Positions 1-64,000 of a DNA stretch of 64,000 nucleotides are shown in pieces. The DNA lies in the sequence record NC_061442.1; one strand, written 5' to 3'. Both the position numbers and the translations under genes were made by a program. The notes under the pieces are model-generated. The model worked only from the letters and a program-made list of their open reading frames with translations. It did not search any database and was not told where the DNA came from. Positions within the stretch are counted from its first letter, which is position 1. Each line of letters opens with the position of its first letter.

Positions 1-978
1 ATCTTTCAGCGTCATACGCACTTCTTTTATTAGATTCATCGGAGCGTTGTCTGGGTCCAGTTTAATCAGCTTACCATCTTCGTCATACTCACGAGGAAGT
101 TTAAAGTGCTTGACAGGTACTGGAGAGTTCTTTTCAAACTCCGCTTTGATTTTATTACGCAGCAACTTCCCGCCTCCATCATTGTCTGTCATTGTGTAGA
201 CGACACTAACCCCTAACATCTCAAGCGTTCTGCGTTTCGTTTCCCCAAACTGCTCTGCACCGAGTACAGCCAACGCAGGAATCCCGTAAGACAATAAAGC
301 AAGCGCATCACGAGGACCTTCAACAAGAACGATATATCGCAACTTGTATTTCTTCAAACACTCTTTGACTAGAGGTAGTGGGAACAAGCCTTTCTCTTTT
401 GCCCAGTCACCATTCGAGTTCACATAGCTGGTGCCGTTCATTTGCTTACGCAGATACGCAGCGATACCACCTATATATTTCGAACCATGCTTACATGGGA
501 AAAAGCACACGTTCGTGCCTTGACGTTGTGCGTTCAGCAATCCACCAGCAGCTTGGACAAGCGCTCCAGGATAACCACGCCACTCAACATCTACTGGCCA
601 CTCCATGTAGCTGTTTCTGCCGAGAGCTTTCATCAACAAACCGACAGACGGGTACGTACCAATCTTCGTGCTGATTTGCTCATACGTTTTGAACAACGCA
701 CTCAGGCTGTTTGTGTTCGCGTCTTTAAGCGCCCAGCCTTTAATTTCCTGTAGCTTTGCGTGTGCCGCTAATTTGTTCCAACCACCCTTCTCTCCACAGC
801 CGAAGCAGTGAAAGAAGCCGAGTGGTATCTCCATACCAACAGAAGTGTAAATACCACAACTAGGAGTCTTATCGCTGTGGAACGGACAGCACACCATAAC
901 AGTGTCACCGTTGTATTTCTTGTCGCCCGGCAATTTGCCTATTTCGTCAAGTATTATTTGATGAACATCTTCTGCCAT
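1..978 (-). CDS. DNA primase (DnaG-type, CHC2 zinc finger + TOPRIM), 3' end runs off the window
   Basis: Manual translation of the reverse strand from ATG at 978 is open to base 1 (326 codons): MAEDVHQII...CCPFHSDKTPSC...FHCFGCGEKG (zinc-binding domain), VLVEGPRDALALLSYGIPALAVLG and YTMTDNDGGG (TOPRIM E and DxD). Absent from the ORF track because it has no stop in the window. Confidence 0.92.
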   Translation of the reverse strand, partial: MAEDVHQIILDEIGKLPGDKKYNGDTVMVCCPFHSDKTPSCGIYTSVGMEIPLGFFHCFGCGEKGGWNKLAAHAKLQEIKGWALKDANTNSLSALFKTYEQISTKIGTYPSVGLLMKALGRNSYMEWPVDVEWRGYPGALVQAAGGLLNAQRQGTNVCFFPCKHGSKYIGGIAAYLRKQMNGTSYVNSNGDWAKEKGLFPLPLVKECLKKYKLRYIVLVEGPRDALALLSYGIPALAVLGAEQFGETKRRTLEMLGVSVVYTMTDNDGGGKLLRNKIKAEFEKNSPVPVKHFKLPREYDEDGKLIKLDPDNAPMNLIKEVRMTLKD

Positions 979-1041
979 ACCATCACCTGTTTGTTTCGTA
1001 ATTTGAGCATATAAGCATATTTACAGAAAAAGGACAATAGA

Positions 1042-1374
1042 ATGGGCAATCCACATCGTTACGTGCATACGGCACAACGTCGTTACTACGGCAAACACTG
1101 GATTGGCTTTTGCGATCTGATTCGCGTCGAGCCTCAAACTTACGGAGCATTCGACAAGCAGGACGATATGATTGGCCTGTCGCTCCCACGTAATTTTGAC
1201 GTAGACGCTGCAACAAAGAGTCTGCGCTTGATTTACACCACGAATGACGAGAACGTAGAAGTACGCTGCTACCTGTTTGGTACTCGCTACTATAGGTTCG
1301 TATTCTTCGAGCAAACCATTGCCGTTAGCGAGGACTCCAATGAGAACGTTAGCAAACATACCAGCGCGAGCTAA
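1042..1374 (+). CDS. hypothetical protein
   Basis: 110-aa ORF divergent from the primase; overlaps the next start. Confidence 0.6.
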   Translation: MGNPHRYVHTAQRRYYGKHWIGFCDLIRVEPQTYGAFDKQDDMIGLSLPRNFDVDAATKSLRLIYTTNDENVEVRCYLFGTRYYRFVFFEQTIAVSEDSNENVSKHTSAS

Positions 1375-2425
1375 TGACACGCGCAATCTGTCTCGCATCG
1401 GTAAAATGATTGACGCTGCTCTTGACGTAAAGAACCAAGAGAAGCGTTGGCCGAAGAAGCGAGTCAGTCCATCTATGTTCCCTATCTGCCCTATTCAAGA
1501 GGCAGCCAAACTTATTTACCAGAAGCATAACAACTGCATGACCGGTGAGTCAGGTACGTTGCTGAACATCTTTGCGAAAGCAGGGACCGGGATGCACGAA
1601 TCATTGCAGAATGCTTTGGGTCATAGTGGTCAGATGGTTGGTCACTGGAAATGTACGAACGATAAATGCGTTGAGTTCCCAAAGACTAAAGGTAAGATGG
1701 TCGATGGTGAGTACGTCAAAGGCAAATACACGCGAACTCGAAGCACGAACAATCGTTGTCCATCGTGCGATAAACCCATGGCTTACGCAGAACTCAAAGT
1801 CCTGTACAAGTCACTCAAGGGATATGTCGATGGCCTGATTGATAATCTGGACGGTACGTACAGCCTGATAGATTTGAAATCGACTATGGTGACCAAAGCT
1901 GCTGATGGATCTTTCTTCGTTAAGTATCACCGCTTCCAGATTGCGACATACGCATACCTGCTGAAAAAGCGTTACGGCTATAACATCGTTGATTATACTC
2001 TGGTCTATGTTCCACGAGACAACCCTAAAAAGTTTGTCGAGAAGACCTTTGTCTTTGACGAGGCTGAGTCCAAGCGCGCCAAAGACTTTATGATGGAACA
2101 AATACGCGCATGGGATGCTGCGGTAAAATCGGTACGCACAGGTGACTTGCTGCCCGCTATTAAGCGGAAGCCTTGCAAGAGTGCCGAGTATTATTGGGAC
2201 GAGTTCCATGGATATGATACATGCCCTTTTGTTGACTATTGCTTTATTCAATCACACATGATTGACTTCATGAAGAAGTTAGAGCAGCGAATCATGGCCA
2301 ACCCCGAGCTGACTTATATGGAAATCGTAAGCACAGGTCGGAAAACTCAACAACAAGGTCTGCTACCGGACAAGCCTAAGAAGTCTGGCCGTCCGAAGCA
2401 TATCGTAAAAACATTTGAGCTATGA
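1340..2425 (+). CDS. Cas4-like PD-(D/E)xK exonuclease with probable Fe-S cluster and zinc-ribbon insert
   Basis: PSMFPICP (N-terminal Cys), GTGMHE, GYVDGL...LIDLKS, QIATYAYLL, C-terminal CKSAEYY...CPFVDYC; insert WKCTNDKC...CPSC. Start moved to ATG 1340 after GAGGA. Confidence 0.82.
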   Translation: MRTLANIPARANDTRNLSRIGKMIDAALDVKNQEKRWPKKRVSPSMFPICPIQEAAKLIYQKHNNCMTGESGTLLNIFAKAGTGMHESLQNALGHSGQMVGHWKCTNDKCVEFPKTKGKMVDGEYVKGKYTRTRSTNNRCPSCDKPMAYAELKVLYKSLKGYVDGLIDNLDGTYSLIDLKSTMVTKAADGSFFVKYHRFQIATYAYLLKKRYGYNIVDYTLVYVPRDNPKKFVEKTFVFDEAESKRAKDFMMEQIRAWDAAVKSVRTGDLLPAIKRKPCKSAEYYWDEFHGYDTCPFVDYCFIQSHMIDFMKKLEQRIMANPELTYMEIVSTGRKTQQQGLLPDKPKKSGRPKHIVKTFEL

Positions 2426-2832
2426 GCATACAAAGAGATTATGAACGTTCCCTGCGCCGACTTAAGGAGTCTGTCTATCGCAAAGAGCAACTCGGTTATG
2501 TAGTCCCGAGATGCGTTGATGTTGTTCTCTCGAAATTGAGATCGCCAGAGCACGTAGTATCGAGGAAATATTTGGTCATGCTGATGTTGTTTAGTCAGAC
2601 GTGCGAACAACTCGGTACCGCGCTTGCTCTACGCGAACAACTTGTGGTCAAGATGGCTATCCTTAGTCGCAAGCATCCAACGCCGGACATTCAGCGTAAA
2701 ATTAGACGCCTTGAAGAACTGGTAATAAGTCAGGACAGAAACATCGAGAGCCATCGTCTGCTTCTCGACTATCGTGCCAGCGTGTTGATTGATATACTCG
2801 ACGGCAAAGAACCTAATTCACGTTACACTTGA
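2422..2832 (+). CDS. hypothetical protein
   Basis: ATGA overlap with the upstream stop. Confidence 0.7.
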   Translation: MSIQRDYERSLRRLKESVYRKEQLGYVVPRCVDVVLSKLRSPEHVVSRKYLVMLMLFSQTCEQLGTALALREQLVVKMAILSRKHPTPDIQRKIRRLEELVISQDRNIESHRLLLDYRASVLIDILDGKEPNSRYT

Positions 2833-2839
2833 GGTACTT

Positions 2840-3319
2840 ATGGAAATGTATGTAAGCCTGAGTCAGGACAGTACGGATAAGAACCGTAGCAAGGTCACCA
2901 GCCCTGAATCAAACACCGGCCGAGTCGATGTGTCAGAATACGCATCTCTGGAAAAGAAACTGCGTCTGACAGATGAAGCCAAAGACAAAGAGAAGTTAGC
3001 TCAAAAGGCTGGTGGCGGGGATTCTGTAAAGGGTAAGAAAGGCGCGAAGAAAAGTAGCGCAGAACCCAAGGATGACGACACTGATACGGACGAAGACCCT
3101 ACATTAGATGATGAAGGTGACGCAGATGATTCAGATGACTCTTCCGATACAGATGGAGACGACTCCGATGGAGACTCTAAAGCTAAGAAGTCAGGAAAGA
3201 AATCTGACAAGTCTGGAGCAAAAGACTCAGCGGACGCAGAAGACCCTGACGCAGACGAACCCGAAAGTGATGACGGGGATGCAGATGTTGAAGGCGCTGA
3301 TGACGAGGACCTCGAATAA
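2840..3319 (+). CDS. Asp/Lys-rich low-complexity protein
   Basis: GAGGT SD; long D-rich and K-rich blocks. Confidence 0.75.
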   Translation: MEMYVSLSQDSTDKNRSKVTSPESNTGRVDVSEYASLEKKLRLTDEAKDKEKLAQKAGGGDSVKGKKGAKKSSAEPKDDDTDTDEDPTLDDEGDADDSDDSSDTDGDDSDGDSKAKKSGKKSDKSGAKDSADAEDPDADEPESDDGDADVEGADDEDLE

Positions 3320-3860
3320 CGATCCTGTCGATGTACCTAAGACTCATGACGCGATGATTGATATTCTGATCGCTATTCGCTATATGTGCACCAAGCGTAT
3401 GATCTTCCCTGTCGTAGTCGCGGCCATCGAACGGCGTAACGACTATCTGGTCATGAACAAGCTGACCTTCAACATGAAGCCTGGCAAGTTCCTGTCTGCT
3501 GTTCAGGATAGCAACTGTGAAGTGAACGTGTGTTGGCTTATGCGAGCCTTCACACGTACCGCTCTGCACTTTGACCTGAAACCTGTGATTGCTGATCGCA
3601 GTGGTGAATTTCAGCCGCTAGTTAGCCGTTACTTCACTCAGGATGATCCTGACTTCGCCTATCGTCGTCATTACGACATTCGCTACATGACTGCACTTAC
3701 TGATATCCGTAAGCCGCGCATGTATCTGCTTAATGGAGTTAATTATGGCGTACAAGTCACTCGCCAAGAAACCGAAGAAGTCGAAAGCTGCGAAAGAAGC
3801 CGAGACTCGGAACAAGGCGCACAAGCAAGCTCGCCGTGGGAAGCTCGGTCAGGCTGTTAA
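3300..3860 (+). CDS. hypothetical protein
   Basis: Globular-looking portion of ORF 3108-3860; start uncertain. Confidence 0.6.
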   Translation: MTRTSNNDPVDVPKTHDAMIDILIAIRYMCTKRMIFPVVVAAIERRNDYLVMNKLTFNMKPGKFLSAVQDSNCEVNVCWLMRAFTRTALHFDLKPVIADRSGEFQPLVSRYFTQDDPDFAYRRHYDIRYMTALTDIRKPRMYLLNGVNYGVQVTRQETEEVESCERSRDSEQGAQASSPWEARSGC

Positions 3861-4401
3861 GACCCTCAGCGCTGCCTCGAAGAAATCCCGCCGCATGACA
3901 AAAGGTGAGAAACGTGCAATTCAATTGCAGCCGTTCAAACCTCAAGTCGTACCGCAGCCTCCTAAAACTCCTTTGATGGAGAAAGGCCTTTCTTTAACTG
4001 CGCTGATCAAATCAACGCCACGTTTGATGAAAGAGAACGCTATGGAATGTTATGTCAATAGCGTTAAGCGCGGTAAGACGAACAAAGGTCTGCCCATGAT
4101 TATGGCAAACGTTCGTCACAAAGATCCACTGCGTCCTAATAAAACAGTGCGCATTCACAAGCCGATGATTATCGGTCTGGATGACCCGTTCAAGCCTATA
4201 TCAAAACAAAAGCGTGTACTGGTCAGTTGTCCCTGCGAGAACTTCGTGTTCATGTGGGAGTATGCGAACACCGAACACGGTGCTGCGCGAATCATTTACG
4301 GTAACGGCGAGCCGCCAGACTTCACTAACCCAGGTCACGCGCCAGGTCTGTGTAAGCACCTGATGGCTTTAGCCGATCAAGTCAAACGAAACGGAGATTA
4401 A
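3745..4401 (+). CDS. SWIM-type zinc finger protein with basic N-terminus
   Basis: VSCPCENF...GLCKHL (CxC...CxH); GGAG SD before ATG 3745. Confidence 0.75.
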   Translation: MAYKSLAKKPKKSKAAKEAETRNKAHKQARRGKLGQAVKTLSAASKKSRRMTKGEKRAIQLQPFKPQVVPQPPKTPLMEKGLSLTALIKSTPRLMKENAMECYVNSVKRGKTNKGLPMIMANVRHKDPLRPNKTVRIHKPMIIGLDDPFKPISKQKRVLVSCPCENFVFMWEYANTEHGAARIIYGNGEPPDFTNPGHAPGLCKHLMALADQVKRNGD

Positions 4402-4406
4402 TCCGA

Positions 4407-4688
4407 ATGTTCTTTAACAACCCTGCTCCGGGAGTAATCCCGAACTACCCGATTGTTCACTCTATCCATGAGATGAATCGTCGTGTTGCGGAACTCAACG
4501 GCGAACTGATTGCCGCTGGTTGCACCATCGTTCAGAACTGTGGCGACATGCTGATTGAAGTACCTGCGGGTGCTGCTGCAAAAGTTGACGATATCATCCA
4601 GCGGCACGTTGATATGTTCAATGGTCCTGTTGTGAGTAAGCCTGCTCGTTTGCAGATTGGAGGCGAAGATGCAGAAGCAGAAGTTTAA
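4407..4688 (+). CDS. hypothetical protein
   Basis: Co-oriented, tightly packed ORF. Confidence 0.65.
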   Translation: MFFNNPAPGVIPNYPIVHSIHEMNRRVAELNGELIAAGCTIVQNCGDMLIEVPAGAAAKVDDIIQRHVDMFNGPVVSKPARLQIGGEDAEAEV

Positions 4689-5097
4689 TCCTGAAACGCA
4701 TAGCGTGTCGCTGCACTTCGGTCAGCACATTGTTCATGGCCATGCGCAAGAAAGCGCGTTTGGTGATATCATGCAGACGTTGTTGCTGCGTGAGATCAGT
4801 CGTACCACCAAAGACGTTATGGAGCAGTTTTCAGGTATTGCAGTTGCTCCTCCTGCCATTGAGTGTAAAACAACTGATGCAAGTTCGATCATGAGCGCAC
4901 TCAAGCAGTGGCAGGAAATCATCAATGCCCAGGAACCTCAGAAAGAGTTCGAGCCATGCTCTATCCCAGACTGGATGCGTCCTGGTCTGAAAGAGAAGGG
5001 AATGACAGAGGAAGAGATCGATAAGATCTTGATCACTGGCATAGAGCCTTCGTGGGGCGATAGTCCTGGCGTCATTTTCAAAACAGTCACCATCTAA
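4669..5097 (+). CDS. hypothetical protein
   Basis: GGAGG SD; stop overlaps the next ATG. Confidence 0.65.
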   Translation: MQKQKFNPETHSVSLHFGQHIVHGHAQESAFGDIMQTLLLREISRTTKDVMEQFSGIAVAPPAIECKTTDASSIMSALKQWQEIINAQEPQKEFEPCSIPDWMRPGLKEKGMTEEEIDKILITGIEPSWGDSPGVIFKTVTI

Positions 5098-5312
5098 TGG
5101 GGTGTGCTGGCTGTGGCCGTCGTAGCTCGCGCATTAGTTACAACGGCAGCTCTGCTCCTCAGACAGTAATCGAAGAGGACGATACGTTAAGCGCTGCGCG
5201 TTTGACACCTCACGGCTGGGTACGCACCTGCGTTAAGTGTGGTGCTGTCTCCGAGCCTTCATCTTTTGCAGAGAACATAGAGAAACCGTGTGACTGCAAA
5301 ACAGACGAGTGA
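5097..5312 (+). CDS. small Cys-rich putative zinc-binding protein
   Basis: MGCAGCG, CVKCG, PCDC; TAATG coupling. Confidence 0.65.
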   Translation: MGCAGCGRRSSRISYNGSSAPQTVIEEDDTLSAARLTPHGWVRTCVKCGAVSEPSSFAENIEKPCDCKTDE

Positions 5313-6541
5313 TCATGATGAACAATCTCGTTGGTACCGCTGTAGCTTTAGACCATTGTCGCTTCTATGCGGAGAACATGGTAAACATTCAATTCGAGCA
5401 GCCTCTAGCCGCTATTCCGCCTGAACCTCCGTATAACGAACCGATTAACCCTCGCGTTCTGCATTCTCTGATTGACGGCATCCAGACTGCGTTCGACAAT
5501 GCAATCAGTCGCACTGATCTGCAATTCCCTTACGCGCCGATTCTGTATCGCTTCCGTTCTATCTACGGTGTGTACTGTAATCAGTATCTGGATGAAGCAT
5601 CGATCAAACGTGCTAAGTCCGATCGTCCTGCTTTACTTCCTGTATCGCAGCCTGTTCCAGTTCGTGTTGAAGACGAGCACGACAAAGAGTTTGCTTCACG
5701 TTTCCTCAAACACACTGCCGACCAAGTCAGTGCGTTCTTGTATATAGTGTGTCTCGACCAATACGCTCGTGAGCAAACAGACTGTTGGCTGCCAGCACCT
5801 CCGAGGCCATTCGATCTACCGAAGAACATTTTCAACGACAACCCTATCGCATTCACTGCTACGCACAATGTTTTGATCAATCACTTGATGGAAGCAATGT
5901 TGCAGACGCATAGCGATACGCTGGACATTCATGTGTCGTTGCGCGATTACGGCCTGTCAGTGTTGTTCCCGCTTGTGGCGGAGTGTCGCAATGTGATTTA
6001 CGCTGCATGGCCGATCACACGCGAATCGTTCCGTCAGCCTAAGTTCCGGGACAAAGGCGAACACGTAACGTTCGACGACTTCCCTGTTGATGATGACGAG
6101 GAAGAGTTCGAGCCGATTCCTACATTGGGACCTACGTTCGAACGTCAGGCTGAGTGGGTTACTGTAGCGACTGAAATTGCGCAGTCATTCAATCTGCAAG
6201 CGTTCGCAGATGATGGTGATTCTTCGTTCATCTTAAAGCCTGCGTTGTACCGTAGCGGTGAAGACTTCCTGTTCTGGTCTGAGGGCCAATTGACCGGCAG
6301 AAGTATTCTCGATATAGCCGTCAGCCCTATTAAGGGTCAAGCGTATCTTGATCTCGAAGTGCTGCTGCGTAGCGTGAGCGCAACAATTCGTGACCGCGCG
6401 GAGCAAAACGGTTGCCATGTTATCACGCGCTACATCGATCAGGAAGACCAGACCATCGGTGTACTGATTCGTGTTCGTCGTGACGTTGACTTCCCAGGCT
6501 CCGCTCTGGAAGTAGCATCTCATGTGGAGTACGCACAATGA
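5309..6541 (+). CDS. hypothetical protein (410 aa)
   Basis: Long coupled ORF. Confidence 0.75.
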   Translation: MIMMNNLVGTAVALDHCRFYAENMVNIQFEQPLAAIPPEPPYNEPINPRVLHSLIDGIQTAFDNAISRTDLQFPYAPILYRFRSIYGVYCNQYLDEASIKRAKSDRPALLPVSQPVPVRVEDEHDKEFASRFLKHTADQVSAFLYIVCLDQYAREQTDCWLPAPPRPFDLPKNIFNDNPIAFTATHNVLINHLMEAMLQTHSDTLDIHVSLRDYGLSVLFPLVAECRNVIYAAWPITRESFRQPKFRDKGEHVTFDDFPVDDDEEEFEPIPTLGPTFERQAEWVTVATEIAQSFNLQAFADDGDSSFILKPALYRSGEDFLFWSEGQLTGRSILDIAVSPIKGQAYLDLEVLLRSVSATIRDRAEQNGCHVITRYIDQEDQTIGVLIRVRRDVDFPGSALEVASHVEYAQ

Positions 6542-7062
6542 CAGACCAAGTAATCACTTTCGAAGATCAACAGAGCTGGGAAGACTTCGGCAGCGCGGTC
6601 TATGAAGAATTTCGTTTGAACACGATGACTGGCGCAAGCAGTGCTTCACAGGTACCAGAAGTAGGTCCGAACGAAGGCATTAAACACGCCATGACATATC
6701 ACAATATGTCAGAGAAGTCTGATAAAGTCGTGCTGGACATTCTTATCAACGAAGTCGCATTGGCCGAAGGTGAGTCGCGCAATTACGACGCCACCGGACT
6801 GGACGCTGCCGTGCGTAAAGTCGTAGCGCTCTACCAAGCGAGAGCGCGTGACCTCAAATGTCACATCACAGGCCAGTTCCTGACAGAAGAAAACAATGTG
6901 GAAGGTGCGCTGCTGCGTGTCTACCGCAACGATGACTTCCCATGTACTGGTCACCCTGAACTGCTGCTTGGCAAACCAATCGGCATGTACCACTGCGATA
7001 AGTGTCATGAGATGCAAGTCGCTGGTACATTCCATCTGCCGCTGGAGAATGACAATGGTTAA
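6538..7062 (+). CDS. hypothetical protein with C-terminal Cys/His cluster
   Basis: ATGA overlap; FPCTGH...YHCDKCH. Confidence 0.7.
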   Translation: MTDQVITFEDQQSWEDFGSAVYEEFRLNTMTGASSASQVPEVGPNEGIKHAMTYHNMSEKSDKVVLDILINEVALAEGESRNYDATGLDAAVRKVVALYQARARDLKCHITGQFLTEENNVEGALLRVYRNDDFPCTGHPELLLGKPIGMYHCDKCHEMQVAGTFHLPLENDNG

Positions 7063-7522
7063 AGGTGGGTTATGGCGTGTCTTCCCTGACTATGACTCGG
7101 AAGAGATGCTGATGAAGCTCGGTGCCGCTATCGGCATTGAGCACGACGAAGACGATGTGCCTGGTGAGTTGCACGTTACTCTTGCCTACGACGAATCGAA
7201 TCCCGACGTTAAGGCAGAGCAAAACGATGCAGGCCAGTTCTTCGCAGTCGTTAAAGAAGCAACGTTGTTCGGTGAAGGGCAGGATAAGATTCTGGTACTC
7301 GTACTTGAATCGCCTGACCTGTGTGCGGAACATGAACGCATCCACGCCTGTGGTGCCGCTAAGTGGTCGCACCCAACGTATCACCCGCATGTTACGTTGT
7401 TAAAGCAGGCCCGTGATAGTCAGGCTGAACATCTCAATCAGATCATTCAGCACCCAGGCCGTCCTCCTATTACTCTGCGTTTCATCGAAGAAGATCGTAA
7501 GGTGCTGGAGAAGCGTAACTAA
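7055..7522 (+). CDS. 2H phosphoesterase, Acb1/T4 gp57B-like (candidate anti-CBASS nuclease)
   Basis: Two HxT motifs (LHVTLAY, YHPHVTLL), 155 aa, and LVLVLESPDLCAEH...CGA...YHPHVTL, which matches the Acb1 pattern as recalled. Confidence 0.8.
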   Translation: MVKGGLWRVFPDYDSEEMLMKLGAAIGIEHDEDDVPGELHVTLAYDESNPDVKAEQNDAGQFFAVVKEATLFGEGQDKILVLVLESPDLCAEHERIHACGAAKWSHPTYHPHVTLLKQARDSQAEHLNQIIQHPGRPPITLRFIEEDRKVLEKRN

Positions 7523-7573
7523 ATCCTAGCGGTGGCCATGTGCTGCCGCTTTTGTCATTCTGGAGATATTTCT

Positions 7574-7903
7574 ATGAAAATGGTCGTAAGCCTAAGCCAC
7601 GAAATTCGCGTAGAGAAGCAGGACAATGCTGCTAATGAAGCGCAGACTCAGGGCCCAACCGATGCGCAGCAAACAGCTCTCGATATCCAAGAGCGTGAGC
7701 GTATTGTAGAAGAATACGGAATTGACGCACCTAAGGACGAAGTGCAGGAGAAAGAGAAAGACCGCATTGAGCGTGAGCAGGAAAAGGAAGATGAAAAGCG
7801 CACCAAACCACCAGCAGATTTAGGTCAGCATAAGTCTATTGAGGGCAAAGAACTTACGGCGACCGATATTCAAAATGAGCATGATCTCCTGACGAAGATC
7901 TAG
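7574..7903 (+). CDS. charged hypothetical protein
   Basis: GGAG SD before ATG 7574; E/K-rich. Confidence 0.65.
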   Translation: MKMVVSLSHEIRVEKQDNAANEAQTQGPTDAQQTALDIQERERIVEEYGIDAPKDEVQEKEKDRIEREQEKEDEKRTKPPADLGQHKSIEGKELTATDIQNEHDLLTKI

Positions 7904-7948
7904 GAATCTGTAAATAAGAGTCAAAGCAACTAACAGGTGTATTTGACC

Positions 7949-8986
7949 ATGAACAATAAGTCGAATCTCACAGGCGGTCAGATAGAAAGCGTCATGGACA
8001 CCATGTTACATGATTGCCTGTGTGAGATTGTGGAGAACACGGACATATTCGACGTCCAGCTTACCTACTTACTGGGTTTGGTTACGTCGAATAAGAAACG
8101 AAAGCCGTATAACGCTGAGACACGCGACCGGGCAATAAGCCTACTGATTAGAGCACTCTCTGTACCTCGTGATCAGAAGATGGTTTTCATCCGCGAACTT
8201 AAAATGGAGCGTAACTTCATTTACGTCTTCCTGGAAAATGTAATTAAACGGTACTACACGGCGTATGTTGGATTGTATCGCGCATTCATTACTACGCAGG
8301 ACCCAATCAAGCGTGTTGCGTATTCAAAAAGACTCGACGTGTATGTGAAAATGTTTGGCGCAGAGTCGCGCTCGAAGTTATTTGTCGCGCTCTGCCGTTT
8401 GAATGACCTACTGCCGCAGTTCATGGAATACTTCCACTCGGTAGTTGCTGACTTCTATCGTCTGTGCAGCAAGCAGACCAAGTTCTATGTTGATACCAAT
8501 CGTGGTAAACTCTACGATAGCAAAGACGTGCGCCAGAACTTCCTGCGCAACGTTATCATTGCAATCAACAAGTATGACTCGTCGCGTGGTGCTATAGTGA
8601 GTTATACGAAGTGGTGGATTCTGAACGCACAAACCTGTAGCAGTAGCGAGCACGAATACGGCATCGCGTACACTATTCCCCAGACTCAACGTAAGAAACT
8701 GGCGACAGGTGAAGATACCACTTCTCTGAATTTCTCGGTAAGTCTCGATACTCCAACGAACGAATCTGATGAAGGTGCGGACGCGTCCCTACATCAAAAG
8801 GTGAGTGACCATCATCACCTAGAAGATCACGTTGATAGTGAAAGACGTACTGAAAAACTGAGACTGCTTATCAAGCGCGTAGACCCTCTCGGTGTCGCTC
8901 GACTAACGATGGACGTTGGCGAGGAGTTCGATAAGTTTGAACTCGATCTCATGCGTAGACATATGCAAGCTCAAGGGCTAGCCTAA
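7949..8986 (+). CDS. phage sigma70-family RNA polymerase sigma factor
   Basis: Region 2-like DVRQNFLRNVIIAINKYDSSRGAIVSYTKWWILNA; region 3-like SVSLDTP; C-terminus stops before a region 4.2 HTH. Confidence 0.75.
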   Translation: MNNKSNLTGGQIESVMDTMLHDCLCEIVENTDIFDVQLTYLLGLVTSNKKRKPYNAETRDRAISLLIRALSVPRDQKMVFIRELKMERNFIYVFLENVIKRYYTAYVGLYRAFITTQDPIKRVAYSKRLDVYVKMFGAESRSKLFVALCRLNDLLPQFMEYFHSVVADFYRLCSKQTKFYVDTNRGKLYDSKDVRQNFLRNVIIAINKYDSSRGAIVSYTKWWILNAQTCSSSEHEYGIAYTIPQTQRKKLATGEDTTSLNFSVSLDTPTNESDEGADASLHQKVSDHHHLEDHVDSERRTEKLRLLIKRVDPLGVARLTMDVGEEFDKFELDLMRRHMQAQGLA

Positions 8987-9035
8987 AACTGTAAACAGTG
9001 CATATCATAGCACAACTCAATATTGAGGAAATATA

Positions 9036-10295
9036 ATGGCACGTGGATTTGGTGACATTCAGGACAACAGCAAACGTGATAGTCTGCGTGAGTCCGAAAT
9101 CTTTGAAATCTTCCCGCTCTCAAAGAAAGCAAACGGTAACTGGGTATCAATTCGCCTGTTAGATCTCGACCTGCTTCCAATCAAGAAGCACTGGATCAAG
9201 ATCATGGGCGGCAAAGACAAAGATAAAGAAATCAAAATCCCGCGCATGTGCGTTAACTTCGATCCGGATAATCAGGGTAAGCCTCTGAACGGTATGAAGT
9301 GCCCGTACTGCGGTATTGCACACGGCAACGACGAATCTGGTGCGCCAGCGCAGTATGACTATAAGTGGTATGCGCAAGCGATCATCCGTGACGAACAGGC
9401 CGCTGCGCCACGTAAAATGCCAAAGCTCACGAAGAAAGAGCAGAAGTCCGGCAAGAAAGAAATGGGTAGCGAGTCTTGGACTCCTATCATGTGTATTCCT
9501 CTGTCTAACTCTCTGGCCGGTAAGATCAAAGAGCTGGGTGAGCGTAATATTCACACGGTGAAAGACAAGAAATCCGGCAAGAAGTCCAAGCAGGCGTTTC
9601 AGGTCAACCATCCGAAGTACGGTTGTGATATCGAAATCAAATACAACCCGAAAAAATCCCCTGCTGAACGTTACACAATCGAACGTGGCGATCACACACC
9701 ACTGACCGGCGACGAGAAAGAATATCTGACCTGGGACTTCGATAACTGGAACGAGATCTACGATATGCTCGGCCGTCTGAACGAAGAAGCTGCTATGGCT
9801 GACTTCAAGAAGATGGACGTTATCGGCGTTAACACCAACGACTCTGACGATGGTGACGACGAGGACGATGATGACGACATGGCGCTGGGCAGTAAGAAGA
9901 AAGGCGGCAAGGCAGACAAGAAAAAACGTCGCAGCGATGATGACGATGACGATGGTGACGAGGATGATGAAGACGAAGACGATCATCGTCCGTCTAAGTC
10001 TAAAAAGTCCAAGCCGACCAAGTCTCGCAAAATGCTGGATGACGACGAAGATGACGATGACGACGAAGACGATGATCGTCCGTCTAAGTCTAAAAAGTCC
10101 AAGAAGTCCAGCAAAACCTCTAAGTCGTCCAAGAAGTCTAAGAAGTCAGATGATGACGAAGACGAAGACGACAAGCCAGCGAAGAAGAAAAAGAAATCTT
10201 CTGATAAGGTAAAATCGTCCGATAAGAAGAAGAAGAAAAAGTCTTCTGATGATGACGACGACAAGCCTGCGAAAAAGAAAAAGAAGAAAAAGTAA
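9036..10295 (+). CDS. single-stranded DNA-binding protein (T4 gp32-like) with long D/K/S tail
   Basis: SIRLL...KHW...MCV...KCPYC...WYAQAIIRD...GCDIEIKY pattern typical of gp32-like SSBs; lies between sigma and recA. Confidence 0.65.
   Translation: MARGFGDIQDNSKRDSLRESEIFEIFPLSKKANGNWVSIRLLDLDLLPIKKHWIKIMGGKDKDKEIKIPRMCVNFDPDNQGKPLNGMKCPYCGIAHGNDESGAPAQYDYKWYAQAIIRDEQAAAPRKMPKLTKKEQKSGKKEMGSESWTPIMCIPLSNSLAGKIKELGERNIHTVKDKKSGKKSKQAFQVNHPKYGCDIEIKYNPKKSPAERYTIERGDHTPLTGDEKEYLTWDFDNWNEIYDMLGRLNEEAAMADFKKMDVIGVNTNDSDDGDDEDDDDDMALGSKKKGGKADKKKRRSDDDDDDGDEDDEDEDDHRPSKSKKSKPTKSRKMLDDDEDDDDDEDDDRPSKSKKSKKSSKTSKSSKKSKKSDDDEDEDDKPAKKKKKSSDKVKSSDKKKKKKSSDDDDDKPAKKKKKKK
9972..10103 (+). repeat. 42-nt direct repeat (9972-10013 and 10062-10103, one mismatch) in the SSB tail
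   Basis: GACGAAGACGAT(C/G)ATCGTCCGTCTAAGTCTAAAAAGTCCAAG. Confidence 0.9.
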
Positions 10296-10305
10296 TTCGT
10301 GTCTC

Positions 10306-10332
10306 GGGGTAGCTTAGGCTGCCCCTTCTTCT
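10306..10332 (+). terminator. hairpin terminator after the SSB gene
   Basis: GGGGTAGC-TTAG-GCTGCCCC followed by TTCTTCT. Confidence 0.6.
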
Positions 10333-10353
10333 CTCAATCTGGACTATCCCACA

Positions 10354-12888
10354 ATGGCGAAAGCGAACAACAAGGCCGAGAAAAAGGCCGAGAAGAAAGC
10401 TAAAGTTAAAGCTAAGAAAGGTAAAGCAGAAGCAGTAGCGTCCGACGATGTTGGTGGCGTAGAACTGCTGGGCTTTGACCTTGCAAGTCTGATGGACGAT
10501 GTGCTTGACGGCATCGAAAAGAAAACGAAAGTAAGCTCGCAAGATGCGGCGCGACATGCACCACGTATTTCGACTGGTTGCCTTGCGCTTGATATGTACC
10601 TGTCTGGCGGTATCGTACCTGGCGGCTGGTATACGTTCAGCGGAGGCGAGCAGTCCTGTAAGTCTACAATGACCATGAGTATCATGGCGAGTCTGATTCG
10701 TCTGAAATACTCTGGCATTAGCGTAGTGTTCGACTACGAAGGTTCGACCGATGCAGAGTACGTTGCTGGTCAGTTGAAAACGTTTGGCGTTAAGGTCGAC
10801 CCGAAAACTATCTTCGGTGTGCGTGACGACAAAGACGGTAGCTGGATTGTTAAGCCTCAGATTCGTTACTACGCACCAGACAACGGTGAGCGCTTCTTCG
10901 ACTACATGTCCATGTTGCGTCGTCGCCTGCCTGACAAGATCGTTGAGAAAGACGGCACCGCGTACTACATCTTTGAGAACAACAAAGAGAACGCGAAGAA
11001 GGTTGCTGGCAAGTACGATAAGAAATGGTTCAGTCGTAACAACCAGTTCAAAGTGCCTGCGAACGATGGTCACATGCAGGCGATGGTTATCGTTGACTCC
11101 TATCCAGCGATGATGCCGGATCAGGTCGATGACGATGATGGTTCGAAAGCAATGGCGTTGCAAGCGCGTATGTTCTCTGACGGCATCAAACGTTTCCGTG
11201 GCGGTATGCGTCGTAAGATGATGACTATCGTTGGCGTTAACCAGTTGCGTCAGAAACCTGCTGTGATGTTCGGTAGCCCTGAGTATGAGCCTGGCGGCGA
11301 TGCGTTGAAGTTCTATTGCTTCGACAAAGACACTCTGATTCGTACCGACCACGGTGTGTTGACAGCGCCTCAGATCAAAGCGCTGTTGGACGCTGGTACA
11401 GAAGTCTCTGTAGAATCGTTCGACGGTTATCAGAAAATCAATGGCGCGTGGCTTGTTGACGACGCACCGTTCCCGTTCGAACTGAACGCTGGTGGTCATG
11501 TGTACGTAGGCTCGGCAGAACATCGCCAGTTCACGCTTATGCACGACCTGACTGCCGAAGGTACTCCTGTACTGCGTCCTGAGTGGAACACGCTCAATCA
11601 ACTGGCCCAGCATCCAGAAGCGCAAGGTCAGTACGCTGCTTTACGTGTACCACCTGTTAAGGAACTGAAAGAGAAAGTTCCTGATGCCTTTGATGAAGCC
11701 TCACAACTGGTGCGTAACTTACTCGGCAACTGCGATCCTGTCAGCAAGCAACTGCCTCTTGTTACTCAAGGCGAAACAACGTATGCTGCGAACTGCCTGT
11801 TCATAGACATGGTAGGCGAAGATACCGACACTGGTTCGTTCTCGTTCTGGGTAGAGAAGCTACTGGCTATCGGTATCTATGCTTATGCAGATGAAACTGG
11901 TATCTGGATTCCTGGCCTGAACAAACACGAACTGGAAGCGGCTGTAGAGCAGGACGAACTCGGTGCGTTTGCCGGTATCAGTTTTGAAGCGACCTGCCGT
12001 CAACGTCAGACTCAAATGCTGACCGTGATTGTCGATCACTTCCCTGAGTTGGTACGTTACGTTCTGGACTATCAGTTGCAGACAGGTGAAGACAAAATCT
12101 ATCTGGCGCCTGAGAACGACTTCGCACAAGCGCTTGATCTGATTCTGCATAAAGAGATCGCTGGCTACGATGACATGTATGACCTGCTGATGTTCCAGCT
12201 GGCGTATGTTGATGACTGGTACAACTTCGACTCTGCAATTCTGCCTGTGCCGTTTACGCTTCGTGCGCTCGACGAACAGCGTGAGTTCTGGGATGTGAAC
12301 GTTGAGGAAACTGCGGTAGTTATTACCAACGGCTTCGTCAGTCATAATAGTGATGTGCGTGTGCGTCTGGCCTCTCGTGCAGTACCTGAAGGTTGGCCGA
12401 AGCTGAAAGACGCTCCAGGCATCGTCGGTGAGAAGTCTGTTACCGTCGAAGGTGGTACTGACCGTTATCGCTTCATCGCTGCTAAGACCATCAAGAACAA
12501 GATGGGCGGCATCCCGAACCAACAGACGTGGTTACGTTTGTGGGAAGCTGATGGTAACGGCGAAGCGCGAGGATTTGACCCAGTGTTCGATACGTGGCAT
12601 TACCTGAAAACTCTCGGTCTGGTTAACGGCACCCGTAAGTCGTTCAAACTGAAAGCACCGTGCCCGCTCGCATCTGATGTTAAGATGGACTGGGATGACT
12701 TCCGTACTCTTATCAACGGCAGCAAAGAACAAGTTGTCGGCGTGTGTAAGAAACTGAAAGTCAAACCATCAGGCCTGCGTTTGTGGTGCTTCAAGTTCGT
12801 TCAGTCTGTCAAAGGTAACGACATGCTGAAAGCTGCTATCAGTAGGTCTGCCAAGAAGTCTGATGACGACGACGGCGACGACGAGTAA
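10354..12888 (+). CDS. recA: RecA/UvsX recombinase containing an intein
   Basis: ISTGCLALD, Walker A GGEQSCKST, VIVDS, ALQARMFS, VNQLRQK, PGGDALKFY|SDVR, KTIKNK. Confidence 0.92.
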   Translation: MAKANNKAEKKAEKKAKVKAKKGKAEAVASDDVGGVELLGFDLASLMDDVLDGIEKKTKVSSQDAARHAPRISTGCLALDMYLSGGIVPGGWYTFSGGEQSCKSTMTMSIMASLIRLKYSGISVVFDYEGSTDAEYVAGQLKTFGVKVDPKTIFGVRDDKDGSWIVKPQIRYYAPDNGERFFDYMSMLRRRLPDKIVEKDGTAYYIFENNKENAKKVAGKYDKKWFSRNNQFKVPANDGHMQAMVIVDSYPAMMPDQVDDDDGSKAMALQARMFSDGIKRFRGGMRRKMMTIVGVNQLRQKPAVMFGSPEYEPGGDALKFYCFDKDTLIRTDHGVLTAPQIKALLDAGTEVSVESFDGYQKINGAWLVDDAPFPFELNAGGHVYVGSAEHRQFTLMHDLTAEGTPVLRPEWNTLNQLAQHPEAQGQYAALRVPPVKELKEKVPDAFDEASQLVRNLLGNCDPVSKQLPLVTQGETTYAANCLFIDMVGEDTDTGSFSFWVEKLLAIGIYAYADETGIWIPGLNKHELEAAVEQDELGAFAGISFEATCRQRQTQMLTVIVDHFPELVRYVLDYQLQTGEDKIYLAPENDFAQALDLILHKEIAGYDDMYDLLMFQLAYVDDWYNFDSAILPVPFTLRALDEQREFWDVNVEETAVVITNGFVSHNSDVRVRLASRAVPEGWPKLKDAPGIVGEKSVTVEGGTDRYRFIAAKTIKNKMGGIPNQQTWLRLWEADGNGEARGFDPVFDTWHYLKTLGLVNGTRKSFKLKAPCPLASDVKMDWDDFRTLINGSKEQVVGVCKKLKVKPSGLRLWCFKFVQSVKGNDMLKAAISRSAKKSDDDDGDDE
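11317..12348 (+). mobile_element. intein (344 aa) in RecA at KFY/S
   Basis: Starts CFDKDTLIRTDHG (block A), has WDVNVE (block F), ends GFVSHN followed by Ser; removal restores GGDALKFYSDVR. Confidence 0.9.
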
Positions 12889-12931
12889 TCCCTGGGCGGG
12901 CTTCGGCCTGCTCTCCTTTCTGGAGAAAGAA

Positions 12932-13360
12932 ATGCGTACTCAAATCTACACCGCTGATATCGTTAATCTGGAGACCGTTGTCGTTGATGACGAAGGTCAA
13001 GAGACACGTAGCCCGACAATCGTTCCTAATCTCGAAGGCGAACGTGACCTGACTGTTAGCACTCTCGGTACAATCATGGCTACCGTGACTGCTGAACCAA
13101 ACGCTGATGCGCGCATGATCGTTCTGGTATCTCGCGCTCTGGTTCCTGCTTTCGCAGACCCTGAAGGTGACCTGTTCGATATCTTCGACCCAATCGAACG
13201 TGTTGCTGATGTTGTTGCTGGGAACGTCGGTAGCGTTCTCGGTATGCAGGTAGTAATCAACGATAAGTCAGACGACAACGTTCTGGCCATCGCTGATGTT
13301 CTCGACAATGAAGCTGGCGTTATCATTCGTACCTACGGCGCTGCTATCATTCGCGTTTAA
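12932..13360 (+). CDS. hypothetical protein
   Basis: GGAG SD; codon usage like the highly expressed core genes. Confidence 0.75.
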   Translation: MRTQIYTADIVNLETVVVDDEGQETRSPTIVPNLEGERDLTVSTLGTIMATVTAEPNADARMIVLVSRALVPAFADPEGDLFDIFDPIERVADVVAGNVGSVLGMQVVINDKSDDNVLAIADVLDNEAGVIIRTYGAAIIRV

Positions 13361-13465
13361 GTAAACCCTGTGCGGGAGAATGCCCTCTCGCACAATCCCT
13401 CTCTCGATAGGCAATAAGCCACGAGAAAACAAATCACTCGATAGGCAATACGCCAGGAGTAATGT

Positions 13466-14167
13466 ATGAAAAAGATTCAACACGTAGTTCTTCCGACCGA
13501 TGCACTCAACGGACTCATTCATGGTTATTATCACCACAGCAAAGGTACGGACGAATTTTGCAAGTCACTGTTCTACATTGACGTGACTGATCGTAGCGCC
13601 TCAGATGCGCTATACTCTATTCTCAAACGAGACAGGACCTCAGGCATTGTTCCTATGGGTTACGATAGTCAAAAAGATGCGCGAGGCCACACTTCTCCTG
13701 CGTCTTTGGCGGTTGTACTGTCTAACAATTTACTGCATCTGGATGACAAGAAAATGTCCAGAGGCATTTTAACCATCTTCTCCGCTCTGGCTAGAACCAC
13801 GCACACCAACAACACACAAATAACTGTGTATGGGGAGCCGGGCGTAGACAAAATTCTAAACATAGTGCGTAGCGTTGGCTACAAGGACTATATTGAGGGT
13901 GAAGGTGCAGATGTTGTGCTTGGCGAATTTGATCTTGAGTCAAACATGACTATAGACCATTTCGTTCACATGGCTATCGAGCCTAAGTTCGAAGACGCTA
14001 TCCGCAACTCGCCTGCGACGGAGTTTAAACTGGGAGCAAACTTTATGTTCATGCACCCAGACGAGCTGGATAAGGTTGTCCGCATGATTCGCCGTTGCAG
14101 TAAGATCTGCATCATGCACCCTGACATCCATCGCTATTACTTTGAGAACGTAATCTGTAAATACTGA
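13466..14167 (+). CDS. hypothetical protein
   Basis: AGGAG SD; 233 aa. Confidence 0.75.
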   Translation: MKKIQHVVLPTDALNGLIHGYYHHSKGTDEFCKSLFYIDVTDRSASDALYSILKRDRTSGIVPMGYDSQKDARGHTSPASLAVVLSNNLLHLDDKKMSRGILTIFSALARTTHTNNTQITVYGEPGVDKILNIVRSVGYKDYIEGEGADVVLGEFDLESNMTIDHFVHMAIEPKFEDAIRNSPATEFKLGANFMFMHPDELDKVVRMIRRCSKICIMHPDIHRYYFENVICKY

Positions 14168-14215
14168 TCAACAACCGAACACATTGCTGTGTGTAGTCTA
14201 GCCCGACTTGGGCAG

Positions 14216-14246
14216 GGGAGAGCCGGATGGCCTCCCCATTTTTTTT
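14216..14246 (+). terminator. Rho-independent terminator-like hairpin
   Basis: GGGGAG-AGCC-GGAT-GGC-CTCCCC followed by ATTTTTTTT. Confidence 0.65.
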
Positions 14247-14269
14247 ATCTACGGCAGCAGGAGAACAGC

Positions 14270-15259
14270 ATGTCCAAAACGACTCCTCAAATCTTCCTCG
14301 ACCTGTTTATCAAAGACGTTAGAATCTTTTTGCCTAAGTTCGACAAAGGTCTGGACGCGTACTTCTTGAAGTGCAAAGGCAAACCTGGAAACTTTGGCGT
14401 AGCGATACATCAATACTTGAAGTGGCTGAGTCCTATAGCAAAGCATCCAGAGAACCCAAGCAAACTCTCTATTACTATATCGGGTTACCTGCATTACTTT
14501 TGGCAATTGTCTAAACCAAACTTTGTGTTTGAATCGACACTGGTTAATCACTTGGCGGACTCTGAATTGCCAGATAGGCTGCCGACAGAGATCTTGCAGA
14601 AACTCCCTTACTGGTGTCAGTGGGTAACATTGCCTATACATCTGGAGAATGCGTTCAGGACATTGCATCTTGACTTCGATGGTGCTTTTGTTGGGTACTC
14701 TCAGATCAACAATAGGCCTGTACTTGTTTTATGTGCTCCATTTGCTCCAGGTGATGAAAGCATCAAGTCAAATAACTTCACACCGTCTGTAACGTCATTC
14801 GTATATCTGGACGAACCTGTCGACCCTTGGTCAATGCTAAAGAACATGCACCTGTTAAATCTGGTTGATACTCTTGAGGACCCAGACTTTCGGGAACTGA
14901 TGTTCAGCGTATACCACTACCTAACAAAAGTTATGTGTTGTGTGATGTACATCTGTTCGCAGCAGGAAGCGTTATATACAGAAGGTCATACTCAGCCCAA
15001 GCCTCAACGTTTAGGCAAGAGCTATCGTATCACTCCGCCTAAGTCAGATCGCATGATCAATATAGGTTCGGAGATGATGCAGATTATCAAGGACTTCGAA
15101 TCAGAAGTCGAAACGTGTACTCGCGCTTTTAACGGACGCAAACCGCACCTGAGAAAAGCGCACTACCACCACTTCTGGACGGGACCGAAAGCTGGACATC
15201 GTAAGCTCGTTTGCAAGTGGTTGCCGCCAAGCGTTGTTCGAGGCACATCGCCTGAGTGA
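14270..15259 (+). CDS. AcrVA2/FinQ-family-like protein
   Basis: ELPDRLPTEILQKLPYWCQWV and C-terminal KPHLRKAHYHHFWTG...KWLPPSVV; AGGAG SD before ATG 14270. Family match is from recalled sequence. Confidence 0.7.
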   Translation: MSKTTPQIFLDLFIKDVRIFLPKFDKGLDAYFLKCKGKPGNFGVAIHQYLKWLSPIAKHPENPSKLSITISGYLHYFWQLSKPNFVFESTLVNHLADSELPDRLPTEILQKLPYWCQWVTLPIHLENAFRTLHLDFDGAFVGYSQINNRPVLVLCAPFAPGDESIKSNNFTPSVTSFVYLDEPVDPWSMLKNMHLLNLVDTLEDPDFRELMFSVYHYLTKVMCCVMYICSQQEALYTEGHTQPKPQRLGKSYRITPPKSDRMINIGSEMMQIIKDFESEVETCTRAFNGRKPHLRKAHYHHFWTGPKAGHRKLVCKWLPPSVVRGTSPE

Positions 15260-15304
15260 CGTAAATCAATACTCCACGTATGGGCGTTATGCCCGGAGGC
15301 TATT

Positions 15305-16072
15305 ATGAAATCTCGTGTACAACATGCGTATATTCCTGATATGGAATCGTTTGACCCTTACGTCCGTTCTCTGTGCCATATGGCGCGAGCACTGGACACA
15401 CCGAACTCTAACTACGGTAAGTTGAAACGTGTCGTGATCATTGGTACGTCGAAGCGCGTGGTCGAAGCCTACGTTAAGCAGTTACTCAACACAAACAACC
15501 TGCCACACACTCTCATTTGTTTTGGTGTAGACGAATCGCCTATCAGCCACAGAGACTATTCCTATGCTGGCGCCCACGTTGTGCTGATGCACGATCTGAC
15601 TTACGTTGATAGTGGTACAATGGGCAAGGTTGCCGCTCGCGTCCTAGAAATCATAGACAGCCTAAAACAGAAAGAAGGCGACACTGAACTCAAAAACAGC
15701 GAGCTGTCTTTGGTCTACTCGAACCCGCACCTGTGGTCTGCTATTCTTGACTACGGCGCTGCTTCATTCATGAACACGGCGGGCCGCAACATTGAATACC
15801 GTAGCGGTTTGGTTTCATCTATCGGTCTTGACGCGTTGATGAAATGCGAAAGCAACCAACAATACCACGAGCTTCGTGCCGAAACGATTACTATAGGCCT
15901 GGAGTTCTTCTGCATACACACGGACTACCTGCTATCCAAAGTACATAATCTGTTGTGGTCACTCTCGTGTGATGATTGCAAGTTCAAAAAGAATCACCGC
16001 ATCATCTTCCATGAAGACTTTCGTCGTTTATTCTTCGAAGAATACATCCTAAGAGACTTCAAGGGCTTTTAA
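15305..16072 (+). CDS. hypothetical protein
   Basis: GGAGG SD; 255 aa. Confidence 0.72.
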   Translation: MKSRVQHAYIPDMESFDPYVRSLCHMARALDTPNSNYGKLKRVVIIGTSKRVVEAYVKQLLNTNNLPHTLICFGVDESPISHRDYSYAGAHVVLMHDLTYVDSGTMGKVAARVLEIIDSLKQKEGDTELKNSELSLVYSNPHLWSAILDYGAASFMNTAGRNIEYRSGLVSSIGLDALMKCESNQQYHELRAETITIGLEFFCIHTDYLLSKVHNLLWSLSCDDCKFKKNHRIIFHEDFRRLFFEEYILRDFKGF

Positions 16073-16508
16073 GAATATTCTTAGCCTGCTCTCTAATTTC
16101 AATATGTTGGCAAGTAGTGCTGACATATCGTTATTGGAGAATAACATGTGCGGACGTAGCCTCGTTAGGTTGAAGTACCTCGCACGGTCATCGAACTGGT
16201 GCAATAATAAAGTAAACGCTTGTAGTGAGCGGAAGGCGAAGAATGTGCAATGTGAGGAATTTTTGGCAGCGACCAAGAATTGCCGCAGCGAACAGAAGTC
16301 GTCCAGTGTAGTTTCTTTCTTCAAAGGTCATGAGCTTGTTGGTCAGGCTATATGGCATGAGATTGAAGGAGACAGCACACTTCAATTCCGGTTGCTACTT
16401 GCTTAACGACAGAGGGCCTTTCAGATTAACATCTGGTGGGCCCTTTCTTCTTTATATGCTAATTTTCTCCTGTCATTAACACACAAACCTACTTCGGGGT
16501 ATAACACT

Positions 16509-18581
16509 ATGTCTTTGATTAAAATCGAAGGCGTCCAATCATTGTCTGCGCCCACCAAAGCTCAGAAAGACGCCGCTGTTTATATGTTTGGCTCCAAGGG
16601 CCATTCAATCGTTGCTGTGCTTGACAAGTTCAGCCGTGCGAAAGAAGTGCGCACCGCACACATCGACGGTCTGCTAAAGCTGATGAAAGATGGAGACGAT
16701 GAAGAAATCATCAAGTTCACCGCATCTGCTCCTGGTAAGAAAACCATCGCGGCTGCGAAGCAATTCGCTGTAGCAAAAACACTGGCCGCCAGCATCAAAG
16801 CACTGAAACTTGTGCGCGTTCCGATGAAGTGGATAGATGGTCACTCTGATGCCGCTGCTGCTCGTATTACCGAGACAAAAGAAATCCGCGCGCGTAAGAC
16901 TGCTGGCAATCGACCTGAGAAGCCAATCAAGCTCGACAACCCACACGCGCCAGAAGCCACCGTAGTGACGCAGACGGATTCAAATTCTCCTCTCAGCAGA
17001 ATCTACACTCTGCCTAAATCAGTTGCTGGCTATGGCTATGCGCTTACTCCTCAGTGGAAAGCAATCATCGTCGCAGCAAACGAAGCGCTTAAAGGCATGT
17101 TTGTTCTCAAGTGGGCTAAGTCCGAAGGCTGTCCTCAGATCATACCAGTAGGCAAAGGCTATCGCTCAATTCCTAACGCTTACTTGGGCGCTGCTGTTGC
17201 TGATAATAGCTGGCATCTGTATGCAGTCGCTCCTTCTGATAAGAAAGGCTCAGGTATTGAAGGCCGCATGATCGGTAACAAGCTGACCATGGCTTCTGTT
17301 GCAGCATTCATGCGTGACGTTATGGCACAGCAAGGCTCACCTCAGACCGCAGCAATCAACAAGATGATCGCTGGCGCTACTGTGTTCGATAAAGAAGTTG
17401 TTATCACCGAAGCAAATAACCCTGACCTGAAAGCAATTGGTGACGTCAAACGTGCGCAGGACGCAGAGGGTACAGCTAAAGGTGCGATCAACTCTGTTAC
17501 TAAAATCACCCCGACCAACGTGTCTAAGATCACACGCGGCGCACAGGTCAAGATCGAGCAACAACTGGATAGTAAATTGAGCGGTGTGTTGGGTAATGCG
17601 CAGTTCCGTGAAAAGGGTACCTATCTGGCACTTGACGGTTACCTGTTTGAAATGAGCGCGCCAGAGTCATACAAAGGCGTAGCGAAGCTGGCCAGCTATG
17701 CGGTCATTCCACCTCAGACCAAAACAGGTCTGGCAGGTAAGAACTGGCGCGTAAGTGCGTTGAAGATTGGTCGTGCTTCCGCTGCTGATATCATTGATAT
17801 CGGGCCTAAGTTCTCTTTGGCTAAAGTCAAGTCGGCTGTACGTCAACTTGCTGGTGCCGCTGAATCTACCGTGTACACGCCGTCAGGTAAAACCGACATC
17901 GCGCTGGTGGACGAACTCGCAGAAATCCCTGCACGTAAGATCTCTGCTAAGCCTTTGCAGGCGCGTGAAGAATATTTCAATGCACTGCGCACGGTACTAC
18001 AGAACAATCTGCCTAAGCGTGAAGTGTCTGCCACCTCTACCGGTGTTGTGATCGGTGGTAGCAAGCTGCATACCTTACGTCTAGATAACAACACATGGAC
18101 GTTGCAGACTGGTGTAACAGGCAAGACGAAGAAAGTCGGATCTACGTTCGATATCGTTGATCTTTTGGCGCTGGTGGACAAGGGTATTCTGCGCCCAAAG
18201 CCTGAAGGCGGCTCTACGACCATTCGTAAGCAGCCGCCTTTCTTTGACCGCGTAACAAAAGACGCCAAGACAGGTGAGTACCGTACTATCATTCAGGCTA
18301 ACGAGAACCAAGCGTATCAGGTTGCCGTGAAGCGTGAAGGAGATACGTTCGTGTTCACCTCTCCTGTGTATCCTGCTGTCCAGCGTTTCGTAACACAGGG
18401 TATGACAGAGGCTGACGTTATGTGGGAGACGTTCACAGGCAAGAGCGTGACCTTCTCCAAAGAAGACGCTGATAAGTTTGAGAAGTGGCTAAAGTCAATT
18501 CGTAAAACTCAGTCTCTGACCAGCAATTATCTGTTCCCTGCGATTGCACCAACACGCAGTGGTGGCGGTATGAGTATGTAA
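16509..18581 (+). CDS. large Lys/Ala-rich protein with about three divergent internal repeats
   Basis: 690 aa, flanked by terminator hairpins on both sides. Confidence 0.8.
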   Translation: MSLIKIEGVQSLSAPTKAQKDAAVYMFGSKGHSIVAVLDKFSRAKEVRTAHIDGLLKLMKDGDDEEIIKFTASAPGKKTIAAAKQFAVAKTLAASIKALKLVRVPMKWIDGHSDAAAARITETKEIRARKTAGNRPEKPIKLDNPHAPEATVVTQTDSNSPLSRIYTLPKSVAGYGYALTPQWKAIIVAANEALKGMFVLKWAKSEGCPQIIPVGKGYRSIPNAYLGAAVADNSWHLYAVAPSDKKGSGIEGRMIGNKLTMASVAAFMRDVMAQQGSPQTAAINKMIAGATVFDKEVVITEANNPDLKAIGDVKRAQDAEGTAKGAINSVTKITPTNVSKITRGAQVKIEQQLDSKLSGVLGNAQFREKGTYLALDGYLFEMSAPESYKGVAKLASYAVIPPQTKTGLAGKNWRVSALKIGRASAADIIDIGPKFSLAKVKSAVRQLAGAAESTVYTPSGKTDIALVDELAEIPARKISAKPLQAREEYFNALRTVLQNNLPKREVSATSTGVVIGGSKLHTLRLDNNTWTLQTGVTGKTKKVGSTFDIVDLLALVDKGILRPKPEGGSTTIRKQPPFFDRVTKDAKTGEYRTIIQANENQAYQVAVKREGDTFVFTSPVYPAVQRFVTQGMTEADVMWETFTGKSVTFSKEDADKFEKWLKSIRKTQSLTSNYLFPAIAPTRSGGGMSM

Positions 18582-18586
18582 CAAAA

Positions 18587-18611
18587 GGGGTGGCTTCGGC
18601 TGCCCCTTTTT
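18587..18611 (+). terminator. Rho-independent terminator
   Basis: GGGGTGGC-TTCG-GCTGCCCC-TTTTT. Confidence 0.85.
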
Positions 18612-18644
18612 GCGTCTATATGCGCCTGAAAGCTGACTAACTCT

Positions 18645-18697
18645 GCATATAATAGGTTGAAATAGCGGTGTACGCATATCAGTCAAAATGATACAAT
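18645..18697 (+). promoter_or_regulatory. conserved phage promoter, copy 1
   Basis: GCATATAATAGGTTGAAAT ... TGATACAAT; GG to -10 = 37 nt. Confidence 0.78.
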
Positions 18698-18746
18698 ATA
18701 GTCTCTAGCGCAATAACGCGCATAACACTGCCGAGGGGCAAAAACA

Positions 18747-19118
18747 ATGACTATCAAATTTAACTCTGTTTACGAAATCTTTGAAGCTATGGAAATGTGC
18801 GCCAGCGATTCTGCTTTCACCAAACAATGCGGTTTCCCTTATCCTGCGGTAGAAATTTTGCAGTGTGGTTTGCAGGAAGATTTAGGTGTGTATGCGTCAA
18901 TGGCAGACGGCGTGAATTTCCTGATTGCAGATACGAGTGACCTGTTTTCTGAACATCTTCAAGGTGATGGTGAAATCACCGTTTGTCGTATCGAAACTCC
19001 CAACGGTGAGATGTTCGACGAGCCAGAAGCTATCGTTGCGCAGCTGGGGACATTCAACGATTTTGATGAAGCATACGCAGCATTCACCACAGCCATAAAC
19101 GCTGAACTCAACAAATAA
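18747..19118 (+). CDS. small acidic early protein
   Basis: First gene after promoter copy 18645. Confidence 0.78.
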   Translation: MTIKFNSVYEIFEAMEMCASDSAFTKQCGFPYPAVEILQCGLQEDLGVYASMADGVNFLIADTSDLFSEHLQGDGEITVCRIETPNGEMFDEPEAIVAQLGTFNDFDEAYAAFTTAINAELNK

Positions 19119-19163
19119 TAGGTCAAAAGCGCTATAGCAATATAGCGCTATTTATCGTACTAT
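19111..19163 (+). promoter_or_regulatory. conserved phage promoter, copy 2
   Basis: ACAAATAATAGGTCAAAAG ... TACTAT; 37 nt. Confidence 0.68.
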
Positions 19164-19215
19164 ATATTCTCTAGCGCAATGATGCGCACATACAACACTT
19201 GCCAAGGGGCATACA

Positions 19216-19590
19216 ATGAAAGCAGCAAACTTCGATAAAGCATTCAACGCGAAAGATGAAGCAACTCTGAACGCATACGCAGCGCAAATCGTTGAAGCGC
19301 TCAACGCTCTGGGACGTAATGACCTGAAGATCACTATTATCTTCGGCACTGACCCGTACGGCGAGCGCCCCGACTTCGTTAACGACCCCAACGGTTTTCG
19401 TGTCGTGCAGAACGGGGAAGAAATTTTCGATATCTACACCCCAACTGAAAAACAGATTGAAGGCGATGCGTCTGACGCTTTCATCTACGCTTCATGGGCA
19501 GACGGTGTAGCGCCGTGGGGCAAAGAAGTTTCAGACAATGACGTTGCTGAAATCGCAGCGCACCTGAACACTGCAATCCCAGCTCTGTAA
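19216..19590 (+). CDS. small acidic early protein
   Basis: First gene after promoter copy 19111. Confidence 0.78.
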   Translation: MKAANFDKAFNAKDEATLNAYAAQIVEALNALGRNDLKITIIFGTDPYGERPDFVNDPNGFRVVQNGEEIFDIYTPTEKQIEGDASDAFIYASWADGVAPWGKEVSDNDVAEIAAHLNTAIPAL

Positions 19591-19652
19591 CGAACAACTG
19601 ACTGCGGGGTTACGGCCCCGCTTATATGACAACTTGCCAAGAGAACATAATC

Positions 19653-19958
19653 ATGACCAGAGAAGAACTGACTACACTGATTAGCAACTCACTCACACGC
19701 ACTGACTTCGCAGTAATGAACTGCGTAGAGCCTGATGACTACGAACTTGTTTTGCTCTATGAAGTAGACAGCGCTGGTGAATCACTTGGCGAGATGGGTT
19801 ATGAAGTAGAATTGAATGATGACGGCACATTCTCGCTTCACTACCTTGAGATGCCGTGGTCTCCTGAGCCGTTCCCGTCGTTCGCTAAAACTTCGAACTT
19901 CGACGAACTGATGGCAGCGATAAACAGTATCGAGTTTCACGTTTCAGGTACTAACTAA
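19653..19958 (+). CDS. small acidic protein
   Basis: D/E-rich; start may be 19626 or 19653. Confidence 0.72.
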   Translation: MTREELTTLISNSLTRTDFAVMNCVEPDDYELVLLYEVDSAGESLGEMGYEVELNDDGTFSLHYLEMPWSPEPFPSFAKTSNFDELMAAINSIEFHVSGTN

Positions 19959-19976
19959 CATTAAGAGGCAACAATC

Positions 19977-20222
19977 ATGTCAGAGAAACAAATCATCATC
20001 GACGTAATCGCAGACGTAGCATCACCAACAGAAGTTGTGTTTGAAGATGGCGAGTCTTCTAATCAATGGCTCGCGCCGTTCGATCTGCGCCTGACTGTGG
20101 CCCAGGCCTGCGGTCCGGCGGGCGTACCAGAAGTGAACATCATCGGCGATGAAGATAACCTGCGCCGCTTCTTGGCCGCGAACGATCAGTTCGAAGACGC
20201 TGAGATCGTAGACGTTATCTAA
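19977..20222 (+). CDS. small acidic protein
   Basis: AAGAGG SD; followed by a UUCG terminator. Confidence 0.72.
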   Translation: MSEKQIIIDVIADVASPTEVVFEDGESSNQWLAPFDLRLTVAQACGPAGVPEVNIIGDEDNLRRFLAANDQFEDAEIVDVI

Positions 20223-20231
20223 CAAACAAAG

Positions 20232-20254
20232 AGCGGCGCTTCGGCGCTGCTTTT
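20232..20254 (+). terminator. Rho-independent terminator
   Basis: AGCGGCGC-TTCG-GCGCTGCT-TTT. Confidence 0.75.
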
Positions 20255-20278
20255 CTATTTCTGCCTGAGAATGCTGCT

Positions 20279-20836
20279 ATGAAAAATCAATATCTCATTA
20301 TTCGCATGAACGCCGCAAACTTCTACGACAAACAGTTTCTGATGCGTGGCTTTAACGCCAAGCGTATCGAGCAGGTCATTGGCGTTATCGTTATCATAGG
20401 CGATGAACATACATACTCGCTGAAAGACAGCATGTATCATTTAGCAAAAATTCACGTCGAACAGCTTACATCTGACACACAACAAAATTTAGTTAAGCTA
20501 CGCTGGTCGAGCGTAGACAGCAAGCGCATAGAAGAAGGCTTGACGCGCATACCCACTGACTTGACAGACGCCATACGTGCGATGCGCAACACTCGATTGT
20601 ATTATGAAGTCGATACGACAATCCCACAGGCGTTTCGTGACTGCCACACTGAATTTGATATACCTACTGGTGCGCAAATGCGTGAGCGCATAAACAAACG
20701 ACAACGTGAAGACGAGACAAAGATCAAACTTGTTGACCGCTCGCACGTAACGAAAGCGCTTAACGATTGCACTGTGGAAGAAATTCTAAAGCACCTGAAA
20801 GAGCGCACGGGCGCTGAGATCACAATCAAGCTGTAA
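20279..20836 (+). CDS. hypothetical protein
   Basis: 185-aa co-oriented ORF. Confidence 0.68.
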   Translation: MKNQYLIIRMNAANFYDKQFLMRGFNAKRIEQVIGVIVIIGDEHTYSLKDSMYHLAKIHVEQLTSDTQQNLVKLRWSSVDSKRIEEGLTRIPTDLTDAIRAMRNTRLYYEVDTTIPQAFRDCHTEFDIPTGAQMRERINKRQREDETKIKLVDRSHVTKALNDCTVEEILKHLKERTGAEITIKL

Positions 20837-20899
20837 CAACTAATCAATGTGTGGCGTTACGGCGCCACATCATCACAACTTAATAGAGAGAATCACATC

Positions 20900-21508
20900 A
20901 TGTCTATCGTAACTTTTTTCGTAAAACGTTCTTATGCTTCACTTGGCGCAGGCAACTTCGCTATCGCTGCCTCACAGGTGCAAGAGCTGGCAGAAGCTGA
21001 GTGCTTCATCGTCTACACTAACACGGGACTGGGTAACACGTTCGCTGTGCGTAACATCACGATCACACCGCTCGATGAAAACAGCGTGACTGTTTCATTC
21101 GACCCTCTCACCGATGTTCACGCGCTGCCTGCTTCGATTCTCCCTAAAGAGATTTTGAAAGAGTCAGTCGAGCGTATCGTAATGCCAGAAGAAGATATGC
21201 GTGAAGTGCCACGCTTCTATATCGCCAACGATGCAAATGGCAATAACCCGAACCTGCTTGCGCTTGATCTGAACTGCCGTCAACGTTTCGTGCAGTATCA
21301 TGGCGGCCTGTGTACGCTGACCGATCTTGTGCTGGCGCTGTACGAGTCAGGCATTCATATCTCTGACATTCATCATGGCGTGAAGCAGAAAAGCAACGTT
21401 GCTGCCGTACTAGCACAATATCCCCGCACCGTGTTTGAGCTTAACAAAGATAACGGCGTTGTGAACGACAGCCTGCCTGCGCTGGCGCGTATGACCGTAC
21501 TAATGTAA
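20900..21508 (+). CDS. hypothetical protein
   Basis: Start moved to ATG 20900. Confidence 0.7.
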   Translation: MSIVTFFVKRSYASLGAGNFAIAASQVQELAEAECFIVYTNTGLGNTFAVRNITITPLDENSVTVSFDPLTDVHALPASILPKEILKESVERIVMPEEDMREVPRFYIANDANGNNPNLLALDLNCRQRFVQYHGGLCTLTDLVLALYESGIHISDIHHGVKQKSNVAAVLAQYPRTVFELNKDNGVVNDSLPALARMTVLM

Positions 21509-21556
21509 ACAACTATCGCCTCGCATATCGCGGGGCTTTTCTATTTGGAGAATGTT

Positions 21557-21817
21557 ATGGTATACGAACGCGAAGAACTCGAAGACATGCCTCTCGATGT
21601 ACTTTATCATCTGGCGAGTGCCAAAGGCCTGCTGGACGATCTGGACGATGATGACGATGCACCTGATCGTGAAGTGCTGGTGGGTATGATTCTTGACGAC
21701 CAGAACGAACAGCAACTGGCTGACGAAGAAGCCGAAGACAAGCAACGTGCCGAAGATGATCGTGATCCACTAATCAATCGCCGTGACGGTCAGGATGGTT
21801 CTGACGACTACTGTTAA
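21557..21817 (+). CDS. small acidic protein with possible Rho-N/HEH-like module
   Basis: ELEDMPLDVLYHLASAKGL...DREVLVGMILDDQ; GGAG SD. Confidence 0.68.
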   Translation: MVYEREELEDMPLDVLYHLASAKGLLDDLDDDDDAPDREVLVGMILDDQNEQQLADEEAEDKQRAEDDRDPLINRRDGQDGSDDYC

Positions 21818-21871
21818 GTAAACCCAGAGGCTGCCAGCGCTGGTGGCTTCACTCACAAAGAAGGAGTAACA

Positions 21872-22222
21872 ATGAAGCGCAAAGTAATATTGATAGACAC
21901 AGCAGAGTTTCAAAGCAACCTACCGATCGCTCTACCGTCGATTATCGACTTCACTGATATTGAGTCAGTGGTTTTTGTCGTGAAGGCGAATGCAGAGTTC
22001 GGAGGCATCGAATATCTAGGCGCGTACCTAGCGTCTGAGATCTTCGTGGACTATACGAAGATACCGTTGGCGCAAACGATCAAGATCAACGCGTACGGTG
22101 TCGTGCCGTTAGAAGAAGCAATGAAGCGCAATCTTCAAAACGGCTATCAGTACACGGACGATGTACCTGACGAGCACAAACGCATTTATTCTGCAACGCC
22201 AACAACAATAACGTTCGCGTAA
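21872..22222 (+). CDS. hypothetical protein flanked by duplicated hairpins
   Basis: AAGGAG SD. Confidence 0.72.
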   Translation: MKRKVILIDTAEFQSNLPIALPSIIDFTDIESVVFVVKANAEFGGIEYLGAYLASEIFVDYTKIPLAQTIKINAYGVVPLEEAMKRNLQNGYQYTDDVPDEHKRIYSATPTTITFA

Positions 22223-22228
22223 TAACTA

Positions 22229-22256
22229 AGGGCTGCCAGTGCTGGTGGCCCTTTTT
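22229..22256 (+). terminator. Rho-independent terminator
   Basis: AGGGCTGCC-AGTGCT-GGTGGCCCT-TTTT. Confidence 0.72.
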
Positions 22257-22300
22257 CATTTCTGTAAATACCTCGTACATTAATCAATGCGAGATATTCA

Positions 22301-22672
22301 ATGCGCCGCTTTCTGACAGTCTTTAACGTCACTCAACAGGAGTTTGACGACCGTCGCTTTTTCCAGCATAAGCTGAACATCATTACGACCATGCGCCGAA
22401 CTCACGGCGTGTTGTTAGCTATTCGTGAAACAGGTAAAGTATTCGTAGCCTCTACCGCCTCATATCAAAGGGCAGAAGAATACGATCTGCGTCGTGTGGA
22501 CTTCTCTGCTCCTAGTGAGGTTACGCACGAACTGGGTGAACGTTTCACCGAACTGAAACAGGCAATCGCTAACAACCTGCAGGACAAAAGCATTCGCTAC
22601 TTCGGTCGCACGTTGTCGCTTAACGATGTACAGCAGGCTCTGTATCGCACACAACTGGAGATTATCTCATGA
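22301..22672 (+). CDS. hypothetical protein
   Basis: Follows a CTGTAAATA motif. Confidence 0.68.
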   Translation: MRRFLTVFNVTQQEFDDRRFFQHKLNIITTMRRTHGVLLAIRETGKVFVASTASYQRAEEYDLRRVDFSAPSEVTHELGERFTELKQAIANNLQDKSIRYFGRTLSLNDVQQALYRTQLEIIS

Positions 22673-22911
22673 CAACAATCGCATCTCTAGGCGCTCGATT
22701 CGCCGCCTCTTCCTCTGAGCGTTGTTCTGCTCGTAAAAAGAAAGACCCAAAGAACAAGACGATCACCTGCGCAGGCACGACAGCCATGTATAACGCCGTA
22801 GAGAGACTTGCAATCAAACTCAACGTGTCCCGCTCCCGTGCAGTAGAGATCGCCATTGAACAGCTTATGGAGAAACACGGAATTGTCGTGGAGGGTGCCG
22901 ATGACAACTGA
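22669..22911 (+). CDS. ribbon-helix-helix (CopG-like) DNA-binding protein
   Basis: KTITCAGTTAMYNAVERLAIKLNVSRSRAVEIAIEQLMEK. Confidence 0.65.
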   Translation: MTTIASLGARFAASSSERCSARKKKDPKNKTITCAGTTAMYNAVERLAIKLNVSRSRAVEIAIEQLMEKHGIVVEGADDN

Positions 22912-23266
22912 TACGATCTACTGTCGTCTATACGGCGTTCAGTATCGTCTGGGTGTCACTGGCATCGACTTCTCACAATCGCCTACTGTCTACACAGTAC
23001 ATGCCTGTGACCTGCTGCGTATGCTGCCTCGTATTCATGTCGGGGCTGCCTACAGCACGTACACACCGTACCTTGTGCTAAAAGTAGGCCGTGCTGACTT
23101 CAAGATCAAACTGATTGAGAAGATAAGTGCTGACGAGTGGCGCTACTCATTCGTTGATAGCACAGGCAGACCATTCAACACTATTCTGAAACGGAGAAAG
23201 TATGACCATTGGTTTGATCAAAGTCTTAGGCCTAAAGGACAAGGCCCCAAAGGGATTCGATCTTGA
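22901..23266 (+). CDS. hypothetical protein
   Basis: GGAGG SD; coupled to the RHH gene. Confidence 0.62.
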   Translation: MTTDTIYCRLYGVQYRLGVTGIDFSQSPTVYTVHACDLLRMLPRIHVGAAYSTYTPYLVLKVGRADFKIKLIEKISADEWRYSFVDSTGRPFNTILKRRKYDHWFDQSLRPKGQGPKGIRS

Positions 23267-23834
23267 TATCACACCAGTCTCACGCGATGATGATTGGTGG
23301 TCGCTGAGTCCTTTCTATCTAGGCCCGTGTCGTACTCCTGACGGTATGATGTTCTTGAACATGGAAAACATGTGGCAGTACAGCAAAGTGTACGAAGAAC
23401 ATCTGGTTAATTCGAACGACCTATTTCATGGAGAGATATCCCGTGAGTGGTGGGAATGGCATTTGAAAGGCAGTACAACCGAACAGGCGCATCGCTATCC
23501 AGCGGGGAAGGGTCGAAAGGCCCTGTTCTCGAAATGGGGTGACTTGCGCCTTTCGTACATTCCCGCACGAAAACAAATCTACGTTCCAGAGTATGCGAAG
23601 CTGGTCATTCACAAGCCGAAGTTCAAACGCTTGTTGAAGGATTATAAGAAAGGTGCCAAGATAGTCCTCAGAGATTATGACACCTACGATATTCAAAAGG
23701 CATACCCAGATTCTCGTAGCCCGTGGTTGTCTGCCATTCAAAACGAGAATGCAAAGTTCGGCCATGCGTTCGTCATTGCATTGGCCTTGATGTTCCACGA
23801 ACGACCACTATGGTATAATCAATGGGTAATCTGA
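23202..23834 (+). CDS. NADAR-superfamily-like (DUF6939-like) protein
   Basis: LSPFYLGPC...FLNMENMWQYSKVY...ARKQIYVPEY resembles NADAR LSNFY...F.S.EH.YQA.K. Confidence 0.55.
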   Translation: MTIGLIKVLGLKDKAPKGFDLDITPVSRDDDWWSLSPFYLGPCRTPDGMMFLNMENMWQYSKVYEEHLVNSNDLFHGEISREWWEWHLKGSTTEQAHRYPAGKGRKALFSKWGDLRLSYIPARKQIYVPEYAKLVIHKPKFKRLLKDYKKGAKIVLRDYDTYDIQKAYPDSRSPWLSAIQNENAKFGHAFVIALALMFHERPLWYNQWVI

Positions 23835-23878
23835 CCAGGTACGTAGCCTGCATTGAGTTGTCTACCCGCGAAGGAAAT

Positions 23879-24142
23879 ATGAATCTGCCGATTCTACCTC
23901 GCTGTGAACTACAAGCATTTGTTCTTGATGGACACACGCAAACTAAAGTGCCTATCAAACTTAATGCCACAAACGTCATCAATGTGGCGGGCAAAACGTG
24001 TGGTAGTCTGCAATGGTTTGATTGTGTGAATCTGCTCATATGGTCATCGTTTGAGCCTGGCAGGTTTACGCTGTATATTGAACGTGCTTGCAAAACAGAC
24101 GAGACTACAGACGACCAGCAATCTGCTGAACTCTGCAAATAA
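23879..24142 (+). CDS. hypothetical protein
   Basis: AAGGA SD; its stop lies inside the promoter box at 24135. Confidence 0.6.
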   Translation: MNLPILPRCELQAFVLDGHTQTKVPIKLNATNVINVAGKTCGSLQWFDCVNLLIWSSFEPGRFTLYIERACKTDETTDDQQSAELCK

Positions 24143-24187
24143 TAGGCTGAAATAGCCATTCAGTCAGATACGCTCCTATGATATACT
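24135..24187 (+). promoter_or_regulatory. conserved phage promoter, copy 3
   Basis: GCAAATAATAGGCTGAAAT ... TGATATACT; 37 nt. Confidence 0.8.
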
Positions 24188-24232
24188 ATACGTGAGCGCA
24201 GTGCTCATAAAACTAACGCTGAGGAGCGTATC

Positions 24233-24682
24233 ATGACTACTTTATCTATCGTTGATTTGAAGACCCCTGCGGAATTTACTACACATCTGACTTTCGGTCA
24301 CATGGAAGAACTGCGGGCCAGCCTCGAACGCGCCTTAAATCGTTCTGACCTCGAGGTGTATGTTGAATGCGATTCGAACTACACACTCGAAGAAGCAAAC
24401 ACTGATGGCCCTGACCAACTGGTGGGCGACCATGAGTGTATTAACGTTCACGTTCGTTATTCGGGAATGTCGTTCGATGAAGCGACGGCGAAAGGCGTGT
24501 GGGATATCTTACTGCAAGCCCCGCACGAAGATAACAGCATGTCCGAGTGGTCTAACTCATACATCATGTATGTGGCCGATGAAAACCTCGACGCGCTGGA
24601 AGAAGTGACGATAGAAAACGGGAATCCTCGTATGATGGAAACTCTCGTTGATCGTATTAACTACTGGCTGCCAAAACTCTAA
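24233..24682 (+). CDS. acidic early protein
   Basis: First gene after promoter copy 24135. Confidence 0.78.
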   Translation: MTTLSIVDLKTPAEFTTHLTFGHMEELRASLERALNRSDLEVYVECDSNYTLEEANTDGPDQLVGDHECINVHVRYSGMSFDEATAKGVWDILLQAPHEDNSMSEWSNSYIMYVADENLDALEEVTIENGNPRMMETLVDRINYWLPKL

Positions 24683-24748
24683 GCGCTTTGTGAAGGGCAT
24701 TTGCGAGTGCCCTTTGAAAATCAAACCCCATAAGCTGAGGAGCTTAAC

Positions 24749-25066
24749 ATGTCATCTTCTACTACTTTGACTTTCATCTTCCCAGAAATGACCACTCTGG
24801 AAGTATCTATCGGTAACGGCGTTGTGCCTGCGTATCTGGGTCTCGCAGAAAACAAAGACATAACATTCAGTGATGTTAAGGCACTGCGTCTGATGGGTGA
24901 CTCAAACATCGTGGGTGCAATGTCACGCTTCGATCAGTCGATGCTTAACATGCTGATCGCTCGCCACGAAACGCATGAGCACATTCGATGCCGTGACGCC
25001 ATGGACTCGGGCGCAGAGTATTTCCCATCTACTTGTCTGTATCTGAAAGTAGCGCATCACCGCTAA
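24749..25066 (+). CDS. hypothetical protein (cassette 1)
   Basis: GAGGAG SD within a repeated leader. Confidence 0.75.
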   Translation: MSSSTTLTFIFPEMTTLEVSIGNGVVPAYLGLAENKDITFSDVKALRLMGDSNIVGAMSRFDQSMLNMLIARHETHEHIRCRDAMDSGAEYFPSTCLYLKVAHHR

Positions 25067-25129
25067 GATTTGTGAAGGGCATTCTAACGAGTGCTCTTTG
25101 AAAATCAAACCTGTTCTGAGGAGGACAAC

Positions 25130-25483
25130 ATGCCCGCAACTGAATTGCCTATCGACGCTCGCGCTTTTGACGATTTGAGCAATAACAACTTCCTGCAAGT
25201 GTGCAACGCAATCTCTTTCTGCGTGTCTCGAGGTGACCTTGAGTTTCGTCATCATATCAAAGGACGCCACATAGACGTTGCCTATCGCGCTGGTGGCAAT
25301 AACGCTTTCGGCATCAGCACTGTTCGCATCTTGATGCCGTCCGAAGTTCTACGTGAAGATATCGTGGAAGACTTCGAAATCATTCATGGCGATGCAGTAA
25401 TCCAAATTGAACGCCAGAAAGATTCGTTCTCAACGCTGCAACGTATCGCAGGTGCAGTAGAAGCCTGTATGCCTAAGAAGTGA
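25130..25483 (+). CDS. hypothetical protein (cassette 2)
   Basis: GAGGAGG SD before ATG 25130. Confidence 0.75.
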   Translation: MPATELPIDARAFDDLSNNNFLQVCNAISFCVSRGDLEFRHHIKGRHIDVAYRAGGNNAFGISTVRILMPSEVLREDIVEDFEIIHGDAVIQIERQKDSFSTLQRIAGAVEACMPKK

Positions 25484-25547
25484 TTGTTGTTCGCAGGTTC
25501 TTACGAGAGCCTGCTGTCAACATAACCCATAAGCTGAGGAGCTTAAC

Positions 25548-25955
25548 ATGAAACAATATCCACGCCGTGGCCAAGTGTACTCCCTGAAAGAAATCGAAAA
25601 CGAGCTGGAGTTGCGTGATAGCCCGTTCTTGCGCTTCATCCCGCAGAAGGTTTGTATGGTGGGAGAACGTGAAGCAGGCATTCAGGTCATCCAGACCTCG
25701 TCAGTTGCTAATCTATCTGACATTGAAGGTTGGGCAGATACGCAGTGGACATACGTGCGCGAGACCGAAGAGTGGATTCCGCTTTTCCGTGCTGTTGATG
25801 ACGCGGCGATTGAAGCGCTCTGTGTTATCGAGCCTGACACGTCTGAGTTTCGTTCTGGCGACGGTATGCACATCTACCCTAAGGGTACCGTGTGCAATCA
25901 GTATGAGCCGTACGATGAAAAGCTGCACGGTGATATGCTTGTGAGGGTATCATGA
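25548..25955 (+). CDS. hypothetical protein (cassette 3)
   Basis: GAGGAG SD within a repeated leader. Confidence 0.75.
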   Translation: MKQYPRRGQVYSLKEIENELELRDSPFLRFIPQKVCMVGEREAGIQVIQTSSVANLSDIEGWADTQWTYVRETEEWIPLFRAVDDAAIEALCVIEPDTSEFRSGDGMHIYPKGTVCNQYEPYDEKLHGDMLVRVS

Positions 25956-26176
25956 AGGGATTAATGAATCTTTTCAACGGTTGGGCTACGCGCCTTTCTG
26001 AGCGTACAATCAAAATTGCATATTGCGTATATGTCGCATTGTTTATTTTGGTTGCTTTCCTGACAAGCCCGTGGGTGTATGACTCGCCCATAGGCATGTG
26101 GATATTCTGCTGTGTTACTGTGTGTTTTGTGACGCCAACGTTCATTGCTGTTCTGATTCGCTCTAAGACTTGTTAA
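25952..26176 (+). CDS. small membrane protein (2 TM)
   Basis: Two hydrophobic segments; ATGA overlap. Confidence 0.65.
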   Translation: MKGLMNLFNGWATRLSERTIKIAYCVYVALFILVAFLTSPWVYDSPIGMWIFCCVTVCFVTPTFIAVLIRSKTC

Positions 26177-26234
26177 TAAAACAGGGATGCTCACGATTGT
26201 GCGCGTCCCATTTCTCATTTAAGGACAATTTCCC

Positions 26235-26744
26235 ATGATACCAGAACTCACTCATATCTTTAACGTAATGATGACCAGCCTGAAAGATATTCGCAGCGTT
26301 GATCGTCTCCATCTCATTAACAAAAGTGCTGTGCGCTTTCATCTCAAAGGCAAACAGTTCGACGTTCGCGGTAAGTTTCCGTTGTTATCCGTTCATGAAG
26401 TTGAAAGTCACTGCCTGTCTTATTCGAAAGCTGCCAAAGAGATTGAAGCACAACTCAATGGCGACCCTATCGAAGAAATCGAAGACAACTCCCATGATAC
26501 CGCGCTGGATGAAGTGTTAATCGCTCACGTCGATAGCATGGAAGAAGATCGTGTTCGGGCGTACAACGAAGAATGTGGAGGCCCTGATTTAGACCCGATC
26601 AATATGCAGCGCACTTGGCTCAAAACACATTTTCTGCATATCGGCCACAACACGCCCGACCTTCTCGAAACAGTTCTGATGATGGAAGGTCAAGAGCGTC
26701 ATGACGCACTGGCAGGAGCCGTTAGGGGGACATTATGTTTCTAG
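26235..26744 (+). CDS. hypothetical protein
   Basis: AAGGA SD. Confidence 0.7.
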   Translation: MIPELTHIFNVMMTSLKDIRSVDRLHLINKSAVRFHLKGKQFDVRGKFPLLSVHEVESHCLSYSKAAKEIEAQLNGDPIEEIEDNSHDTALDEVLIAHVDSMEEDRVRAYNEECGGPDLDPINMQRTWLKTHFLHIGHNTPDLLETVLMMEGQERHDALAGAVRGTLCF

Positions 26745-27016
26745 CGTGGATTAAATACCTGCGCAGTAGAAAGAACCAGCAGTTTATGATTGAAGTAACA
26801 ACGGCAATCGGCAAGTTAAACCAGCGTGACCGTGACCTACTATGTCGTATATTCAATCTTTCTGCTGATGCGGAAGGTTTGTTTACGTTGTCTAACATGA
26901 AGCGTAAGCAATTGGCCGAGCAGTGCAACATGTATTATGCCAGCGTGTCTGGTAAAAACTGGAACGTGTATGATACGTTCCTCAAAGTCCTACACAACGC
27001 AAGAAAAGGAAAGTAA
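26735..27016 (+). CDS. hypothetical protein
   Basis: Coupled ORF. Confidence 0.62.
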   Translation: MFLAWIKYLRSRKNQQFMIEVTTAIGKLNQRDRDLLCRIFNLSADAEGLFTLSNMKRKQLAEQCNMYYASVSGKNWNVYDTFLKVLHNARKGK

Positions 27017-27019
27017 ACC

Positions 27020-27460
27020 ATGAACGAAATAGATATTCTGATCCGTGAGTATGACCGGGCGTATCTGAAAGCAGAAGCATCACCTTTCGGTAACGTCGCA
27101 TATCACGTACAAGATCAAACGGACGGCCTGAAAAACATTGCACTCTATCTGCGTTTTCGTTCTGGCCCGCAAGCTCTTTGGCAGCGTCCGTGTTTAGTGC
27201 TCGCCACAATTGATGTTCGTGACTCAGGTAAAGGTACGTTCAGTGAGTTGCTTCGTCGCACAAAAGACCTGTGCCGCGAACGTGACTGGATTCTTCAAGT
27301 TGAAAACGTTCTGACTCCTCAGTTCAGAAAGTTCTTGCAGCGTGGTGGCTTCAAGCCATTCGGCATTGATAAAGACGTACCGTACGGAAGTCTCTACTGG
27401 TTCCATGACGAGACAATCCCGCAGCAATGCGCTATGTACCCAGAGAGGCCACACCCATGA
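27020..27460 (+). CDS. putative GNAT-like acetyltransferase
   Basis: LVLATIDVRDSGKGTFSELL...LQVENVLTPQFRKFLQRGGF resembles GNAT motifs A and B. Confidence 0.5.
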   Translation: MNEIDILIREYDRAYLKAEASPFGNVAYHVQDQTDGLKNIALYLRFRSGPQALWQRPCLVLATIDVRDSGKGTFSELLRRTKDLCRERDWILQVENVLTPQFRKFLQRGGFKPFGIDKDVPYGSLYWFHDETIPQQCAMYPERPHP

Positions 27461-27903
27461 ACATTCCTTGGTATGTGATGTTCGCTATGGGTCTACTTCC
27501 TCTGTCCACTTGCTACGTTGTCTTCCCGTGGTTCCGTGCTGCTGTCAATCGCAGACTGACGTTCAAGCCTCTTGACTATGATGCACTTGACGAGATACTG
27601 ACTGGTGGTATGCCGGAGCGTGTTACCATTACGTGTCTGCGAGCCGCATATAGGTCGAACACTCCCGCACATTCTCATGTGGATATCTATCCGCACAAAG
27701 AGAACGTTGCAGTGATTCGAATGCTGGTGGACCCTAACTTCCCTATTGCACGAATCTTTCACAAGGTCCTGATCGATAACTATAGCGCGTTCGCTGTGAA
27801 GTCGAACAGAGCACCGCTGATCACAATCAATCAGTGCGTATATCCTGTTGTTGAGTATGAGTATGACGATACGTACCTGTTGATTTACGTCAAGCATAAG
27901 TAA
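27457..27903 (+). CDS. hypothetical protein with N-terminal TM segment
   Basis: Hydrophobic N-terminus; ATGA overlap. Confidence 0.6.
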   Translation: MNIPWYVMFAMGLLPLSTCYVVFPWFRAAVNRRLTFKPLDYDALDEILTGGMPERVTITCLRAAYRSNTPAHSHVDIYPHKENVAVIRMLVDPNFPIARIFHKVLIDNYSAFAVKSNRAPLITINQCVYPVVEYEYDDTYLLIYVKHK

Positions 27904-27912
27904 GGAAACATC

Positions 27913-28212
27913 ATGGTCACCCAACAGCAACTAACAGAGTTTGCCGCAATGCCTGTACTCCACCGTAAAGTGGTACTGCGCAGTATGCAGGTTGAGATGT
28001 TGGGTGCCTTGCCTGAGCTGACTGACATTGTACGTGAGATGCTATACCGTGCGATTGTCGTTGACGTAGCTCAAGCTGAACTGGCACTCCTTGCTGCTCG
28101 TCAAATGTGTGAGAATAAGGACGTTCGTAAAAGCATTGACGACCTGCTTCAATTCGCTGCGCGTCTGCATGACGTTGCAACTGATAACTTTCTTTCTGGA
28201 GATTTACTATGA
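27913..28212 (+). CDS. hypothetical protein
   Basis: TAAGGA SD. Confidence 0.68.
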   Translation: MVTQQQLTEFAAMPVLHRKVVLRSMQVEMLGALPELTDIVREMLYRAIVVDVAQAELALLAARQMCENKDVRKSIDDLLQFAARLHDVATDNFLSGDLL

Positions 28213-29273
28213 ATAAGACCGTTGGCCTGATGATTGATGAAGACGTAATGAACTGGCTGGACATGCTGCTTGCTGGTGAACTCAGCAACGTCTTAGGCGC
28301 GTTGAACAATATCGTATACGCCCGCCGTCAGGAACTGTCTGTCGAACGTCTAACAGAAGACGAAGACATTGCAGCACTTTCTCACAAAGAGTTGGAAATC
28401 ATCCTGCGTTACGCTTCACCTGAGCATGAGTACGACACGTCCGTGCTGTCTAATGAGCAACTGCTTCGTTTGGCGATGGACGCACAAGGGATCATCTCGT
28501 ACACATTGCCGTGCCACTGTTCGCCTATCATGGTTCAACGTGCTTTCGCTAACGGCCAGATCAAATCGTTGTTGGGTAGCTTCTCTAATCGTGCTGATAT
28601 CGTCATGGCAGTTCATCATTGGGAATGTGGCCTGACTAACATCTCACTTGATGCTATTGTGGGAAATGATGTGCGCCCAGACGAGCAGGGGCTGTATCTG
28701 TGTTACGACGAACATAAACAGGTACGTTATGGTCGCCTGTTCCGAAATGCCAACGACGGCTGGACATTCCATGAATCGTATGCTGCTGGTGGTTCGACTT
28801 CGTGGTTCGAAGAGGGCGAAGGTAAAGCTCTTGACGACGATGACCTGCCGATCAATCTGCTGTCTAACTGGGTATTCGTAGCGCCTGATCAATCACCGTC
28901 AATCATTCGCAAAGAGACGGACATTAAACGTCTGTCTGAAACGCAACGCATCTTCCTGTATTTGCGTAGCCTGAGTCCTCACGTCAAAGCAGAAATCGTT
29001 GCGCATTTCGATGGCGTGTTGAACAATCGCGTATTCACTTCTGTTGAGCAGATTGGTCGCCTTACAGAAACTGACTGGCGCAATGCTGCTATCGCTATCG
29101 GTGAAGAAGAACGTGGGCAAGAAGGTAAACACTTCTGGGATGACCGTGGTGCTTGGGCTTGTTTCGTTGCTGTGCTCAACTCTCTGAGCTATGACATGGA
29201 GACACGCGACTTCCAACCTCAATACGAATATCAAGCTAACGACGACACTCTGGAAGAAGACAACAATGGCTAA
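28209..29273 (+). CDS. hypothetical protein (354 aa)
   Basis: GGAG SD; ATGA overlap. Confidence 0.75.
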   Translation: MNKTVGLMIDEDVMNWLDMLLAGELSNVLGALNNIVYARRQELSVERLTEDEDIAALSHKELEIILRYASPEHEYDTSVLSNEQLLRLAMDAQGIISYTLPCHCSPIMVQRAFANGQIKSLLGSFSNRADIVMAVHHWECGLTNISLDAIVGNDVRPDEQGLYLCYDEHKQVRYGRLFRNANDGWTFHESYAAGGSTSWFEEGEGKALDDDDLPINLLSNWVFVAPDQSPSIIRKETDIKRLSETQRIFLYLRSLSPHVKAEIVAHFDGVLNNRVFTSVEQIGRLTETDWRNAAIAIGEEERGQEGKHFWDDRGAWACFVAVLNSLSYDMETRDFQPQYEYQANDDTLEEDNNG

Positions 29274-29805
29274 ATCACTCGGTGTATATATGACTTACAT
29301 TCTGCGACACAAGCCGCAGGATATCGGGATCGCAATGGACACTCAGGGTTGGGTGTCCATTCAGGACTTCTTGGAAAAAGCGAGCTACAAGAATAAGCCC
29401 ATCACACGCGATCAGTTATTGGCTGAGGTAGTTGAAGACGAAAAAGGCCGCTTCCAGTTGAACGCCGCGCAGACCCGCATTCGTTGCGTTCAGGGTCACT
29501 CGGTTGAGAACGTCATCATGAACCTCGAACTATACACGCTAATCACCGACCCCGTGTATCACGGTACTGCGGAAAAGAACGTTGCTTCTATTCTGGCGCA
29601 AGGTCTATTGAAAGGTAAACGCAAGCACGTTCACATCTCCGCTAATGTGGCTACAGCGAAACAAGTAGGTCAACGTCATGGTTCGCCTGTTGTGTTTGAG
29701 ATCGACACTTACGCCATGATCACGCACGGCTATAAATTCTACCGTGCCGAGAATGGAGTCATCCTGACCGACCACGTACCGTCCCGATATATCAAGTTGG
29801 TGTAG
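29266..29805 (+). CDS. kptA: RNA 2'-phosphotransferase Tpt1/KptA
   Basis: ILRH, GWV, KGRFQ, IRCVQGHS, YHGT, RKHVHIS, VGQRHG, FYRAENGVILTDHVP. Confidence 0.92.
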   Translation: MAKSLGVYMTYILRHKPQDIGIAMDTQGWVSIQDFLEKASYKNKPITRDQLLAEVVEDEKGRFQLNAAQTRIRCVQGHSVENVIMNLELYTLITDPVYHGTAEKNVASILAQGLLKGKRKHVHISANVATAKQVGQRHGSPVVFEIDTYAMITHGYKFYRAENGVILTDHVPSRYIKLV

Positions 29806-29806
29806 T

Positions 29807-30208
29807 ATGGAGAAGACGTATATGCGTCATTGGGGATCGCGCTATGTGCGATCCTCCTCCGGCAAGTGGTATTCAGTTCATGGCCGTGAGGGTACGTGGG
29901 TAACGAATCGTTACGGTACTTCATTCTATCGAAGCGGCTCCGAAGTATGGCGTGACATAACCCGCGCTGACCGCGAATCGCTAGAGCGTGAATTAATCAA
30001 ACGTACACGCGAAGACTTTAAGGAGAATAAACTCAAGTATAACCACTGGGGCAATATAGTGAGGGCTATTGCTAGGCAGTCAGAAGACGAAAAGAATGAG
30101 CATACGGCAGAACTTGCTGAGATGCTCGAAGCGCTTAGACAGACTTTCTACGGACAGAAGGTACAGCAACTAAGCACAATTCTGGACGAAATAGCCGTTA
30201 AGAAGTAG
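29807..30208 (+). CDS. hypothetical protein
   Basis: Coupled ORF; its 3' end carries promoter copy 30174. Confidence 0.65.
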   Translation: MEKTYMRHWGSRYVRSSSGKWYSVHGREGTWVTNRYGTSFYRSGSEVWRDITRADRESLERELIKRTREDFKENKLKYNHWGNIVRAIARQSEDEKNEHTAELAEMLEALRQTFYGQKVQQLSTILDEIAVKK

Positions 30209-30226
30209 GCTGATTCGTGCTATAAT
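30174..30226 (+). promoter_or_regulatory. conserved phage promoter, copy 4 (inside the upstream CDS)
   Basis: GCACAATTCTGGACGAAAT ... TGCTATAAT; 37 nt. Confidence 0.72.
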
Positions 30227-30275
30227 AGAGATGAACGCTAGACAGTCGTTTAGCTACTTACATGAGGACATGTAT

Positions 30276-31724
30276 ATGAAAAAGATTAAACACACTTTCC
30301 GTCTGACCGATTTGGTACATATCTCCAAACTTCCTGCAGGTATGTCCAAATTCCATGAAGGTTCGGACGCGATTGTTGTCGGTCGTAATGAAGATAGCGA
30401 CCAGTATATTCTGCACGTTAAGCATGTCGGTGAGCTTTCATGGTACGAAGGTAAATCACTGACTCTGATTAGCCATAACAACGGTGAACTGCTTGACCAG
30501 TGGGAAGCGGGTGATTATGGTCGTGACAAGAAAAAGAAACGCAAGATCCCAAAAGAACTGCGTAACTTCACGGCAATCCTGCCTGTGACCTGCAATGCCG
30601 ATTGTTCGTTCTGCCCTGAGAAAGAGATGGAGCAGAAAGCCAATCAGAAAGAATGGCAAGATGGTTTGATTGCCCAGATCAAACGCATGTACAAGAAAAC
30701 GAAGTTCGACCATGTATCAATCAGTGGCGGTGAACCTACGTTGCGAACAAAGTTCCTGTTTGAAACGATTGACCGTATTCAGAAAGAAACGCCGATCAAG
30801 AAAGTCGGTCTGACTTCTAACGGTCAGTTCCTCGAGAAGCCAAACAGCACGTTCGACTTCTTAGACCGTAACACTACGCCTGAGATGACCAGCAAGCTGT
30901 CGCATCTGAATATCAGTATGCACTCATTCAATCGTGAACGTGCCAACAAGATCATGGGCGTGAACTACAAACAGACCCTGGAAGATTTAGTTCGCTTCCG
31001 CCGTCAGCTTGGTCGTGACGTTAGCTTCCATATTAACTTCGTGATCAACGATCAGACAGGCTCGATTACGGAAGAGTTCAAAGCTGCTGCTAACTTCATG
31101 CGGGCCAACCCATTCATCGACGTTGTGTTCCGTGTTGACTACAACGATGTTGAACTGTCAAAAGCACTGCGTGACTACGCTATGGAGTATGAGGAGTACA
31201 ACACCGCCGTGCGTACTTCGAAAAGGAAACTCAAGTTACTTGCCCCACGAGCACCTCACATCGTTCAGAAGTTTGATCGCTTCTTCGGTGGCCAGAATCT
31301 CGATGACGTTGAAAGCGCTTGGACTACAGGCTGCCCGTCGTGCTTCACTCATGCGTCGAACCCTGTCAATAATAGTCGCGCATATTTGAAAGCGTCTTCC
31401 TACGAACCTAATGAAGACGAAGCGGAGTACACTGAGCTGGTGTATCACATGGATGGCGCTCTGTATTGGGACTGGACTCGCAATGACCCTGTGCCGCTGC
31501 CACGCAGTAAACGTTTTGACTTCGAGATGAAGGAAGAGAGGGCCGATAAGCCTATGCCTCGTTTGAAAAGCGCGCCTAAAGCGAAGACTGTGAAGAAAGC
31601 AAAAACCACCAAGAAAGAAACTCCTACAACGAGTTCCGGAAGCTGTCACTATTCCGCGCCTTGTAGCTACAGCCAGGGCACTGGCGGTTCCTGTAGCTTC
31701 CGTAGCGGCGGTTGCAACTATTAA
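30276..31724 (+). CDS. radical SAM protein with Cys/Ser/Gly-rich C-terminal tail
   Basis: CNADCSFC (CxxxCxxC), SISGGEPTL, LTSNG, LNISMHS; tail SSGSCHYSAPCSYSQGTGGSCSFRSGGCNY. Confidence 0.85.
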   Translation: MKKIKHTFRLTDLVHISKLPAGMSKFHEGSDAIVVGRNEDSDQYILHVKHVGELSWYEGKSLTLISHNNGELLDQWEAGDYGRDKKKKRKIPKELRNFTAILPVTCNADCSFCPEKEMEQKANQKEWQDGLIAQIKRMYKKTKFDHVSISGGEPTLRTKFLFETIDRIQKETPIKKVGLTSNGQFLEKPNSTFDFLDRNTTPEMTSKLSHLNISMHSFNRERANKIMGVNYKQTLEDLVRFRRQLGRDVSFHINFVINDQTGSITEEFKAAANFMRANPFIDVVFRVDYNDVELSKALRDYAMEYEEYNTAVRTSKRKLKLLAPRAPHIVQKFDRFFGGQNLDDVESAWTTGCPSCFTHASNPVNNSRAYLKASSYEPNEDEAEYTELVYHMDGALYWDWTRNDPVPLPRSKRFDFEMKEERADKPMPRLKSAPKAKTVKKAKTTKKETPTTSSGSCHYSAPCSYSQGTGGSCSFRSGGCNY

Positions 31725-31736
31725 GAGGAAAAGAAC

Positions 31737-31964
31737 ATGGCTAAGAAAGAACAAGTAACATCGAAAGACCTCGACGAACTCTACTCTGTTGTTATGGAGT
31801 ACACAGGTAGCGAGCGTTATCGTTTGTACTCGATGCTGACTGTCCGTAAGTTGCAGGCGATTCACTACGGACATACAATTCCTGCTGACATTCTTCGTCT
31901 GACGCACGGAAGCAATGAATACGATTTGCAGGAAGCTATTGCCTTGCTGGGGAAAATGAAATGA
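31737..31964 (+). CDS. hypothetical protein
   Basis: AAGAGGA SD. Confidence 0.68.
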   Translation: MAKKEQVTSKDLDELYSVVMEYTGSERYRLYSMLTVRKLQAIHYGHTIPADILRLTHGSNEYDLQEAIALLGKMK

Positions 31965-32323
31965 GAGAACGTCGTAACTATTACTATGATAGCCCGTTCT
32001 ACTACGGACTGATCACTTGGCGCAAACGCTTATTCATCGTCGTGGCCTTCTTTGTCTTCATCGTAATGTTCCATGCAGACAAACCTCCAGTCGTACACAA
32101 TCAGTGGGCGATAACTGCCATTATCTTTGGCCTGATGTTTGCTTTCTGCTATATAAGAATGCGTATCTATGAAACGTATCTACTCGAGGCGATGGGGCCA
32201 TTAGACAACAACACGGTTATCGGTAGCCTATCGTTCGACAAACTTGAGCGCCGTCACGAACTCTGGTACGAGAAGAAGTTCGGACACAAACCGCCTAAGA
32301 CTAACACATGGAGCATCGACTAA
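31961..32323 (+). CDS. membrane protein (2 TM)
   Basis: Two hydrophobic helices; ATGA overlap. Confidence 0.65.
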   Translation: MRERRNYYYDSPFYYGLITWRKRLFIVVAFFVFIVMFHADKPPVVHNQWAITAIIFGLMFAFCYIRMRIYETYLLEAMGPLDNNTVIGSLSFDKLERRHELWYEKKFGHKPPKTNTWSID

Positions 32324-32700
32324 TGGCACTCATGTTTACTGAGAAGCATCGCAAACAATTCGGACGTGACAGCAAAGACCCGCAGTATCATGGAGATGCG
32401 TGTGAGGCCGTGTACAACCATGGCATGGAATTGTTGCGTGAGCATAAGCGCCTGGCGTTGCTTATCGGAGCGAAACGTAGAACGCGCCTAGACAAAGGTG
32501 CGCCTATAACCAAGTGCTTTCGCAAGCAGTGGATTGAAGATAAGAAACTGGCGAACGAAGACACTCGCCCTATTGCTATGTTGATTGCTCGCTTTAAAGA
32601 AGTGGCTGTCTTATTGAAGCTGGCGCGTATGAACTATACCGACCTACATACTCGTCGTCACGGCTTTACTCGTCCTAGCTACTTCCACTGGAGAGACTAA
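32323..32700 (+). CDS. basic hypothetical protein
   Basis: TAATG coupling. Confidence 0.62.
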   Translation: MALMFTEKHRKQFGRDSKDPQYHGDACEAVYNHGMELLREHKRLALLIGAKRRTRLDKGAPITKCFRKQWIEDKKLANEDTRPIAMLIARFKEVAVLLKLARMNYTDLHTRRHGFTRPSYFHWRD

Positions 32701-32701
32701 C

Positions 32702-33277
32702 ATGGAAAAGAAATTCTGCAAACTGGCGCACATGGGTGCCGACGTGATTATGCCTGCTATCCTGTACGCATTGAATGAGAAGATGCAGGCAGGAGTCAAA
32801 GTAGATCTGGCCGAAGCGTATACGTTGTTGAACGATACTCAGGCTGTGTACCTAACTATGGCAGGCGGTCAGCCTGATCGCTATTACGATCAACTCACGC
32901 CAACTATTCGTTTTCTTCTGGCAAAGTATGAAATAGAGTGGGCACTCGACCACGCGGCGCTTACGAAATACTGTCAAGCGTATATGGAGAGCAAGGGCTT
33001 CACTCCTGTTGGCGATGGCGTGTATTCATATCCAGAAGTTGTTTTGTATGGCAACTATGACCGAGTGTTCCTGCGTTCATTGATTAGTGACGCGGACTAC
33101 AATCTACTGGGCGCTGCAATACAGGACGAGATGGACGTTGCGGCCGAGATGGACGAGATTGATAAGAAACTCGATCGAGTAGAAGACGGCTGCTGCTCTG
33201 AGTGCGGTGCAAAACTAGATCCCGATATTGATGGCCCGTTCATGTGCCTAGCATGTGACGAGGATGATGGAGAATAA
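32702..33277 (+). CDS. hypothetical protein with C-terminal zinc ribbon
   Basis: CCSECG...FMCLAC. Confidence 0.68.
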   Translation: MEKKFCKLAHMGADVIMPAILYALNEKMQAGVKVDLAEAYTLLNDTQAVYLTMAGGQPDRYYDQLTPTIRFLLAKYEIEWALDHAALTKYCQAYMESKGFTPVGDGVYSYPEVVLYGNYDRVFLRSLISDADYNLLGAAIQDEMDVAAEMDEIDKKLDRVEDGCCSECGAKLDPDIDGPFMCLACDEDDGE

Positions 33278-33279
33278 AA

Positions 33280-33543
33280 ATGGCTGTAGGCTTCGTAAAA
33301 GATGATGGCGTTAATGACACCATCGAAGCTAACCTGAACAACGAGATTGACCGCGCCCGTGCAGAACTCTTAGGTAAGGGCACTACGCATTGCGTTAACC
33401 CTGATTGCGGTGCAGAGATTCCCCTCATGCGCCGTGTAGCAATGCCGAATGCACGTTACTGTGTTGCCTGTCAATCAAGCCACGATGGTTCGGCGGTGAG
33501 CCTGTACAATCGTCGTGGTTCAAAAGATTCTCAACTGAGGTAA
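33280..33543 (+). CDS. DksA/TraR C4-type zinc finger protein (YbiI-like)
   Basis: CVNPDCGAEIPLMRRVAMPNARYCVACQ; ends YNRRGSKDSQLR, like enterobacterial YbiI as recalled. Confidence 0.88.
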   Translation: MAVGFVKDDGVNDTIEANLNNEIDRARAELLGKGTTHCVNPDCGAEIPLMRRVAMPNARYCVACQSSHDGSAVSLYNRRGSKDSQLR

Positions 33544-33547
33544 GATT

Positions 33548-33865
33548 ATGCTGCGTAAACTTTGGGTAGCAATGGGTTTCATGTTCCCTACTGTCCGGGA
33601 TGCACTAAATAGCGGCGCACATTGTACGCGCATTGGATATCGTAACTACTGTGTTCGAAGCTCTGGTGGTTTTGCCGAAGCCTTCTCTGACCACTTGATT
33701 CAGTATCGTGGAAGCTCTATGTCACTCGCACGAAATGAAGACAGGCATGAAGACGTGTTGAATAAAGCACGTCATCTGGAATATCCGTGCGTAATCTATT
33801 TCAACGACAACACGTTCAACTCTATGCCTGTAGAAGAGCCTCACATAAGGTACCCGGCACCATGA
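33548..33865 (+). CDS. hypothetical protein
   Basis: GAGGT SD. Confidence 0.62.
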   Translation: MLRKLWVAMGFMFPTVRDALNSGAHCTRIGYRNYCVRSSGGFAEAFSDHLIQYRGSSMSLARNEDRHEDVLNKARHLEYPCVIYFNDNTFNSMPVEEPHIRYPAP

Positions 33866-34446
33866 AACCTAACAAATGGAAAGTGAAGTTCACGCAGATC
33901 GACAAGCCCACTAATACGTTCACTGCAACGTATGGTAGTCTGGCTGAATTTGAAAAGTGGGCGCAACTGCATAGCAATAACGGATTCACTGTAGAAGTCG
34001 AAACGTCCGTTGTCGTTGAGATTCCTCTTGTTTCGTGGACATACCCTGCTTCGCCTGATCAAAGTGGTGTGCCGCGCCTCTTTCATGTTAAGCACTACTC
34101 GTCTGACGAACAGCCTTCGCTCATTGGTATGAAGCGTTACTTCCATGTTGAAGGCGACCGTGAAGAAGTTGAGGAGTTTGCTGACCTGCTCAACAAAACG
34201 ATCTATGCTGCGCGTACCTACGTAGAGCAAGGCGTGACGTATACTGTTGAAGGTTACGCGCCCTCCGGCGCTGCTTGGCTTACTGTTCAATCTGGTTTGG
34301 CAACACTTCAGGCTGTAGAAGAATGCCTTGCGATGGTTAGAAGCAGGGCACCAAGCGCCGTTAACGTTCTGACTGCGCTTCGCGTCGCACGTATTGTGCG
34401 TGAAGTCGGTGAAGAAATAACTGATATGGGGAAACACGTATCATGA
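33862..34446 (+). CDS. hypothetical protein
   Basis: ATGA overlaps at both ends. Confidence 0.66.
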   Translation: MKPNKWKVKFTQIDKPTNTFTATYGSLAEFEKWAQLHSNNGFTVEVETSVVVEIPLVSWTYPASPDQSGVPRLFHVKHYSSDEQPSLIGMKRYFHVEGDREEVEEFADLLNKTIYAARTYVEQGVTYTVEGYAPSGAAWLTVQSGLATLQAVEECLAMVRSRAPSAVNVLTALRVARIVREVGEEITDMGKHVS

Positions 34447-34625
34447 CAGAAGAAGAACGCAAAGTCTTCCTAGAACGTTTGAAAAAGCGCGGGGAAGAAC
34501 GTAAGTCTATCACCAAATGCGAAGACTGCCGTACTTCTCTGGAAGAAGGTGAAGTCTATGGCGACTCCGCAGACCTGTGTGAGAATTGCTGTGCTGATCG
34601 TGAAGACGAAGGAGAGTCAACATGA
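34443..34625 (+). CDS. small zinc finger protein
   Basis: CEDC...LCENC. Confidence 0.62.
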   Translation: MTEEERKVFLERLKKRGEERKSITKCEDCRTSLEEGEVYGDSADLCENCCADREDEGEST

Positions 34626-34957
34626 AGAAAGTAACTGCTTCTGTAAATGCTGTACACGGCGAACGTGTTGTCCCAATCTTCTTTGGTGAAGATGATGGAA
34701 AGCCGTACATAGGCAAAGCATTTTGGGATAGCCTGTGTCTGCGTGATGACTTGTTTAAAGAGCCTGAGACGCAGCAGGTTCTTCATAACGATCAACGGAT
34801 GAATAGAACGGAGTTCATCCGCGTGTCTACCTTCCCTGACGTGATTCAGGCATTGCGTCGATGCACAAACTACATTCGTTACTTTGAGTATATCAGTGAC
34901 GAAGACATTGAAGACCTGAGTGAAGCTCTCAGTCACTGGGTAAACGAGGACGAATAA
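34622..34957 (+). CDS. hypothetical protein
   Basis: AAGGAG SD; ATGA overlap. Confidence 0.68.
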   Translation: MKKVTASVNAVHGERVVPIFFGEDDGKPYIGKAFWDSLCLRDDLFKEPETQQVLHNDQRMNRTEFIRVSTFPDVIQALRRCTNYIRYFEYISDEDIEDLSEALSHWVNEDE

Positions 34958-35677
34958 ATGGAACACGCACAGCACTTAGAAGCAATCAAGCAAATCACCG
35001 TCAACCAGATTCAATCGTTCAGCTACGTGGCTGCAATCATCCACACGCAGGCTAACAGTCAGCCTGAAGTGCTGTCCGAAGTATGGCAGCGTCATATGTG
35101 TACCACGCTCGGCCTGACTTACGAACACTGGACGTACTACAACGAGCTTGCTAACTACATGGAGCTCGGTATGGTTCCATACATGCCTGTGCTGCAGGTG
35201 GCCGTAACTGCTTTCGTTGGCGCAGACGTTCGTGAGACACTGGCGCGTTTCTCGCATCTCGATAAAGAGCTGGTAGTGTCTGCGTATGAAGTAGGCAACG
35301 AGTGGCTGCTGGACAATCATCGTTTGATTTGCACATGCCGCGCAATCGACGCGCTGATCAGTCTGTACTCTACGCACAAGCTGGAGATAGACGAGCAGGA
35401 AGAAAGTCGCTGCATCGCCTATCCTGGTATGCCGAATATGCCCCATCAGTTTGTTGAGATGTACAAGCTGATCGAAGAAGCTCGTATGAGTGTTGATGGT
35501 CATTGGCGAACACCTCTGCGTTACTTCCACTCCAAAGAACGTGACTATCTGTGGAACTATCCTCCTAACATGTCCAGTATGCAGAACGTCATCATTCAGA
35601 CAGACGCAGGTACTATCTACCTGACTGGTGTGCCTAAGCGTGGAGATACTAACGCTAACCATCTACGCTCTGTGTGA
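34958..35677 (+). CDS. hypothetical protein
   Basis: GAGGA SD; abuts the upstream stop. Confidence 0.7.
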   Translation: MEHAQHLEAIKQITVNQIQSFSYVAAIIHTQANSQPEVLSEVWQRHMCTTLGLTYEHWTYYNELANYMELGMVPYMPVLQVAVTAFVGADVRETLARFSHLDKELVVSAYEVGNEWLLDNHRLICTCRAIDALISLYSTHKLEIDEQEESRCIAYPGMPNMPHQFVEMYKLIEEARMSVDGHWRTPLRYFHSKERDYLWNYPPNMSSMQNVIIQTDAGTIYLTGVPKRGDTNANHLRSV

Positions 35678-35718
35678 ACTGTAAACCCATAACATCAACC
35701 TGATTGAGGTATTGAGAC

Positions 35719-36087
35719 ATGATTAAGAAAGTGACAGCGTTCATCGCTAAAGATGAAATGACCGTAGAGCAAATGGCGGAGAAACTTAACCTGTCTAGCT
35801 ACAACGCGATTCATCGTGGTGGCTATACGGTAGTTTGTGGTACAGACAGTCAAGGTGATCGTATCAGCTTGGTCTGCGGTCCGTATGTATTGCAGCAAAG
35901 TATCTGGGGCGTTCAGAAGATGCTGGACGCAGGGTTTAGCGAGACAGATGCGCTGCTGGCTTTAGGTCTGACCCGTCCTGCTTACACCGCGCTCAAGAAG
36001 AAAGAGCGTGAGCAAAAGAAAGCGGCCGAGCAAGCTGCTAAACAACAACCTCGTCGCGGCTCTGTCGTGTCTCTCGATGACCTTTAA
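35719..36087 (+). CDS. putative HTH-like DNA-binding protein with basic tail
   Basis: MTVEQMAEKLNLSSY; K/E-rich C-terminus. Confidence 0.55.
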   Translation: MIKKVTAFIAKDEMTVEQMAEKLNLSSYNAIHRGGYTVVCGTDSQGDRISLVCGPYVLQQSIWGVQKMLDAGFSETDALLALGLTRPAYTALKKKEREQKKAAEQAAKQQPRRGSVVSLDDL

Positions 36088-36097
36088 GGAACAAGCA

Positions 36098-36880
36098 ATG
36101 AAACAGTTATTCGTAGGTAGCCACCCAAACACTGTGAAGTTCTCTGACCTTGACGGACGTGATCGTGTTTGTGAGATTCGCGCGATGATCACTGACGCGT
36201 ATCGCATGTTGCGTGATTCAATTGGCGAGCAAGCCAAGAACGAAACGAATACCTTCCACGGCCCGTGGCTTGTGTTCCGCAATCTCATGAACGATCACCC
36301 TGCCGCCTGTCTGGAAGAGTTTCGTCATGCGTCTATCTACTTCGATGCAGATACAGAAGGCAAGGTAACTGAGATTGCTGATCTGATTGAACAGCACATT
36401 GAACTGACCAGACAGTCACTCGACCTGCGTGGTACTCACAAACATCAGGCCGATGTGATGGTTGGTATCGCAAGAACTGACGATTCAATGCGTGAGGTAA
36501 CGCTTATGCGTGGGCTGGGTAAATCTCGAGGCGATGCGGTGCTTGAGACTGAATTGCAGCACAACCCACATCGTGCTCTGGCTGATGATCTGCGTAAGTA
36601 TCTCGATCATTTCAAAGAGCGTGACGGTATCTTCGAACTGTGTACGCTGCTGACTAAACGATACGGTAAGCCTTCATTCGATACCTATGCTGATAGCACG
36701 GTAGATGAAATGATTGACGAAACGTGTCAGGCTGTTCAGTCGGTCAATGAGCCTATCGATCAAGTGTACGACTTGGTCTGCCGTGCAATCCTTTCATTTG
36801 GTCTGCCTGCGCTTCCTGCTGATGCAGACGACAAAGATGACCAGGCTGCTGACGATGAAAACTACGCTCTCGCACCTTAA
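36098..36880 (+). CDS. hypothetical protein
   Basis: TAAGGA SD before ATG 36098. Confidence 0.72.
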   Translation: MKQLFVGSHPNTVKFSDLDGRDRVCEIRAMITDAYRMLRDSIGEQAKNETNTFHGPWLVFRNLMNDHPAACLEEFRHASIYFDADTEGKVTEIADLIEQHIELTRQSLDLRGTHKHQADVMVGIARTDDSMREVTLMRGLGKSRGDAVLETELQHNPHRALADDLRKYLDHFKERDGIFELCTLLTKRYGKPSFDTYADSTVDEMIDETCQAVQSVNEPIDQVYDLVCRAILSFGLPALPADADDKDDQAADDENYALAP

Positions 36881-36899
36881 GCAGTATTGGCGTGAAGCG

Positions 36900-37061
36900 A
36901 TGATACTGACTGTGTTGGTTATTGTCGCTATCGCTCTTCCTTTTCTCGAAGTACGCAACCCAACGTTAGTGATGCTTGTTGCTGTTATCGTTGCTGCGTA
37001 CTTCATTGCTACTTGGGCATGTAAGCCTATATACGGACCCGACGATGAAGAAGAAAAATGA
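36900..37061 (+). CDS. small membrane protein (2 TM)
   Basis: MILTVLVIVAIALPF...VMLVAVIVAAYFIATW. Confidence 0.55.
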   Translation: MILTVLVIVAIALPFLEVRNPTLVMLVAVIVAAYFIATWACKPIYGPDDEEEK

Positions 37062-37599
37062 AATCAAACTGAGTGCTGCTGATATCGCAACGGGTATCAT
37101 CTGCATCAACGAAGCTCTGGCTAAGCACGGCCTGTCGTGTGCAGAGGGCGATGTTGGTTACGAAACTGTGTACACTGACGAGCATGGTGAAACGCAGGGT
37201 GGCTGGTACGCCGAGTTTGATAAGAAGTCTCGTGAGAAGCTGCGCGAATCTAAGCAGGTGCACTGGCGCAATACTGGAATGCTCGGCGGCGATACGATTG
37301 ACGAGATCCTTCGCACAATCGCCAGTCTCAAATTTCGCAATCACGCCAAAGAGCCGACGCCATTGCAGTTGAAGAAAGCAGAGACGGCTTTGACCAAAGA
37401 AGAGGCTACTAAGAAGGCACTGGAGATCTACAACTCTGCATTGCCTCTGTCTGATGCAGACTTAAAGCTATGTATCGATCACTTCCGTATGCTGGAGAAG
37501 ATGATTCGTATTGACCCAATGTTAAAGCTCGCGCAGCCGTACGTTGTGAACAATCTATATCAACTCGAAAACTATCTACACGCACGTAAGTGTAAGTAA
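37045..37599 (+). CDS. hypothetical protein
   Basis: Start estimated at ATG 37045. Confidence 0.66.
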   Translation: MKKKNEIKLSAADIATGIICINEALAKHGLSCAEGDVGYETVYTDEHGETQGGWYAEFDKKSREKLRESKQVHWRNTGMLGGDTIDEILRTIASLKFRNHAKEPTPLQLKKAETALTKEEATKKALEIYNSALPLSDADLKLCIDHFRMLEKMIRIDPMLKLAQPYVVNNLYQLENYLHARKCK

Positions 37600-37654
37600 C
37601 CAATCAGGGAGGTCCTTAACTGGATCTCCCTCTGTCATTTCTGGAGCATTTCTC

Positions 37655-38635
37655 ATGCGATTTGGTTTCGCCTGCAAGCTGATTGACCCACAAGGCAAAC
37701 AGCCGTACACAAACAAAAGTCTAAGCTATAAACATTTCTCTGCCTTATCTGCACCTGACCAACATGACAAGCTCTTGGACGTCGTTACGCATAACCTGAC
37801 TTCACTGCTATCTATGATCAAACACGTTGGTCAGTTACGTACGGATATGCGCATGTTCCGAATCACAAGTGAGTTGCTGCCTCTATACACGCACCCTAAG
37901 GTGTTTCACATGTACATGCGACATGATGTTGTGCGCCTGACTGAAACTATGCTGGCGCTATGTGGCAAAGCAGCAAGACGACATGGTGTGAGGCTTTCAT
38001 TCCACCCAGGACAATTCACGGTGCTCGCGTCTGATCGACCAGACGTTGTTCAAAACTCGATTGCTGAACTTGAGTACCACGCTTACTGCGCCTATCACAT
38101 GGGATACGGTAGACGCTTTCAAGACTTCAAGATCAACATTCACCTTAGCGGTAGATTAGGTGCAGTAGGATTCAGAGCAGCCTTTAGCAAACTCTCTACC
38201 CACTGTCGAAAGATGCTGACTGTGGAGAACGATGAAATCACTTCGAGCATTGAGGACGTACTGACATTATCCGACCTGTGTCCTATCGTGCTGGATATAC
38301 ATCACCACTGGGTAATGACTAACGAGTATATACGACCAGAAGATGATCGTGTGCGACAAGTCATAGATTCTTGGCGAGGTGTTCGACCTGTAGCGCATTA
38401 CTCTGTGTCTAAGCCTGAGTTTGTTCCTTCTCGCGGTCTGCCTGATCAAAACAAGCTGCCTGCTAATCGTATGCAGTTACGAGCACACTCTGATTACTAT
38501 CATAATGAAGACGTGAGCGAGTGGGCGCTTTCATTCACTGATTTTGACCTAATGTGTGAGTCAAAAGCGAAGAATCTAGCACGTACAAAATTGGCATGTT
38601 TTTCAGGCAACTCTGCAAATAACTGGACAAAATGA
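37655..38635 (+). CDS. uvsE: UV damage endonuclease UvsE/UvdE
   Basis: MRFGFACK, MFRITSELLP, RLSFHPGQFTVLAS, ELEYH, INIH, LTVENDE, VLDIHHHW, SWRGVRPVAHYS, RAHSDY, DLMCESKAKNLA. Confidence 0.93.
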   Translation: MRFGFACKLIDPQGKQPYTNKSLSYKHFSALSAPDQHDKLLDVVTHNLTSLLSMIKHVGQLRTDMRMFRITSELLPLYTHPKVFHMYMRHDVVRLTETMLALCGKAARRHGVRLSFHPGQFTVLASDRPDVVQNSIAELEYHAYCAYHMGYGRRFQDFKINIHLSGRLGAVGFRAAFSKLSTHCRKMLTVENDEITSSIEDVLTLSDLCPIVLDIHHHWVMTNEYIRPEDDRVRQVIDSWRGVRPVAHYSVSKPEFVPSRGLPDQNKLPANRMQLRAHSDYYHNEDVSEWALSFTDFDLMCESKAKNLARTKLACFSGNSANNWTK

Positions 38636-38668
38636 GGCTTGTATCTGAATATAGCCCTGTGATACACT
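38615..38668 (+). promoter_or_regulatory. conserved phage promoter, copy 5
   Basis: GCAAATAACTGGACAAAAT ... TGATACACT; 38 nt. Confidence 0.78.
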
Positions 38669-38717
38669 AGATATGAGCATTATCGCTCGTCAGAATAACT
38701 AGAATCGAGGAATCGCT

Positions 38718-39011
38718 ATGTTCACAACTACTATGACTCAAAAGAAACCTGCAATGTCTCTCACGTACTCACGGTCTAATCACTATGAGACACGTAATAG
38801 AATCTCTTGCATCTGGCCTGGTGCGCTGGACGTACCTATGCCAATCAAACGTTGGTGCCGTGCAAATGAAATCCTGATCGACCTCGACGCTTACATGCGT
38901 GTTCGATTCAGGGGCCGTCGCCAAGATATCCTTACGTTGATTGCTAATCACATTGCAGTCAATAACCCTGACCTTGCCACTCGCATCGCCGCGACAATCA
39001 CTGAGGCTTAA
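38718..39011 (+). CDS. hypothetical early protein
   Basis: First gene after promoter copy 38615; GAGGA SD. Confidence 0.7.
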   Translation: MFTTTMTQKKPAMSLTYSRSNHYETRNRISCIWPGALDVPMPIKRWCRANEILIDLDAYMRVRFRGRRQDILTLIANHIAVNNPDLATRIAATITEA

Positions 39012-39012
39012 A

Positions 39013-39276
39013 ATGAAACTTCAACCTGTGGAAGCTGTTTACGGTGCATACAACACCAACACTCCTCTAGTGGAGAAACGCGGCTTTCGTTCTGTCGAAT
39101 CGCAGTACGTCGATGGCACGGAGGTTAGATTACAGCGGCTCGCACATGATATACATGAACGTGTGGTTGTGGGCTACGACCAATTTGGTCGGGCAGTGTA
39201 CGGAACACGCGTACCACAATCAACGTTCGAAGTGCGTGACAGCAAGGAAAGCGAACCGAATAAGACGGCGCCCTAG
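39013..39276 (+). CDS. hypothetical protein
   Basis: GAGG SD before ATG 39013. Confidence 0.58.
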   Translation: MKLQPVEAVYGAYNTNTPLVEKRGFRSVESQYVDGTEVRLQRLAHDIHERVVVGYDQFGRAVYGTRVPQSTFEVRDSKESEPNKTAP

Positions 39277-39333
39277 CAAGCTCACAACCAGAAGCCATAG
39301 AATAACAATAACCAATTCATGCGCTGACCTATC

Positions 39334-39726
39334 GTGGGGTGTCTTAAAATGATCGTTATATGTAATAGCTCGAAAGAATTTTCAGCCGACCGTTTGGCTC
39401 ATGGGGACGCATTTGTTTTTGGAAAGACACGCATGTTGTTACGTGCGGACTTCATCATCCTGACAGACAAAAACAATGCAGTCTTCGTAGTACGCAAATC
39501 TGATGTTGTTTGGTCTCCCGAGCTTACGGGTGCAACGCATGTGATTAAAATCCGGGCGTTCGCCCAGATTAAGCCTTTTGAACTTAACGCAGCATGTCCG
39601 CAATTTAATAGTCGTGTGTTCGGAACAATTGCATTCCGTAACCCACACTTCGAGCACCGCCTTGGTAGCTTGAAATATGTAGAGACAATCTTCGGAGGTT
39701 TACATGGCACGGTATCATGTGTTTAG
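39334..39726 (+). CDS. hypothetical protein
   Basis: Co-oriented ORF; start uncertain. Confidence 0.58.
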   Translation: MGCLKMIVICNSSKEFSADRLAHGDAFVFGKTRMLLRADFIILTDKNNAVFVVRKSDVVWSPELTGATHVIKIRAFAQIKPFELNAACPQFNSRVFGTIAFRNPHFEHRLGSLKYVETIFGGLHGTVSCV

Positions 39727-39955
39727 TGCGACCCATAAATACTACGGTGAAGCATACGAAGGGACTTGGCTGAAAGAGATAACTCTCAATGGGCATCAAG
39801 TCCTCAACGCAGAGTTCCCCAACTTTGAGGCGGCGAAAGAATGTGCCGATAAGTTGCATGAGGTTTGCGATATTGGGTGGATCGTGTATAACGCTTTTTC
39901 TGAACGCGCTATGTACGATACCCGTACAGTACAGGGCGAGTCTGTAAACAACTAA
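39704..39955 (+). CDS. hypothetical protein
   Basis: GGAGG SD. Confidence 0.65.
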   Translation: MARYHVFSATHKYYGEAYEGTWLKEITLNGHQVLNAEFPNFEAAKECADKLHEVCDIGWIVYNAFSERAMYDTRTVQGESVNN

Positions 39956-40025
39956 CAGGCCCGCTAGTAATCCCTAATCGTGATGCTCACGGGCGTCACA
40001 CAAATTCATAATACGAGGCTATAAA

Positions 40026-40535
40026 ATGAAATTCACCGCAATCGCTATCGCACTGGTTATGTCTGCTTCCGCTTCTGCTGCAAACTACGTTGCTCCCGCA
40101 CCTGCCGCCGGCATGAAATCTTCTGGCATGACTATCAGCGACAAGCTGGACGATAGCTGCCAGAAGAAGCTGGAGAAAGCTATCGACCTGCGTCATTCAG
40201 TGATCGACTTTGCTGTTTCGAAAGATGCTATCGACACTGTGGCTGCATGGCCGCTAGTGTGTTCCCCGACTGTTGAATCTGCAACGGTTACTGTTGAACG
40301 TATCGGCAGTGACATTACGATCACTTACGTCAACAAGGACAAGAAGCTGGCCAACCTGAGCCTCGTATTGCAGCGAGTAGAGTCCACTACTGAGGATGAT
40401 GCTCCTGCGTATCAAGTTGTCCAGATTGGTGACCTGAACGCTATGGGTTATCCAGAGCAGAACGTTGTGAAAGAGTGGCTGCTGGATTGCTATGCGGCTA
40501 CAGTTCAGGACAACATGGCTATGGCGAAGAATTGA
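40026..40535 (+). CDS. secreted/periplasmic protein with Sec signal peptide
   Basis: MKFTAIAIALVMSASASA/A signal; three Cys in the mature part. Confidence 0.72.
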   Translation: MKFTAIAIALVMSASASAANYVAPAPAAGMKSSGMTISDKLDDSCQKKLEKAIDLRHSVIDFAVSKDAIDTVAAWPLVCSPTVESATVTVERIGSDITITYVNKDKKLANLSLVLQRVESTTEDDAPAYQVVQIGDLNAMGYPEQNVVKEWLLDCYAATVQDNMAMAKN

Positions 40536-40840
40536 TGAAAGGGAAGAAGCTAAACGTATTCTTGCAGCAACGAACGGCAGTAAACAAAGTTGCGTCCAGT
40601 CCACAAGACTGGGAGACGTACAAAGAAATGCTGCTGAACATACGGCTTGCCGTAGCGGTCGACCCGCGCCCTGATGCTGCTATTCGCCATTTGGCTCGTA
40701 CTTGGTATGCTGAATCAAAGTACGCGCTCCCTGTTTGTCAGGCTACGCTTTTAAAACTCATGACGTTGAAGAAAGCAAACCAGACACTCGAAGAAATGAT
40801 TGCTCTTTATATTGACCTAGAGGAAGGAACTGAGAAATGA
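40535..40840 (+). CDS. hypothetical protein
   Basis: TGATG coupling. Confidence 0.62.
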   Translation: MKGKKLNVFLQQRTAVNKVASSPQDWETYKEMLLNIRLAVAVDPRPDAAIRHLARTWYAESKYALPVCQATLLKLMTLKKANQTLEEMIALYIDLEEGTEK

Positions 40841-42051
40841 CCGAAGCTGAACTGAACAACGACTACATCGTTAACGCAGCAAAAACTATCTTCACCGCAG
40901 GGACAGTGCAACAACGTGACGCCTTGCGAACTATCGCTAATACTGTCCTTTCAGGCAAAGCTGCTTTCGCTTACGAAGACTGTTCGTTGGATATTGAAAC
41001 AACGTATCGTCTGTTAGAAGAAATCCAGTTTACTGGTGATGGCCGTCGAATGTTGCCTGCCGATGAAATTGTCGCGCTTGATAACATCTTGCGCAAGAAC
41101 TGGCGCAAAGACTTCTTCACCGCAGTATCGAACATGGCTCTGACTATGTACAGTACAGACCCACGTACTGCTGGACGCGGCTTCTGGCCGACGAGTCATA
41201 GCGAGTGTGCGCTGCTTGTGCATCGTGCGTTCTTGTGGGTTGTCGCCCAGAACGGTCTTACTAATCTGCTGCGTGAGAACTATATGGGTGTGAGTCATAC
41301 TCGCCTGCCTCAGTTTATCGTAGCGTTTCAAGTCGCAGGTAAAGACGAAGGTGTTGCGCGTCATTACACTCTGTATAATGCGCAGGAAGATTGCGGGACC
41401 ATCACTACGAACAATCTTCTGCCTGAGGACTACAAAGAGAAACTGGCGGCAGAGCTTTTAGCGAATCGTCCTGCTGAGTATGATGCCGTAGAGCACATGG
41501 ATTTTGACGAACTGATCGAACTGTGCGAACGTCTGAACGTTATCGGACCAAACTCGACCAAGCGCCAGGCCACTTGCGATTGTAGCATTGACGATGATTG
41601 TGAGTGTGACGAAGAAGACGAGCCTATGACCCGCGACGACTTCGATAAAGATGAAGTCGGTGACCTGCGCGATCACTTCTGGCAGAAGTACGGTTACCCA
41701 GACGACGAGCCTGAAATCCCAGACGAAGATGTGTGGATTCCCGGTGTGTCTCAAATGGAAGTCCGTATCGATCTTCCTGTAGTAACTCTGTCTGACCCAG
41801 ACAAACAGATTGTCCCACGTGCTGGCATGAAGATGAAGTCCCGCGCGAAAAAGCCTATGGGCAAAAGTGAGCCTGTTGTGCTGTCTTACGCCCAACAAAT
41901 CTGGCATGAGCTGGATAGCAAGAAAGAGTTTGGTGATCGTAGTTTCGCAATCACTCTCGTTTCTCGCCATACGTGCGGAGTTAGTCGCGCAGTCGCTACG
42001 ACCCGTGAAGCGCTGGCAATCGCTACTGCACTGATGGATGTAAGCAAATAA
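40837..42051 (+). CDS. hypothetical protein (404 aa) with acidic Cys-rich linker
   Basis: TCDCSIDDDCECDEEDE; stop lies inside promoter box 42044. Confidence 0.75.
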   Translation: MTEAELNNDYIVNAAKTIFTAGTVQQRDALRTIANTVLSGKAAFAYEDCSLDIETTYRLLEEIQFTGDGRRMLPADEIVALDNILRKNWRKDFFTAVSNMALTMYSTDPRTAGRGFWPTSHSECALLVHRAFLWVVAQNGLTNLLRENYMGVSHTRLPQFIVAFQVAGKDEGVARHYTLYNAQEDCGTITTNNLLPEDYKEKLAAELLANRPAEYDAVEHMDFDELIELCERLNVIGPNSTKRQATCDCSIDDDCECDEEDEPMTRDDFDKDEVGDLRDHFWQKYGYPDDEPEIPDEDVWIPGVSQMEVRIDLPVVTLSDPDKQIVPRAGMKMKSRAKKPMGKSEPVVLSYAQQIWHELDSKKEFGDRSFAITLVSRHTCGVSRAVATTREALAIATALMDVSK

Positions 42052-42096
42052 CTGGTCAGAATAGCGCTTCTTCGTGAGGCGCTTCTATGATATAAT
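42044..42096 (+). promoter_or_regulatory. conserved phage promoter, copy 6
   Basis: GCAAATAACTGGTCAGAAT ... TGATATAAT; 37 nt. Confidence 0.82.
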
Positions 42097-42164
42097 CATA
42101 GATAGAGCAACAATGCTCTCAACGTTCTATTCAACCATACGTTTAAACACGGGATTGTCATAAA

Positions 42165-42467
42165 ATGTCACGTACTATTTCACGCAAGAAAGCTCTCGAA
42201 TTAATGTCTAAAACTTACAACGCAAAGCATCCTGAATATCTGCCTCGCCTGATGGCAGAAGATATGGATTCTTCCAGCTTGTTTGAATTTCGTGAAGATG
42301 TTGTTGCCCAGATTCGTGAAGGCAAAGATCCCGTTGCTGTTGTTGATGCTATGATCGACAACGCTATTCGTGTGACTCTGGTTCGTCGTCGTTCTAGCAA
42401 CGATTACAATCCAAAGATCGCCGATGTACTTACTGATGAAATTCGTGATCTGCTCCGTAACCTATAA
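42165..42467 (+). CDS. hypothetical early protein
   Basis: First gene after promoter copy 42044. Confidence 0.72.
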   Translation: MSRTISRKKALELMSKTYNAKHPEYLPRLMAEDMDSSSLFEFREDVVAQIREGKDPVAVVDAMIDNAIRVTLVRRRSSNDYNPKIADVLTDEIRDLLRNL

Positions 42468-42475
42468 GGAATAAA

Positions 42476-43027
42476 ATGAAAAGCTACGGTTACTTTTATA
42501 TGTTGAATCACATTGCGATGGCCGTAGACGCACCCAGCAAGGACGCTGGGTTTAAAGCTATGGTTGAGTTGGACATGTTCAACCGTGCGTCTATCTTCAC
42601 CCGCCCTGACGCTGAGCCTCGTGCTGCTCAACTCGTCAAAGACTTGACTGCTTCAATCTATCCTGTCGGCGACTGTCACCCGACTATCGAACAGCGCATG
42701 ATGCTTGTTCGCGCTCTGCATGATCAAGAGCTGGAAAAGATTGTAGGCTCGATTCGTTTCTTCGTGCCGTTCGCATACACGAAAGAAGAACTGTGCGACA
42801 CGTTCGGCTTCTTCGACAACGGAGACACGTTGAGCATTCCGTATTTCTTGCGTCATCATTTCATGGACGACCAAGCTGTCTTCTGTGAAGGTAAGCTAAC
42901 CAGCTTCGCTTACTCCTGCACTCATGGAGAAGTGTCGCAGACGGCTCGCCAGTACGGTTTGTTCCCTGCATACGCTTATGGTAAGAACGATATACCTGAG
43001 CAATTCAAACATCTGCCTCTGTTCTAG
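42476..43027 (+). CDS. hypothetical protein
   Basis: TAAGGA SD. Confidence 0.7.
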   Translation: MKSYGYFYMLNHIAMAVDAPSKDAGFKAMVELDMFNRASIFTRPDAEPRAAQLVKDLTASIYPVGDCHPTIEQRMMLVRALHDQELEKIVGSIRFFVPFAYTKEELCDTFGFFDNGDTLSIPYFLRHHFMDDQAVFCEGKLTSFAYSCTHGEVSQTARQYGLFPAYAYGKNDIPEQFKHLPLF

Positions 43028-43036
43028 GAGCTTCTC

Positions 43037-43498
43037 ATGGGAGTAGTTAAAGGCATAACCGCTACCACGTTCCCTTCGAGGGGACGTGACGAGGGCCAGA
43101 AGATTGCTCTCAAAACTCGCTGGGGAATTTTCCCTGCGTCTGTTGTTCGTCAGGACAACGATCATCCGTACAACGAGATATGGAAGATTGACGGTAAGAA
43201 CTTACCGCGTCGCTACTTCTCGGAAGACGCAGACCTGTTCGTGTCCAGACAGTTCATCGAGAACTTCCCGAAGCGCTCTCTAGTCTGCGCTAAAGGTGAA
43301 AGTGAAAACCAATTCGTTGACGTTGTGTTTGACCACGACACGCAGAATACCTGCGAAGGCGTTATCGTGACGCATCGTGATCTGTTAATCGTCATCTTGA
43401 TTACGACGGGCCCTCATGCAGGCCGATACGTTACAGGAAAAGAATGCCAGTACGCACCTAAGCCGCGTAAGGTTAAGGAGCTGATCGATGAAAGTTGA
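43037..43498 (+). CDS. hypothetical protein, possibly two SH3-like halves
   Basis: FPSRG...IVRQD and FPKRS...GVIVTH...GRYVTGKECQY. Confidence 0.65.
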   Translation: MGVVKGITATTFPSRGRDEGQKIALKTRWGIFPASVVRQDNDHPYNEIWKIDGKNLPRRYFSEDADLFVSRQFIENFPKRSLVCAKGESENQFVDVVFDHDTQNTCEGVIVTHRDLLIVILITTGPHAGRYVTGKECQYAPKPRKVKELIDES

Positions 43499-43769
43499 TA
43501 AAGGTAATTTCCTTGAGCGTTTGAGGTCAGGCGAAACCTTTTACATGCACGTTAGCGGCAAGAAGAAAGGTCAACCTCGTCAAGGTGTTTCGTTGGGTCA
43601 TGATGCTCGATACAAAGACCTGATGATGGCCGTAGGTGGAGTTGCATTCACTCACGGGTATAAGAACGTTCATGTATCATTTAGCCGCAACATTATGGCA
43701 GATGCTGATGGTGTTGTGGTGTTTCGTGTTAAACAATCAATCACTGTTAAAGAAGAAAGGACGTACTAA
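43488..43769 (+). CDS. hypothetical protein
   Basis: AAGGAG SD. Confidence 0.65.
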   Translation: MKVDKGNFLERLRSGETFYMHVSGKKKGQPRQGVSLGHDARYKDLMMAVGGVAFTHGYKNVHVSFSRNIMADADGVVVFRVKQSITVKEERTY

Positions 43770-44296
43770 TGCAATTCTTAATCAAGCCAGAAGATCGTTT
43801 CCCGAATTTCATTCCGCCTAAGCGCGCCACAGCTAAAGCTGCTGGCTTCGACCTGTTTGCGCAGGAAGATATGATCATCACTGGTGAAACAGTGTTGTTC
43901 GATCTGGGCTTCCGCACTAAAGTGCCGAAAGACCACGTTGCTGTCATCTTCCCTCGTAGTGGTCTGGGTGCTAAGTTTCAGGTGCAGTTGTCAAACACGA
44001 ACGGTGTTATCGACGAAGACTACACGGGTATCTGGATGGCGGCGTTGCATCTCGGCGGTAAAGGTACTCAGGTGCAGCAACTCGATTGGTTGAGCGCCGC
44101 CTACGAGCAATCAAGCCACAAAGAAATCCCTGACATTGACGATGACGAAGACCAGAAAGCATTGTTGATCAAACGCGGCGATGCGTTCGCGCAAGTGCTG
44201 TTCTTCCCAGTGCCAGAAGTCGAAGTGGTTATCACCCATGAACCTCTGCCTGAAACAGATCGTGGTGACGGTGGATTCGGTTCCACGACGAAGTGA
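43769..44296 (+). CDS. dut: dUTPase (trimeric)
   Basis: AAGFDL, IFPRSGLG, NGVIDEDYTG, GDAFAQ, RGDGGFGST; acidic insertion between motifs III and IV. Confidence 0.95.
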   Translation: MQFLIKPEDRFPNFIPPKRATAKAAGFDLFAQEDMIITGETVLFDLGFRTKVPKDHVAVIFPRSGLGAKFQVQLSNTNGVIDEDYTGIWMAALHLGGKGTQVQQLDWLSAAYEQSSHKEIPDIDDDEDQKALLIKRGDAFAQVLFFPVPEVEVVITHEPLPETDRGDGGFGSTTK

Positions 44297-44508
44297 ATTA
44301 CTTCTGGCTAATCTTTGCAGCGTACTACGTTGTCGGCATTGTCGTATTCGTCCGGGACCTGAGGGAATCGACAGATGATGTAATGCTGATGCGCCAGTTC
44401 AATGAAGAACTGAATCGCATGTCCAATCTCGAACTCGTTTGGGATGCGACAAAACTTTTGCTGTTCGTGGTATTCATTCACATTCCGTGCTGGATTCTCC
44501 GCGTATAG
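44293..44508 (+). CDS. small membrane protein (2 TM)
   Basis: Two hydrophobic stretches; GTGA overlap. Confidence 0.58.
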   Translation: MNYFWLIFAAYYVVGIVVFVRDLRESTDDVMLMRQFNEELNRMSNLELVWDATKLLLFVVFIHIPCWILRV

Positions 44509-44566
44509 TGATATCGTTCACACAAGGAGCCTTACGTGGGCTCCTTATTATCGTAATATAAATGCT

Positions 44567-44881
44567 ATGGGAAAGAAAACTTATCTGCTGCCACGCGAAC
44601 GCCCTAGCCCTCTGCCGAACTTACGTGCCTATCTCGCGTATCTCGCCCGGAAGCCTAACGCTAACCGCGAAGTATTAGAAACGTATTGTGATGCAAGCCT
44701 AGCTCAAATGCGCCGCGAACGGTTTTTCGTCGGTAAGCTCTTTGCCTACAAAGTGTATACGAAATCGAACAAACTCGCGTACACGGTTGTGTGGATTGAC
44801 CCATACAACTACGACTGCCTTGTTCTCAATCACCAAAGGAGATGTGTAGAGTTCAAAAACTTATACGGCCTGCTATTATAG
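44567..44881 (+). CDS. basic hypothetical protein
   Basis: Start estimated at ATG 44567. Confidence 0.55.
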   Translation: MGKKTYLLPRERPSPLPNLRAYLAYLARKPNANREVLETYCDASLAQMRRERFFVGKLFAYKVYTKSNKLAYTVVWIDPYNYDCLVLNHQRRCVEFKNLYGLLL

Positions 44882-44919
44882 TTGGGTCCTAGCGCCTTCA
44901 CACTAGGGGAAATATTCCG

Positions 44920-45600
44920 ATGATAACTGTCCTTAACAATCGTACCGACGAGGTAATGAAACGCCTGAACGTAGCAGTATGGGTATGCGTGGTAGTTGCG
45001 TTCGCTGTCTTAATAGCGTTGCGTATCTCACCTGCATTCGCCAGTATGTCTACAGGCCCTGACAATGCCATTGATATGTCCTCCGCCGTGTCACTCGATC
45101 CCTCCAATCGCGTGGCGACAAAATACAAGGAGATAGAAAAGGCAGTAGCAGTCAAAGACGAACGAAGGCCAAAACGCTATGTAACACGCGAGCGCCTCCG
45201 ACAACTTTACGCGCACTTGCCTCACCCGTCTGACTTAGGCAAGCAGATTGATTTGGCCGCAGAGAAGTATGGAGTAGACGCAAAACTCGTTCTCTCTATC
45301 TGTGTCTCCGAGTCGCATCTTCGTGCAAAGGTCAGGAATAAGTCTGGTGCTACTGGTATGTGTCAAATCATGCCTGACATGCACGGACGTTCTGCACGGG
45401 AACTCATGGACTACCGAGTCAACATTGATCAGGCAGCCCAGATTGTTGCGTTACTAAACAAGCAGTGTAAGGGACGACGCGCCTGCGTTATCCAAAGTTA
45501 CAACACTGGTTGGGGAGCATACTTAAAAGGTGTACGTTCACCACAATACTTAGCGAAAGTTCAGACCGAGTATCGCCGCAAGCATACTCCTTCTTCCTGA
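44920..45600 (+). CDS. lytic transglycosylase (SLT/goose lysozyme-like) with N-terminal TM anchor
   Basis: AAEKYGVDAKLVLSICVSES, SGATGMCQIMP, NIDQAAQ, SYNTG; hydrophobic N-terminal helix. Confidence 0.88.
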   Translation: MITVLNNRTDEVMKRLNVAVWVCVVVAFAVLIALRISPAFASMSTGPDNAIDMSSAVSLDPSNRVATKYKEIEKAVAVKDERRPKRYVTRERLRQLYAHLPHPSDLGKQIDLAAEKYGVDAKLVLSICVSESHLRAKVRNKSGATGMCQIMPDMHGRSARELMDYRVNIDQAAQIVALLNKQCKGRRACVIQSYNTGWGAYLKGVRSPQYLAKVQTEYRRKHTPSS

Positions 45601-45614
45601 TAGAGGATATAATA

Positions 45615-46301
45615 ATGAGCATGAATATCACCGCACTGTACAAAATGCAATTCCAGTTGTTGAAGCCGCTGTCTCCACGTCAGGAGTATGCACTGGTAGT
45701 GCTGCTGTGTGACAACATTGTTGATGGTGACGTTGCAGCAATGGCAGAAGTGATCGTCCGTGACTATCCGCACGTTGCGCGCCTGTATGATGCGTTTGCT
45801 GCGGCTAATCAATACGAGAACGCAGTACCGTTCATCGTACCTGTGTTGAACTCCGAAGAAGTTACAGAAGAAATCTTCTGCATTCGTGACCACGCACTCG
45901 TAGTTGCACCTGACCTGCGCGAACTTCTTAATCAGGCTCTCACTCGCGTTATTCTGATGCGTGAAACACCTGATGAATTGCTGATACGTGAAGGCGCCGA
46001 GTTGCTGCTCTGTGAAGATGCACTGCCGTTTGTTCTAGGTCAGTTCATCGACAGTATGCTCGATGCTTACAACTGCGGTGTGCTCCCAATGATCGTGCGC
46101 CCTTCGAAAGAGCAACAGGCAATGCGCCCTGAGCGTCTGCTCTCGTTCGATATGCTGCGCGAACATAACATGTTCTCTGGAAGTCTGGACTTTACTAAAG
46201 CTCTACAGCCGAGTGCTAAAGCAAAGGTGATTGCTGCCCAGCTTATCTCTCGTCTGCATAGCGTCAAAGCTAAACAAGGCTTCGATGCGGTAACACAATA
46301 A
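45615..46301 (+). CDS. hypothetical protein
   Basis: GAGGA SD before ATG 45615. Confidence 0.72.
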   Translation: MSMNITALYKMQFQLLKPLSPRQEYALVVLLCDNIVDGDVAAMAEVIVRDYPHVARLYDAFAAANQYENAVPFIVPVLNSEEVTEEIFCIRDHALVVAPDLRELLNQALTRVILMRETPDELLIREGAELLLCEDALPFVLGQFIDSMLDAYNCGVLPMIVRPSKEQQAMRPERLLSFDMLREHNMFSGSLDFTKALQPSAKAKVIAAQLISRLHSVKAKQGFDAVTQ

Positions 46302-46305
46302 ACTC

Positions 46306-46336
46306 AACGGGAGACCTTAACTGGTTTCCCGTTTTT
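46306..46336 (+). terminator. Rho-independent terminator
   Basis: AACGGGAGACC-TTAACT-GGTTTCCCGTT-TTT. Confidence 0.78.
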
Positions 46337-46368
46337 CATTTCTGCGCAAATTTTTAAGGACTACACAA

Positions 46369-47310
46369 ATGACCAAAATGGTTGCACTGCCTTTCGCTTC
46401 TTCTGAACAACGCAATCGCTTCTTCGATCAACGCGTGGGTGACCTAAAACTTAACGCCGTCTGGAACTACGTTGTATCAAACAACAATCCGAACTGGAAA
46501 GGCGATCCTCTGCTGCACCACATGCACTACCATTCGACCGAGCATATGAAGCAGGTAACTGCTCTGGCTCTCTGGCTGCTGGATAAAGAAGCGCAACAGC
46601 CGTGGCAATACGATACTGGGGCCTTGCCTCTTGCTGTGGCCTGTATGTTCCACGACATGGACCACTCACTTGGTCGCCTCAACGATGCAAGTAATATTCG
46701 TCTGGCGCAAGAGGCTTTCAAGAAGTATCTGACCGTGTGTGAAGATGAACGTATTAAAGATCACGAAGCAATTATCCTAGACCTGATTGACATTACGCGC
46801 TTCCCGTACATGAAGAACCGTCAGCCGAAGAATCTGATTGAGCGTTGCATTCGTGATGCGGATATTCTCTACGGTATGCAGGACGATGCACTGGACGTTG
46901 TGATATTCTCGCTGCGCCGTGAAGTAAACCGTAACGTAAATGAAAACGTGTATTTCCAGGCAGACCAGTGGGCACAAGGCCGTGTTGACTTCGTTCGCAG
47001 TGTTGAAATCTACTGCCCGTCTGCTGACGCAATGATGGAATGGCTACTGGCGGAAGACAACGATCACAACCATCAAGATAAGATTGACGACTGGATGCGT
47101 CACGAAGTCAGTTTCCGAGACACGTCCGCGCATAAACTCAAAGCCAATGACGTGCTGTTCATCGACACGCAGGAAGACAGCACACCGAAGCGCCGTCTGA
47201 TTGAACGTGTCGAAACAGTTCACCCGTATCTCAATATCTACTTTGACGGAGGCGAATCTATCTCGCTACGTGATGGTGAGAGTTGTGTGGTTGTCGAACG
47301 TCGCAAATAA
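46369..47310 (+). CDS. HD-domain phosphohydrolase
   Basis: YHSTEH, ACMFHDMDH, IRDADIL. Confidence 0.82.
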   Translation: MTKMVALPFASSEQRNRFFDQRVGDLKLNAVWNYVVSNNNPNWKGDPLLHHMHYHSTEHMKQVTALALWLLDKEAQQPWQYDTGALPLAVACMFHDMDHSLGRLNDASNIRLAQEAFKKYLTVCEDERIKDHEAIILDLIDITRFPYMKNRQPKNLIERCIRDADILYGMQDDALDVVIFSLRREVNRNVNENVYFQADQWAQGRVDFVRSVEIYCPSADAMMEWLLAEDNDHNHQDKIDDWMRHEVSFRDTSAHKLKANDVLFIDTQEDSTPKRRLIERVETVHPYLNIYFDGGESISLRDGESCVVVERRK

Positions 47311-47354
47311 TAGGCTGAAATAGTCATGTACTGACTAGGCGCCTGTGATATAAT
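47303..47354 (+). promoter_or_regulatory. conserved phage promoter, copy 7
   Basis: GCAAATAATAGGCTGAAAT ... TGATATAAT; 36 nt. Confidence 0.82.
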
Positions 47355-47386
47355 ACGCATAGGCACACATAATAGAGAGAACTCGA

Positions 47387-48079
47387 ATGGTACACATAAA
47401 GCGTCTGCATCTGAACTCCGACACCAACTTCTTTGCGATTAACGGAATCGTAATACCGATGGCTTTCTACTACATGGACGTTACCATGCACACGGCAGAG
47501 CGCGGTGACAGAGAATTAAAAATTGGTGTGCGTATGAATCCGCATGTTGCCCGTGAGTCGTATCTGCGTGGAGTGGACTACAGAACGTTTATACCTGTTC
47601 TGGCCTGTCATCCTTCTTCGGACGAAGAATTTTATACAGAGCTTGGCTACATTGATGTTAACAGTCGATTCTTCGACATGCACCACCAGAAGCGTTCGCA
47701 CTTGGCGTATCTTGGTGTGCTGCCTGATGTTGCCGAGTCGGATGTGCGGGACTCACGATATGTAACACCGATTGATGTGTATCAAGTGCAACTGCCTGAA
47801 CGCGCCCGCACCTTTGCTAAGGTGTACGGCGCTACGCTACGCACGGACTACCTACGCACTTCCGCAATCAATAAGATTGACGATGATATGTGGGAAGCGT
47901 TGCGTACCGTAGATCATCCTAAAGGTATCTCGTGGTCCCGCTTCTTAGATGAAGCAACGTCAGGCCGCTTCACGCCGCACGATGACCTGTCTAACTGCTT
48001 AGAGGCATTCGATCAAGAGTACATGCCTGAGCATATCTTTAAACGCATTCGTCTGGCCCAGTTCGACAAACGAGGTTAA
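47387..48079 (+). CDS. hypothetical early protein
   Basis: First gene after promoter copy 47303. Confidence 0.7.
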   Translation: MVHIKRLHLNSDTNFFAINGIVIPMAFYYMDVTMHTAERGDRELKIGVRMNPHVARESYLRGVDYRTFIPVLACHPSSDEEFYTELGYIDVNSRFFDMHHQKRSHLAYLGVLPDVAESDVRDSRYVTPIDVYQVQLPERARTFAKVYGATLRTDYLRTSAINKIDDDMWEALRTVDHPKGISWSRFLDEATSGRFTPHDDLSNCLEAFDQEYMPEHIFKRIRLAQFDKRG

Positions 48080-48081
48080 TC

Positions 48082-48312
48082 ATGATGCACGATTTGTATA
48101 AGGTGAGTGCTATCCTGTTCTACACGCTAGGCGCTATGGCTTTCCTTGCACATATCGTGGGCTTCATGAAGAACTGGATGAAAATTCAGGAGATGCGCCA
48201 GAAGGCAAAAGCGAAAGCCGCTAAGGTGCGCTCTCCTGTTGAAGACATTAAGCGCCGTCTGCGTAAAGCAGAAGAACGCGCACGGCATCGCCCACGTAAA
48301 TTGAGAGACTAA
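48082..48312 (+). CDS. small membrane-anchored basic protein
   Basis: One TM followed by a K/R-rich tail; GAGGT SD. Confidence 0.62.
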   Translation: MMHDLYKVSAILFYTLGAMAFLAHIVGFMKNWMKIQEMRQKAKAKAAKVRSPVEDIKRRLRKAEERARHRPRKLRD

Positions 48313-48314
48313 TC

Positions 48315-48623
48315 ATGGCTGAATCAACGCACGACAACAATCTGGCAAACAAAGTACAACGTGCTTTGGAGATCTGCTGGGAAGAAACAACAAAGCGCAA
48401 CGAAGGCGAACACACCTATGCGTTTCTCGCCTCCGAGTTTGCTGCTAACGGTAAGAACTTGTTTGATGGTGAATTGCGGATGCTGAACGTTATGCTACGT
48501 GACGCCGTTAACATCAACATGTACGGCCGTTATGTTGCGACTGTCTATACAGGCAACAAGGGCATCATGGTCGCGTTCCAGCCTGTTGCTGATCTGGAAG
48601 ATATCATCGAGATGAGGTTCTAG
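48315..48623 (+). CDS. hypothetical protein
   Basis: Coupled ORF. Confidence 0.66.
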   Translation: MAESTHDNNLANKVQRALEICWEETTKRNEGEHTYAFLASEFAANGKNLFDGELRMLNVMLRDAVNINMYGRYVATVYTGNKGIMVAFQPVADLEDIIEMRF

Positions 48624-48624
48624 C

Positions 48625-49200
48625 ATGGACCAGATTGATATGTTTGAAACGTACGGCGCTCATGAGATCTCTGAATACACTCAACTTGAGTATGAGCGTC
48701 TGGCCGGTGAGTACATAGCGAAATGTGATCGCAGAGTGCAGGCTGCCTTCGGTGACCCAATGCCTACGGCAGAGTTTCTGGATAAATACCCGATGCTTGT
48801 GCCTGGCAAATTGAAGTTTCGTAAGAAGCTGGCTATGGTCCAGGAGTTCGTGCTCGTTACACACGACAAGCTCAAGGCGAGCCTGCTCAAGAAACAGGGC
48901 AACGTTCGACAGACAGGTAATATCGACCCGCAGTACCTAATCAACGTGTACAATCACAATGAGAAGCTCGCGCTGTTCTTGAGTGACTTCCACGACTTCA
49001 TGAGCGACTTCATGAATGCCGTTCACCTGTTCACAGTTGCAACCGTGTATGATGGTCGCTTGCTTGTCTACGCAGAGAACGGAGAGCCTTTGGTTACTAC
49101 CAAAGAAACGCTGGAGATGCTCACCGAGATAGAGCACTTCATCAACAAGAGCAAGGTCTACCGCGTACACTCACAAAACGCCATCTACCGTACAATTTAA
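48625..49200 (+). CDS. hypothetical protein
   Basis: GAGGT SD. Confidence 0.7.
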   Translation: MDQIDMFETYGAHEISEYTQLEYERLAGEYIAKCDRRVQAAFGDPMPTAEFLDKYPMLVPGKLKFRKKLAMVQEFVLVTHDKLKASLLKKQGNVRQTGNIDPQYLINVYNHNEKLALFLSDFHDFMSDFMNAVHLFTVATVYDGRLLVYAENGEPLVTTKETLEMLTEIEHFINKSKVYRVHSQNAIYRTI

Positions 49201-49236
49201 CCTGAGCGCTTACGGGCGCTCTACTGGAGAAACATT

Positions 49237-50883
49237 ATGTCATTCGATCTTCGTCAAAACTTACTGCTTGTCCGTGACGCTACTCTGACAGGCAAACCGC
49301 TGTTCTATTTCTACAACGCTATGGGTCGTGAGATGGTACTCACAGGTGACGTGCTACGTGAGATTCTTGAGCGTCAGAAAGAAGGTACGCTCTGCACCAA
49401 CACTTACTGGGGTTTTGCTACTGACCCAACACTGGAAGTTTGGTCGTTCGATGATAACAATGACCTAATGCTTCACCATCGCGTAGGCAAGTCCTGCACC
49501 ACATTCCTGCCTTACGAAATGATTGCAAATGCCCATGACGGATTCAAGCCAATCAACGGCATGTTCATTGAAGACAGCCTGCGCCGTATCATTGCTATTC
49601 ACCTAAAGGCGACTTGCCGTGAAGAACAAAAGATTACGTGGTTCGCTGACCTACCTGAGCCTGAGATGCGTAGCATGTTGCTTTCGTTTGGTCTGGGCCC
49701 TCTGCGGGTATCGCGTGAAGACAAAGAAGGTCTGATCAAACTGCATGACCAGTGGCTGGACGACTTCGACGACAAATACAAATATACGCACAACGCAATC
49801 GGCCTCGACGCTGACGAGAAGATTCCTGCTGACTATCGCCCTGAACGTATTCGTGACATTATGAAGCGTATGATGCACAACACCAAGACGCAGAAGATCA
49901 TGGTTCAGACTCTGAATGACCTGTTACGTCAGTGTAGTATCAGGGGCGATATCCCAATGCCTGGCGCCAACTTTAATCTCCAACAGTTGACCTGCTATTA
50001 CGCAACACACTTAATCTTTGCGCACGATGCTGATGCGAAGCTACGCAGCCTGATAGATAATCCTCAGTTTGTTGTCAACTTCATCTACGGTTGGTACCCG
50101 GACTATTCTTGGATTATGGTCAATGAGGAAACGTTCGACTATCAACAATCACTGGTACGCGCCGCGCTGATCTCGTTAAAGCGTCATGTGGAGAATGAAA
50201 TCGGTACGTACAAAATCGTTCACGGCATGGTTAAGTTCGCAGACGGTTTTGACCCTCATGTACCTGAGAAGGTAGAAATCGAAGAAGAGGACTTCGAAGA
50301 GGAAGAGGACCTCGAAGAGGAAGAGGAAGAAACTGACGATCAAGAGAAAGAAGTCATCGACTACCTGCGTACCAAAAGCGAAGATGAATTACGCAAAGTT
50401 GCGACAAGAAAGAAAATGGCGCGTCCTAATAAGTTGAAGTCTATGGACAAAGAAGAATTGATTGAGCTGTGTGCTGACTACTACGGCACTGAGATGCCTG
50501 AAGACTTCGACGAAGAGGAAGAGGAAGAAGAAAAAGAACAGGAGCGTGTGCGCATCGCCCGCAAGTTCCCCGTAGTGTTGCGTTATGATCGCATAGATTA
50601 TGACTATGTTCATCGTGCATTAGTTAAAATGGGCATACTTAAAAAGAACAAGACCCGCAAGCAGATGGACAAATCGCAGAAGCTGACCGTTGCTCAACAA
50701 CACGCCGCACTGCTTGTCACACTCAAAGAAGCTGTCTTGGACTCAGGTCAGGACGTTCTGTCTAAATTGGACGAAATAACGTTGTACCAGCTGGCCGCCT
50801 GCATGACGAAATTGAAAGAAGGTGATAGCTATCCTCGTGACGCTGCGTACCTGAAAGAACTAATTAAACACGCGGTCAAGTAA
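49237..50883 (+). CDS. 548-aa protein with Glu-rich linkers around an HEH-like module
   Basis: YLRTKSEDELRKVATRKKMARPNKLKSMDKEELIELCADY between E-rich tracts. Confidence 0.78.
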   Translation: MSFDLRQNLLLVRDATLTGKPLFYFYNAMGREMVLTGDVLREILERQKEGTLCTNTYWGFATDPTLEVWSFDDNNDLMLHHRVGKSCTTFLPYEMIANAHDGFKPINGMFIEDSLRRIIAIHLKATCREEQKITWFADLPEPEMRSMLLSFGLGPLRVSREDKEGLIKLHDQWLDDFDDKYKYTHNAIGLDADEKIPADYRPERIRDIMKRMMHNTKTQKIMVQTLNDLLRQCSIRGDIPMPGANFNLQQLTCYYATHLIFAHDADAKLRSLIDNPQFVVNFIYGWYPDYSWIMVNEETFDYQQSLVRAALISLKRHVENEIGTYKIVHGMVKFADGFDPHVPEKVEIEEEDFEEEEDLEEEEEETDDQEKEVIDYLRTKSEDELRKVATRKKMARPNKLKSMDKEELIELCADYYGTEMPEDFDEEEEEEEKEQERVRIARKFPVVLRYDRIDYDYVHRALVKMGILKKNKTRKQMDKSQKLTVAQQHAALLVTLKEAVLDSGQDVLSKLDEITLYQLAACMTKLKEGDSYPRDAAYLKELIKHAVK

Positions 50884-50922
50884 GACCTGCGTAAACAATA
50901 CCTAACATTGACGGGAAATAAA

Positions 50923-51345
50923 ATGAAATTTGAACAAAACATTCTGGTAGTAAATCGCATTGCTCTTATCATGGACGACGAATTAGTTCAGAAGTGGGGC
51001 GAAGCTGCAAATGCAAATCGTGACGCTACTGCGTATGCGACGGCCATTATTCTTGCCAAACTCCAGCAGAAGATTATAGCCGCAGTTGCTGAGGAGAATC
51101 CGGAAGCCTGTGTTCGTCCTGAGATATTGTGGACAGACTACGGCTCCATCTCCATCAACGGCCTGTTTATCATTGCGTCGGGTGCGGATGCTGAGTTGTT
51201 GAATCACGTAGAAGACCACGATTACTTGAACCACCTGCACACCATCAAACGTGTTGCTGAGGAGAATGGATTCAAGCTGACGGTTCTCCCTGTGAAGCAC
51301 CTGTTCCCATTCACCAACACTGAAATCCCTGAATCCATGAAGTGA
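50923..51345 (+). CDS. hypothetical protein
   Basis: Start estimated at ATG 50923. Confidence 0.68.
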   Translation: MKFEQNILVVNRIALIMDDELVQKWGEAANANRDATAYATAIILAKLQQKIIAAVAEENPEACVRPEILWTDYGSISINGLFIIASGADAELLNHVEDHDYLNHLHTIKRVAEENGFKLTVLPVKHLFPFTNTEIPESMK

Positions 51346-51653
51346 GGTGCCCTATGTCACACAAACAAATCCTGATGAATGATGTTGCTATCGTCCTAAC
51401 TATGAGTGAGCGCCGCGCGTTCCTCGGACCGAAAGCTGACGGCTTTGTGTATCTGCCATCTAAGGATGCTCTCACGAAATTTGAGGCGCATATCAAGAAG
51501 TATGGCAATCGTGATGACTATGCGTTTATTGACCATCGTGAGCTACATTCTATTAGCTCTGCGGGCATTGTCGCTATTGCTCATGCTGTCGAGTCTGATT
51601 CTGAGCAGCCATGGCTGTGGACGAAAGAAGACTTCCGCGTCAAGCTGTGGTAA
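51342..51653 (+). CDS. hypothetical protein
   Basis: GTGA overlap; alternative ATG at 51354. Confidence 0.62.
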   Translation: MRCPMSHKQILMNDVAIVLTMSERRAFLGPKADGFVYLPSKDALTKFEAHIKKYGNRDDYAFIDHRELHSISSAGIVAIAHAVESDSEQPWLWTKEDFRVKLW

Positions 51654-51706
51654 GCATAAAACTGGCTAAAATCGTGGTATCAGTCTGAACCGTCCTATGA
51701 TATAAT
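51654..51706 (+). promoter_or_regulatory. conserved phage promoter, copy 8
   Basis: GCATAAAACTGGCTAAAAT ... TGATATAAT; 37 nt. Confidence 0.82.
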
Positions 51707-51759
51707 AGAAGCGTAGCTTGTGCTGCGCTTTTTTAACATATGTCTGAGGAGACAACAAA

Positions 51760-52224
51760 ATGCTCGAAGAAATCAAACCAACCCCATCCGACTTAGAACT
51801 GCAAGACCAGATGGTCGATGCGGCCGCCCAGAAGATTATCGAATTGAAACCTGAATGGGTTGACGTTTGTGCCGCAGGTCTGCGCCTGTATCTGTCCGTG
51901 TGTGAACAACTTGGTGGTCCTATTCCTGAATTGCGTTTCGTCCACAACGGCAAGCCATGCCGCATTCAGTTTAACTTGAATGAAGTATCGGAAGGTACCG
52001 AGTTCGTAGCAAATGAAATCGACAAAGAAAAGCAAATGGCAATTGCCGACGAAATGCTGAAAACTGCCGAAGCATGTCCGAACGGCCACTCGCTGCTGGA
52101 TATAGCTATTTGCTCTGGTCGCCTGTTCATGATTGGTTATGACGGCCTTGCAGGTACTCTCGATAAGATCTGCATTCGTTGTAATCAGAAGAACTACACC
52201 ATGAATCTGGTTAAAGGTGAATAA
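51760..52224 (+). CDS. hypothetical early protein with Cys/His cluster
   Basis: First gene after promoter copy 51654; CPNGH...CIRC. Confidence 0.75.
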   Translation: MLEEIKPTPSDLELQDQMVDAAAQKIIELKPEWVDVCAAGLRLYLSVCEQLGGPIPELRFVHNGKPCRIQFNLNEVSEGTEFVANEIDKEKQMAIADEMLKTAEACPNGHSLLDIAICSGRLFMIGYDGLAGTLDKICIRCNQKNYTMNLVKGE

Positions 52225-52225
52225 C

Positions 52226-52885
52226 ATGAAACCTGAATACACTTTACTCAAACGCAGCAAGGTCGATGTTAACCGTTTTGCTTTCGTACATGACGGCAAG
52301 ATACTAGCTAACTTCACCGATGGCCAGTTGTACAGAACATTGGAGAAGCTCGGTCGATCAACATCCTTTAAAGACGTTGATGTGATTTGGAGAGACGGCA
52401 CTCGCACCGTCGAAGAACTGCGAGTGACTGAGCACCGCCACTTTGTTCGTTTTGATACTTGCGAGTACGATCATGCAATCTGTCTGATGATGCGGGCGCA
52501 AGGTCTGCCTGTCGAACTCTCTGTTCCTGTAGACGTGCGTAAGCTGTTTGACGAGCACGGCCCGCTTATTACTTCAATCTGTGTACCTTGTGAACTCGCA
52601 GATGACCTAAAGCCTGCACTTGCGCGTTTCATCCCAGACGAAGATGACGACGAAGATGAAGATGACGACGAGTGGGTTGACTTAGAGGATGATGTAGATG
52701 AAGATGACTTCGGATTCCGCCCAGAAGATTTACGTCCTCAACTGAGTGACTTCGGATATCGTGCCGCGGACTGGGTTGTCACTTTGACTGATGATCAAAT
52801 CAGCGATGTGCATAGTCTTGAAGTCGGTATGGACCCAGATATTGAACTGCCTCGTGCTGATGATGCGAAGGAAGAATTTTTCTAA
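52226..52885 (+). CDS. acidic hypothetical protein
   Basis: AAGGTG SD; D-rich tract. Confidence 0.72.
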   Translation: MKPEYTLLKRSKVDVNRFAFVHDGKILANFTDGQLYRTLEKLGRSTSFKDVDVIWRDGTRTVEELRVTEHRHFVRFDTCEYDHAICLMMRAQGLPVELSVPVDVRKLFDEHGPLITSICVPCELADDLKPALARFIPDEDDDEDEDDDEWVDLEDDVDEDDFGFRPEDLRPQLSDFGYRAADWVVTLTDDQISDVHSLEVGMDPDIELPRADDAKEEFF

Positions 52886-53076
52886 TGAAAACGATTAACG
52901 AACAGGTCAACGAATTGAAACAGCGCGGCGTGCTTATCATCGAAGAACACCAGAAGCATACGCTACCTGATTTGACCTTCACGCTTGATTGTCTGTGTAT
53001 CACTCATACGAAGCGGGAAGTAGAGACAACCACGCGCGGCCGCGTTGTTAAGATTCGCCTGACACACATTCACTAA
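52885..53076 (+). CDS. hypothetical protein
   Basis: TAATG coupling. Confidence 0.55.
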   Translation: MKTINEQVNELKQRGVLIIEEHQKHTLPDLTFTLDCLCITHTKREVETTTRGRVVKIRLTHIH

Positions 53077-53088
53077 CTTTGTGGTCTT

Positions 53089-53163
53089 GGCCCGCCCGTC
53101 CAGAGATGCTCACCCCCAATGAGGTGCCTCGCGCAGAGGCATGACGGTCACCGGGTCCTTTTT
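53089..53163 (+). ncRNA. candidate structured intergenic RNA (multi-branch)
   Basis: Nested GGCCCG/CGGGTC and CCGTC/GACGG stems enclosing two hairpins, then T5. Confidence 0.35.
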
Positions 53164-53218
53164 AGAGCGCACTACCCTAGTACGCTGTACAAAGTAAAAC
53201 AATCAACAGGAGGCTGTT

Positions 53219-53578
53219 ATGAAGTTCAACGAAGTATCCAAAGAGGCGCAAGTCGCCCTAATGTCAAGTGCCTTGGCTGGCGTAATCGAAGCGTTCACGC
53301 GTGAAGATGGAGACGAAGGTCGCAAGATTCTAGTCTTAGCACTCAAGCAAGTCGGTCTGACTGTAGACGAGTTCGGCGCTCTTATCTCTGACTTGTCTCC
53401 AGAAGTTGAGCTTGAAATTGTCAGTGTTATGGAAGCTGCCGATGCAGAGCCGGACGAAGATGACGACGACGAAGAACCTGCTGACGACGACTCTGATACA
53501 GACGCAGACGGCTGGCAGAACCTGCATGAAGATCGCGTGTGTCTTGTATGCAACCATGAAAGCTGCATCTGTCACTAA
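53219..53578 (+). CDS. acidic protein with C-terminal Cys/His cluster
   Basis: AGGAGG SD; VCLVCNHESCICH. Confidence 0.72.
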   Translation: MKFNEVSKEAQVALMSSALAGVIEAFTREDGDEGRKILVLALKQVGLTVDEFGALISDLSPEVELEIVSVMEAADAEPDEDDDDEEPADDDSDTDADGWQNLHEDRVCLVCNHESCICH

Positions 53579-53581
53579 TCT

Positions 53582-53634
53582 GCATAAATCTGGACAAAAC
53601 GACGGTTGTCTCAAATAGCTGCCTGAACTATACT
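53582..53634 (+). promoter_or_regulatory. conserved phage promoter, copy 9
   Basis: GCATAAATCTGGACAAAAC ... TATACT; 37 nt. Confidence 0.75.
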
Positions 53635-53639
53635 ATATA

Positions 53640-53836
53640 GACAGCGAGACAACGTTCTCTCTGAATGCCTTTGTTATGCTTTAGTCGTGTGTTTTCTATT
53701 TTCCCGGGCACACGGCTCTTTTTAGAGTGACTTCACTGAGGTTGCTTTAAAAAGAGTTCGATACTCTTTGAGCGCGTCGGGCTTTACGCGGTTTCCGCCT
53801 TACGTGCTCTCATGCTAAACCGCAAAGGAAATTGAA
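53640..53836 (+). ncRNA. candidate structured 5' leader or small RNA
   Basis: About 200 nt untranslated after promoter 9; 8-bp and 16-bp stems. Confidence 0.4.
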
Positions 53837-54544
53837 ATGCCTACTACTTCATGTCCTAAGACAGAAGACAAGTTCTCCCGTGCTCGCGCTGCTAAGAACT
53901 CTCCTGAGCGTCAGGCCGCGGCCATCAAGAAAACGCCACGAGGACCTTCCTCGGTTCGCCCTAAATCGACGGCAGATCGTGAGCCTAAGATTCGTGACGA
54001 GGAGCGTGTGTACAATCTCGTACATGCAATTCTGAGCGCGTGGAAAGCTGATGTGGGACATGCTGAAAACACGGCAGCATCTGCTGGTATCATCAAAGTG
54101 TCACGTCGTAATATTGAAGGTGCCCTGCGTGACCTCAAGAATACGCGCTTCACTAAAATCCCGACGCTCATTAACGATATCTTGACAGGCTCCGATATCT
54201 GCGCTGAGTTTGGTCGTTGGGTATACGTCGAGCACGATAGCCCTGATTGGATTTTCGTGCGTCTGCCTGAAAACAGCACACCTGTGATTCGTGCTGATGT
54301 AAGCGTAGGTAAAACGGACGAAACGGCAACGTCCGTGACGACCTCTAGCGAAGTGCTTCTGGAAGCGTTCGAGGCCAGTGACGACGAAATTGAGATACTC
54401 GAATGTAACGATCAGGATATTGAAGACCTCGAATCTGCTGGGATGCGCAAGCGTCTGATAGATGCGAAAATCATCAAACCGGAAGCTGCCTCGAAGCTGT
54501 CACGCAATGACTTAATGAAGCTCTGCGCGTACTACAGCGCATAA
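53837..54544 (+). CDS. protein with basic N-terminus and C-terminal HEH-like module
   Basis: AAAGGA SD; ends DIEDLESAGMRKRLIDAKIIKPEAASKLSRNDLMKLCAYYSA. Confidence 0.75.
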   Translation: MPTTSCPKTEDKFSRARAAKNSPERQAAAIKKTPRGPSSVRPKSTADREPKIRDEERVYNLVHAILSAWKADVGHAENTAASAGIIKVSRRNIEGALRDLKNTRFTKIPTLINDILTGSDICAEFGRWVYVEHDSPDWIFVRLPENSTPVIRADVSVGKTDETATSVTTSSEVLLEAFEASDDEIEILECNDQDIEDLESAGMRKRLIDAKIIKPEAASKLSRNDLMKLCAYYSA

Positions 54545-54592
54545 GCAATAATAAGCAGGCAGTCTACATGCTGCCTGCTATCTGCGAAGTAT

Positions 54593-54646
54593 GCAGAAAA
54601 CTGGACAAAATCGTGGTTGTTATCTGACGGCCACCTATGCTATAAT
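54593..54646 (+). promoter_or_regulatory. conserved phage promoter, copy 10
   Basis: GCAGAAAACTGGACAAAAT ... TGCTATAAT; 38 nt. Confidence 0.8.
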
Positions 54647-54703
54647 AGATTCAGACGCAATAGTGCGTCGCAAACAAAACACTTATACTGAGGAGTATTA
54701 ATC

Positions 54704-56323
54704 ATGGCACGTATCGAAACTAACACTAACCTGGTTGGCAAAACTATCGTCCTGCTGAACGGCACCAAAGCTAAAATCGAAGATGCAATCGCGTCTGGTT
54801 ACAAAGTGAAAGGCCAGACCAAGCGTATCGCCACTCGCTGCGTTATCAAAGAAGGCGCTCACTTTAAAGAAATCGAGCGCATGAACATGAGCCAGCTGGA
54901 AGATACAGGCGAAGGTTACGTGAAGCTGAAAGATGCGAAAGCTGCGAAAGCGTCAACCAAGAAACCTTCTGCGAAAGAGAAGGCGCCAAAAGCAGGCAAG
55001 AAAGCCGCCCAGCCAGCGAAAGAAAAAGAACCTAAGGTTCGTCGCAAATCTTCTAAAGAGAAAGAAGACGAATATCAGGACTTGGCTCACGCTATCATCA
55101 AAGGTGGTAAACGTGCGGCGCCTGTTGAAATCGCTGAGATCGACGGCGACCTGACTGACTGCGTTGCTCAACGTCTGGTAGACGTGCTGAATAATAGCGA
55201 AGTTGCGAAGCTGTGCGCTGATAACAAAACGCCGATCGCAAACGCAATTGAAGTGACGTACGGCGCTGAGTTCGCCCCTGAGACCAACGTCATGCAGATC
55301 ACGCTGAGTCTGCAATACGCTAAGCCTGTTCAAACGCTGTCACGTCCGACGCTGGAAAACGCAGAAGCTATCGCGTTACGTGCTGAGAAAATGGCGGCGC
55401 CTAAGCTGTCGATGAAACTCAAGAAAGCGATTCGTGAAGCATTCAGCCTCGAAGACGCGAATGACCTTGAGCTTGGAACTGTGTTGCTGTCTGACGGCGC
55501 TGAATTTGTTTACTTCGGCGAATCTGCGAAGCATGTCGGCAAAGCGCTGCTGTATGTTGTAGAGACCGACAAGTTCAAATCTGTGCTGGGCTCTACGCTG
55601 GGTGAGTACGAAATCCCAGACGCAGAGGAAGAAGAGGAAGAGGAGGAAGAAGTTGAAGACGAATCCGAAGAGGAGGAAGAAGAAGACGGCGAAGAAGAAG
55701 ACGGCGAAGAAGAAGACGGCGAAGAAGAAGACGGCGAAGAAGAAGACGGCGAAGAAGAAGACGGCGAAGAAGATTCTGCCGAATACGACTACGTTGCCGT
55801 GAACAAAGATCAGCTCGATATGGTCAACAAGAAAGTGACCGCTAAGTATCACGCTGCGCTGGCCGAACGTTTCAACACGACCGAAGAAGTTCTGATTCCG
55901 GGTCTGGTACTAACAGACGGCGAAACAACCTTCGCTTACCTGGGTTGCGATAGCAAAGGCGGTCTGCTGGTAATCGACTGTGGTGATGACGGCGAAGGCG
56001 AAGACGTGCTGATGTATAGCAAGTCTGATATCAAGTCTCTGGATGACTTCAATCCTGTGATGGGCGAAGCTGACGAAGACGGCGAAGAATCAGACGGCGG
56101 CGAAGAATCAGACGATGAAGATCTGGACGAAGAAGACGGCGAAGAAGAAGAAGAAGACGGCGAAGATGACGACTTCGACTTTGACGATGTGCCAGAAGCT
56201 GATATCGAAGATCTGACCGAAGACGAACTGCGTGACCGCGTAGTCGAAGCCGGCCTGACCACTCCGCGTAAAGCTGAGAACATGAATGAAGCTAAACTGC
56301 GCAAGCTGCTGAAAAGCGCATAA
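54704..56323 (+). CDS. Glu/Asp-rich multidomain protein (acidic paralog), C-terminal HEH-like module
   Basis: First gene after promoter copy 54593; (EDGEE)6; shares N- and C-terminal domains with 56406-57665. Confidence 0.82.
   Translation: MARIETNTNLVGKTIVLLNGTKAKIEDAIASGYKVKGQTKRIATRCVIKEGAHFKEIERMNMSQLEDTGEGYVKLKDAKAAKASTKKPSAKEKAPKAGKKAAQPAKEKEPKVRRKSSKEKEDEYQDLAHAIIKGGKRAAPVEIAEIDGDLTDCVAQRLVDVLNNSEVAKLCADNKTPIANAIEVTYGAEFAPETNVMQITLSLQYAKPVQTLSRPTLENAEAIALRAEKMAAPKLSMKLKKAIREAFSLEDANDLELGTVLLSDGAEFVYFGESAKHVGKALLYVVETDKFKSVLGSTLGEYEIPDAEEEEEEEEEVEDESEEEEEEDGEEEDGEEEDGEEEDGEEEDGEEEDGEEDSAEYDYVAVNKDQLDMVNKKVTAKYHAALAERFNTTEEVLIPGLVLTDGETTFAYLGCDSKGGLLVIDCGDDGEGEDVLMYSKSDIKSLDDFNPVMGEADEDGEESDGGEESDDEDLDEEDGEEEEEDGEDDDFDFDDVPEADIEDLTEDELRDRVVEAGLTTPRKAENMNEAKLRKLLKSA
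55682..55771 (+). repeat. perfect 15-bp tandem repeat x6 (GAAGACGGCGAAGAA = EDGEE)
   Basis: Read directly from the sequence. Confidence 0.95.
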
Positions 56324-56405
56324 CGAACTACCGTAACTACGAAATAGTGTGCGGCTCTTACTGGGTCGCATATTTGACAAATAAAGCTGATTGAGGAATC
56401 ACACT

Positions 56406-57665
56406 ATGTCAAACGCAAACAAAATTCTGCTTAACGCTCGTGTACGCCGTTTAGATGGGACCATTACTTACATCAACAAAGTGAACGCTAACGGCTATAG
56501 CACCGATGCGAAAGGCCCGCAGATTCCTGTGAAACGCATTGTGCTTGCAGGCAAAACGCTCAAAGAGATTGAAGCGCCGTTCGAGAGAGGCGAGTATATC
56601 ATTGTACAGGGCATTGCAGTGAAACTGAACAAGCGCCAGCAACGTGAACTTGCAGACAAGACGCTGGATGAGAAAGCGCTGCGTCCTGACTTCGGGCGTC
56701 TGGCGTTCATTGACCGCGACGACGGCAAAGCAACTGACGGTAAGAAAGTGAAGCCGAAAGCTGCGAAGAAAGAAGGCGGGTTGAAAGCGACTCGTAAGCA
56801 GAACGGCGATACACGCACAAAGAAAGAGCGTAAGGCAGAAGCTGCCGCCGCCGCTGAATCGCTCGACACAATCAAGTCAACTCCAGTTGATCGCAAGGGC
56901 GAACTGATAGCGACCATCGACGCGACCATTGAAGACGCGACAAGCAAAGAGCGCCGTAAGTTGTTGTCTGAATCGTTCGACATGGACTGGAAAGACATTA
57001 AGAAGCACGGCGGTAAGGGTGTCGTTAAACATCTGGGCCGTAAAGCTGCGCAATCTGCCGTAAGCAAAATGCGCGCGACTGTTACGCAGGACGCATTCAT
57101 TAAGCAGATGCCTGCTGAGTTGAAGCGCTTGATTCAAGATCGTCGGCTCGTACTGAACAAGCGCCAGATTGAAGCTGTGCTCTCTGCGCTTGGGCTTGAT
57201 GTGAAGTTCTATAACATCGCCATGCAGACGTTGCTTGGCAATCTGTCGCTGGCTGTAGACGACACGCTGGCTGACGACAAAGCAGATAAGAAAGTGAAGA
57301 AGCTGAAAAAGCATAAAGCCTCTAAGCCGCAGTATCTGTCAGAGAAAGACCAGCAACGTCGTATGAAGAAAATGAAAGTGAAGCTGCTGGCTCCTACTGA
57401 GAAAGGCATGAAGAAAGCCAAAGCGAAATTGAAGCAGGCGAAAGTTACGCTTGCCGACAAGCTGGGCATCTCGCCGAAAGAAATCAAACGCGGTCTGATT
57501 GCATACCGTCCTAACGGCGTTGATTACATGTTTGTTGCCAGTGATGCTCGCGGCCCAATCTTCATCGACAAAGACGGTGACCCGTGCGTGTATACTTACG
57601 AGAATCTCGAATCGACATTCGACTTCCGTCTGACTCAACCTTCTGAACTGGACGCTACTGTATGA
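56406..57665 (+). CDS. Lys-rich multidomain protein (basic paralog)
   Basis: GAGGA SD before ATG 56406; K-rich linkers. Confidence 0.82.
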   Translation: MSNANKILLNARVRRLDGTITYINKVNANGYSTDAKGPQIPVKRIVLAGKTLKEIEAPFERGEYIIVQGIAVKLNKRQQRELADKTLDEKALRPDFGRLAFIDRDDGKATDGKKVKPKAAKKEGGLKATRKQNGDTRTKKERKAEAAAAAESLDTIKSTPVDRKGELIATIDATIEDATSKERRKLLSESFDMDWKDIKKHGGKGVVKHLGRKAAQSAVSKMRATVTQDAFIKQMPAELKRLIQDRRLVLNKRQIEAVLSALGLDVKFYNIAMQTLLGNLSLAVDDTLADDKADKKVKKLKKHKASKPQYLSEKDQQRRMKKMKVKLLAPTEKGMKKAKAKLKQAKVTLADKLGISPKEIKRGLIAYRPNGVDYMFVASDARGPIFIDKDGDPCVYTYENLESTFDFRLTQPSELDATV

Positions 57666-58045
57666 CCAACAATGAGATCATCCTGACTGGTGTTTTCGCT
57701 CAACTGTATTCGCGGCTAGTAATGGCCGCTATACAGCGCGTCCATGTATACTACTCTGATCTCGCTCCTGTGGTGTTTGGTGTGCAGTTCACTCGCGTAG
57801 GGAAAGCGCAGTACAAAGCACTGGAGGCGCTCATTGCCGAGACGATGCGCCTCGATATTCAAAACGGCAGGCCACCACTTGCGGCCTTATACGTGTCACG
57901 CGCAAACGACACCAAGAAACCTACCCAGTCATTCTTCAATGAGTATCTCAAATTGACTGGCAAATATCTTTCTGACGATGAATGGTTGATGCTCGTTGAA
58001 CATGTGTGGAAACAATATACACCAGACCTTCGGGAGCCATCATGA
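57662..58045 (+). CDS. hypothetical protein
   Basis: ATGA overlap. Confidence 0.68.
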   Translation: MTNNEIILTGVFAQLYSRLVMAAIQRVHVYYSDLAPVVFGVQFTRVGKAQYKALEALIAETMRLDIQNGRPPLAALYVSRANDTKKPTQSFFNEYLKLTGKYLSDDEWLMLVEHVWKQYTPDLREPS

Positions 58046-58503
58046 AAAAGTCAAAAGTTGTAATCAGTCGCGGTGGGTATCGACCCGTCTCGCCGGAAGA
58101 GGCCAAGAAGTTGGTTGTTGAAATGCTGCTTGCTTCAATCGGCGTTAACCCAACGATTATGAGCCAGCAGATGTTGCTGAACATTGCGAACTACAATTAC
58201 CTCACGTCTATCGCAGACACGGGTAAGGCAAATACAGCGAACCAGATAGTTCTACATAAAACTGTAAAAGAACTTAATGCGTTCTGTAGATTGCACAAGA
58301 TTCCTCTGGGCTTACTAATTATGCCCCATACATCGGCGAGCGATTACTCCGGTGACGAGGTTGTAGCGATTCCCTGGGAGTCTGTGCGCAAGAATGCACC
58401 GAGCCAGTCCGCTGTCAACTCCCTGTTCCAAACAGTCGAAGCTGATGGCTATCCGCAGTTTGTGACTGATGCGAAAACAGTAGAGGACTACAATGTTTTA
58501 TGA
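58042..58503 (+). CDS. hypothetical protein
   Basis: GGGAG SD; ATGA overlap. Confidence 0.68.
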   Translation: MKKSKVVISRGGYRPVSPEEAKKLVVEMLLASIGVNPTIMSQQMLLNIANYNYLTSIADTGKANTANQIVLHKTVKELNAFCRLHKIPLGLLIMPHTSASDYSGDEVVAIPWESVRKNAPSQSAVNSLFQTVEADGYPQFVTDAKTVEDYNVL

Positions 58504-59773
58504 TCACGTATTCAGCCATGACGAGAAGCAACTTCTCTTGTCTGTAGCTGAGTCTAAATATCTGGTGCGGCTTGATTGCCCTGAGTATTTGAAGAAATCA
58601 AAACACTCGATTGAAATTCGTCATACAGTGACCAACCGTGGCGAACAACGTCGAAGCGGTGTTATCAATACAACGTTTGTACCGCGTATTCATGCCTCAA
58701 CTGTGCAGCGCCTGTTACGTGAGATTCGTGACAACGCAACTATCAGTTCGGCTAACAGCCTTGCCTCGTTATTTGAACTTGGGCTTGGCGTACCGAAGCA
58801 ACGTGATATCGCAACGTACTTGCACGACTACTCTCGGGAGAATGACAAGAAGGGCGTTGGTATCAAGTACATCCGCAAACTGATTAACGAGTATCACCGC
58901 AAGCACCGTCATAGTTTTGCTGGCAGTCGCTGGATGATGCCTGCTGCGTATACAGCGAACATGCTGAACATGCAGTCTTTCATTCATCTGAAAGAAAACG
59001 GCTACAGCAAGAAAGTGAAAGTGCCTGACGGTCTGCCTGTTGTTCTGATCTATCAGAATACGAATCACGCCGAAGCTGAGTTCTCTATGTGTGACGCCTT
59101 CGCTATTAGCCCTCTGGGTTATCCGATGCCGTTCGCCCAGATTGCGATGCGCCCTGAGTTCAAAGCTGCGCCGAAGACCTTTCAATCTAAAGCGCTGCGT
59201 GGGCAAGGCATGTATAGCATGATCATGGGTATCGTTCACTGGGACAAAGGTGACGCACTGACGAACATACGCGAACTGAACGCCATTGACGACGAGCCGT
59301 ACCTGACGTTGTTGTGTGACGAGCAATACGCAGATCGTCGTTCGCCTGAGTATCAGAAGCTGCTGGACAAACGTGCTGAGTTTGCTGAACAGCGGCATGA
59401 GTGGGCAGAAGTGATTGCGAAGTATGGCAACACAACTCGCACACTCAAGCCCAAGCAGTTAGAGCGACTGGAGCAGGCAGAGAACTTCTTCAAAGAACGC
59501 AAAACGTTTATGGACGAGTTTGATAAGTTCGAGAAGAAAGAGAACCATCAGGCTGCTAAGAAGTTTGCAGTAGCCAGTGCGAAGTTCGCTGCCGTTGATT
59601 GTGGAACTATTGCTGACCGTTCGACGTATATGTCAGTAGCGTCGGGCCTCGACAAAGTTAATAAGATTCTCACTAAGTGGGGATTCACCACGGTTGATAC
59701 TGTTAATAGTAGTTTGAAGAAGTCTATCCTTACATTCGACCCAACAACCGCTACTCGCGTGTGGTCACTGTAA
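58493..59773 (+). CDS. hypothetical protein (426 aa)
   Basis: GAGGA SD. Confidence 0.75.
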   Translation: MFYDHVFSHDEKQLLLSVAESKYLVRLDCPEYLKKSKHSIEIRHTVTNRGEQRRSGVINTTFVPRIHASTVQRLLREIRDNATISSANSLASLFELGLGVPKQRDIATYLHDYSRENDKKGVGIKYIRKLINEYHRKHRHSFAGSRWMMPAAYTANMLNMQSFIHLKENGYSKKVKVPDGLPVVLIYQNTNHAEAEFSMCDAFAISPLGYPMPFAQIAMRPEFKAAPKTFQSKALRGQGMYSMIMGIVHWDKGDALTNIRELNAIDDEPYLTLLCDEQYADRRSPEYQKLLDKRAEFAEQRHEWAEVIAKYGNTTRTLKPKQLERLEQAENFFKERKTFMDEFDKFEKKENHQAAKKFAVASAKFAAVDCGTIADRSTYMSVASGLDKVNKILTKWGFTTVDTVNSSLKKSILTFDPTTATRVWSL

Positions 59774-59797
59774 ACCTTTTATCTGAGGAGATAACGT

Positions 59798-62794
59798 ATG
59801 TCGGAAAATAACCTGGGCGCTGCTGCAACCTTCGGCTCTGAGACTCAAAAGCAATTAAACGACCAACAGCGTCGTGCGCATTCTGCTGAGTCCGGCCACG
59901 TAAACAAATGTACCATCGTCGTTCTTACTGCGCTTAACGCGCATGGTCGATTCTCTTACCTGACTGCTGACGAGCAACTGCGTGAGCGTTCAATCGAAGG
60001 TAAGGTGATGGACCGTCTGCCGGATCTGATTGGCCGTGCATCGGGTCCTTCTACTGATCCGAACAGCGCGTACCACATCCTGCATCCAAACAATGGCGTG
60101 CCTACTCGTATCGACGAGCGTATCAAAGTTGGCGAAGCGGATTCGGTCATCATTTCATATACTGTAAATAAAGCAGTGTCAGAGATGTATGGCAGTTTAT
60201 CGCTGGCGCTGTTTAGTGCTGGTGAAAGTGATATCGCTGATTTGGCGGCTGAGTATGGTATTCACTCCATCTCAATCGTCGAAGAGGCGAAAGCGCCTGA
60301 CTATATCAAAGCTCTTACTGAACAGGTAGAAGCTCTGAATATTGTAAATCTCACTAGCATTGATGAAGCTGACGGTGCTTTTGAGAAACCAGTAATCAAC
60401 TACAGCGCCCTGCCGGGTAATCCAATCAACGTACTGTCCGGCGCTGTGCGTACTTTCATTATGCAAACTCTAAACGGCGAAGTATTCGCTGCGATTCCAA
60501 ATAACGGAGAACTGAACGTGAAACAACCTACTAACGCAACGCCGGTCAATCTGGACGAAGACTTCGATTCAGAAGACGAAGTGGTTGATCAGCAGGGCGG
60601 CGAAAGCGACGACGAAGAAGTGACAGGCACTGACCTGTTCGGCTATAAAGCTGAAACACTGACCGTCGCGCAAATGACAGAAGCTCTTGAAGCTCTGTCC
60701 TACGATGTTAGCGCGATGGACGAAGCGGGCATCCGTGAGTCGTTCGAAACTGAACAGCAAATCTGGATGGAAGGTAACGACGCTGCCGAAGAAGACGGCG
60801 AAGAAGAAGATGCCGAAGACGAAGAAGAATCTGATGATGAAGATTCCGAATTCGATCCTTCTCTGTATCTGGGCCACCTGCTGTCTGCTGACCAGCTGGA
60901 CCGTTCTGCACTGAAAGTTCTGGTGCGTACTCAAGACCTCAAAGTCATGAAGTCCGACACCGAAGAAACGCTGACTGCGAAACTGCTCGAACTGGTCGAA
61001 GGTGCAACCGAGCAGGAAATGGCTGAACTGATTGACACCTTCGTAGGCGCGCTGCAAGAGCGTGAGATCGATTGTCCTAACCTGCTGGCCGCGCTGTCGT
61101 CTGACGAAGACGAAGAAGAAGACGCGGAAGAGTCAGAAGAAGAAGATGAAGAAGAATCTGAGGATGAAGAATCCGAAGATGAAGATGATTCTGATTCTGT
61201 GCAAGACCAGATCGATGCCGTTACTGACCCGCTCGACTACTTCCAGTTCGCTGGTGGTTCGCTGACTGCTGAACAGCGTGTTGCTGCTGTCGAAGCGATG
61301 GGCGAAGACGTTACCGGCTTGAACATCGTGCAGGTAATGAAAGCGTTCTCTCGCATTCAGGGTCAGACTAACGAAATCGACGTTGACGCAGAAGAAAGCG
61401 AAAGCAACGTTGCTGAACTCGAAGCGCTGCTGGGCCAGTACGACGATGCTACCGTGCAGCACGTCGCAGAAAGCCTGGGCGTTAACGTTGACGAATGCGA
61501 AACCGCAGAAGACATGATCGAAGCGATTGTCAATGGCGGTACCGAAGACCAGTTCGCTGCGGTTGAAGAAATCGCAACCAGCTACGGTGTTGACCTGTCA
61601 GAAGTTGCTGACGGCGAAGACCTGGACTTTGTTGACGCGGTTCTGTCTGTGCTGCCGTCCTTCCTGTCAGACGACGAGCAGGAAGAAGATGAAGAAGATG
61701 AAGAATCTGAGGAAGAAGAATCCGAAGACGGCGAAGAAGAAGATGAAGACGAGCAGGACTCTGAGATCGATTCTTCTGAAAACGAAAGCCTGAAATTCAT
61801 CAAGTCTGTTAACTCTGACAACGCCGTGGGCACTCTGCTGGCAGTCGATATGGATCAGACTGTAGTTATCAACTTTACTCTGACTGACGGCGATACCTAC
61901 AGCGCTGTTGAATCTGAGCTGGTCGATATCAATGGTTTCAACTACCGCTTCCCATTCAACCTGGGCAAAGCGTCTAAAGGTACTGCGCCGGGTTCAATGC
62001 TGCTGCCAGCTCAATCCCTGCTGGACATTGTTGAGCGCGTGAACACTACTCGCTTCCTTGCCGATCCGAAAACGTTCGACATTGGCGCATGGGCTGAAAG
62101 TCTGGAAGCAACGCTGGCAGAAGAAATTCCTGTCGCGCTGTATGCAGATCGTATTGAAGACGGCGTTGACCCAAGCGAAGCTGGTCTGGTTGTTGGTGAC
62201 TTCCTCGACGAAGAAGAACTGGAAGCCGCAACTGAGCTGGGTCACATCGACGCTGACGATGCCTCTGAACTGAACGGCGATCATCTGCCACTGGCAAGCC
62301 TGTATAACGCTCGCTCTCGCGTTCGCCCGGTTCGTGTAGACAGCGCTTACGTTGCACTGCACACCACAGTGATGAACGTCGCACTGCCTGGCTTCTGGAG
62401 CGAAGCACCTGTACAGCGCATGATTCAGGCGGCAGTTAACCGTGTCATCAATCTGGCTGAATCTGTTGAGAACGTTAAAGTGTATGCTGCGTTCACCATG
62501 GAGTCTGCTGCACTGCTGAACAACGGCCGTCTGTTTGAAGCGCTGGCAACTCTGCGTGAGTTTGAGCACGTCCAGTCTTACTCTGCTGCTGACGCTGCTA
62601 ACTTCGACGATGCCGAAGACGTGATCGAAGTAGCTGGTTCACTCGACACCCGTGACCTGCCGCTGTCTGTACTGGCTGGTGGTCTGGCTGGCGCATCGTT
62701 CGACAACGGCGGTGACCTGACCATTCTGGTTCCGTGCTTCACACAAGAAGAAGACGCGGACGAAGAAGAAGGCGACGACGGCGACGACGAATAA
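59798..62794 (+). CDS. 998-aa hyper-acidic protein with several two-helix modules
   Basis: GAGGAG SD; alternating E/D tracts and short helical repeats. Confidence 0.82.
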   Translation: MSENNLGAAATFGSETQKQLNDQQRRAHSAESGHVNKCTIVVLTALNAHGRFSYLTADEQLRERSIEGKVMDRLPDLIGRASGPSTDPNSAYHILHPNNGVPTRIDERIKVGEADSVIISYTVNKAVSEMYGSLSLALFSAGESDIADLAAEYGIHSISIVEEAKAPDYIKALTEQVEALNIVNLTSIDEADGAFEKPVINYSALPGNPINVLSGAVRTFIMQTLNGEVFAAIPNNGELNVKQPTNATPVNLDEDFDSEDEVVDQQGGESDDEEVTGTDLFGYKAETLTVAQMTEALEALSYDVSAMDEAGIRESFETEQQIWMEGNDAAEEDGEEEDAEDEEESDDEDSEFDPSLYLGHLLSADQLDRSALKVLVRTQDLKVMKSDTEETLTAKLLELVEGATEQEMAELIDTFVGALQEREIDCPNLLAALSSDEDEEEDAEESEEEDEEESEDEESEDEDDSDSVQDQIDAVTDPLDYFQFAGGSLTAEQRVAAVEAMGEDVTGLNIVQVMKAFSRIQGQTNEIDVDAEESESNVAELEALLGQYDDATVQHVAESLGVNVDECETAEDMIEAIVNGGTEDQFAAVEEIATSYGVDLSEVADGEDLDFVDAVLSVLPSFLSDDEQEEDEEDEESEEEESEDGEEEDEDEQDSEIDSSENESLKFIKSVNSDNAVGTLLAVDMDQTVVINFTLTDGDTYSAVESELVDINGFNYRFPFNLGKASKGTAPGSMLLPAQSLLDIVERVNTTRFLADPKTFDIGAWAESLEATLAEEIPVALYADRIEDGVDPSEAGLVVGDFLDEEELEAATELGHIDADDASELNGDHLPLASLYNARSRVRPVRVDSAYVALHTTVMNVALPGFWSEAPVQRMIQAAVNRVINLAESVENVKVYAAFTMESAALLNNGRLFEALATLREFEHVQSYSAADAANFDDAEDVIEVAGSLDTRDLPLSVLAGGLAGASFDNGGDLTILVPCFTQEEDADEEEGDDGDDE

Positions 62795-62850
62795 TATCGT
62801 CTAAACGAGTGGCTCGAAAGGGCCACTCACTTTCTTGGGGATCTGTAAAC

Positions 62851-63672
62851 ATGACACAAGAAGTAGACCACGGCGCAAACATCATTAAGATGGTAAGTGA
62901 CCGTGACGCTAAAATCCGTGAACTATCTGCTGACCTGACAGTGACTTCTGGAGGCAAAGCAGACGTGGAAGCGGAACTGCGTGAACTGTCTCTCGATCAT
63001 CTGGCACTCAAAATCAAGATGCGTAGCCGTGAGCGCGAACACGCCTCGGAGATTGCGCTGCGTGATGAACGCATTAAAGAAGTTGTTGGGTTCTGCAACG
63101 AACAAACAGTTGAAGTGAAGAACATCCGTGCTGAACTCGAATCTGTAAAACAAAAGAGTGAACCGGCTGCTGCACTGCCATTCGTTCTGCAATTGATAAT
63201 GTCTGCTGGTGTCGCGCACTACCATGCGATTATCGCACAATGCGCTATCGCTACTGTCAACAAAGCAACAAATAAAGTTGCCCGTGAACTGCGCGAAATT
63301 TATGATATTGATAATGTAGTGAAGCATCCTTCACTCTATCGTGTCGCTGTCCGACTGTGTACTCAGCTCGGTGTTTCGCCACCATCTCGCACCGAACTAT
63401 CGGCCGAGATTAAAGAGTATGTGGCCCAGAACATCGACCTGTACGTGAAAGACCCGCAGTACGCTACATCTGAATCCGCCTTGCGCCAGATTATCGCGGC
63501 GAAAAACAATGCCGCACATTATGGCTCTTATGGCCGTGACGTGTGCCGAATGTTCGACTGGCTCCCTGCACTAGCTGCTGGCCTGGACGACATTGAAGAT
63601 GACTACAACGATTTGGTGGAACAATCTGTCTATCAAGTCTGTCGTAATCTGATTAACGATAGCTTTTCATAA
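62851..63672 (+). CDS. coiled-coil protein
   Basis: Heptad-like N-terminal half; start uncertain (62851 or 62890). Confidence 0.7.
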   Translation: MTQEVDHGANIIKMVSDRDAKIRELSADLTVTSGGKADVEAELRELSLDHLALKIKMRSREREHASEIALRDERIKEVVGFCNEQTVEVKNIRAELESVKQKSEPAAALPFVLQLIMSAGVAHYHAIIAQCAIATVNKATNKVARELREIYDIDNVVKHPSLYRVAVRLCTQLGVSPPSRTELSAEIKEYVAQNIDLYVKDPQYATSESALRQIIAAKNNAAHYGSYGRDVCRMFDWLPALAAGLDDIEDDYNDLVEQSVYQVCRNLINDSFS

Positions 63673-63765
63673 TCTGTAAAAGTTACCTGTAATCGAATCT
63701 GTAAACACTAATTGAAGTTCGAACCGAGCGACAAGCTCACACTTATAAAATCCCGGAGCATTACA

Positions 63766-64000
63766 ATGGCTAAAGCAATTAAGTCCTCTAACCTGTCACC
63801 TACCCTGATCTCTCGTATTCAGAAAAAGTCTGGCTCCATCGGTACTTCTAAAGCTAAGCCTTCTGAACTGCCGCACGACATTCTGATCGAAACGGTGCAG
63901 GCTGTTGAGCTGATTGGCTTCATTACTGACCGCACCGAAAACAGCGTCACCATTCGTCACAAACGTGGTCATGGTTCTTCTGCGCAAGTTGTTTCTACCT
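63766..64000 (+). CDS. hypothetical protein, truncated by the window end
   Basis: GGAG SD; MAKAIKSSNLSPTLISRIQKKSG... open to base 64000; not in the ORF track. Confidence 0.72.
   Translation, partial: MAKAIKSSNLSPTLISRIQKKSGSIGTSKAKPSELPHDILIETVQAVELIGFITDRTENSVTIRHKRGHGSSAQVVST

Follow-up and report, generated by a model that had tools for sequence, protein, structure and literature searches.

Which member of the 2H superfamily is encoded by gp235, a short gene with two HxT motifs in the replication region of an Erwinia jumbo phage, and what might its product do during infection? A sequence-only reading of the locus had proposed a candidate anti-CBASS gene for a phosphodiesterase resembling Acb1 (gp57B) of phage T4, and had noted that LigT-like enzymes and 2'-5' RNA ligases share the same motifs. 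The window, by which we mean the whole 64-kb stretch of DNA that was analysed, matches Erwinia phage pEa_SNUABM_35 (NC_061442) at 100% identity, an Alexandravirus jumbo phage with a genome of 261,719 bp (~262 kb) and Erwinia amylovora as its host.

An intact gene in a conserved replication module

The gene and its immediate surroundings comprise the following features, with positions given in the window:

7055..7522, plus strand: gp235 (YP_010300340.1), predicted Acb1-family 2H phosphodiesterase gene; open reading frame of 155 aa plus stop, assigned from Pfam, AlphaFold2 and Foldseek
6538..7062, plus strand: gp234, 174 aa, phrog_29033, uncharacterised; its stop overlaps the gp235 start
7528..7550, plus strand: terminator-like hairpin with a 9-bp stem including 6 G-C pairs, followed by a T-run; consensus match, directly after the gp235 stop

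The reading frame of gp235 is intact, with an ATG at 7055, a TAA stop at 7520-7522 and a GGAGA Shine-Dalgarno-like motif at 7044-7048, 6 nt 5' of the ATG. Its product is the stand-alone protein of 155 aa that the sequence-only reading had described, with both quoted motifs, LHVTLAY (residues 39-45) and YHPHVTLL (residues 109-116), in place; the 37-residue segment that had been likened to T4 Acb1 is likewise present, as residues 79-115. A longer in-frame open reading frame from 6896 was considered as the source of the true start and rejected: every homologue begins at the position corresponding to 7055, which is also where RefSeq places the start. Homologues of gp235 are present in 61 phage records, and we regard gp235 as confirmed to be a real, intact gene of the Erwinia jumbo phage. 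Terminator-like sites in the region do not exceed the number expected from shuffled sequence, and the hairpin downstream of gp235 is to be read as a consensus match only.

The location in a 'replication core', also suggested from sequence, is borne out by the order of a co-directional block that contains the Cas4/RecB-like exonuclease gp225, a series of small genes, gp233, gp234, gp235, gp236, a sigma-like factor, a single-stranded DNA-binding protein (SSB) and a UvsX-like recombinase. The start of gp235 overlaps the stop of gp234 by 8 nt, and gp233 and gp234 both belong to phrog_29033. For the neighbours gp231-gp236, Pfam and NCBIfam gave zero informative matches and PHROGs returned only families of unknown function.

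Both the gene order and the gp234/gp235 stop/start overlap are kept in Yoloswagvirus, in which the gp235 homologue is 46% identical, and in Salmondvirus (Dickeya phage JA13; 37% identical homologue); Ralstonia phage RP13 does not share this order. Between pEa_SNUABM_35 and Yoloswag, the 2H protein and gp234 share 46% and 37% identity, respectively, as against 76% for the sigma factor, 70% for the exonuclease, 70% for SSB and 61% for UvsX. In these comparisons gp234 and gp235 appear as a fast-evolving gene pair inside a conserved module, and a divergence of gp235 that exceeds that of the flanking replication genes would suit a gene involved in host interaction. By position, gp235 is a syntenic core-module gene, outside any recognisable anti-defence island of the T4 kind.

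One label in this neighbourhood calls for care. The JA13 homologue of gp234 is named 'putative cyclic phosphodiesterase', which made gp234 a candidate for a second 2H protein; we rejected this candidate, as JA13_218, on which the label sits, has no Pfam match and is the gp234 homologue, the true 2H gene of JA13 being JA13_219.

Sequence and predicted structure support an Acb1-family assignment

Among curated families, Pfam Acb1 (PF23474) is the sole one that gp235 matches above the cut-off, at 50.7 bits with a gathering score of 27, and it is also matched by each of the 60 aligned relatives of gp235 (60/60). The Pfam models 2_5_RNA_ligase2 (26.1 bits, gathering score 27) and LigT_PEase (20.6 bits, gathering score 23.3) both stay below threshold, as does the NCBIfam ThpR/LigT equivalog TIGR02258 (22.3 bits, cut-off 65.7).

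Sequence searches of the PDB with gp235 alone returned PDE-9 of Burkholderia phage BCSR5 (9q2g/9q2y) at 9e-6, the first of these entries being deposited as Anti-CBASS protein Acb1, and Acb1 of Erwinia phage FBB1 (7t26) at 1e-4. With a profile restricted to the gp235 clade (15 sequences, 32-88% identity to gp235), the PDE-9 chains were reached at 3e-11 and FBB1 Acb1 at 1e-10; a cyanophage portal protein also matches this profile through its C-terminal domain, and the profile retrieved zero LigT, RNA-ligase or CPDase chains from the PDB even at E<=10. The broader profile of 60 sequences placed Acb1-type chains at 5e-26 and 1e-24 and LigT-type chains at 0.03-0.3. Plant and yeast Appr>p CPDases gave zero sequence-level matches in the PDB to either gp235 or the clade profile.

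An AlphaFold2 model of gp235, built on the 60-sequence alignment, is predicted with a pLDDT of 92 and a pTM of 0.86. Foldseek ranked PDE-9 (9q2y/9q2g) first for this model, with TM scores of 0.74-0.76, and FBB1 Acb1 (7t26/7t27) second, with 0.61-0.69. The Arabidopsis Appr>p CPDase (1jh6/1fsi) came below these Acb1-type matches (TM 0.51-0.58, E 1.7e-4 to 4.7e-4); Usb1 scored a TM of ~0.5, and E. coli LigT a TMq of 0.44-0.52 with a best E of 0.02. In the viral predicted structures of BFVD, the best named matches for the model are 'Anti-CBASS protein Acb1'.

These results support the classification of gp235 as a putative Acb1-family 2H phosphodiesterase in the broad sense, that is, as a predicted member of structural group 3 of the viral 2H phosphodiesterases together with T4 Acb1 and PDE-9. 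Membership of the LigT/2'-5' RNA ligase group was rejected, with every curated threshold missed, no match to the clade profile and a weaker fold match. The sequence-only reading had named closer clustering with LigT as the outcome that would speak against it; sequence, profile and fold comparisons do not place gp235 closer to LigT, because Pfam, NCBIfam, profile and fold searches all favour Acb1, and its preference for Acb1 is thereby upheld.

The likeness to T4 Acb1 appears real but remote

For the comparison with T4, three natural gp57B orthologues of T4-like phages stand in for T4 gp57B. They sit in 57A-57B-ipI synteny, the arrangement in which T4 acb1 lies (Hobbs et al., PMC9117128), and one closely resembles the Acb1 of FBB1 that was crystallised (7.9e-59); a distant relative (P0046) provided the bridge to gene 57B of 822 T4-like phage records. 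BLASTP aligned gp235 with these orthologues at 30-32% identity over ~82 residues between the HxT motifs (E ~1e-5), and hhalign of the gp235 clade against the T4-type gp57B group gave 99.0% probability, with E 2.6e-18 over 134 columns. By these alignments, the resemblance to gp57B put forward in the sequence-only reading is genuine but distant. The lid and the base-contact residues differ, and PDE-9, rather than T4 or FBB1 Acb1, is by sequence and predicted fold the nearest solved relative of gp235.

The hallmarks of Acb1 are set out by Hobbs et al. (PMC9117128): an HxT/HxT tetrad of H44, T46, H113 and T115; the stacking aromatics Y12, W74, F107 and W147; E141, which contacts adenine N6 and underlies the adenosine requirement; and a C-terminal lid formed by T4 residues 145-152. 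We fixed the T4 numbering on a gp57B orthologue that shows the named residue types one position lower throughout, and MAFFT and hhalign agree on the mapping of T4 columns onto gp235. The positions concerned are encoded as follows:

7172..7180, plus strand: first catalytic HxT motif, H40-V41-T42, read from the codons; aligns to T4 H44/T46
7388..7396, plus strand: second catalytic HxT motif, H112-V113-T114, read from the codons; aligns to T4 H113/T115
7070..7075, plus strand: L6-W7, with L6 in the column of the base-stacking T4 Y12 and W7 invariant in the clade (alignments)
7499..7501, plus strand: K149, in the column of the adenine-N6-reading T4 E141 (MAFFT and hhalign)
7502..7519, plus strand: six-residue C-terminal tail without an aromatic residue (alignments)

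The catalytic tetrad is complete. T4 H44, T46, H113 and T115 correspond to gp235 H40, T42, H112 and T114, which are conserved in all clade members; among the 60 aligned relatives, down to ~22% identity, H40, T42 and H112 are invariant, position 114 is T or S, and the spacing from HxT to HxT is constant at ~70 residues. In the MAFFT alignment the T114 column holds T in 19 of 21 sequences and S in the other two. Conservation of this kind in the alignments puts the two HxT motifs far beyond what chance would be expected to produce.

The substrate-contacting positions present a different picture. The aromatic character of T4 W74 is retained in the alignment as F72, and F107 aligns with H106, an imidazole, in a column where 7 of 11 clade members have Phe. 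The Y12 column holds Leu in 6/6 sequences that are at least 75% identical to gp235, and Y or F in 8 of the 9 other clade members; at the E141 column the same close relatives have Lys (6/6), and 8/9 of the others have Glu. The two replacements co-vary, all six close relatives carrying both Leu and Lys, and seven of the nine others carrying an aromatic together with Glu. T4-type Acb1 continues for 11 residues after the E141 column, including a Trp, as against 6 residues in gp235, so that a counterpart of W147 is absent; in hhalign, the aligned block stops 3 residues short of the gp235 C terminus. Of the strict T4-type hallmarks, gp235 thus lacks the C-terminal Trp lid, the Glu at E141 and the 57A-57B-ipI position.

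PDE-9 carries its lid at the other end of the chain, as an N-terminal segment of ~15 residues (Doherty et al. 2025, bioRxiv 10.1101/2025.08.21.671373). In gp235, 5 residues precede the first strand, counted to the Y12 column, compared with 17-20 in representatives of PDE-9 length (165 aa) and 16 in the alignment with 9q2g. With the C-terminal Trp lid and the PDE-9-type N-terminal lid both absent, gp235 has neither of the known lids.

Proposed function and the alternatives

We lean towards the reading that gp235 degrades CBASS-type cyclic oligonucleotides through its HxT/HxT tetrad and thereby acts in counter-defence. T4 Acb1 and all 9 further homologues tested cleave 3'3'-cGAMP and cAAA, and Acb1 cuts 3' of adenosine via a cyclic phosphate intermediate (PMC9117128). 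By analogy, H40/T42 and H112/T114 of gp235 would lie on opposite sides of a U-shaped cleft and carry out metal-independent acid-base catalysis. A host CD-NTase would supply the cyclic di- or trinucleotide, and a ribose 2'-OH would attack one of its 3'-5' phosphodiesters. The ring would open via a 2',3'-cyclic phosphate intermediate, yielding a linear product unable to activate the CBASS effector, and the infected cell would survive until the phage cycle is done. As the last gene of a co-directional run in the replication/recombination module, and one translationally coupled to gp234, gp235 is probably made with the early or middle replication proteins. What the analysis establishes is the gene with its family, fold, catalytic tetrad, synteny and relative divergence; its action on cyclic oligonucleotides of the CBASS type, the stage at which it is expressed and its part in counter-defence are inferred. 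Counting against this reading are the placement of gp235 in a syntenic core module, the absence of both lid types and the Leu and Lys replacements; given the last two, gp235 probably does not share the exact substrate range of T4 Acb1.

The alternative that survives best keeps the family and changes the substrate: gp235 could be an Acb1-family phosphodiesterase with natural substrates that are different from, or narrower than, those of T4 Acb1. It might spare 2'3'-c-di-AMP as PDE-9 does, and so avoid the Panoptes trap; it might have no adenine requirement; or it might act on the messengers of other systems. We hold this to be unlikely in comparison with the CBASS reading, and nevertheless a stronger rival than an enzyme acting on RNA ends or ADP-ribose. 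PDE-9, the nearest solved relative, selectively avoids 2'3'-c-di-AMP, a property conferred by its core, and specificity among viral 2H phosphodiesterases follows the structural group of the 2H core and varies even within group 3, differing among T4 Acb1, PDE-8 and PDE-9 (bioRxiv 10.1101/2025.08.21.671373). Since these enzymes differ so widely in substrate, family membership does not fix the substrate of gp235. Removal of the PDE-9 lid selectively impaired cleavage of its less-preferred substrate (bioRxiv 10.1101/2025.08.21.671373), and gp235 has neither lid type and two base-contact residues replaced (Y12 to L and E141 to K, jointly in 6/6 sequences at ≥75% identity). Against a shifted range, PDE-9 itself cleaves 3'3'-cGAMP, as does every member of the T4 Acb1/PDE-9 group that has been characterised; the replacements in gp235 are read from alignments, and the family's lids are short and variable, with poor predictions for them (bioRxiv 10.1101/2025.08.21.671373).

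A more specific proposal, which we put forward as speculative and as slightly more doubtful still, is that the Alexandravirus subgroup has a lid-less Acb1-family enzyme with remodelled base recognition (Tyr to Leu, Glu to Lys) and a substrate range distinct from those of both T4 Acb1 and PDE-9, and that it may act as a two-gene module with gp234. If this were so, the adenosine requirement might be lost, or decoy signals might be selectively spared.

An RNA-end or ADP-ribose cyclic phosphodiesterase that partners a phage Tpt1/KptA is, in our judgement, improbable. Such an enzyme would heal 2',3'-cyclic phosphate ends, as do ThpR/LigT and the CPDase of Trl1, or hydrolyse Appr>p. During tRNA ligation in fungi and plants, a 2H CPDase works first and Tpt1 after it; the Appr>p that Tpt1 produces is cut by 2H CPDases in plants and yeast. 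The window does contain a clear phage Tpt1/KptA RNA 2'-phosphotransferase at 29266..29805 (Pfam PF01885, 153.8 bits), and the Arabidopsis Appr>p CPDase comes next in the fold ranking behind the phage Acb1-type structures; the sub-threshold Pfam matches to 2_5_RNA_ligase2 and LigT_PEase, weak as they are, and the legacy 'RNA ligase' label in PHROG 755 and RefSeq would fit as well. Set against this are the shortfall of the ThpR/LigT equivalog and of both LigT-type Pfam models, a clade profile that finds no LigT or CPDase chain, and the much weaker similarity to the LigT fold. The Tpt1 gene is moreover 22 kb from gp235, and zero RNA ligase, polynucleotide kinase (Pnkp) or RtcB genes are annotated across the 262-kb record.

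We looked for such a partner in gp269, which overlaps the Tpt1 gene: Pfam, PHROGs, NCBIfam, PDB sequence and homologue searches found no ligase or kinase, and Foldseek with its AlphaFold2 model (pLDDT 71.6) gave a best E of 0.29 and no recognisable fold. With gp269 showing no family, PDB-sequence or fold match, this alternative stays weak. An RNA-repair cassette in pEa_SNUABM_35 was accordingly rejected as a candidate, Tpt1/KptA being the only component found in the whole-record annotation.

Least probable of all is a catalytically idle, structural or regulatory 2H-fold protein that is retained to act together with gp234, perhaps as a binding subunit, which would fit the gp234 overlap conserved across three genera and the two structural groups of viral 2H phosphodiesterases that cleaved 0/18 messengers (bioRxiv 10.1101/2025.08.21.671373), but which leaves an HxT/HxT tetrad complete and invariant down to ~22% identity hard to explain without catalysis.

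Existing annotation and implications

The gp235 product is labelled 'RNA ligase' in RefSeq and 'hypothetical protein' in GenBank, and the former, legacy name originates from PHROG 755 ('RNA ligase'), which matches gp235 at 4e-31. Relatives already bear the other name: UniRef calls the 88%-identical protein of pEa_SNUABM_2 'Anti-CBASS protein Acb1', as BFVD/UniProt does the homologue in Dickeya phage JA29. A 2026 pangenome study using DefenseFinder found acb1 to be the commonest anti-defence call in Erwinia phages, in 61 of 227 genomes (PMC13480210). On the host side, the same study reports CBASS_I in some E. amylovora genomes, which fits the proposed counter-defence role, and places it outside the prevalent defence set of the species, which weighs against that role (PMC13480210).

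The gp235 clade is absent from the set of enzymes that Hobbs et al. assayed in 2022, in a study whose supplements name no Erwinia, Dickeya or Alexandra-type phages (PMC9117128), and also from the 75 listed and 16 purified 2H phosphodiesterases of Doherty et al. (bioRxiv 10.1101/2025.08.21.671373). The family, its mechanism and its fold are already known, and automatic pipelines already call Acb1. What is modestly new is that, in the alignments, the lid and two base-contact residues are in a derived state, which could mark a specificity variant.

Several annotations could now be corrected, namely 'RNA ligase' in RefSeq and PHROGs, 'hypothetical' in GenBank and the label that sits on the wrong neighbour in one Dickeya phage. 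If the proposed function holds, a lineage of Erwinia and Dickeya jumbo phages carries an enzyme against cyclic-oligonucleotide immunity within a conserved replication module. Several phages of this lineage are under study for fire-blight biocontrol, and the family call helps to show which host defences shape Erwinia and Dickeya jumbo phages.

Comparison with known systems

Set beside known 2H enzymes, gp235 has in common with bacterial ThpR/LigT the 2H superfamily and the HxT/HxT motifs; it is ~20-25 residues shorter, falls below every curated threshold for that group and shows weak similarity to its fold. With T4 and FBB1 Acb1 (PDB 7T26/7T27) it shares the Pfam family PF23474, the predicted 2H fold, the catalytic tetrad and the character of a phage-encoded, stand-alone protein of ~150 aa. 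It differs from T4-type Acb1 in ~10 extra residues, a predicted helix and loop, after the second HxT, and in its genomic context, which is a replication/recombination module instead of 57A-57B-ipI. PDE-9 of Burkholderia phage BCSR5 (PDB 9Q2G/9Q2Y) has had its activity measured, whereas gp235 is known from its sequence and a predicted model, and the two are only ~25% identical; both are nevertheless stand-alone proteins of ~160 aa with an HxT/HxT tetrad, and their alignment also covers the helix that follows the second HxT and is missing from T4-type proteins.

Gene neighbourhood of the Acb1-family gene

Directly 5' of the Acb1-family 2H phosphodiesterase gene lies a pair of genes that are paralogous, given that phrog_29033 is common to both:

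5315..6541, + strand: gp233, its C-terminal part matching phrog_29033
6538..7062, + strand: gp234, matching phrog_29033 and adjoining the 2H gene on its upstream side

Translational coupling links gp234 with the 2H gene (7055..7522), and the neighbourhood of the two is kept across three genera, those of pEa_SNUABM_35, Yoloswag and Dickeya phage JA13. The between-genus identity of gp234 is 28–37%, and its homologues across genera have in common Cys and His residues close to the C-terminus. In Yoloswag, no counterpart of gp233 was detectable.

The public record of JA13 (MH460460.1) contains an annotation slip at this locus: the label 'putative cyclic phosphodiesterase' sits on JA13_218 (3483..4004), a gp234 homologue without the 2H signature, whereas the true Acb1-family gene is JA13_219 (4001..4450; Pfam Acb1, 51 bits), publicly labelled as hypothetical.

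Two further neighbours belong to the replication module:

1406..2425, + strand: gp225, matching PHROG 1706 and exonuclease PHROGs
9036..10295, + strand: gp238, SSB homologue

Although annotated as 'CRISPR/Cas system associated', gp225 has as its likeliest identity a Cas4/RecB-like exonuclease of this module, not a CRISPR component; it is 70% identical to its Yoloswag counterpart. gp238 carries a very long, low-complexity and highly charged C-terminal tail, in which acidic runs alternate with lysine/serine-rich runs; its final ~130 residues gave no alignment to the Yoloswag ortholog.

Tpt1/KptA locus and further phosphoesterase-type genes

Farther along, an RNA-processing gene lies between two neighbours:

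28209..29273, + strand: gp269 (354 aa), upstream partner overlapping the next gene
29266..29805, + strand: Tpt1/KptA RNA 2'-phosphotransferase (Pfam PF01885, 153.8 bits)
30276..31724, + strand: radical-SAM protein, shortly downstream

The gene at 29266..29805 is clearly a phage version of Tpt1/KptA. Family and fold searches with gp269 returned no match, and it is an orphan restricted to its lineage. Neither the annotation of the 262-kb record nor the gp269 searches yielded an RNA ligase or kinase completing an RNA-repair pathway with Tpt1/KptA.

The annotation of NC_061442.1 includes further phosphoesterase-type genes, gp060, gp117, gp156 and gp304 (46369..47310), positioned beyond the window or at its edge and comprising HD phosphohydrolase, Nudix hydrolase, DHH phosphoesterase and phosphohydrolase types; any of these could also target nucleotide messengers.

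Acb1-like domains in larger proteins

The Acb1-family profile also matches the C-terminal domain (residues ~480–609) of PDB 8hds chain A, the solved portal protein of cyanophage Pam3, with E-values of 4.6e-14 for the broad profile (60 relatives) and 4.7e-6 for the clade profile (15 sequences). Together with the Acb1-like domain in several far longer proteins (890–1134 aa), this portal-protein match hints that some 2H phosphodiesterases may be virion-associated.

Follow-up and report, generated by a model that had tools for sequence, protein, structure and literature searches.

The gene described here lies at positions 14270-15259 on the + strand of a stretch of 64,000 nucleotides, hereafter the window, which is a segment of the genome of Erwinia phage pEa_SNUABM_35 (MZ443788.1 / NC_061442.1), a jumbo phage of 261.7 kb from the genus Alexandravirus whose isolation host is Erwinia amylovora. 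Window position 14270 corresponds to position 200270 of the record. The open reading frame is intact, with an ATG start, 329 codons and no internal stop, and its product (pEaSNUABM35_00242, QZE60159.1) carries the GenBank label "hypothetical protein". A mechanical list of reading frames extends the same frame upstream to a GTG at 14189, an extension that crosses a terminator-like hairpin. We preferred the ATG at 14270 because AGGAG is located 7 nt upstream (14259-14263) and because this start agrees with the GenBank CDS and with the N-termini of seven close homologs. An earlier note on this DNA, made from the letters alone, had quoted several stretches of the protein, and each was found in the 329-aa frame in the order given: ELPDRLPTEILQKLPYWCQWV at aa 99-119 (nt 14564-14626), VMCCVMYIC at aa 221-229 (nt 14930-14956), RITPP at aa 253-257, NIGSEM at aa 264-269, KPHLRKAHYHHFWTG at aa 291-305 (nt 15140-15184) and KWLPPSVV at aa 316-323. 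The frame is far beyond chance, because 3,821 representatives in a set clustered at 50% identity match its profile at E<=1e-3 (2,481 at E<=1e-10) and dN/dS against the ortholog of phage Alexandra is 0.14. No source naming this protein or its clusters was found.

The same note had proposed that the protein is related to the anti-CRISPR AcrVA2 and to the plasmid protein FinQ, and had held that a lack of profile or structural similarity to them would speak against this. Significant similarity was obtained by both routes. First, when the single sequence was compared with all PDB chains by phmmer, AcrVA2 (7ci1/7ci2) was the sole match, with E=1.9e-7 over two stretches, and a profile built from 51 homologs of a large protein database matched AcrVA2 with E=1.4e-33 over chain residues 12-318 of 323. 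Second, an AlphaFold2 model predicted from the 51-homolog alignment (pLDDT 85.8, pTM 0.86) retrieved only AcrVA2 entries (7ci2_A/7ci1) from the PDB by Foldseek, with E=2.8e-13 to 3.6e-12 and TM 0.60-0.66 (0.64-0.66 at E=2.8e-13), and the next match followed at E=0.42. Overall identity to AcrVA2 in the structural alignment was 18%. Third, tblastn against plasmids gave 165 records, mostly of IncI type from E. coli and Salmonella, in which the matched genes were mostly annotated "protein FinQ" (E about 1e-7), and hhalign of the profile with FinQ gave a probability of 99.9% (E=1.7e-36). The membership of the pEa_SNUABM_35 protein in the AcrVA2/FinQ family is therefore very secure. Among family collections, phrog_6160, whose PHROG function is listed as unknown, was matched at E=1.2e-48 over aa 45-328, and all 51 homologs carried the precomputed Pfam tag PF26125, so that a Pfam family for this fold apparently exists. 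No paper mentioning PF26125 was found in the literature searched. Pfam-A (in a copy lacking PF26125), NCBIfam and PADLOC gave no meaningful family match, and the matches in BFVD were to uncharacterised phage proteins only.

Four regions of the protein can be distinguished. The N-terminal helices (aa 1-62, 14270-14455, +), delimited with alignments and the model, are peculiar to the jumbo-phage clade; in most distant family members the alignment starts only at about aa 60-80, and FinQ is without aa 1-62. They are followed in the alignments by a helix carrying W78 and E88 and by the start of a conserved LP..IL..LPYW motif (aa 63-112, 14456-14605, +), which extends to about aa 115. A central beta-sheet and a long buried helix make up aa 113-240 (14606-14989, +), as judged from the alignment, the model and dN. 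In the predicted structure the long helix (205-230) contains the Cys-rich VMCCVMYIC stretch, in which Y227 and C229 are nearly invariant. This region is the most divergent of the protein (dN 0.345 against Alexandra) and, by analogy with AcrVA2, is presumed to be the body that binds the target peptide. The conserved C-terminal module (aa 286-329, 15125-15256, +), placed with alignments and the AcrVA2 mutant data, contains H293-x-R295-x-x-H298, H300, W303, G305 and W317-L-P-P. Among close relatives its 44 residues show 83% identity, falling to 44% in distant relatives, compared with 65-75% and 13-25% for the rest of the protein. A conserved C-terminus joined to a divergent remainder mirrors the pattern published for the AcrVA2 family by Marino et al.

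The residues on which AcrVA2 depends are retained. The PDB chain numbering is offset by one from that of Marino et al. in both aligned stretches, and with this offset H286, R288 and H291 of AcrVA2 correspond to H293, R295 and H298 of the phage protein, W79 to W78 and D89 to E88. In AcrVA2, H286A, R288A and H291A abolished the knock-down of Cas12a with binding preserved, and W79A and D89A led to a moderate loss of function (Marino et al., 10.1101/2022.11.29.518452). In the 51-sequence alignment R295, H298 and W78 do not vary and H293 hardly does, and none of the four differs between four phage allele classes and FinQ. The HxRxxH motif singled out in the earlier note is present, as a motif of catalytic type. 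The family majority has D at the D89 position, and E88 is a conservative change.

The gene sits among replication and recombination genes, and its surroundings hold neither a recognisable anti-defence island nor an adjoining Aca-like regulator. Directly upstream, nucleotide comparison and folding revealed a conserved non-coding element (14152-14252, +), which forms the upstream edge of the exchangeable cassette described below and consists of a motif (14177-14199), a GC-rich hairpin (14215-14237) and a T8 run (14239-14246), the latter two being terminator-like; the hairpin lies 20 nt ahead of the start codon. The element is 92% identical in phage SNUABM_40 and about 80% in Y3, where the hairpin stem is preserved despite altered bases, and it is kept in relatives in which the coding DNA on either side is replaced. 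It may act as the terminator of the upstream transcript, as a recombination anchor, or as both. A role as a recurring phage promoter was rejected since the motif occurs only once in the 64-kb window, and the long outer stem of its minimum-free-energy fold (z = -2.1) was set aside since it is not conserved in SNUABM_40. No Rfam family matches 14152-14252, and a scan for sigma-70 promoters gave counts near the shuffled expectation.

Both neighbours of the gene are variable as well. The upstream gene hyp233 (13466-14167, +, 233 aa) is hypervariable or absent among relatives, with alleles that assort independently of those of the AcrVA2-like gene. The downstream gene hyp255 (15305-16072, +, 255 aa, alpha/beta fold) likewise occurs in several allele classes that assort independently among near-identical backbones. 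It is probably co-transcribed with the AcrVA2-like gene, because the two are separated by only 45 nt with no terminator-like site between them. The products of hyp233 and hyp255 show a weak mutual similarity (blastp E=0.002), and neither has a match in Pfam, PHROG or PADLOC. The AlphaFold2 model of hyp255 (pLDDT 84) had no significant neighbour in the PDB (best E=0.005, TM 0.3). We considered the two genes as an RNase or regulator partner of the AcrVA2-like protein and rejected this for want of a family match and of a PDB relative of the hyp255 model. Taken together, the comparisons indicate that the region from 13.4 to 16.1 kb is a mosaic islet inside an otherwise conserved block. Elsewhere in this block, the UvsX/RecA-like recombinase (10354-12888) has 844 aa compared with a profile of about 500 aa. 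Its RecA domain is split by an insertion of about 340 aa, which Alexandra, Y3 and Yoloswag share; searches of Pfam and of PDB sequences gave no match for this insertion, which may be intein-like or an added domain. The annotated genes at 192-209 kb of the record are all on the + strand, and the 64-kb window contains no tRNA genes and no Rfam family at the gathering threshold.

The locus is fixed in position, and most of the coding sequence in it is exchanged. The order of sigma-like, SSB-like and UvsX-like genes, small ORFs and the AcrVA2-like gene is shared by Alexandravirus, Sasquatchvirus (Y3) and Yoloswagvirus. When the DNA of pEa_SNUABM_35 was compared with that of SNUABM_40, identity was 92% at 14152-14248, no similarity was detectable at 14249-15159, and similarity resumed from 15160, which is codon ~297, inside the HxRxxH motif. 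Comparison with Y3 gave the same edges, with a dissimilar cassette and both flanks alignable. The exchanged cassette (14249-15159, +) thus takes in the gene from codon 1 to about codon 297, where the HxRxxH motif lies. Its GC content is 44.6%, below the roughly 50% of UvsX and hyp690 and the 57% of the C-terminal 100 nt. At the protein level, the flanking proteins are 92-98% identical to those of Alexandra, whereas the AcrVA2-like protein is 67% and hyp233 32% identical; against SNUABM_40 the values are 85-95% for the flanks, 54-58% for hyp142 and hyp255, and 31% for the AcrVA2-like protein.

The history of the alleles was followed using the identity of the sigma-like protein to that of pEa_SNUABM_35 as a yardstick for the backbone. 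Phages with a backbone identity of 97-98.6% have AcrVA2-like proteins that are 67-69% identical to the one studied here, those at 92.8-94.8% have either 74-77% or about 30%, and those at 88-90% have 26-28%. By this comparison the alleles fall into discrete classes (about 75%, 67% and 30%) that are incongruent with the genome phylogeny. In pairwise Nei-Gojobori estimates against Alexandra, dS of the AcrVA2-like gene is 1.6, compared with 0.18-0.59 in hyp142, hyp86, UvsX and hyp255, and its dN/dS of 0.14 indicates purifying selection. Because of this high dS and low dN/dS, the diversity is best read as that of imported old lineages, each under constraint, and not as a recent burst of substitutions. 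There was no direct sign of positive selection; pairwise dN/dS was 0.06-0.20 in every gene segment, and a claim of positive selection was dropped for this reason. The diversity could also be neutral mosaicism of an accessory islet, because hyp233 and hyp255 shuffle their alleles in the same way. A fixed locus with exchangeable recognition cassettes was not found described within the literature searched.

The family itself has been described by others. AcrVA2 binds the N-terminal nascent Cas12a polypeptide, which leads to translation-dependent loss of the mRNA, and about 1,800 AcrVA2 homologs, FinQ included, are present on plasmids and megaphages, typically without Cas12a (Marino et al., 10.1101/2022.11.29.518452). 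The cas12a transcript is reported to be depleted with a 5'-to-3' gradient, its 3' portion being lost. In the preprint FinQ was presented as a homolog whose C-terminal domain is similar and whose N-terminus diverges, and the authors proposed that this silencing paradigm "may be widespread ... against different targets". A 2026 editorial on the Nature version of this work (PMC13728456) states that the C-terminal part of AcrVA2 associates with both ribosomes and polysomes and that mRNA decay is brought about by recruiting a cellular enzyme. As far as the preprint and the editorial go (10.1101/2022.11.29.518452; PMC13728456), nascent-chain mRNA knock-down has been demonstrated for AcrVA2 alone in the family. 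AcrVA2-like proteins were also noted in huge phages by Al-Shayeb et al. 2020, and ORF43 of Shewanella phage vB_SbaS_Y11 was reported as AcrVA2-like, a Shewanella genome being reported to contain a type I-E system. Within the literature searched, which included the Marino et al. preprint and the editorial, no paper establishing a second target for any family member was found. To our knowledge, no bacterial protein other than AcrVA2 is so far known to read a nascent polypeptide and destroy the corresponding mRNA.

The phage protein can be compared with these relatives in several respects. AcrVA2 (Moraxella bovoculi prophage; PDB 7CI1, 7CI2) is of the same length class (323 aa vs 329 aa) and has the same three-part fold, an end-to-end profile match, equivalent essential residues and, like the phage protein, a conserved C-terminus with a divergent N-terminus. 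It differs in sequence (18% identity; D89 vs E88 in the phage protein, of which the first ~60 residues are clade-specific) and in setting: AcrVA2 is encoded by a prophage, whereas the present copy belongs to a lytic 262-kb jumbo phage, has no acrVA1 neighbour and is found in a phage of E. amylovora, which is described with no type V system (PMC9004355). FinQ of IncI-type plasmids shares the LP..IL..LPxW motif, the Y-I-C-S helix motif and the HxRxxH...WLPP C-terminus, and it acts in Enterobacterales without Cas12a, where it lowers the transcripts of a rival element. However, it has 259 aa and lacks the N-terminal domain (about 95 aa of the phage protein), is plasmid-borne, targets the F tra operon and is only 21-23% identical to the phage protein. 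PHROG 6160 and PF26125 are matched by the phage protein and its homologs, and add no function to them, that of the PHROG being listed as unknown. The vB_SbaS_Y11 protein and the huge-phage proteins are likewise phage-borne, with hosts reported to have type I-E and not type V; those reports present putative anti-Cas12a proteins or merely list them, and describe no fixed locus or exchangeable cassettes.

The absence of Cas12a from the probable host, which the earlier note had assumed, agrees with the published description of E. amylovora, in which type I-E CRISPR-Cas and a type I-F remnant array are reported and type V is unmentioned (PMC9004355). Judged from such host descriptions, there is no Cas12a in the host for a type V-A anti-CRISPR to act on, and it would therefore be wrong to call the protein an anti-Cas12a Acr. 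The novelty of a target other than Cas12a had been overrated in that note, as Marino et al. (10.1101/2022.11.29.518452) had already proposed other targets, with FinQ and the megaphage copies included. The family, its spread to hosts without Cas12a and the hypothesis of different targets are all previously published.

With these points in mind, we think it rather probable that the protein is a full-length, functional member of the AcrVA2/FinQ family that silences a defence or rival-element target other than Cas12a co-translationally, with recognition cassettes that are exchanged between phages. By analogy with AcrVA2, the variable N-terminal part and central body (aa 1 to ~290) would recognise a short peptide close to the N-terminus of one specific protein as this leaves the ribosome, and the conserved C-terminal HxRxxH module, which associates with ribosomes in AcrVA2, would trigger decay of the target mRNA via a host RNase, so that the target protein would never be made. 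The target would not be Cas12a, because the host has none; it would most likely be a component of the host's defences or a protein encoded by a competing mobile element, and it would vary between strains, because alleles are exchanged among phages that share a host species. The phage group keeps several old recognition versions and exchanges them by recombination bounded by the upstream non-coding element and the conserved C-terminal module. Alexandra has served as a non-chimallin comparison phage in published work; the group is therefore without the nucleus by which phiKZ-like phages shield their DNA, and there is room for dedicated anti-defence genes. A bolder form of this proposal is that the Alexandra, Y3 and Yoloswag phages maintain a fixed locus at which old recognition modules are swapped onto a constant ribosome-engaging C-terminal module, with each allele class silencing a different host-strain-specific defence or rival-element protein, in effect a programmable system of natural origin; this we put forward only tentatively, as a possibility that may well prove wrong.

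Several other explanations were weighed. The protein might serve in warfare between elements, as FinQ does, by silencing a gene of some rival, be it a plasmid, a prophage or a co-infecting phage. FinQ, a confirmed homolog, reduces or terminates the transcripts of the F tra operon, the transfer operon of the F plasmid; many related jumbo phages share the same host; and the allele diversity and recombination would fit any variable adversary equally. However, FinQ is without about 95 N-terminal residues of the phage protein, blocking conjugation would be of little benefit to a lytic jumbo phage, and no candidate competitor target was identified, and we consider such a purely FinQ-like role unlikely, if still worth keeping in view. 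A role in host take-over or self-regulation, in which the protein would remove a conserved housekeeping mRNA of the host or time one of the phage's own genes, would suit the fixed site after the sigma-like, SSB-like and UvsX-like genes in three genera, the core-gene-like persistence, the location in a replication and recombination block and the purifying selection. It predicts a conserved recognition region, yet this region is replaced between phages of 93-99% backbone identity, and dN is highest in the central body; we therefore regard it as quite unlikely. It is very improbable that the protein is a structural relic that has given up sequence-specific silencing, such as a protein that binds ribosomes in some general or other capacity: the mechanism has been demonstrated for a single family member and none of the Pfam or NCBIfam models searched (the Pfam copy lacking PF26125) names the protein, but the protein retains the fold over its full length together with every essential motif residue, the gene is under purifying selection, and thousands of homologs have the same architecture. 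Finally, it is hardly credible that the protein is a true anti-CRISPR against Cas12a, maintained for those hosts in which type V-A is present, although the only characterised full-length relative inhibits Cas12a, since E. amylovora is described with only type I-E and a type I-F remnant (PMC9004355), the family is mostly found without Cas12a (10.1101/2022.11.29.518452), and the recognition surface is probably not conserved, with 13-25% identity to distant members outside the C-terminal module and 18% overall to AcrVA2.

Returning to silencing of a target other than Cas12a by exchanged recognition cassettes, the pEa_SNUABM_35 copy can be a useful entry point to a question left open by the discoverers of AcrVA2, namely what is targeted by the thousands of homologs whose hosts have no Cas12a. 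The protein is full-length, its motif is intact and the phages are in culture. In addition, near-identical phage genomes differ mainly in the recognition cassette, and their comparison could expose allele-specific targets. If the swapped-module locus were true, a set of near-isogenic phages from nature would give access to several new targets of co-translational knock-down at once, and the family would become the second class of anti-defence protein to be described in jumbo phages. A 2026 review names Tad1 as the sole anti-defence protein described from such phages, and a verified function would thus fill a gap for jumbo phages without a nucleus. The analysis also bears on annotation: about 50 copies in Erwinia and Dickeya jumbo phages labelled "hypothetical protein", and one labelled "mycothiosynthase", can be renamed as AcrVA2/FinQ-family proteins, and not as anti-Cas12a proteins.

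The copy with the latter label is gp126 of phage RisingSun (L007:3324-4325), annotated 'putative mycothiosynthase', which belongs to the AcrVA2/FinQ family; the label is probably a misannotation. Directly upstream of it, gp125 (L007:2809-3297) is a generic GNAT acetyltransferase. We considered gp125 as an AcrVA5-like protein and rejected this, as its PDB matches were weak and to generic GNAT proteins, with none to an anti-CRISPR. More distant jumbo-phage copies, such as those of RisingSun and Klebsiella phage KpLz-2_45, are located in unrelated gene contexts.

Follow-up and report, generated by a model that had tools for sequence, protein, structure and literature searches.

What brings one and the same short helical unit into several acidic phage proteins that otherwise have nothing in common? 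The question is raised by a window of 64,000 nucleotides, the whole stretch of DNA analysed here, which comes from the Erwinia jumbo phage pEa_SNUABM_35 (Alexandravirus). An earlier note, made from the letters alone, had pointed to a shared module of about 40 residues in three of its proteins and to weaker copies in others. We find that four acid-rich proteins of this phage, unrelated in their other parts, share a mini-domain of the SAP/Rho-N type with a length of approximately 42 residues.

The three quoted modules are present in gp309, gp316 and gp317 at the places given for them. When run against the six-frame translation of the genome, a profile made from these three copies alone retrieved two extra copies in gp325, with domain E-values of 2e-8 and 3e-5. 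The score of gp325 was 50 bits, compared to no more than 11.6 bits for controls in which sequences were reversed or locally shuffled. For the assessment of family membership, each family in turn was dropped from the profile before its own copies were scored, and all copies, including the three quoted ones, remained significant. The whole genome contains exactly five copies in four carriers, and the claim that several acidic proteins share the module holds for these four and not for the larger set originally listed. The carriers and their copies are as follows.

49237..50883, + strand: gp309, first carrier, an ORF of 548 aa annotated as a hypothetical protein
50356..50487, + strand: internal module copy of gp309 (aa 374-417), profile E 6.4e-7 with its own family left out
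53837..54544, + strand: gp316, second carrier, an ORF of 235 aa
54413..54541, + strand: C-terminal module copy of gp316 (aa 193-235), profile E 5.8e-5 with its own family left out
54704..56323, + strand: gp317, third carrier, an ORF of 539 aa with net charge -81, PHROG 33433 (function unknown)
56198..56320, + strand: C-terminal module copy of gp317 (aa 499-539), profile E 3.3e-13 with its own family left out
genome positions 250465-251250, about 465 nt beyond the window end: gp325, carrier of two module copies recognised by the profile, E 1.5e-13 and 1.3e-12 with their own family left out

The same five copies are found in four orthologues in the two sister phages Alexandra and pEa_SNUABM_33. 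The protein gp294 does not belong to the family, as it has just a 14-residue fragment matching the module profile at E 0.02-0.7. A search of 1.84 billion proteins yielded 29 matches at E<1e-3, approximately 26 of them genuine and all phage-like, which defines a rare helix-extension-helix (HeH) family invisible to Pfam.

The carriers differ in their layout. In gp309, a globular N-terminal part of 345 aa is followed by an acidic tract, the module, a second acidic tract (nt 50275-50352 and 50500-50544, respectively) and a helical C-terminal part; the protein has no Pfam match, and Atlas gave no usable lead. In gp316, whose orthologues are P0009 and proteins of L021 and L022, a basic N-terminus precedes a conserved core of 170 aa and the C-terminal module. 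The third carrier, gp317, starts with a small domain, after which come a linker rich in Lys and two internal domains; it also has two long D/E tracts (nt 55619-55789 and 56066-56173) and, at its C-terminus, the module. Since Pfam, PHROG and Atlas assign no recognisable function to gp309, gp316 and gp317, these proteins are linked to replication by association only. The module nevertheless offers a starting point for understanding about 20 "hypothetical" genes, which form a block conserved in some 50 genomes of Erwinia, Dickeya and Yersinia jumbo phages. The earlier statement that each copy sits beside an E/D tract is correct for four of the five; the exception is the gp316 copy, which represents the most divergent subtype and is preceded by a merely mildly acidic stretch. 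Of the 46 copies detected in total, 24 lie at most 25 residues from a strong D/E tract.

The AlphaFold2 model of the gp317 module (mean pLDDT 85; helices at 13-22, 28-33 and 36-45) shows that, within the approximately 42 residues, a short basic turn-helix lies between helix 1 and helix 3. It has the features of the HeH fold class, i.e., a length of about 40 residues, two helices that run roughly parallel with an extended linker between them, and superposability on solved HeH domains. The first Asp of the module is invariant, and Leu10, Ala25, Leu33 and Leu36 are nearly so; a Lys-rich turn at positions 21-27 (40-65% Lys/Arg) is conserved in the otherwise acidic unit. The model was compared with 48,161 PDB chains, and about 20 of the top 50 matches inspected were SAP or LEM entries. 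Among the best matches are the Rho N-terminal bundle (41 residues at rmsd 1.9 A, Z 5.7), the C-terminal domain of T4 endonuclease VII (Z 4.5), the SAP domains of Ku70, SLX4, FAN1, PIAS1, Hcc-1, MKL1, Tho1 and MANF (Z 3.2-4.2), and the LEM domains of emerin (Z 3.8) and LAP2 (LEM and LEM-like, Z 3.2), where values of 3-6 are modest and those of 4-6 can, by the tool's own warning, reflect a common helical arrangement. The suggested AlphaFold and Foldseek check gave a confident helix-turn-helix with SAP, LEM and Rho-N matches in the PDB comparison, and nothing significant with Foldseek.

At the level of Pfam the resemblance disappears. The SAP model (PF02037, cut-off 23.9 bits) has no match at E<=10 in the phage genome or in the five modules, and its best score in a relative, 20.5 bits (E 3.6e-4, in P0012), is below the cut-off. 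Rho_N (PF07498, cut-off 24.9 bits) is not reached either, with a best E of 0.047 in one of 26 module proteins; the DUF669-tail repeats of named siphophages score 16-17 bits with this model. LEM (PF03020; E 0.4 on the gp317 module) and HeH (PF12949; E 0.37 on P0012) likewise stay short of their cut-offs. All these sub-threshold matches fall into one clan. Thus, the likeness to LEM, SAP and Rho-N domains that had been noticed in the sequence stands as a structural one and not as membership in any of these Pfam families, and the combination of fold matches with the lack of any Pfam match at cut-off indicates a new sequence family of known fold. Judging from the model, the module is a divergent, Pfam-invisible family of the HeH (SAP / Rho-N / LEM) mini-fold.

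The best small-domain match, the Rho N-terminal bundle (1a62 residues 1-41), has the same spacing of helix, extended linker and helix, whereas the module differs from Rho_N in its Lys-rich middle turn, its invariant leading Asp and its poly-acidic surroundings. With SAP domains the module shares a length of about 35-45 residues, the two-helix motif, the signature E-L-R in helix 1 with G-L at its end, and use as an accessory module, which in the SAP set (Ku70, PIAS1, FAN1, SLX4, Tho1, SAF-A) is seen in DNA-repair proteins; in contrast to SAP, the linker between its helices has about five additional residues and folds into a short helix of its own, and the unit is net acidic. LEM and HeH domains of inner-nuclear-membrane proteins (emerin, LAP2, Heh1/2) are of the same fold class, but those proteins are eukaryotic and have no sequence relationship to the module.

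Two more proteins of the window had been credited with weaker copies.

21557..21817, + strand: small acidic ORF 21557, claimed to hold a weaker copy; its membership in the module family is not supported
59798..62794, + strand: gp322, 998 aa, net charge -193, hyper-acidic, with no module demonstrable by profile searches
61391..61669, + strand: aa 532-624 of gp322, two helix-linker-helix units, local pLDDT 68-85

Neither claim was borne out by sequence comparison. The module profile gives -0.9 bits for ORF 21557 and hhalign a probability of 0.6%; the ORF has a marginal in-register match (E 0.016) to a second HeH-looking unit, found in sister phages. In gp322, where several copies had been suspected, no domain was detected even at Z=1, and profile-profile comparison with three different HeH-type profiles gave probabilities of 0.2-0.3%. 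The protein contains conserved helical islands between D/E tracts, and its linkers vary. The model of residues 354-624 is of low confidence and usable for residues 532-624 only; this segment matches the C-terminal domain of T4 endonuclease VII (VIA Z 6.2), the SAP region of FAN1 (Z 6.1), the Rho N-terminus (Z 4.9) and the SAP domain of SIZ1 (Z 4.6). By such weak structural matches, it may be HeH-like. The T4 endonuclease VII domain (1e7d residues 103-157) is thus a recurrent match, for gp322 as well as for the module. The enzyme is a phage DNA-junction enzyme without sequence similarity to the module, and the domain forms part of its dimer interface and DNA-binding surface and is not a tethered tag.

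The main lead to function comes from other phages, where four of the nine gene contexts were informative and the remainder lay on short contigs. In P0006, whose gene follows genes for PDDEXK and AAA_24 proteins, a DUF669-like domain (Atlas feature score 0.92, TM 0.79) is followed by an acidic tail with four module copies embedded in it. DUF669 is an experimentally shown single-strand-binding protein (SSB) with an acidic, flexible C-terminal part, for which the authors suggested interaction with a recombinase (PMC13687109). In an Atlas cluster of 442 phage proteins, DUF669 is combined with canonical SAP or Rho_N; the module fills in P0006 the same C-terminal slot that holds these domains in other phage DUF669 SSBs. 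In two divergent phages a two-module protein is encoded exactly between the SSB and the UvsX-like recombinase. In L011, genes for a sigma factor and the SSB (PHROG 15004) precede that for P0015, a two-module protein of the gp325 family, and the UvsX-like recombinase gene comes next; in L012/L013, P0026 is encoded after the SSB and before the UvsX-like recombinase. This sigma, SSB and UvsX core also occurs in the window and includes two context genes.

9036..10295, + strand: phage SSB, PHROG 15004, 419 aa
10354..12888, + strand: UvsX-like/RecA-family recombinase, 844 aa, directly after the SSB gene

The location of the module on or beside genes for DNA-strand binding and recombination in other phages suggests that it is probably a tethered docking tag, which would bring its carriers to the nucleoprotein of single-stranded DNA, SSB and recombinase. 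We give this reading a probability of roughly 45%. The module is mostly tethered by a flexible poly-Asp/Glu linker and is often placed at the extreme C-terminus; the tag would be of the kind present in the acidic tails of phage SSBs and would recruit its carriers (gp309, gp316, gp317 and gp325 with its two copies) to the places where replication and recombination occur. We consider a protein, e.g., the SSB, the UvsX-like recombinase or another part of the replisome, a somewhat likelier ligand than naked DNA. That the module binds anything, and what it binds, we infer from these associations. Acidic C-terminal tails of SSBs (E. coli SSB-Ct, T7 gp2.5, the A-domain of T4 gp32, DUF669 Gp63) are flexible poly-acidic hubs of protein recruitment; the classical tails end in a short linear motif, whereas the module is a folded mini-domain, and in pEa_SNUABM_35 the tag is on four proteins that are not SSBs. 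The docking reading is weakened by the situation in this phage itself, where the module genes are not adjacent to those for SSB and UvsX but 40-55 kb downstream, and the C-terminal SSB tail, in which poly-D/E alternates with poly-K/S blocks, contains no module. The module is in an SSB acidic tail in P0006, is associated with SSB by gene neighbourhood in L011 and L012, and is absent from the tail in pEa_SNUABM_35. Should a ligand be found, it could become possible to place the four uncharacterised carriers, together with the neighbouring 998-aa polyanion, in the replication and recombination biology of jumbo phages that form no nucleus; the isolated 42-residue tag would be a convenient bait.

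Alternatively, the module may bind double-stranded DNA directly as a SAP-like domain, with the Lys-rich turn contacting the phosphate backbone and the poly-D/E tract competing within the same molecule, so that binding is tuned or auto-inhibited; the parallel would be HMGB1, whose acidic tail acts on its HMG boxes in this way. DNA binding is a classical property of SAP and LEM-like domains, the top structural matches include the repair SAP domains of Ku70, FAN1 and SLX4 as well as the T4 endonuclease VII domain, the concentration of Lys/Arg at positions 21-27 stands out within an acidic unit, and fusion to an SSB would allow recognition of ss/ds junctions. However, taken together with its immediate flanks, the module has an acidic net charge (mean -5, range -11 to +2), the adjoining long polyanionic tracts should repel DNA, and the basic residues are moderately conserved, while the invariant position is an Asp. 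We consider direct binding of this kind rather unlikely. The LEM fold can dock a protein, BAF, instead of DNA, although we know of no BAF-like partner in phages.

The charges of neighbouring proteins raise another possibility, that a charge-driven condensate or chromatin-like phase organises the DNA of a jumbo phage presumed to lack a nucleus, with the modules serving as its "stickers". Its parts would be hyper-acidic gp322 (-193), gp325 (-91) and gp317 (-81), hyper-basic gp318 (+34), gp326 (+27) and gp324 (+15), and the block-polyampholyte SSB tail; it would bring replication, recombination and topoisomerase activities together at high concentration on phage DNA, and the tag would admit client proteins. 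This would agree with the alternating blocks of the SSB tail, with the multivalence of the modules (2-4 copies per protein in several phages) and with the gp324-gp325 gene pair being kept in a distant contig, and, if true, would amount to an alternative to the chimallivirus phage nucleus that has neither membrane nor shell. It is nevertheless improbable, being entirely inferential (localisation, phase-separation and expression data were looked for and none found), and charged low-complexity tails are common in SSBs that form no condensate.

Finally, the module might have no specific ligand and be a stable helical bead of small size that gives structure or solubility to long acidic linkers and recurs through duplication and drift, but this is improbable: no partner is known and most of the conserved positions are helix-capping Asp/Glu and core Leu/Val/Ala, yet positional orthologues are retained over deep divergence while the linkers around them vary freely, the module is maintained as a free-standing gene, and it is swapped for another HeH-looking unit at the same position. 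Such retention, independent existence and same-site exchange suggest a selected function of the unit itself.

The nearest relatives of each copy are its positional orthologues, and between related phages the module is exchanged like a cassette. HeH mini-domains on poly-acidic tethers form an exchangeable C-terminal cassette in phages, linked to the tails of phage SSBs and to the SSB-recombinase gene pair. The description of the module as portable is borne out by its fusion to the DUF669 SSB, by cassette replacement in orthologous carriers and by its occurrence as a separate gene. The module cassette of the gp309 orthologue in pEa_SNUABM_33 is replaced, and the gp316 orthologues of SNUABM_16/28 and L021 have another HeH-looking unit at their end, with the gp316-type module encoded by a separate small gene, which in related phages is 48 or 75 aa long.

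The window is 100% identical to Erwinia phage pEa_SNUABM_35 (MZ443788/NC_061442), a jumbo phage of 261,719 bp from the genus Alexandravirus, and covers positions 186001–250000 of its genome on the plus strand. Every gene in the range considered here is annotated as 'hypothetical protein' in the record. The proteins carrying the module, a helix-extension-helix (HeH) type unit of about 42 residues, match only families of unknown function in Pfam and PHROG, and the N-terminus of gp309 has no informative match in the protein Atlas. The genes and module copies are as follows (gene numbers of the record).

gp309, window 49237–50883; internal module at residues 374–417
gp316, window 53837–54544; C-terminal module at residues 193–235
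gp317, window 54704–56323; C-terminal module at residues 499–539
gp318, window 56406–57665
gp322, window 59798–62794
gp325, genome 250465–251250, beginning 465 nt past the window end

The three peptides quoted in the earlier note as copies of a shared module are indeed found in gp309, gp316, and gp317. A profile built from these three copies only, run against every open stretch in the six-frame translation of the genome, retrieved two new copies in gp325 (domain E-values 2e-8 and 3e-5; 4.6e-14 for the whole protein) and, besides gp325, nothing else below E 0.3. Iteration converged immediately, yielding five copies in four proteins of the genome. Common acidic or helical composition is not the cause of the match, as reversed sequences scored at most 6.8 bits and ten locally shuffled versions of the genome translations at most 11.6 bits, compared with 50 bits for gp325. 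When each carrier family was removed in turn from a 46-copy profile, the omitted copies were recovered with E-values of 6.4e-7 (gp309), 5.8e-5 (gp316), 3.3e-13 (gp317), and 1.5e-13 and 1.3e-12 (gp325). Phages Alexandra and pEa_SNUABM_33 have the same five copies in the same four orthologous proteins. A 14-residue fragment of gp294 (window 40837–42051) resembles the module, but not significantly.

The proposed resemblance to the HeH folds of LEM, SAP, and Rho-N is borne out by structural matches of an AlphaFold2 model, while all Pfam models stay below threshold. No Pfam model reached threshold on the carriers or the isolated modules, and the SAP model had no match in the whole genome even at E 10. 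The weak hits all fall within one Pfam clan, i.e., SAP (20.5 bits on P0012, a module-bearing relative, with a cut-off of 23.9), Rho_N (E 0.047), HeH (E 0.37), and LEM (E 0.4). The model, computed from a 14-copy alignment, has a mean pLDDT of 85 and contains helices at residues 13–22 and 36–45, with a short helix at 28–33 within the linker. A Foldseek comparison with the PDB gave no significant match for it. In an exhaustive VIA search of 48,161 chains with the 46-residue model, residues 1–41 of Rho ranked second (Z 5.7, rmsd 1.9 Å, 41 aligned), and about twenty of the top 50 entries were SAP or LEM domains, including Ku70, SLX4, FAN1, PIAS1, Hcc-1, E1B-AP5, MKL1, Tho1, MANF/CDNF, emerin, and LAP2. 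It is mainly this enrichment that places the module in the HeH fold class. A module profile (A1) had no meaningful match among PDB chain sequences; a partial match of the 14-copy alignment to a Nudix ADP-ribose pyrophosphatase (E 0.004) lies inside another fold and was taken as chance.

The first Asp is found in every one of 43 non-redundant copies, and Leu10, Ala25, Leu33, and Leu36 are near-invariant. The first helix has an E-L-R signature and a G-L end, like SAP and Rho_N. Compared with SAP, the linker has about five additional residues; the conserved Ala lies within a Lys-rich turn (positions 21–27). The claim that each copy sits beside an E/D tract holds for gp309 (tracts on both sides of the module), gp317 (upstream), and both gp325 copies, but not for gp316, where only a mildly acidic stretch is present. 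Of all 46 copies found, 24 have a segment with at least eight D/E in ten residues within 25 residues, and 20 lie at most 12 residues from the C-terminus. The mean net charge of the module with its immediate flanks is –5 (46 copies).

The weaker copies suggested elsewhere in the window did not hold up. The ORF at 21557 scores –0.9 bits, with an hhalign probability of 0.6% across half a module. Even at a database size of one, the module profile finds no domain in the 998-residue gp322, and comparing the alignment of gp322 orthologues with three HeH-type profiles gave probabilities of 0.2–0.3%. The predicted fold of gp322 residues 354–624 is poor (mean pLDDT 56, only three close sequences) and usable at residues 532–624 only (pLDDT 68–85), where it shows two helix-linker-helix units. 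Their best structural matches are T4 endonuclease VII (C-terminal domain, Z 6.2), FAN1 (SAP region, Z 6.1), Rho (N-terminus, Z 4.9), and a plant SIZ1 (SAP domain, Z 4.6), with Z values in the range flagged by the tool as a possible common helical arrangement. The model gives a hint that gp322 may hold HeH-like units of a different sequence type. The net charge of gp322 is –193; its helical islands are nearly invariant across sister phages, and the D/E linkers between them vary in length.

When 1.84 billion representative proteins were searched with the profile, only 29 hits fell below E 1e-3, and three of these are unrelated repeats. The others are either orthologues of gp309, gp316, gp317, or gp325 or further phage-like proteins, in which one to four copies adjoin acidic tracts. 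The gp325 family occurs in 51 GenBank phage records, including Alexandravirus, Yoloswag, Y3, more pEa_SNUABM phages, Dickeya phage AD1, and one Yersinia phage. The window copies are closest to their positional orthologues (53–90% identity) and not to other copies in the same genome, indicating that they are old and individually maintained.

The idea of a portable tag gains support from two loci. The gp309 orthologue of pEa_SNUABM_33 is 78–97% identical over residues 1–320 and only 25–47% over residues 321–520, and its module resembles not the gp309 copy but the second gp325 copy (~63–66% identity in protein, 66% in DNA). At the gp316 locus, the N-terminal 173 residues are kept in pEa_SNUABM_16/28 (88% identity) and in a metagenomic relative (74%), followed by an acidic tract and a different helix-linker-helix-looking unit; the gp316-type module is encoded there by a separate nearby gene of 48 or 75 residues. 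pEa_SNUABM_16/28 also have an extra, inserted gene of 149 residues that shares this alternative ending. The rearrangement (L022:5778–7147 in pEa_SNUABM_16 and L021:5105–6298) suggests that a cassette was exchanged or a mobile gene inserted. Taken together, the gp309 swap and the changes at the gp316 locus indicate a tag that can be exchanged like a cassette and can also stand alone. An in-register alignment of the alternative unit with the module is of marginal significance (E 0.011), as is one with the ORF at 21557 (E 0.016, 30% identity over 43 columns); the unit's own profile has no match in this genome.

In some other phages, the module lies behind a domain of single-strand-binding (SSB) protein type or is encoded between SSB and recombinase genes. 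P0006 (439 aa) has four module copies after an N-terminal domain grouped with DUF669 proteins in the protein Atlas (feature score 0.92, TM 0.79), and a neighbouring cluster comprises 442 phage proteins combining DUF669 with canonical SAP or Rho_N. Its gene lies downstream of a family-A polymerase gene and immediately after the genes of a PD-(D/E)XK nuclease and an AAA_24 ATPase. The same order (polymerase, Cas4-like exonuclease, Sak4-like, and DUF669-like proteins) is seen in siphophages Lebethron, P744, and Tlacuache, whose DUF669-like proteins contain two acid-flanked repeats with sub-threshold Rho_N hits, matching the module profile over 38 columns (P 4.5e-4). Experiments have established DUF669 as a single-strand-binding protein that acts together with an AAA partner and has an acidic, flexible C-terminal part; truncation of this part reduced recombination, and the authors suggest that it contacts RecA (PMC13687109).

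P0015 (168 residues, two copies), matching the gp325 PHROG family, comes from a phage contig of 137 kb (L011). Its gene is flanked there by those of an SSB (PHROG 15004) and a UvsX-like recombinase (PHROG 97), and a sigma factor gene (PHROG 17569) lies just upstream of the three. A different two-copy protein, P0026, from a separate 50%-identity cluster, occupies the same position between SSB and UvsX. The window has the same core order of sigma factor (7937–8986), SSB (9036–10295), and UvsX-like recombinase (10354–12888), with no gene between the latter two. P0010, a gp325 relative, follows a gp324 homologue, as gp325 does here; the remaining gene contexts are short, uninformative contigs.

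We propose that the module would be a docking tag of HeH fold on a tether, as used in the acidic tails of phage SSBs; it would have spread to four proteins in this phage lineage and would probably direct its carriers to DNA coated with SSB and recombinase at sites of replication and recombination. Three features make a protein appear somewhat more probable as the ligand than DNA, namely the net acidic charge of the unit, the adjoining polyanionic tracts, and the role of SSB tails as protein hubs. Direct DNA binding is a serious rival, favored by the Lys-rich turn and by the DNA-repair SAP proteins among the structural neighbours. Possibly, the module might instead act as a sticker in a charge-driven condensate, consistent with the extreme charges of neighbouring proteins and the block-polyampholyte SSB tail.

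The fold itself is known, and DUF669 fusions with SAP or Rho_N are already labelled in databases. Literature searches on Alexandravirus and the sister phages, on SAP/HeH in phages, and on DUF669 turned up no account of the module; the sequence family appears to be undescribed in searchable papers, as do its confinement to a few phage lineages, the cassette-like exchange, and the SSB-recombinase position.

The window SSB (PHROG 15004, 419 aa) ends in a tail of ~150 residues with alternating poly-Asp/Glu and poly-Lys/Ser blocks, i.e., a block polyampholyte; the tail of the homologous SSB on the P0015 contig (L011) is similar in kind but shorter. The UvsX-like/RecA-family recombinase (844 aa) is ~350 residues longer than the PHROG 97 profile, and no intein or endonuclease domain was flagged in it. 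P0003 from a metagenomic phage (L005:1868–3358; 496 aa) has three module copies after a 290-aa domain, for which phmmer against PDB, PHROGs, and tblastn found only hypothetical proteins of Bacteroidota phages, namely Bacteroides and Chryseobacterium phages; by eye, the domain resembles the T4 gp32 core, a likeness unconfirmed by tools.

A scan for sigma-70-type promoters showed no enrichment over shuffles. The best site in the region (window 54617–54646; 10/12 matches, extended –10) lies 58 nt upstream of gp317, just after a hairpin with a 9-bp stem at 54554–54579. A search of sequencing runs turned up only small fractions in unrelated metagenomes, with no RNA-seq of infections. A PD-(D/E)XK nuclease, a radical-SAM protein, and a UvdE UV-endonuclease are encoded at window 1277–2425, 30231–31724, and 37655–38635, respectively. 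Finally, gp317 (net charge –81) and the adjacent gp318 (+34) share a similar N-terminal domain of ~52 residues (BLASTP E 0.002) and, by eye, a further small domain downstream; they look like neighbouring paralogues of opposite charge (window 54704–57665).

Follow-up and report, generated by a model that had tools for sequence, protein, structure and literature searches.

Adjacent paralogous proteins of opposite extreme charge encoded at the head of a predicted operon in an Erwinia jumbo phage

Proteins of opposite charge are paired in histone H1/prothymosin-alpha and in the acidic histone chaperones (nucleoplasmin, NAP1, and the FACT tails), where a polycationic, Lys/Ala/Pro-rich disordered binder is matched by a polyanionic partner with aromatics in its acidic tracts. 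Histone chaperones and SSB-type tails usually bind by way of acidic tracts with embedded aromatics. In HMGB1 and the delta subunit of Bacillus RNA polymerase (RpoE), a basic nucleic-acid-facing part and a long poly-Asp/Glu tail are combined in one protein, and the tail competes with nucleic acid. Among large phages, T4 IPI-III and the phiKZ inner body proteins are charged tandem paralogs. Here, we describe two neighbouring gene products, gp317 and gp318 (A and B hereafter), of Erwinia phage pEa_SNUABM_35 (Alexandravirus, 262 kb), a jumbo phage, which resemble each of these systems in part. The likeness to H1/prothymosin-alpha and the histone chaperones is one of composition and logic, with no sequence or fold relation; unlike A and B, the eukaryotic partners of this type are not mutual paralogs and have no common docking domains. 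A shares with HMGB1 and RpoE the joining of basic and acidic parts, but has no HMG box or HARE-HTH match, and carries two folded D domains between its tracts as well as a helical tail. The T4 and phiKZ proteins are late, protease-processed virion proteins, whereas A and B belong to an early-type operon on a non-structural arm of the genome.

Both genes lie in the window, that is, the whole 64,000-nucleotide stretch of record NC_061442.1 analysed here, and their features are collected in Table 1. The GenBank label of both products is hypothetical, and the Y3 orthologues are likewise hypothetical only, in a record that marks some virion structural proteins. Each protein matched the group HMM of its PHROG at full length (A to PHROG 33433, E 1.4e-199, over 1-536; B to PHROG 32501, E 1.6e-158, over 4-424). 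The two PHROGs are separate catalogue entries, neither with an assigned function, and the common N and D domains and opposite charges of A and B are unrecorded in the annotations examined. The reading frame of B, ending at 57665, has two candidate starts, TTG 56391 and ATG 56406, of which the ATG, 9 nt past the GAGG loop, is most likely the true one.

Table 1. Features of the A and B genes and of the predicted operon, with positions in the window
Feature	Position	Strand	Description
Sigma70-like promoter, extended -10	54617..54646	+	TTGTTA, 18-nt spacer, TG-n-TATAAT; directly upstream of A
6-bp hairpin at predicted transcript 5' end	54654..54669	+	read from sequence
RBS hairpin of A	54685..54698	+	5-bp stem, GAGG in 4-nt loop, 10 nt before ATG
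Gene A (gp317)	54704..56323	+	539 aa, pI 4.26, net charge -81; PHROG 33433
A N-domain, aa 1-75	54704..54928	+	module common to B; most conserved A segment, 81% mean identity
A basic Lys/Ala/Pro-rich linker, aa 76-120	54929..55063	+	net +9 to +19 across family
A middle alpha/beta domain, aa 121-235	55064..55408	+	unrelated to B middle domain
A D1 domain, aa 236-305	55409..55618	+	first copy of helix-plus-beta D domain
A acidic tract 1, aa 306-358	55619..55777	+	net -16 to -44 across family; length variable
A D2 domain, aa 359-452	55778..56059	+	homologue of B C-terminal domain
A acidic tract 2, aa 453-500	56060..56203	+	conserved acidic-aromatic motif DFDFDD; F493 invariant
A C-terminal three-helix tail, aa 501-539	56204..56320	+	pLDDT about 90
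RBS hairpin of B	56388..56401	+	5-bp stem, GAGG in loop, 9 nt before ATG 56406
Gene B (gp318)	56406..57665	+	419 aa, pI 9.9, net charge +34; PHROG 32501
B N-domain, aa 1-58	56406..56579	+	six predicted beta strands; 86% mean identity in family
B second small beta/helix segment, aa 59-104	56580..56717	+	weak profile match to ribosomal protein uL24
B basic linker 1, aa 105-150	56718..56855	+	predicted disordered
B helical middle domain, aa 151-287	56856..57266	+	about seven helices
B basic linker 2, aa 288-330	57267..57395	+	net +4 to +12
B D domain, aa 331-419	57396..57662	+	by hhalign and HMM
gp319, third operon gene	57662..58045	+	127 aa; overlaps end of B
gp320, fourth operon gene	58042..58503	+	153 aa; PHROG 33033, no assigned function
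gp321, fifth operon gene	58493..59773	+	426 aa, basic (+13); PHROG 37619, no assigned function
gp322, sixth operon gene	59798..62794	+	998 aa, net -193; PHROG 36461, no assigned function; own GAGG-loop RBS
Terminator-like hairpin, operon end	62807..62828	+	9 bp, 6 G-C pairs

An earlier note, made from the sequence alone, had proposed that these are tandem paralogs, one acidic and one basic. Profile comparison, HMM searches, and charge calculation bore this out, and, judged by sequence comparison, gp317 and gp318 are true paralogs. The N-termini, which the note had aligned, showed 29% identity over 52 aa by BLASTP (E 0.002), and their local score (z = 7.4) was equalled by none of 2000 shuffles. 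The pairwise HHalign comparison suggested at the time was significant for two regions: the ~ 58-aa, beta-rich N-domain (probability 95%, E 3.8e-8), and the later domain also said to align, which we define as a D domain of ~ 85 aa (A 358-452 against B 325-419; 91%, E 9e-7). As suspected, the acidic protein carries the D domain twice (225-305 against 358-452; 95%, E 2e-8). Control alignments of unrelated segment pairs of A and B stayed below 2%. The single-pair score of D between A and B was z = 4.4, with six of 2000 shuffles as high. No relation was detectable between the middle domains of A and B by hhalign or shuffle scores.

The same links were recovered across families. An A-family N-domain HMM found B-like proteins of distant relatives (E 1e-9 to 9e-6), a B-family HMM found acidic proteins (E 2e-11), and reciprocal N-domain matches were also observed in the window and the genome. 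In a library of 1.8 billion proteins, the B-family profile reached an acidic A-like protein (P0086) through its N-domain (E 3e-5). An HMM of the B C-terminus (B_C) matched D2 of distant acidic relatives (E 4e-8 to 6e-5).

Each of the 42 family members examined kept its charge polarity, with linkers that varied freely. Net charges were between -53 and -84 in 21 A-family proteins and between +23 and +34 in 21 B-family proteins, a comparison that reaches members down to 31-38% identity; B itself ranks among the most positively charged 1% of the proteome. The best conserved segment of both families is the N-domain (81% and 86% mean identity vs 37-60% elsewhere). In the predicted structures of A and B the linkers are disordered and the domains folded, the A N-domain being modelled with low confidence. 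The linkers are variable in length and sequence and constant in the sign of their charge. Acidic tract 1 of A holds a perfect 15-nt x 6.5 tandem repeat (55676-55773), which shows that this tract evolves by slippage, with its charge rather than its sequence under constraint. The net charges of A and B did not visibly co-vary across genomes. The earlier proposal that the linkers diverged in opposite directions held for the linker before the last D domain, where basic linker 2 of B takes the place of acidic tract 1 in A, but not for the whole of A, which also has a basic linker of its own (aa 76-120), predicted to be disordered, with an invariant VRR(K) motif at its end. As compositional, indirect support for the earlier histone-plus-chaperone or coacervate idea we counted the H1-like Lys/Ala/Pro linkers of A and B, as well as the acidic-aromatic motif in tract 2 of A, the nearby extreme polyelectrolyte proteins, and the SSB tail.

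The C-terminal tail of A was modelled by AlphaFold2 as helices 506-515, 521-525, and 529-538, and its module recurs in gp316 and, twice, in gp325. The link to an HEH family made in the note is borne out in part by this recurrence, but no HeH, SAP, or Rho_N model matches the tail. The isolated tail had no Pfam match even at E 10, and the best result of a PDB profile search was the LEM-like domain of LAP2, at a weak E of 0.69. The last 39 residues of A may be likened to the two-helix DNA-binding motifs HeH, SAP, LEM, and Rho_N as a mobile module of predicted short helices, and differ in lacking a match to any family HMM or solved member. The D domain, too, occurs elsewhere, as a stand-alone protein (P0085 vs the B D domain, tblastn E 6e-14 to 5e-9). 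In phage pEa_SNUABM_5, the stand-alone gene overlaps the start of a GyrB-like topoisomerase (topoisomerase II large-subunit) gene, and in a metagenomic relative it lies 14 nt upstream of one.

Neither protein had a function-giving match in Pfam, NCBIfam, PDB, or Foldseek, and searches of Pfam, NCBIfam, and PDB by sequence and fold assigned neither to any family of DNA- or RNA-binding proteins, histone-like proteins, chaperones, or DNA mimics. HU/IHF, H-NS, Fis, and the histone fold gave no match in Pfam, NCBIfam, PDB sequences, or Foldseek, and in the same collections A did not match NAP, nucleoplasmin, ASF1, Ocr, ArdA, or Arn. Foldseek returned only non-significant small beta-barrels (SH3-like, PWWP, PRC, and Tudor-like, E >0.5).

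Sequence signals place A and B at the start of an operon of six genes (A, B, 127, 153, 426, and 998 aa), with a promoter and two hairpins before A, tightly spaced or overlapping downstream genes, and a terminator-like hairpin past gp322. The promoter agrees with the consensus at 10/12 positions plus the TG, and is the best site within 53000-63000. Its motif family has eight matches in the genome, all on the + strand, one of which precedes the large subunit of topoisomerase II, and the architecture upstream of A is kept in relatives. At other sites in the window, and in relatives, this promoter motif is likewise followed by an equivalent 5' hairpin. A GAGG-loop RBS had been noted on both genes, and hairpins of this kind were found before each (Table 1), the stem of the A hairpin covarying in relatives. 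Both genes had also been said to follow the promoter; an early-type promoter does stand ahead of the pair, but only A is directly preceded by it, and B, with no promoter-like site directly before it, appears to be co-transcribed with A. Given the host-type (sigma70, extended -10) promoter of the operon, A and B are probably expressed early or in mid-infection, together with DNA-metabolism genes. The operon belongs to a + strand arm that carries SSB, UvsX, a sigma factor, and topoisomerase II, while the structural genes are on the - strand, with the head genes far from A and B. No nucleus-shell (chimallin), tubulin, or multisubunit RNA-polymerase genes are annotated in the phage record. The expression signals that A has in common with topoisomerase II, and the translational coupling of a stand-alone D-domain gene to topoisomerase II in a relative, were counted as contextual, indirect support for the histone-plus-chaperone or coacervate idea.

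The gene order A-B-127-153-426-998 was observed in 16 of 17 other loci of Erwinia/Dickeya jumbo phages, the 16 being 12 IMG/VR genomes (own phage excluded) and the metagenomic loci L003, L004, L006, and L007. The operon was found in Alexandra, Y3, Yoloswag, AD1, and JA-type phages of Erwinia and Dickeya. The 17th locus (L005), of a distant lineage, has an A-like gene and no B before its gp321-like gene, and B of the Dickeya JA-type clade is without a D domain. Neither a strict one-to-one pairing of A with B by way of D, nor even B itself, is therefore universal.

We tentatively propose, at well below even confidence, that A and B are a co-expressed, charge-complementary, nucleic-acid-associated scaffold pair. 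Their role most likely lies in how DNA or RNA is handled. gp317 and gp318 would be the products of a tandem duplication of a single modular protein. Each has a near-invariant ~ 58-aa N-domain followed by a Lys/Ala/Pro-rich linker predicted to be disordered, and the D domain, a predicted helix-plus-beta-barrel, is present in one copy in B and two in A. The two may act as non-enzymatic scaffolds that dock on the same target via the common N-domain and basic linker. This target could be nucleic acid or a nucleoprotein complex, or A and B could bind one another at an ancestral interface; paralogs from a self-associating ancestor often retain heteromeric contacts. B would be a polycation that binds and neutralises DNA or RNA, and A its polyanionic counterpart, with two poly-Asp/Glu tracts that may bind basic segments of B or other basic proteins. 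A could thereby buffer, chaperone, or displace basic proteins, in a mode likened to that of histone H1/prothymosin-alpha, acidic histone chaperones, and the acidic tail of HMGB1. Nucleic-acid binding, A-B contact, expression timing, and the chaperone-like relation are what we infer from these data. The earlier idea of a histone-plus-chaperone or coacervate pair would be compatible with the evidence.

Alternatively, though we think it unlikely, A and B could have independent roles. A would then be a polyanionic nucleic-acid-mimic decoy that, shortly after infection, soaks up DNA-binding proteins of the host, for example nucleoid proteins, RNA polymerase, or defence nucleases. B would bind DNA or RNA and be unrelated to this role, and the common N-domain would merely send both to the same place. 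Such a role would suit the position of A, first after a strong host-type promoter and an efficient-looking RBS, its poly-D/E tracts with their acidic-aromatic motif, and the distant contig in which an A-like protein is found without adjacent B. Acidic decoys of this kind are known from phages, such as Ocr and Arn, and the delta subunit of Bacillus RNA polymerase, with its acidic tail, is a further analogue. However, A and B are adjacent in 17/18 loci (own phage counted), A matches no DNA-mimic family, and it retains a basic linker and two folded D domains that a simple decoy would not need.

Somewhat more doubtful is the possibility that A, B, gp321, and gp322 (two acid/base pairs) form a complex coacervate with the SSB tail and gp325, a membrane-less factory in which replication and recombination of phage DNA would be concentrated. 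In a broader version, which we hold to be just as improbable, A/B and gp322/gp321 would share docking modules and, with the SSB tail and gp325, would build either a membrane-less compartment for replication or a chromatin-like coat equipped with a chaperone of its own. One operon does encode extreme, conserved, and opposite charges (-81, +34, +13, and -193), on proteins whose long linkers are predicted to be disordered and whose folded N and D modules could give multivalent contacts. The surroundings are those of DNA metabolism. The phage SSB tail is a block polyampholyte of alternating poly-D/E and poly-K/S blocks, gp325 is poly-acidic and bears its two copies of the A tail module, and five hyper-acidic proteins are clustered within 16 kb (record 235-251 kb). 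Yet the basis of this proposal is composition, and large phages commonly have charged tracts of low complexity, which can arise as neutral expansions. A is also far more charged than B, so that the pair is not charge-balanced one to one, which argues against a coacervate.

It is improbable that the pair is directed at RNA or the ribosome, binding rRNA or mRNA and modulating translation or RNA stability, with a uL24-like N-terminal part in B. The only two PDB sequence matches of the B-family profile were uL24 (E 0.004 and 0.024), its positions 54-117 aligning with the central and C-terminal part of this KOW plus SH3-like barrel protein, and the Foldseek matches of B include ribosomal SH3-like barrels (E >3). 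These E-values are marginal, Pfam gave neither KOW nor ribosomal L24 for any of the 21 B-family members or for the isolated B fragment, the matching segment is missing in A, and the genomic context is one of DNA metabolism. Least credible of all is that A and B are packaged internal head or ejection proteins travelling with the DNA, akin to the T4 internal or phiKZ inner-body proteins: they are paralogous, highly charged products of a jumbo phage, and a basic protein could accompany DNA, but they are encoded on the non-structural + strand arm behind a host-type promoter common to topoisomerase II, with the head genes distant on the - strand.

The cell biology of jumbo phages outside the nucleus-forming Chimalliviridae is poorly understood. 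What is new here is a conserved, early-type six-gene operon, as predicted, whose first two products keep the same folded modules with opposite extreme charges. Two domains, N and D, are defined, PHROG 33433 and PHROG 32501 are linked, and the D domain is tied to topoisomerase II through gene coupling. The pair offers a natural experiment on how charge drives protein function. If the wider polyelectrolyte system were real, it would amount to a hitherto undescribed principle by which phage DNA is organised. If A and B organise phage DNA or buffer DNA-binding proteins, they would be a prokaryotic-virus counterpart of histone/chaperone logic, and a concrete entry point to the arrangement of replication in these phages.

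The two genes lie in tandem in Erwinia phage pEa_SNUABM_35 (NC_061442.1, genus Alexandravirus, 261,719 bp), and window positions given here equal record positions minus 186,000. The first product, A (gp317), has a pI of 4.26, with 147 Asp and Glu against 66 Lys and Arg for a net charge of -81, while the second, B (gp318), has a pI of 9.9 and a net charge of +34. When the proteome was ranked by charge (greedy gene set, whole genome), B fell in the top 1% of positive proteins and A in the bottom 1%. Although the reading frame of B stays open back to a TTG at 56391, the ATG at 56406 is the likely start because the TTG falls inside the ribosome-binding hairpin and the ATG sits 9 nt past its GAGG. 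No broken genes were seen.

The earlier note had proposed that A and B share an N-terminal domain (N) and a later domain (D), with D present twice in A (D1 and D2). As single sequences, the N-termini align in BLASTP with 29% identity across 52 residues (E 0.002), and their local score lies 7.4 standard deviations over 2000 shuffles. For the later domain (residues 359-452 in A, 331-419 in B) the result was weaker but still unusual (z = 4.4, reached by 6 of 2000 shuffles). We gathered 36 and 39 relatives for the two families and aligned 21 per family for profile comparison, one of the checks that the earlier note had suggested. The N-domain profiles matched with a probability of 95% (E 3.8e-8). 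With segments cut out, D2 of A matched the C-terminus of B at 91% (E 9e-7) and the two D copies within A, 225-305 and 358-452, matched each other at 95% (E 2e-8), while 11 control pairs of unrelated segments each reached at most 2%. Among divergent relatives, the A N-domain HMM matched B-like proteins (E 9e-10 to 9e-6), the B N-domain HMM matched acidic proteins (E 2e-11 to 4e-6), and the B C-terminal HMM matched D2 of acidic relatives (E 4e-8 to 6e-5). The B-family profile, run against 1.8 billion representatives, also recovered an acidic, A-like protein of 480 aa via its N-domain (E 3e-5). Because BLASTP, shuffles, profile comparison, and cross-family HMM matches agree, all three structural proposals are confirmed. 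The PHROG groups of A (33433) and B (32501), catalogued but uncharacterised, are shown here to form one family. The segment comparisons also rejected homology between the middle domains (alpha/beta in A 121-235, helical in B 151-287), between N and D, between the second segment of B and either N or D, and between the A tail and D. No further copy of N or D was found elsewhere in the 262 kb genome.

Genes, expression signals, and protein domains of A and B (nucleotides are window positions; aa, residues of the protein)
Feature	Position	Strand	Remark
Sigma70-like promoter, extended -10	54617-54646	+	10/12 positions plus TG; best site within 10 kb
6-bp hairpin at predicted transcript start	54654-54669	+	
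RBS hairpin of A	54685-54698	+	GAGG is the loop of a 5-bp stem
Gene A (gp317)	54704-56323	+	539 aa, annotated hypothetical
RBS hairpin of B	56388-56401	+	GAGG-loop type, like that of A
Gene B (gp318)	ATG 56406 to 57665	+	419 aa, annotated hypothetical
9-bp G+C-rich hairpin after gp322	62807-62828	+	
A N-domain	aa 1-75		
A basic Lys/Ala/Pro linker	aa 76-120		invariant VRR motif at end
A alpha/beta domain	aa 121-235		
A D1	aa 236-305		
A poly-Glu/Asp tract	aa 306-358		
A D2	aa 359-452		
A acidic tract 2	aa 453-500		conserved DFDFDD motif
A three-helix tail	aa 501-539		
B N-domain	aa 1-58		
B small beta/helix segment	aa 59-104		
B basic linker	aa 105-150		
B helical domain	aa 151-287		
B basic, partly helical linker	aa 288-330		
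B D	aa 331-419		

AlphaFold2, run with the family alignments, predicted the linkers to be disordered (pLDDT <50) and most domains to be folded, in models that were not confident overall (mean pLDDT 64 and 73, pTM 0.26 and 0.31) and with the A N-domain poorly modelled. The suggestion that the linkers had diverged in opposite directions held for the linker before the last D, where A is acidic and B basic, but not for the first, which is basic in both. N was the best-conserved segment of each family: its mean identity to the window protein was 81% in the A family and 86% in the B family, and the remaining segments reached 37-60%. Linkers varied in sequence and in length (22-54, 23-63, and 15-100 residues) while the sign of their charge was constant, and all 21 members of the A family had a net charge between -53 and -84, all 21 of the B family one between +23 and +34. 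The analysis establishes a duplicated modular protein with conserved opposite charge. The first acidic tract of A is encoded by a perfect 15-nt repeat of 6.5 copies (55676-55773), so that it changes by slippage, and selection there is apparently on charge and not on sequence.

The tail module of A is mobile, occurring once in gp316 (window 53837-54544) and twice in gp325, each copy behind an acidic stretch; a genome search did not detect it in the 998-aa gp322. The gp325 gene (record 250465-251250, 465 nt past the window end; L009:1-750) encodes a 261-aa protein of net charge -91, in which the two tail copies, each preceded by an acidic run, are accompanied by a basic Lys/Ala segment. Upstream of a distant A-like gene, a 249-aa basic protein (L005:111-860) carries repeated DLDFDFD-type acidic-aromatic motifs between basic linkers, which resemble the DFDFDD motif of A.

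Both genes have the GAGG-loop ribosome-binding site that the earlier note described. The promoter it placed ahead of the pair was found before A, preceded by a hairpin that separates it from the gp316 stop; directly before B, no promoter was found. The four genes after B (127 aa, 153 aa, basic gp321, and hyper-acidic gp322) overlap or are closely spaced. In relatives, the promoter, hairpin, and RBS stem-loop are kept upstream of A, with compensatory changes in the RBS stem. This promoter is one of a recurrent family (C-Y-T-R-TG-M-TATAAT, then a hairpin) that was seen before several window genes; the strict motif has eight genomic occurrences, all on the + strand, one of them immediately ahead of the topoisomerase II large subunit. 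The extended -10 motif with its short transcript-start hairpin was observed, on the + strand only, at window 24177, 38658, 42086, 47344, 51696, and 54636 and at record 253154. Hairpins of 4-6 bp that present GAGG in their 4-nt loop, 9-10 nt ahead of a start codon, were observed in 10 cases on the + strand, nine of them in record 204-246 kb (A, B, and gp322 among them; GAGG at window 18733, 24221, 24737, 25536, 51746, 53210, 54690, 56393, and 59785), while shuffled sequence gave ~7, counting both strands with or without a start codon. The structural genes occupy the - strand (record ~41 to 181 kb), and the + strand arm holds A and B together with the sigma factor, SSB, UvsX, RNA ligase, and topoisomerase II. 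We infer that the six genes may form a single transcript with early or middle expression.

Members of the A and B families were confined to jumbo phages of Erwinia and Dickeya (Alexandra, Y3, Yoloswag, AD1, and JA11/13/29/33 types) and metagenomic relatives. A 62%-identical B homologue (P0019) comes from an assembly of Salmonella enterica serovar Infantis; its 266,333-bp contig represents either a Salmonella-infecting relative of these phages or a contaminant. All 13 IMG/VR loci, the window's phage included, and four of five metagenomic loci have the same order of acidic A, basic B, ~127 aa, ~155 aa, basic ~420 aa, and hyper-acidic 860-1065 aa; the IMG/VR loci stop within this last gene. One short contig has a gp321-like gene directly after its A-like gene. 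In the JA-type clade of Dickeya phages (L023-L026, L006), B is 310-331 aa and lacks D, while A retains both copies; some distant B-like proteins (P0079, P0087) have N and D without the helical domain. D also exists as stand-alone proteins of 112-119 aa. In pEa_SNUABM_5, such a gene (gp342, L032:5001-5360) is translationally coupled to a GyrB-like topoisomerase gene, whose start it overlaps by 8 nt, and in a metagenomic relative (L029:1516-1854) it ends 14 nt ahead of one. This coupling of D to topoisomerase II is the only connection we found between these modules and a protein whose function is known.

Searches of Pfam (full A and B, 42 family members, and nine isolated segments), NCBIfam, and PHROG labels returned sub-threshold noise only, namely Nmad2 on D1 (18 bits) and compositional matches on acidic tracts, and assigned no function to A, B, or the other operon proteins. 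The helical tail of A resembles a two-helix DNA-binding motif but did not match the HeH, SAP, or Rho_N models. In Foldseek against the PDB, neither AlphaFold2 model had a match under E 0.5; whole-chain pTM is low because of the linkers, and domain-level matches may have escaped for this reason. Every weak match was to a small beta-barrel (PWWP, PRC, SH3-like, Tudor-like), and hardly more can be read from this than that N and D are small barrels themselves. BFVD returned only uncharacterised relatives (Yoloswag, JA13, a 119-aa protein of pEa_SNUABM_5, a 632-aa protein, and a weak PaBG match). In the literature we found neither a study of these proteins nor a transcriptome or accessible virion proteome for the clade. 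The RefSeq record of phage Y3 marks some virion structural proteins and labels the orthologues of A and B hypothetical, which speaks neither for nor against their presence in virions. When A, B, the N-domain, the tail, gp321, and gp322 were compared with the PDB by sequence and by profile, nothing significant emerged except a marginal lead, in which positions 54-117 of the B-family profile matched two uL24 proteins (E 0.004 and 0.024), without Pfam support. This lead suggests a rival explanation, a role in RNA or ribosome biology.

Besides the duplication and the conserved opposite charge, the analysis establishes linkers, predicted to be disordered, under charge constraint, signals for co-transcription, and a neighbourhood of DNA-metabolism genes. 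On composition and context, we tentatively read the pair as docked through the shared N, a possibility to which we give somewhat less than even weight. The N-domain and basic linker would dock A and B onto one target, either nucleic acid or one another; B would act as a polycationic binder, and A, through its acidic tracts with their aromatic anchor, as a polyanionic buffer or chaperone. In its logic the pair comes closest to histone H1 with prothymosin-alpha, to acidic histone chaperones, and to the acidic tail of HMGB1, but it is related to none of them. A decoy role for A alone is a rival to this docking of both proteins. That A and B are packaged internal proteins is unlikely because of their genomic location and promoter type.

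The earlier note had also raised a complex-coacervate pair, and the other polyelectrolytes of the genome lend this some colour, as composition and not as evidence of demixing. The ~150 C-terminal residues of the gp238 SSB (window 9036-10295) alternate between poly-Asp/Glu and poly-Lys/Ser blocks and so make up a block polyampholyte, whose length and patterning go far beyond the acidic tip that SSBs usually have. Five of the nine hyper-acidic-tract proteins of the genome (gp309, gp313, A, gp322, and gp325) lie in record 235-251 kb (window 49237-64000 and beyond). Three more were observed among the head genes; one of these, a 681-aa protein of net charge -141 annotated as an ATPase, adjoins the major head protein and protease.

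The functional interpretation of the earlier note, a possible histone-plus-chaperone-like pair that would act on phage DNA or the host nucleoid, is compatible with the evidence. It seems improbable that the pair is something categorically new; we rate A and B as putative charge-complementary, nucleic-acid-associated proteins, of a functional kind already known.
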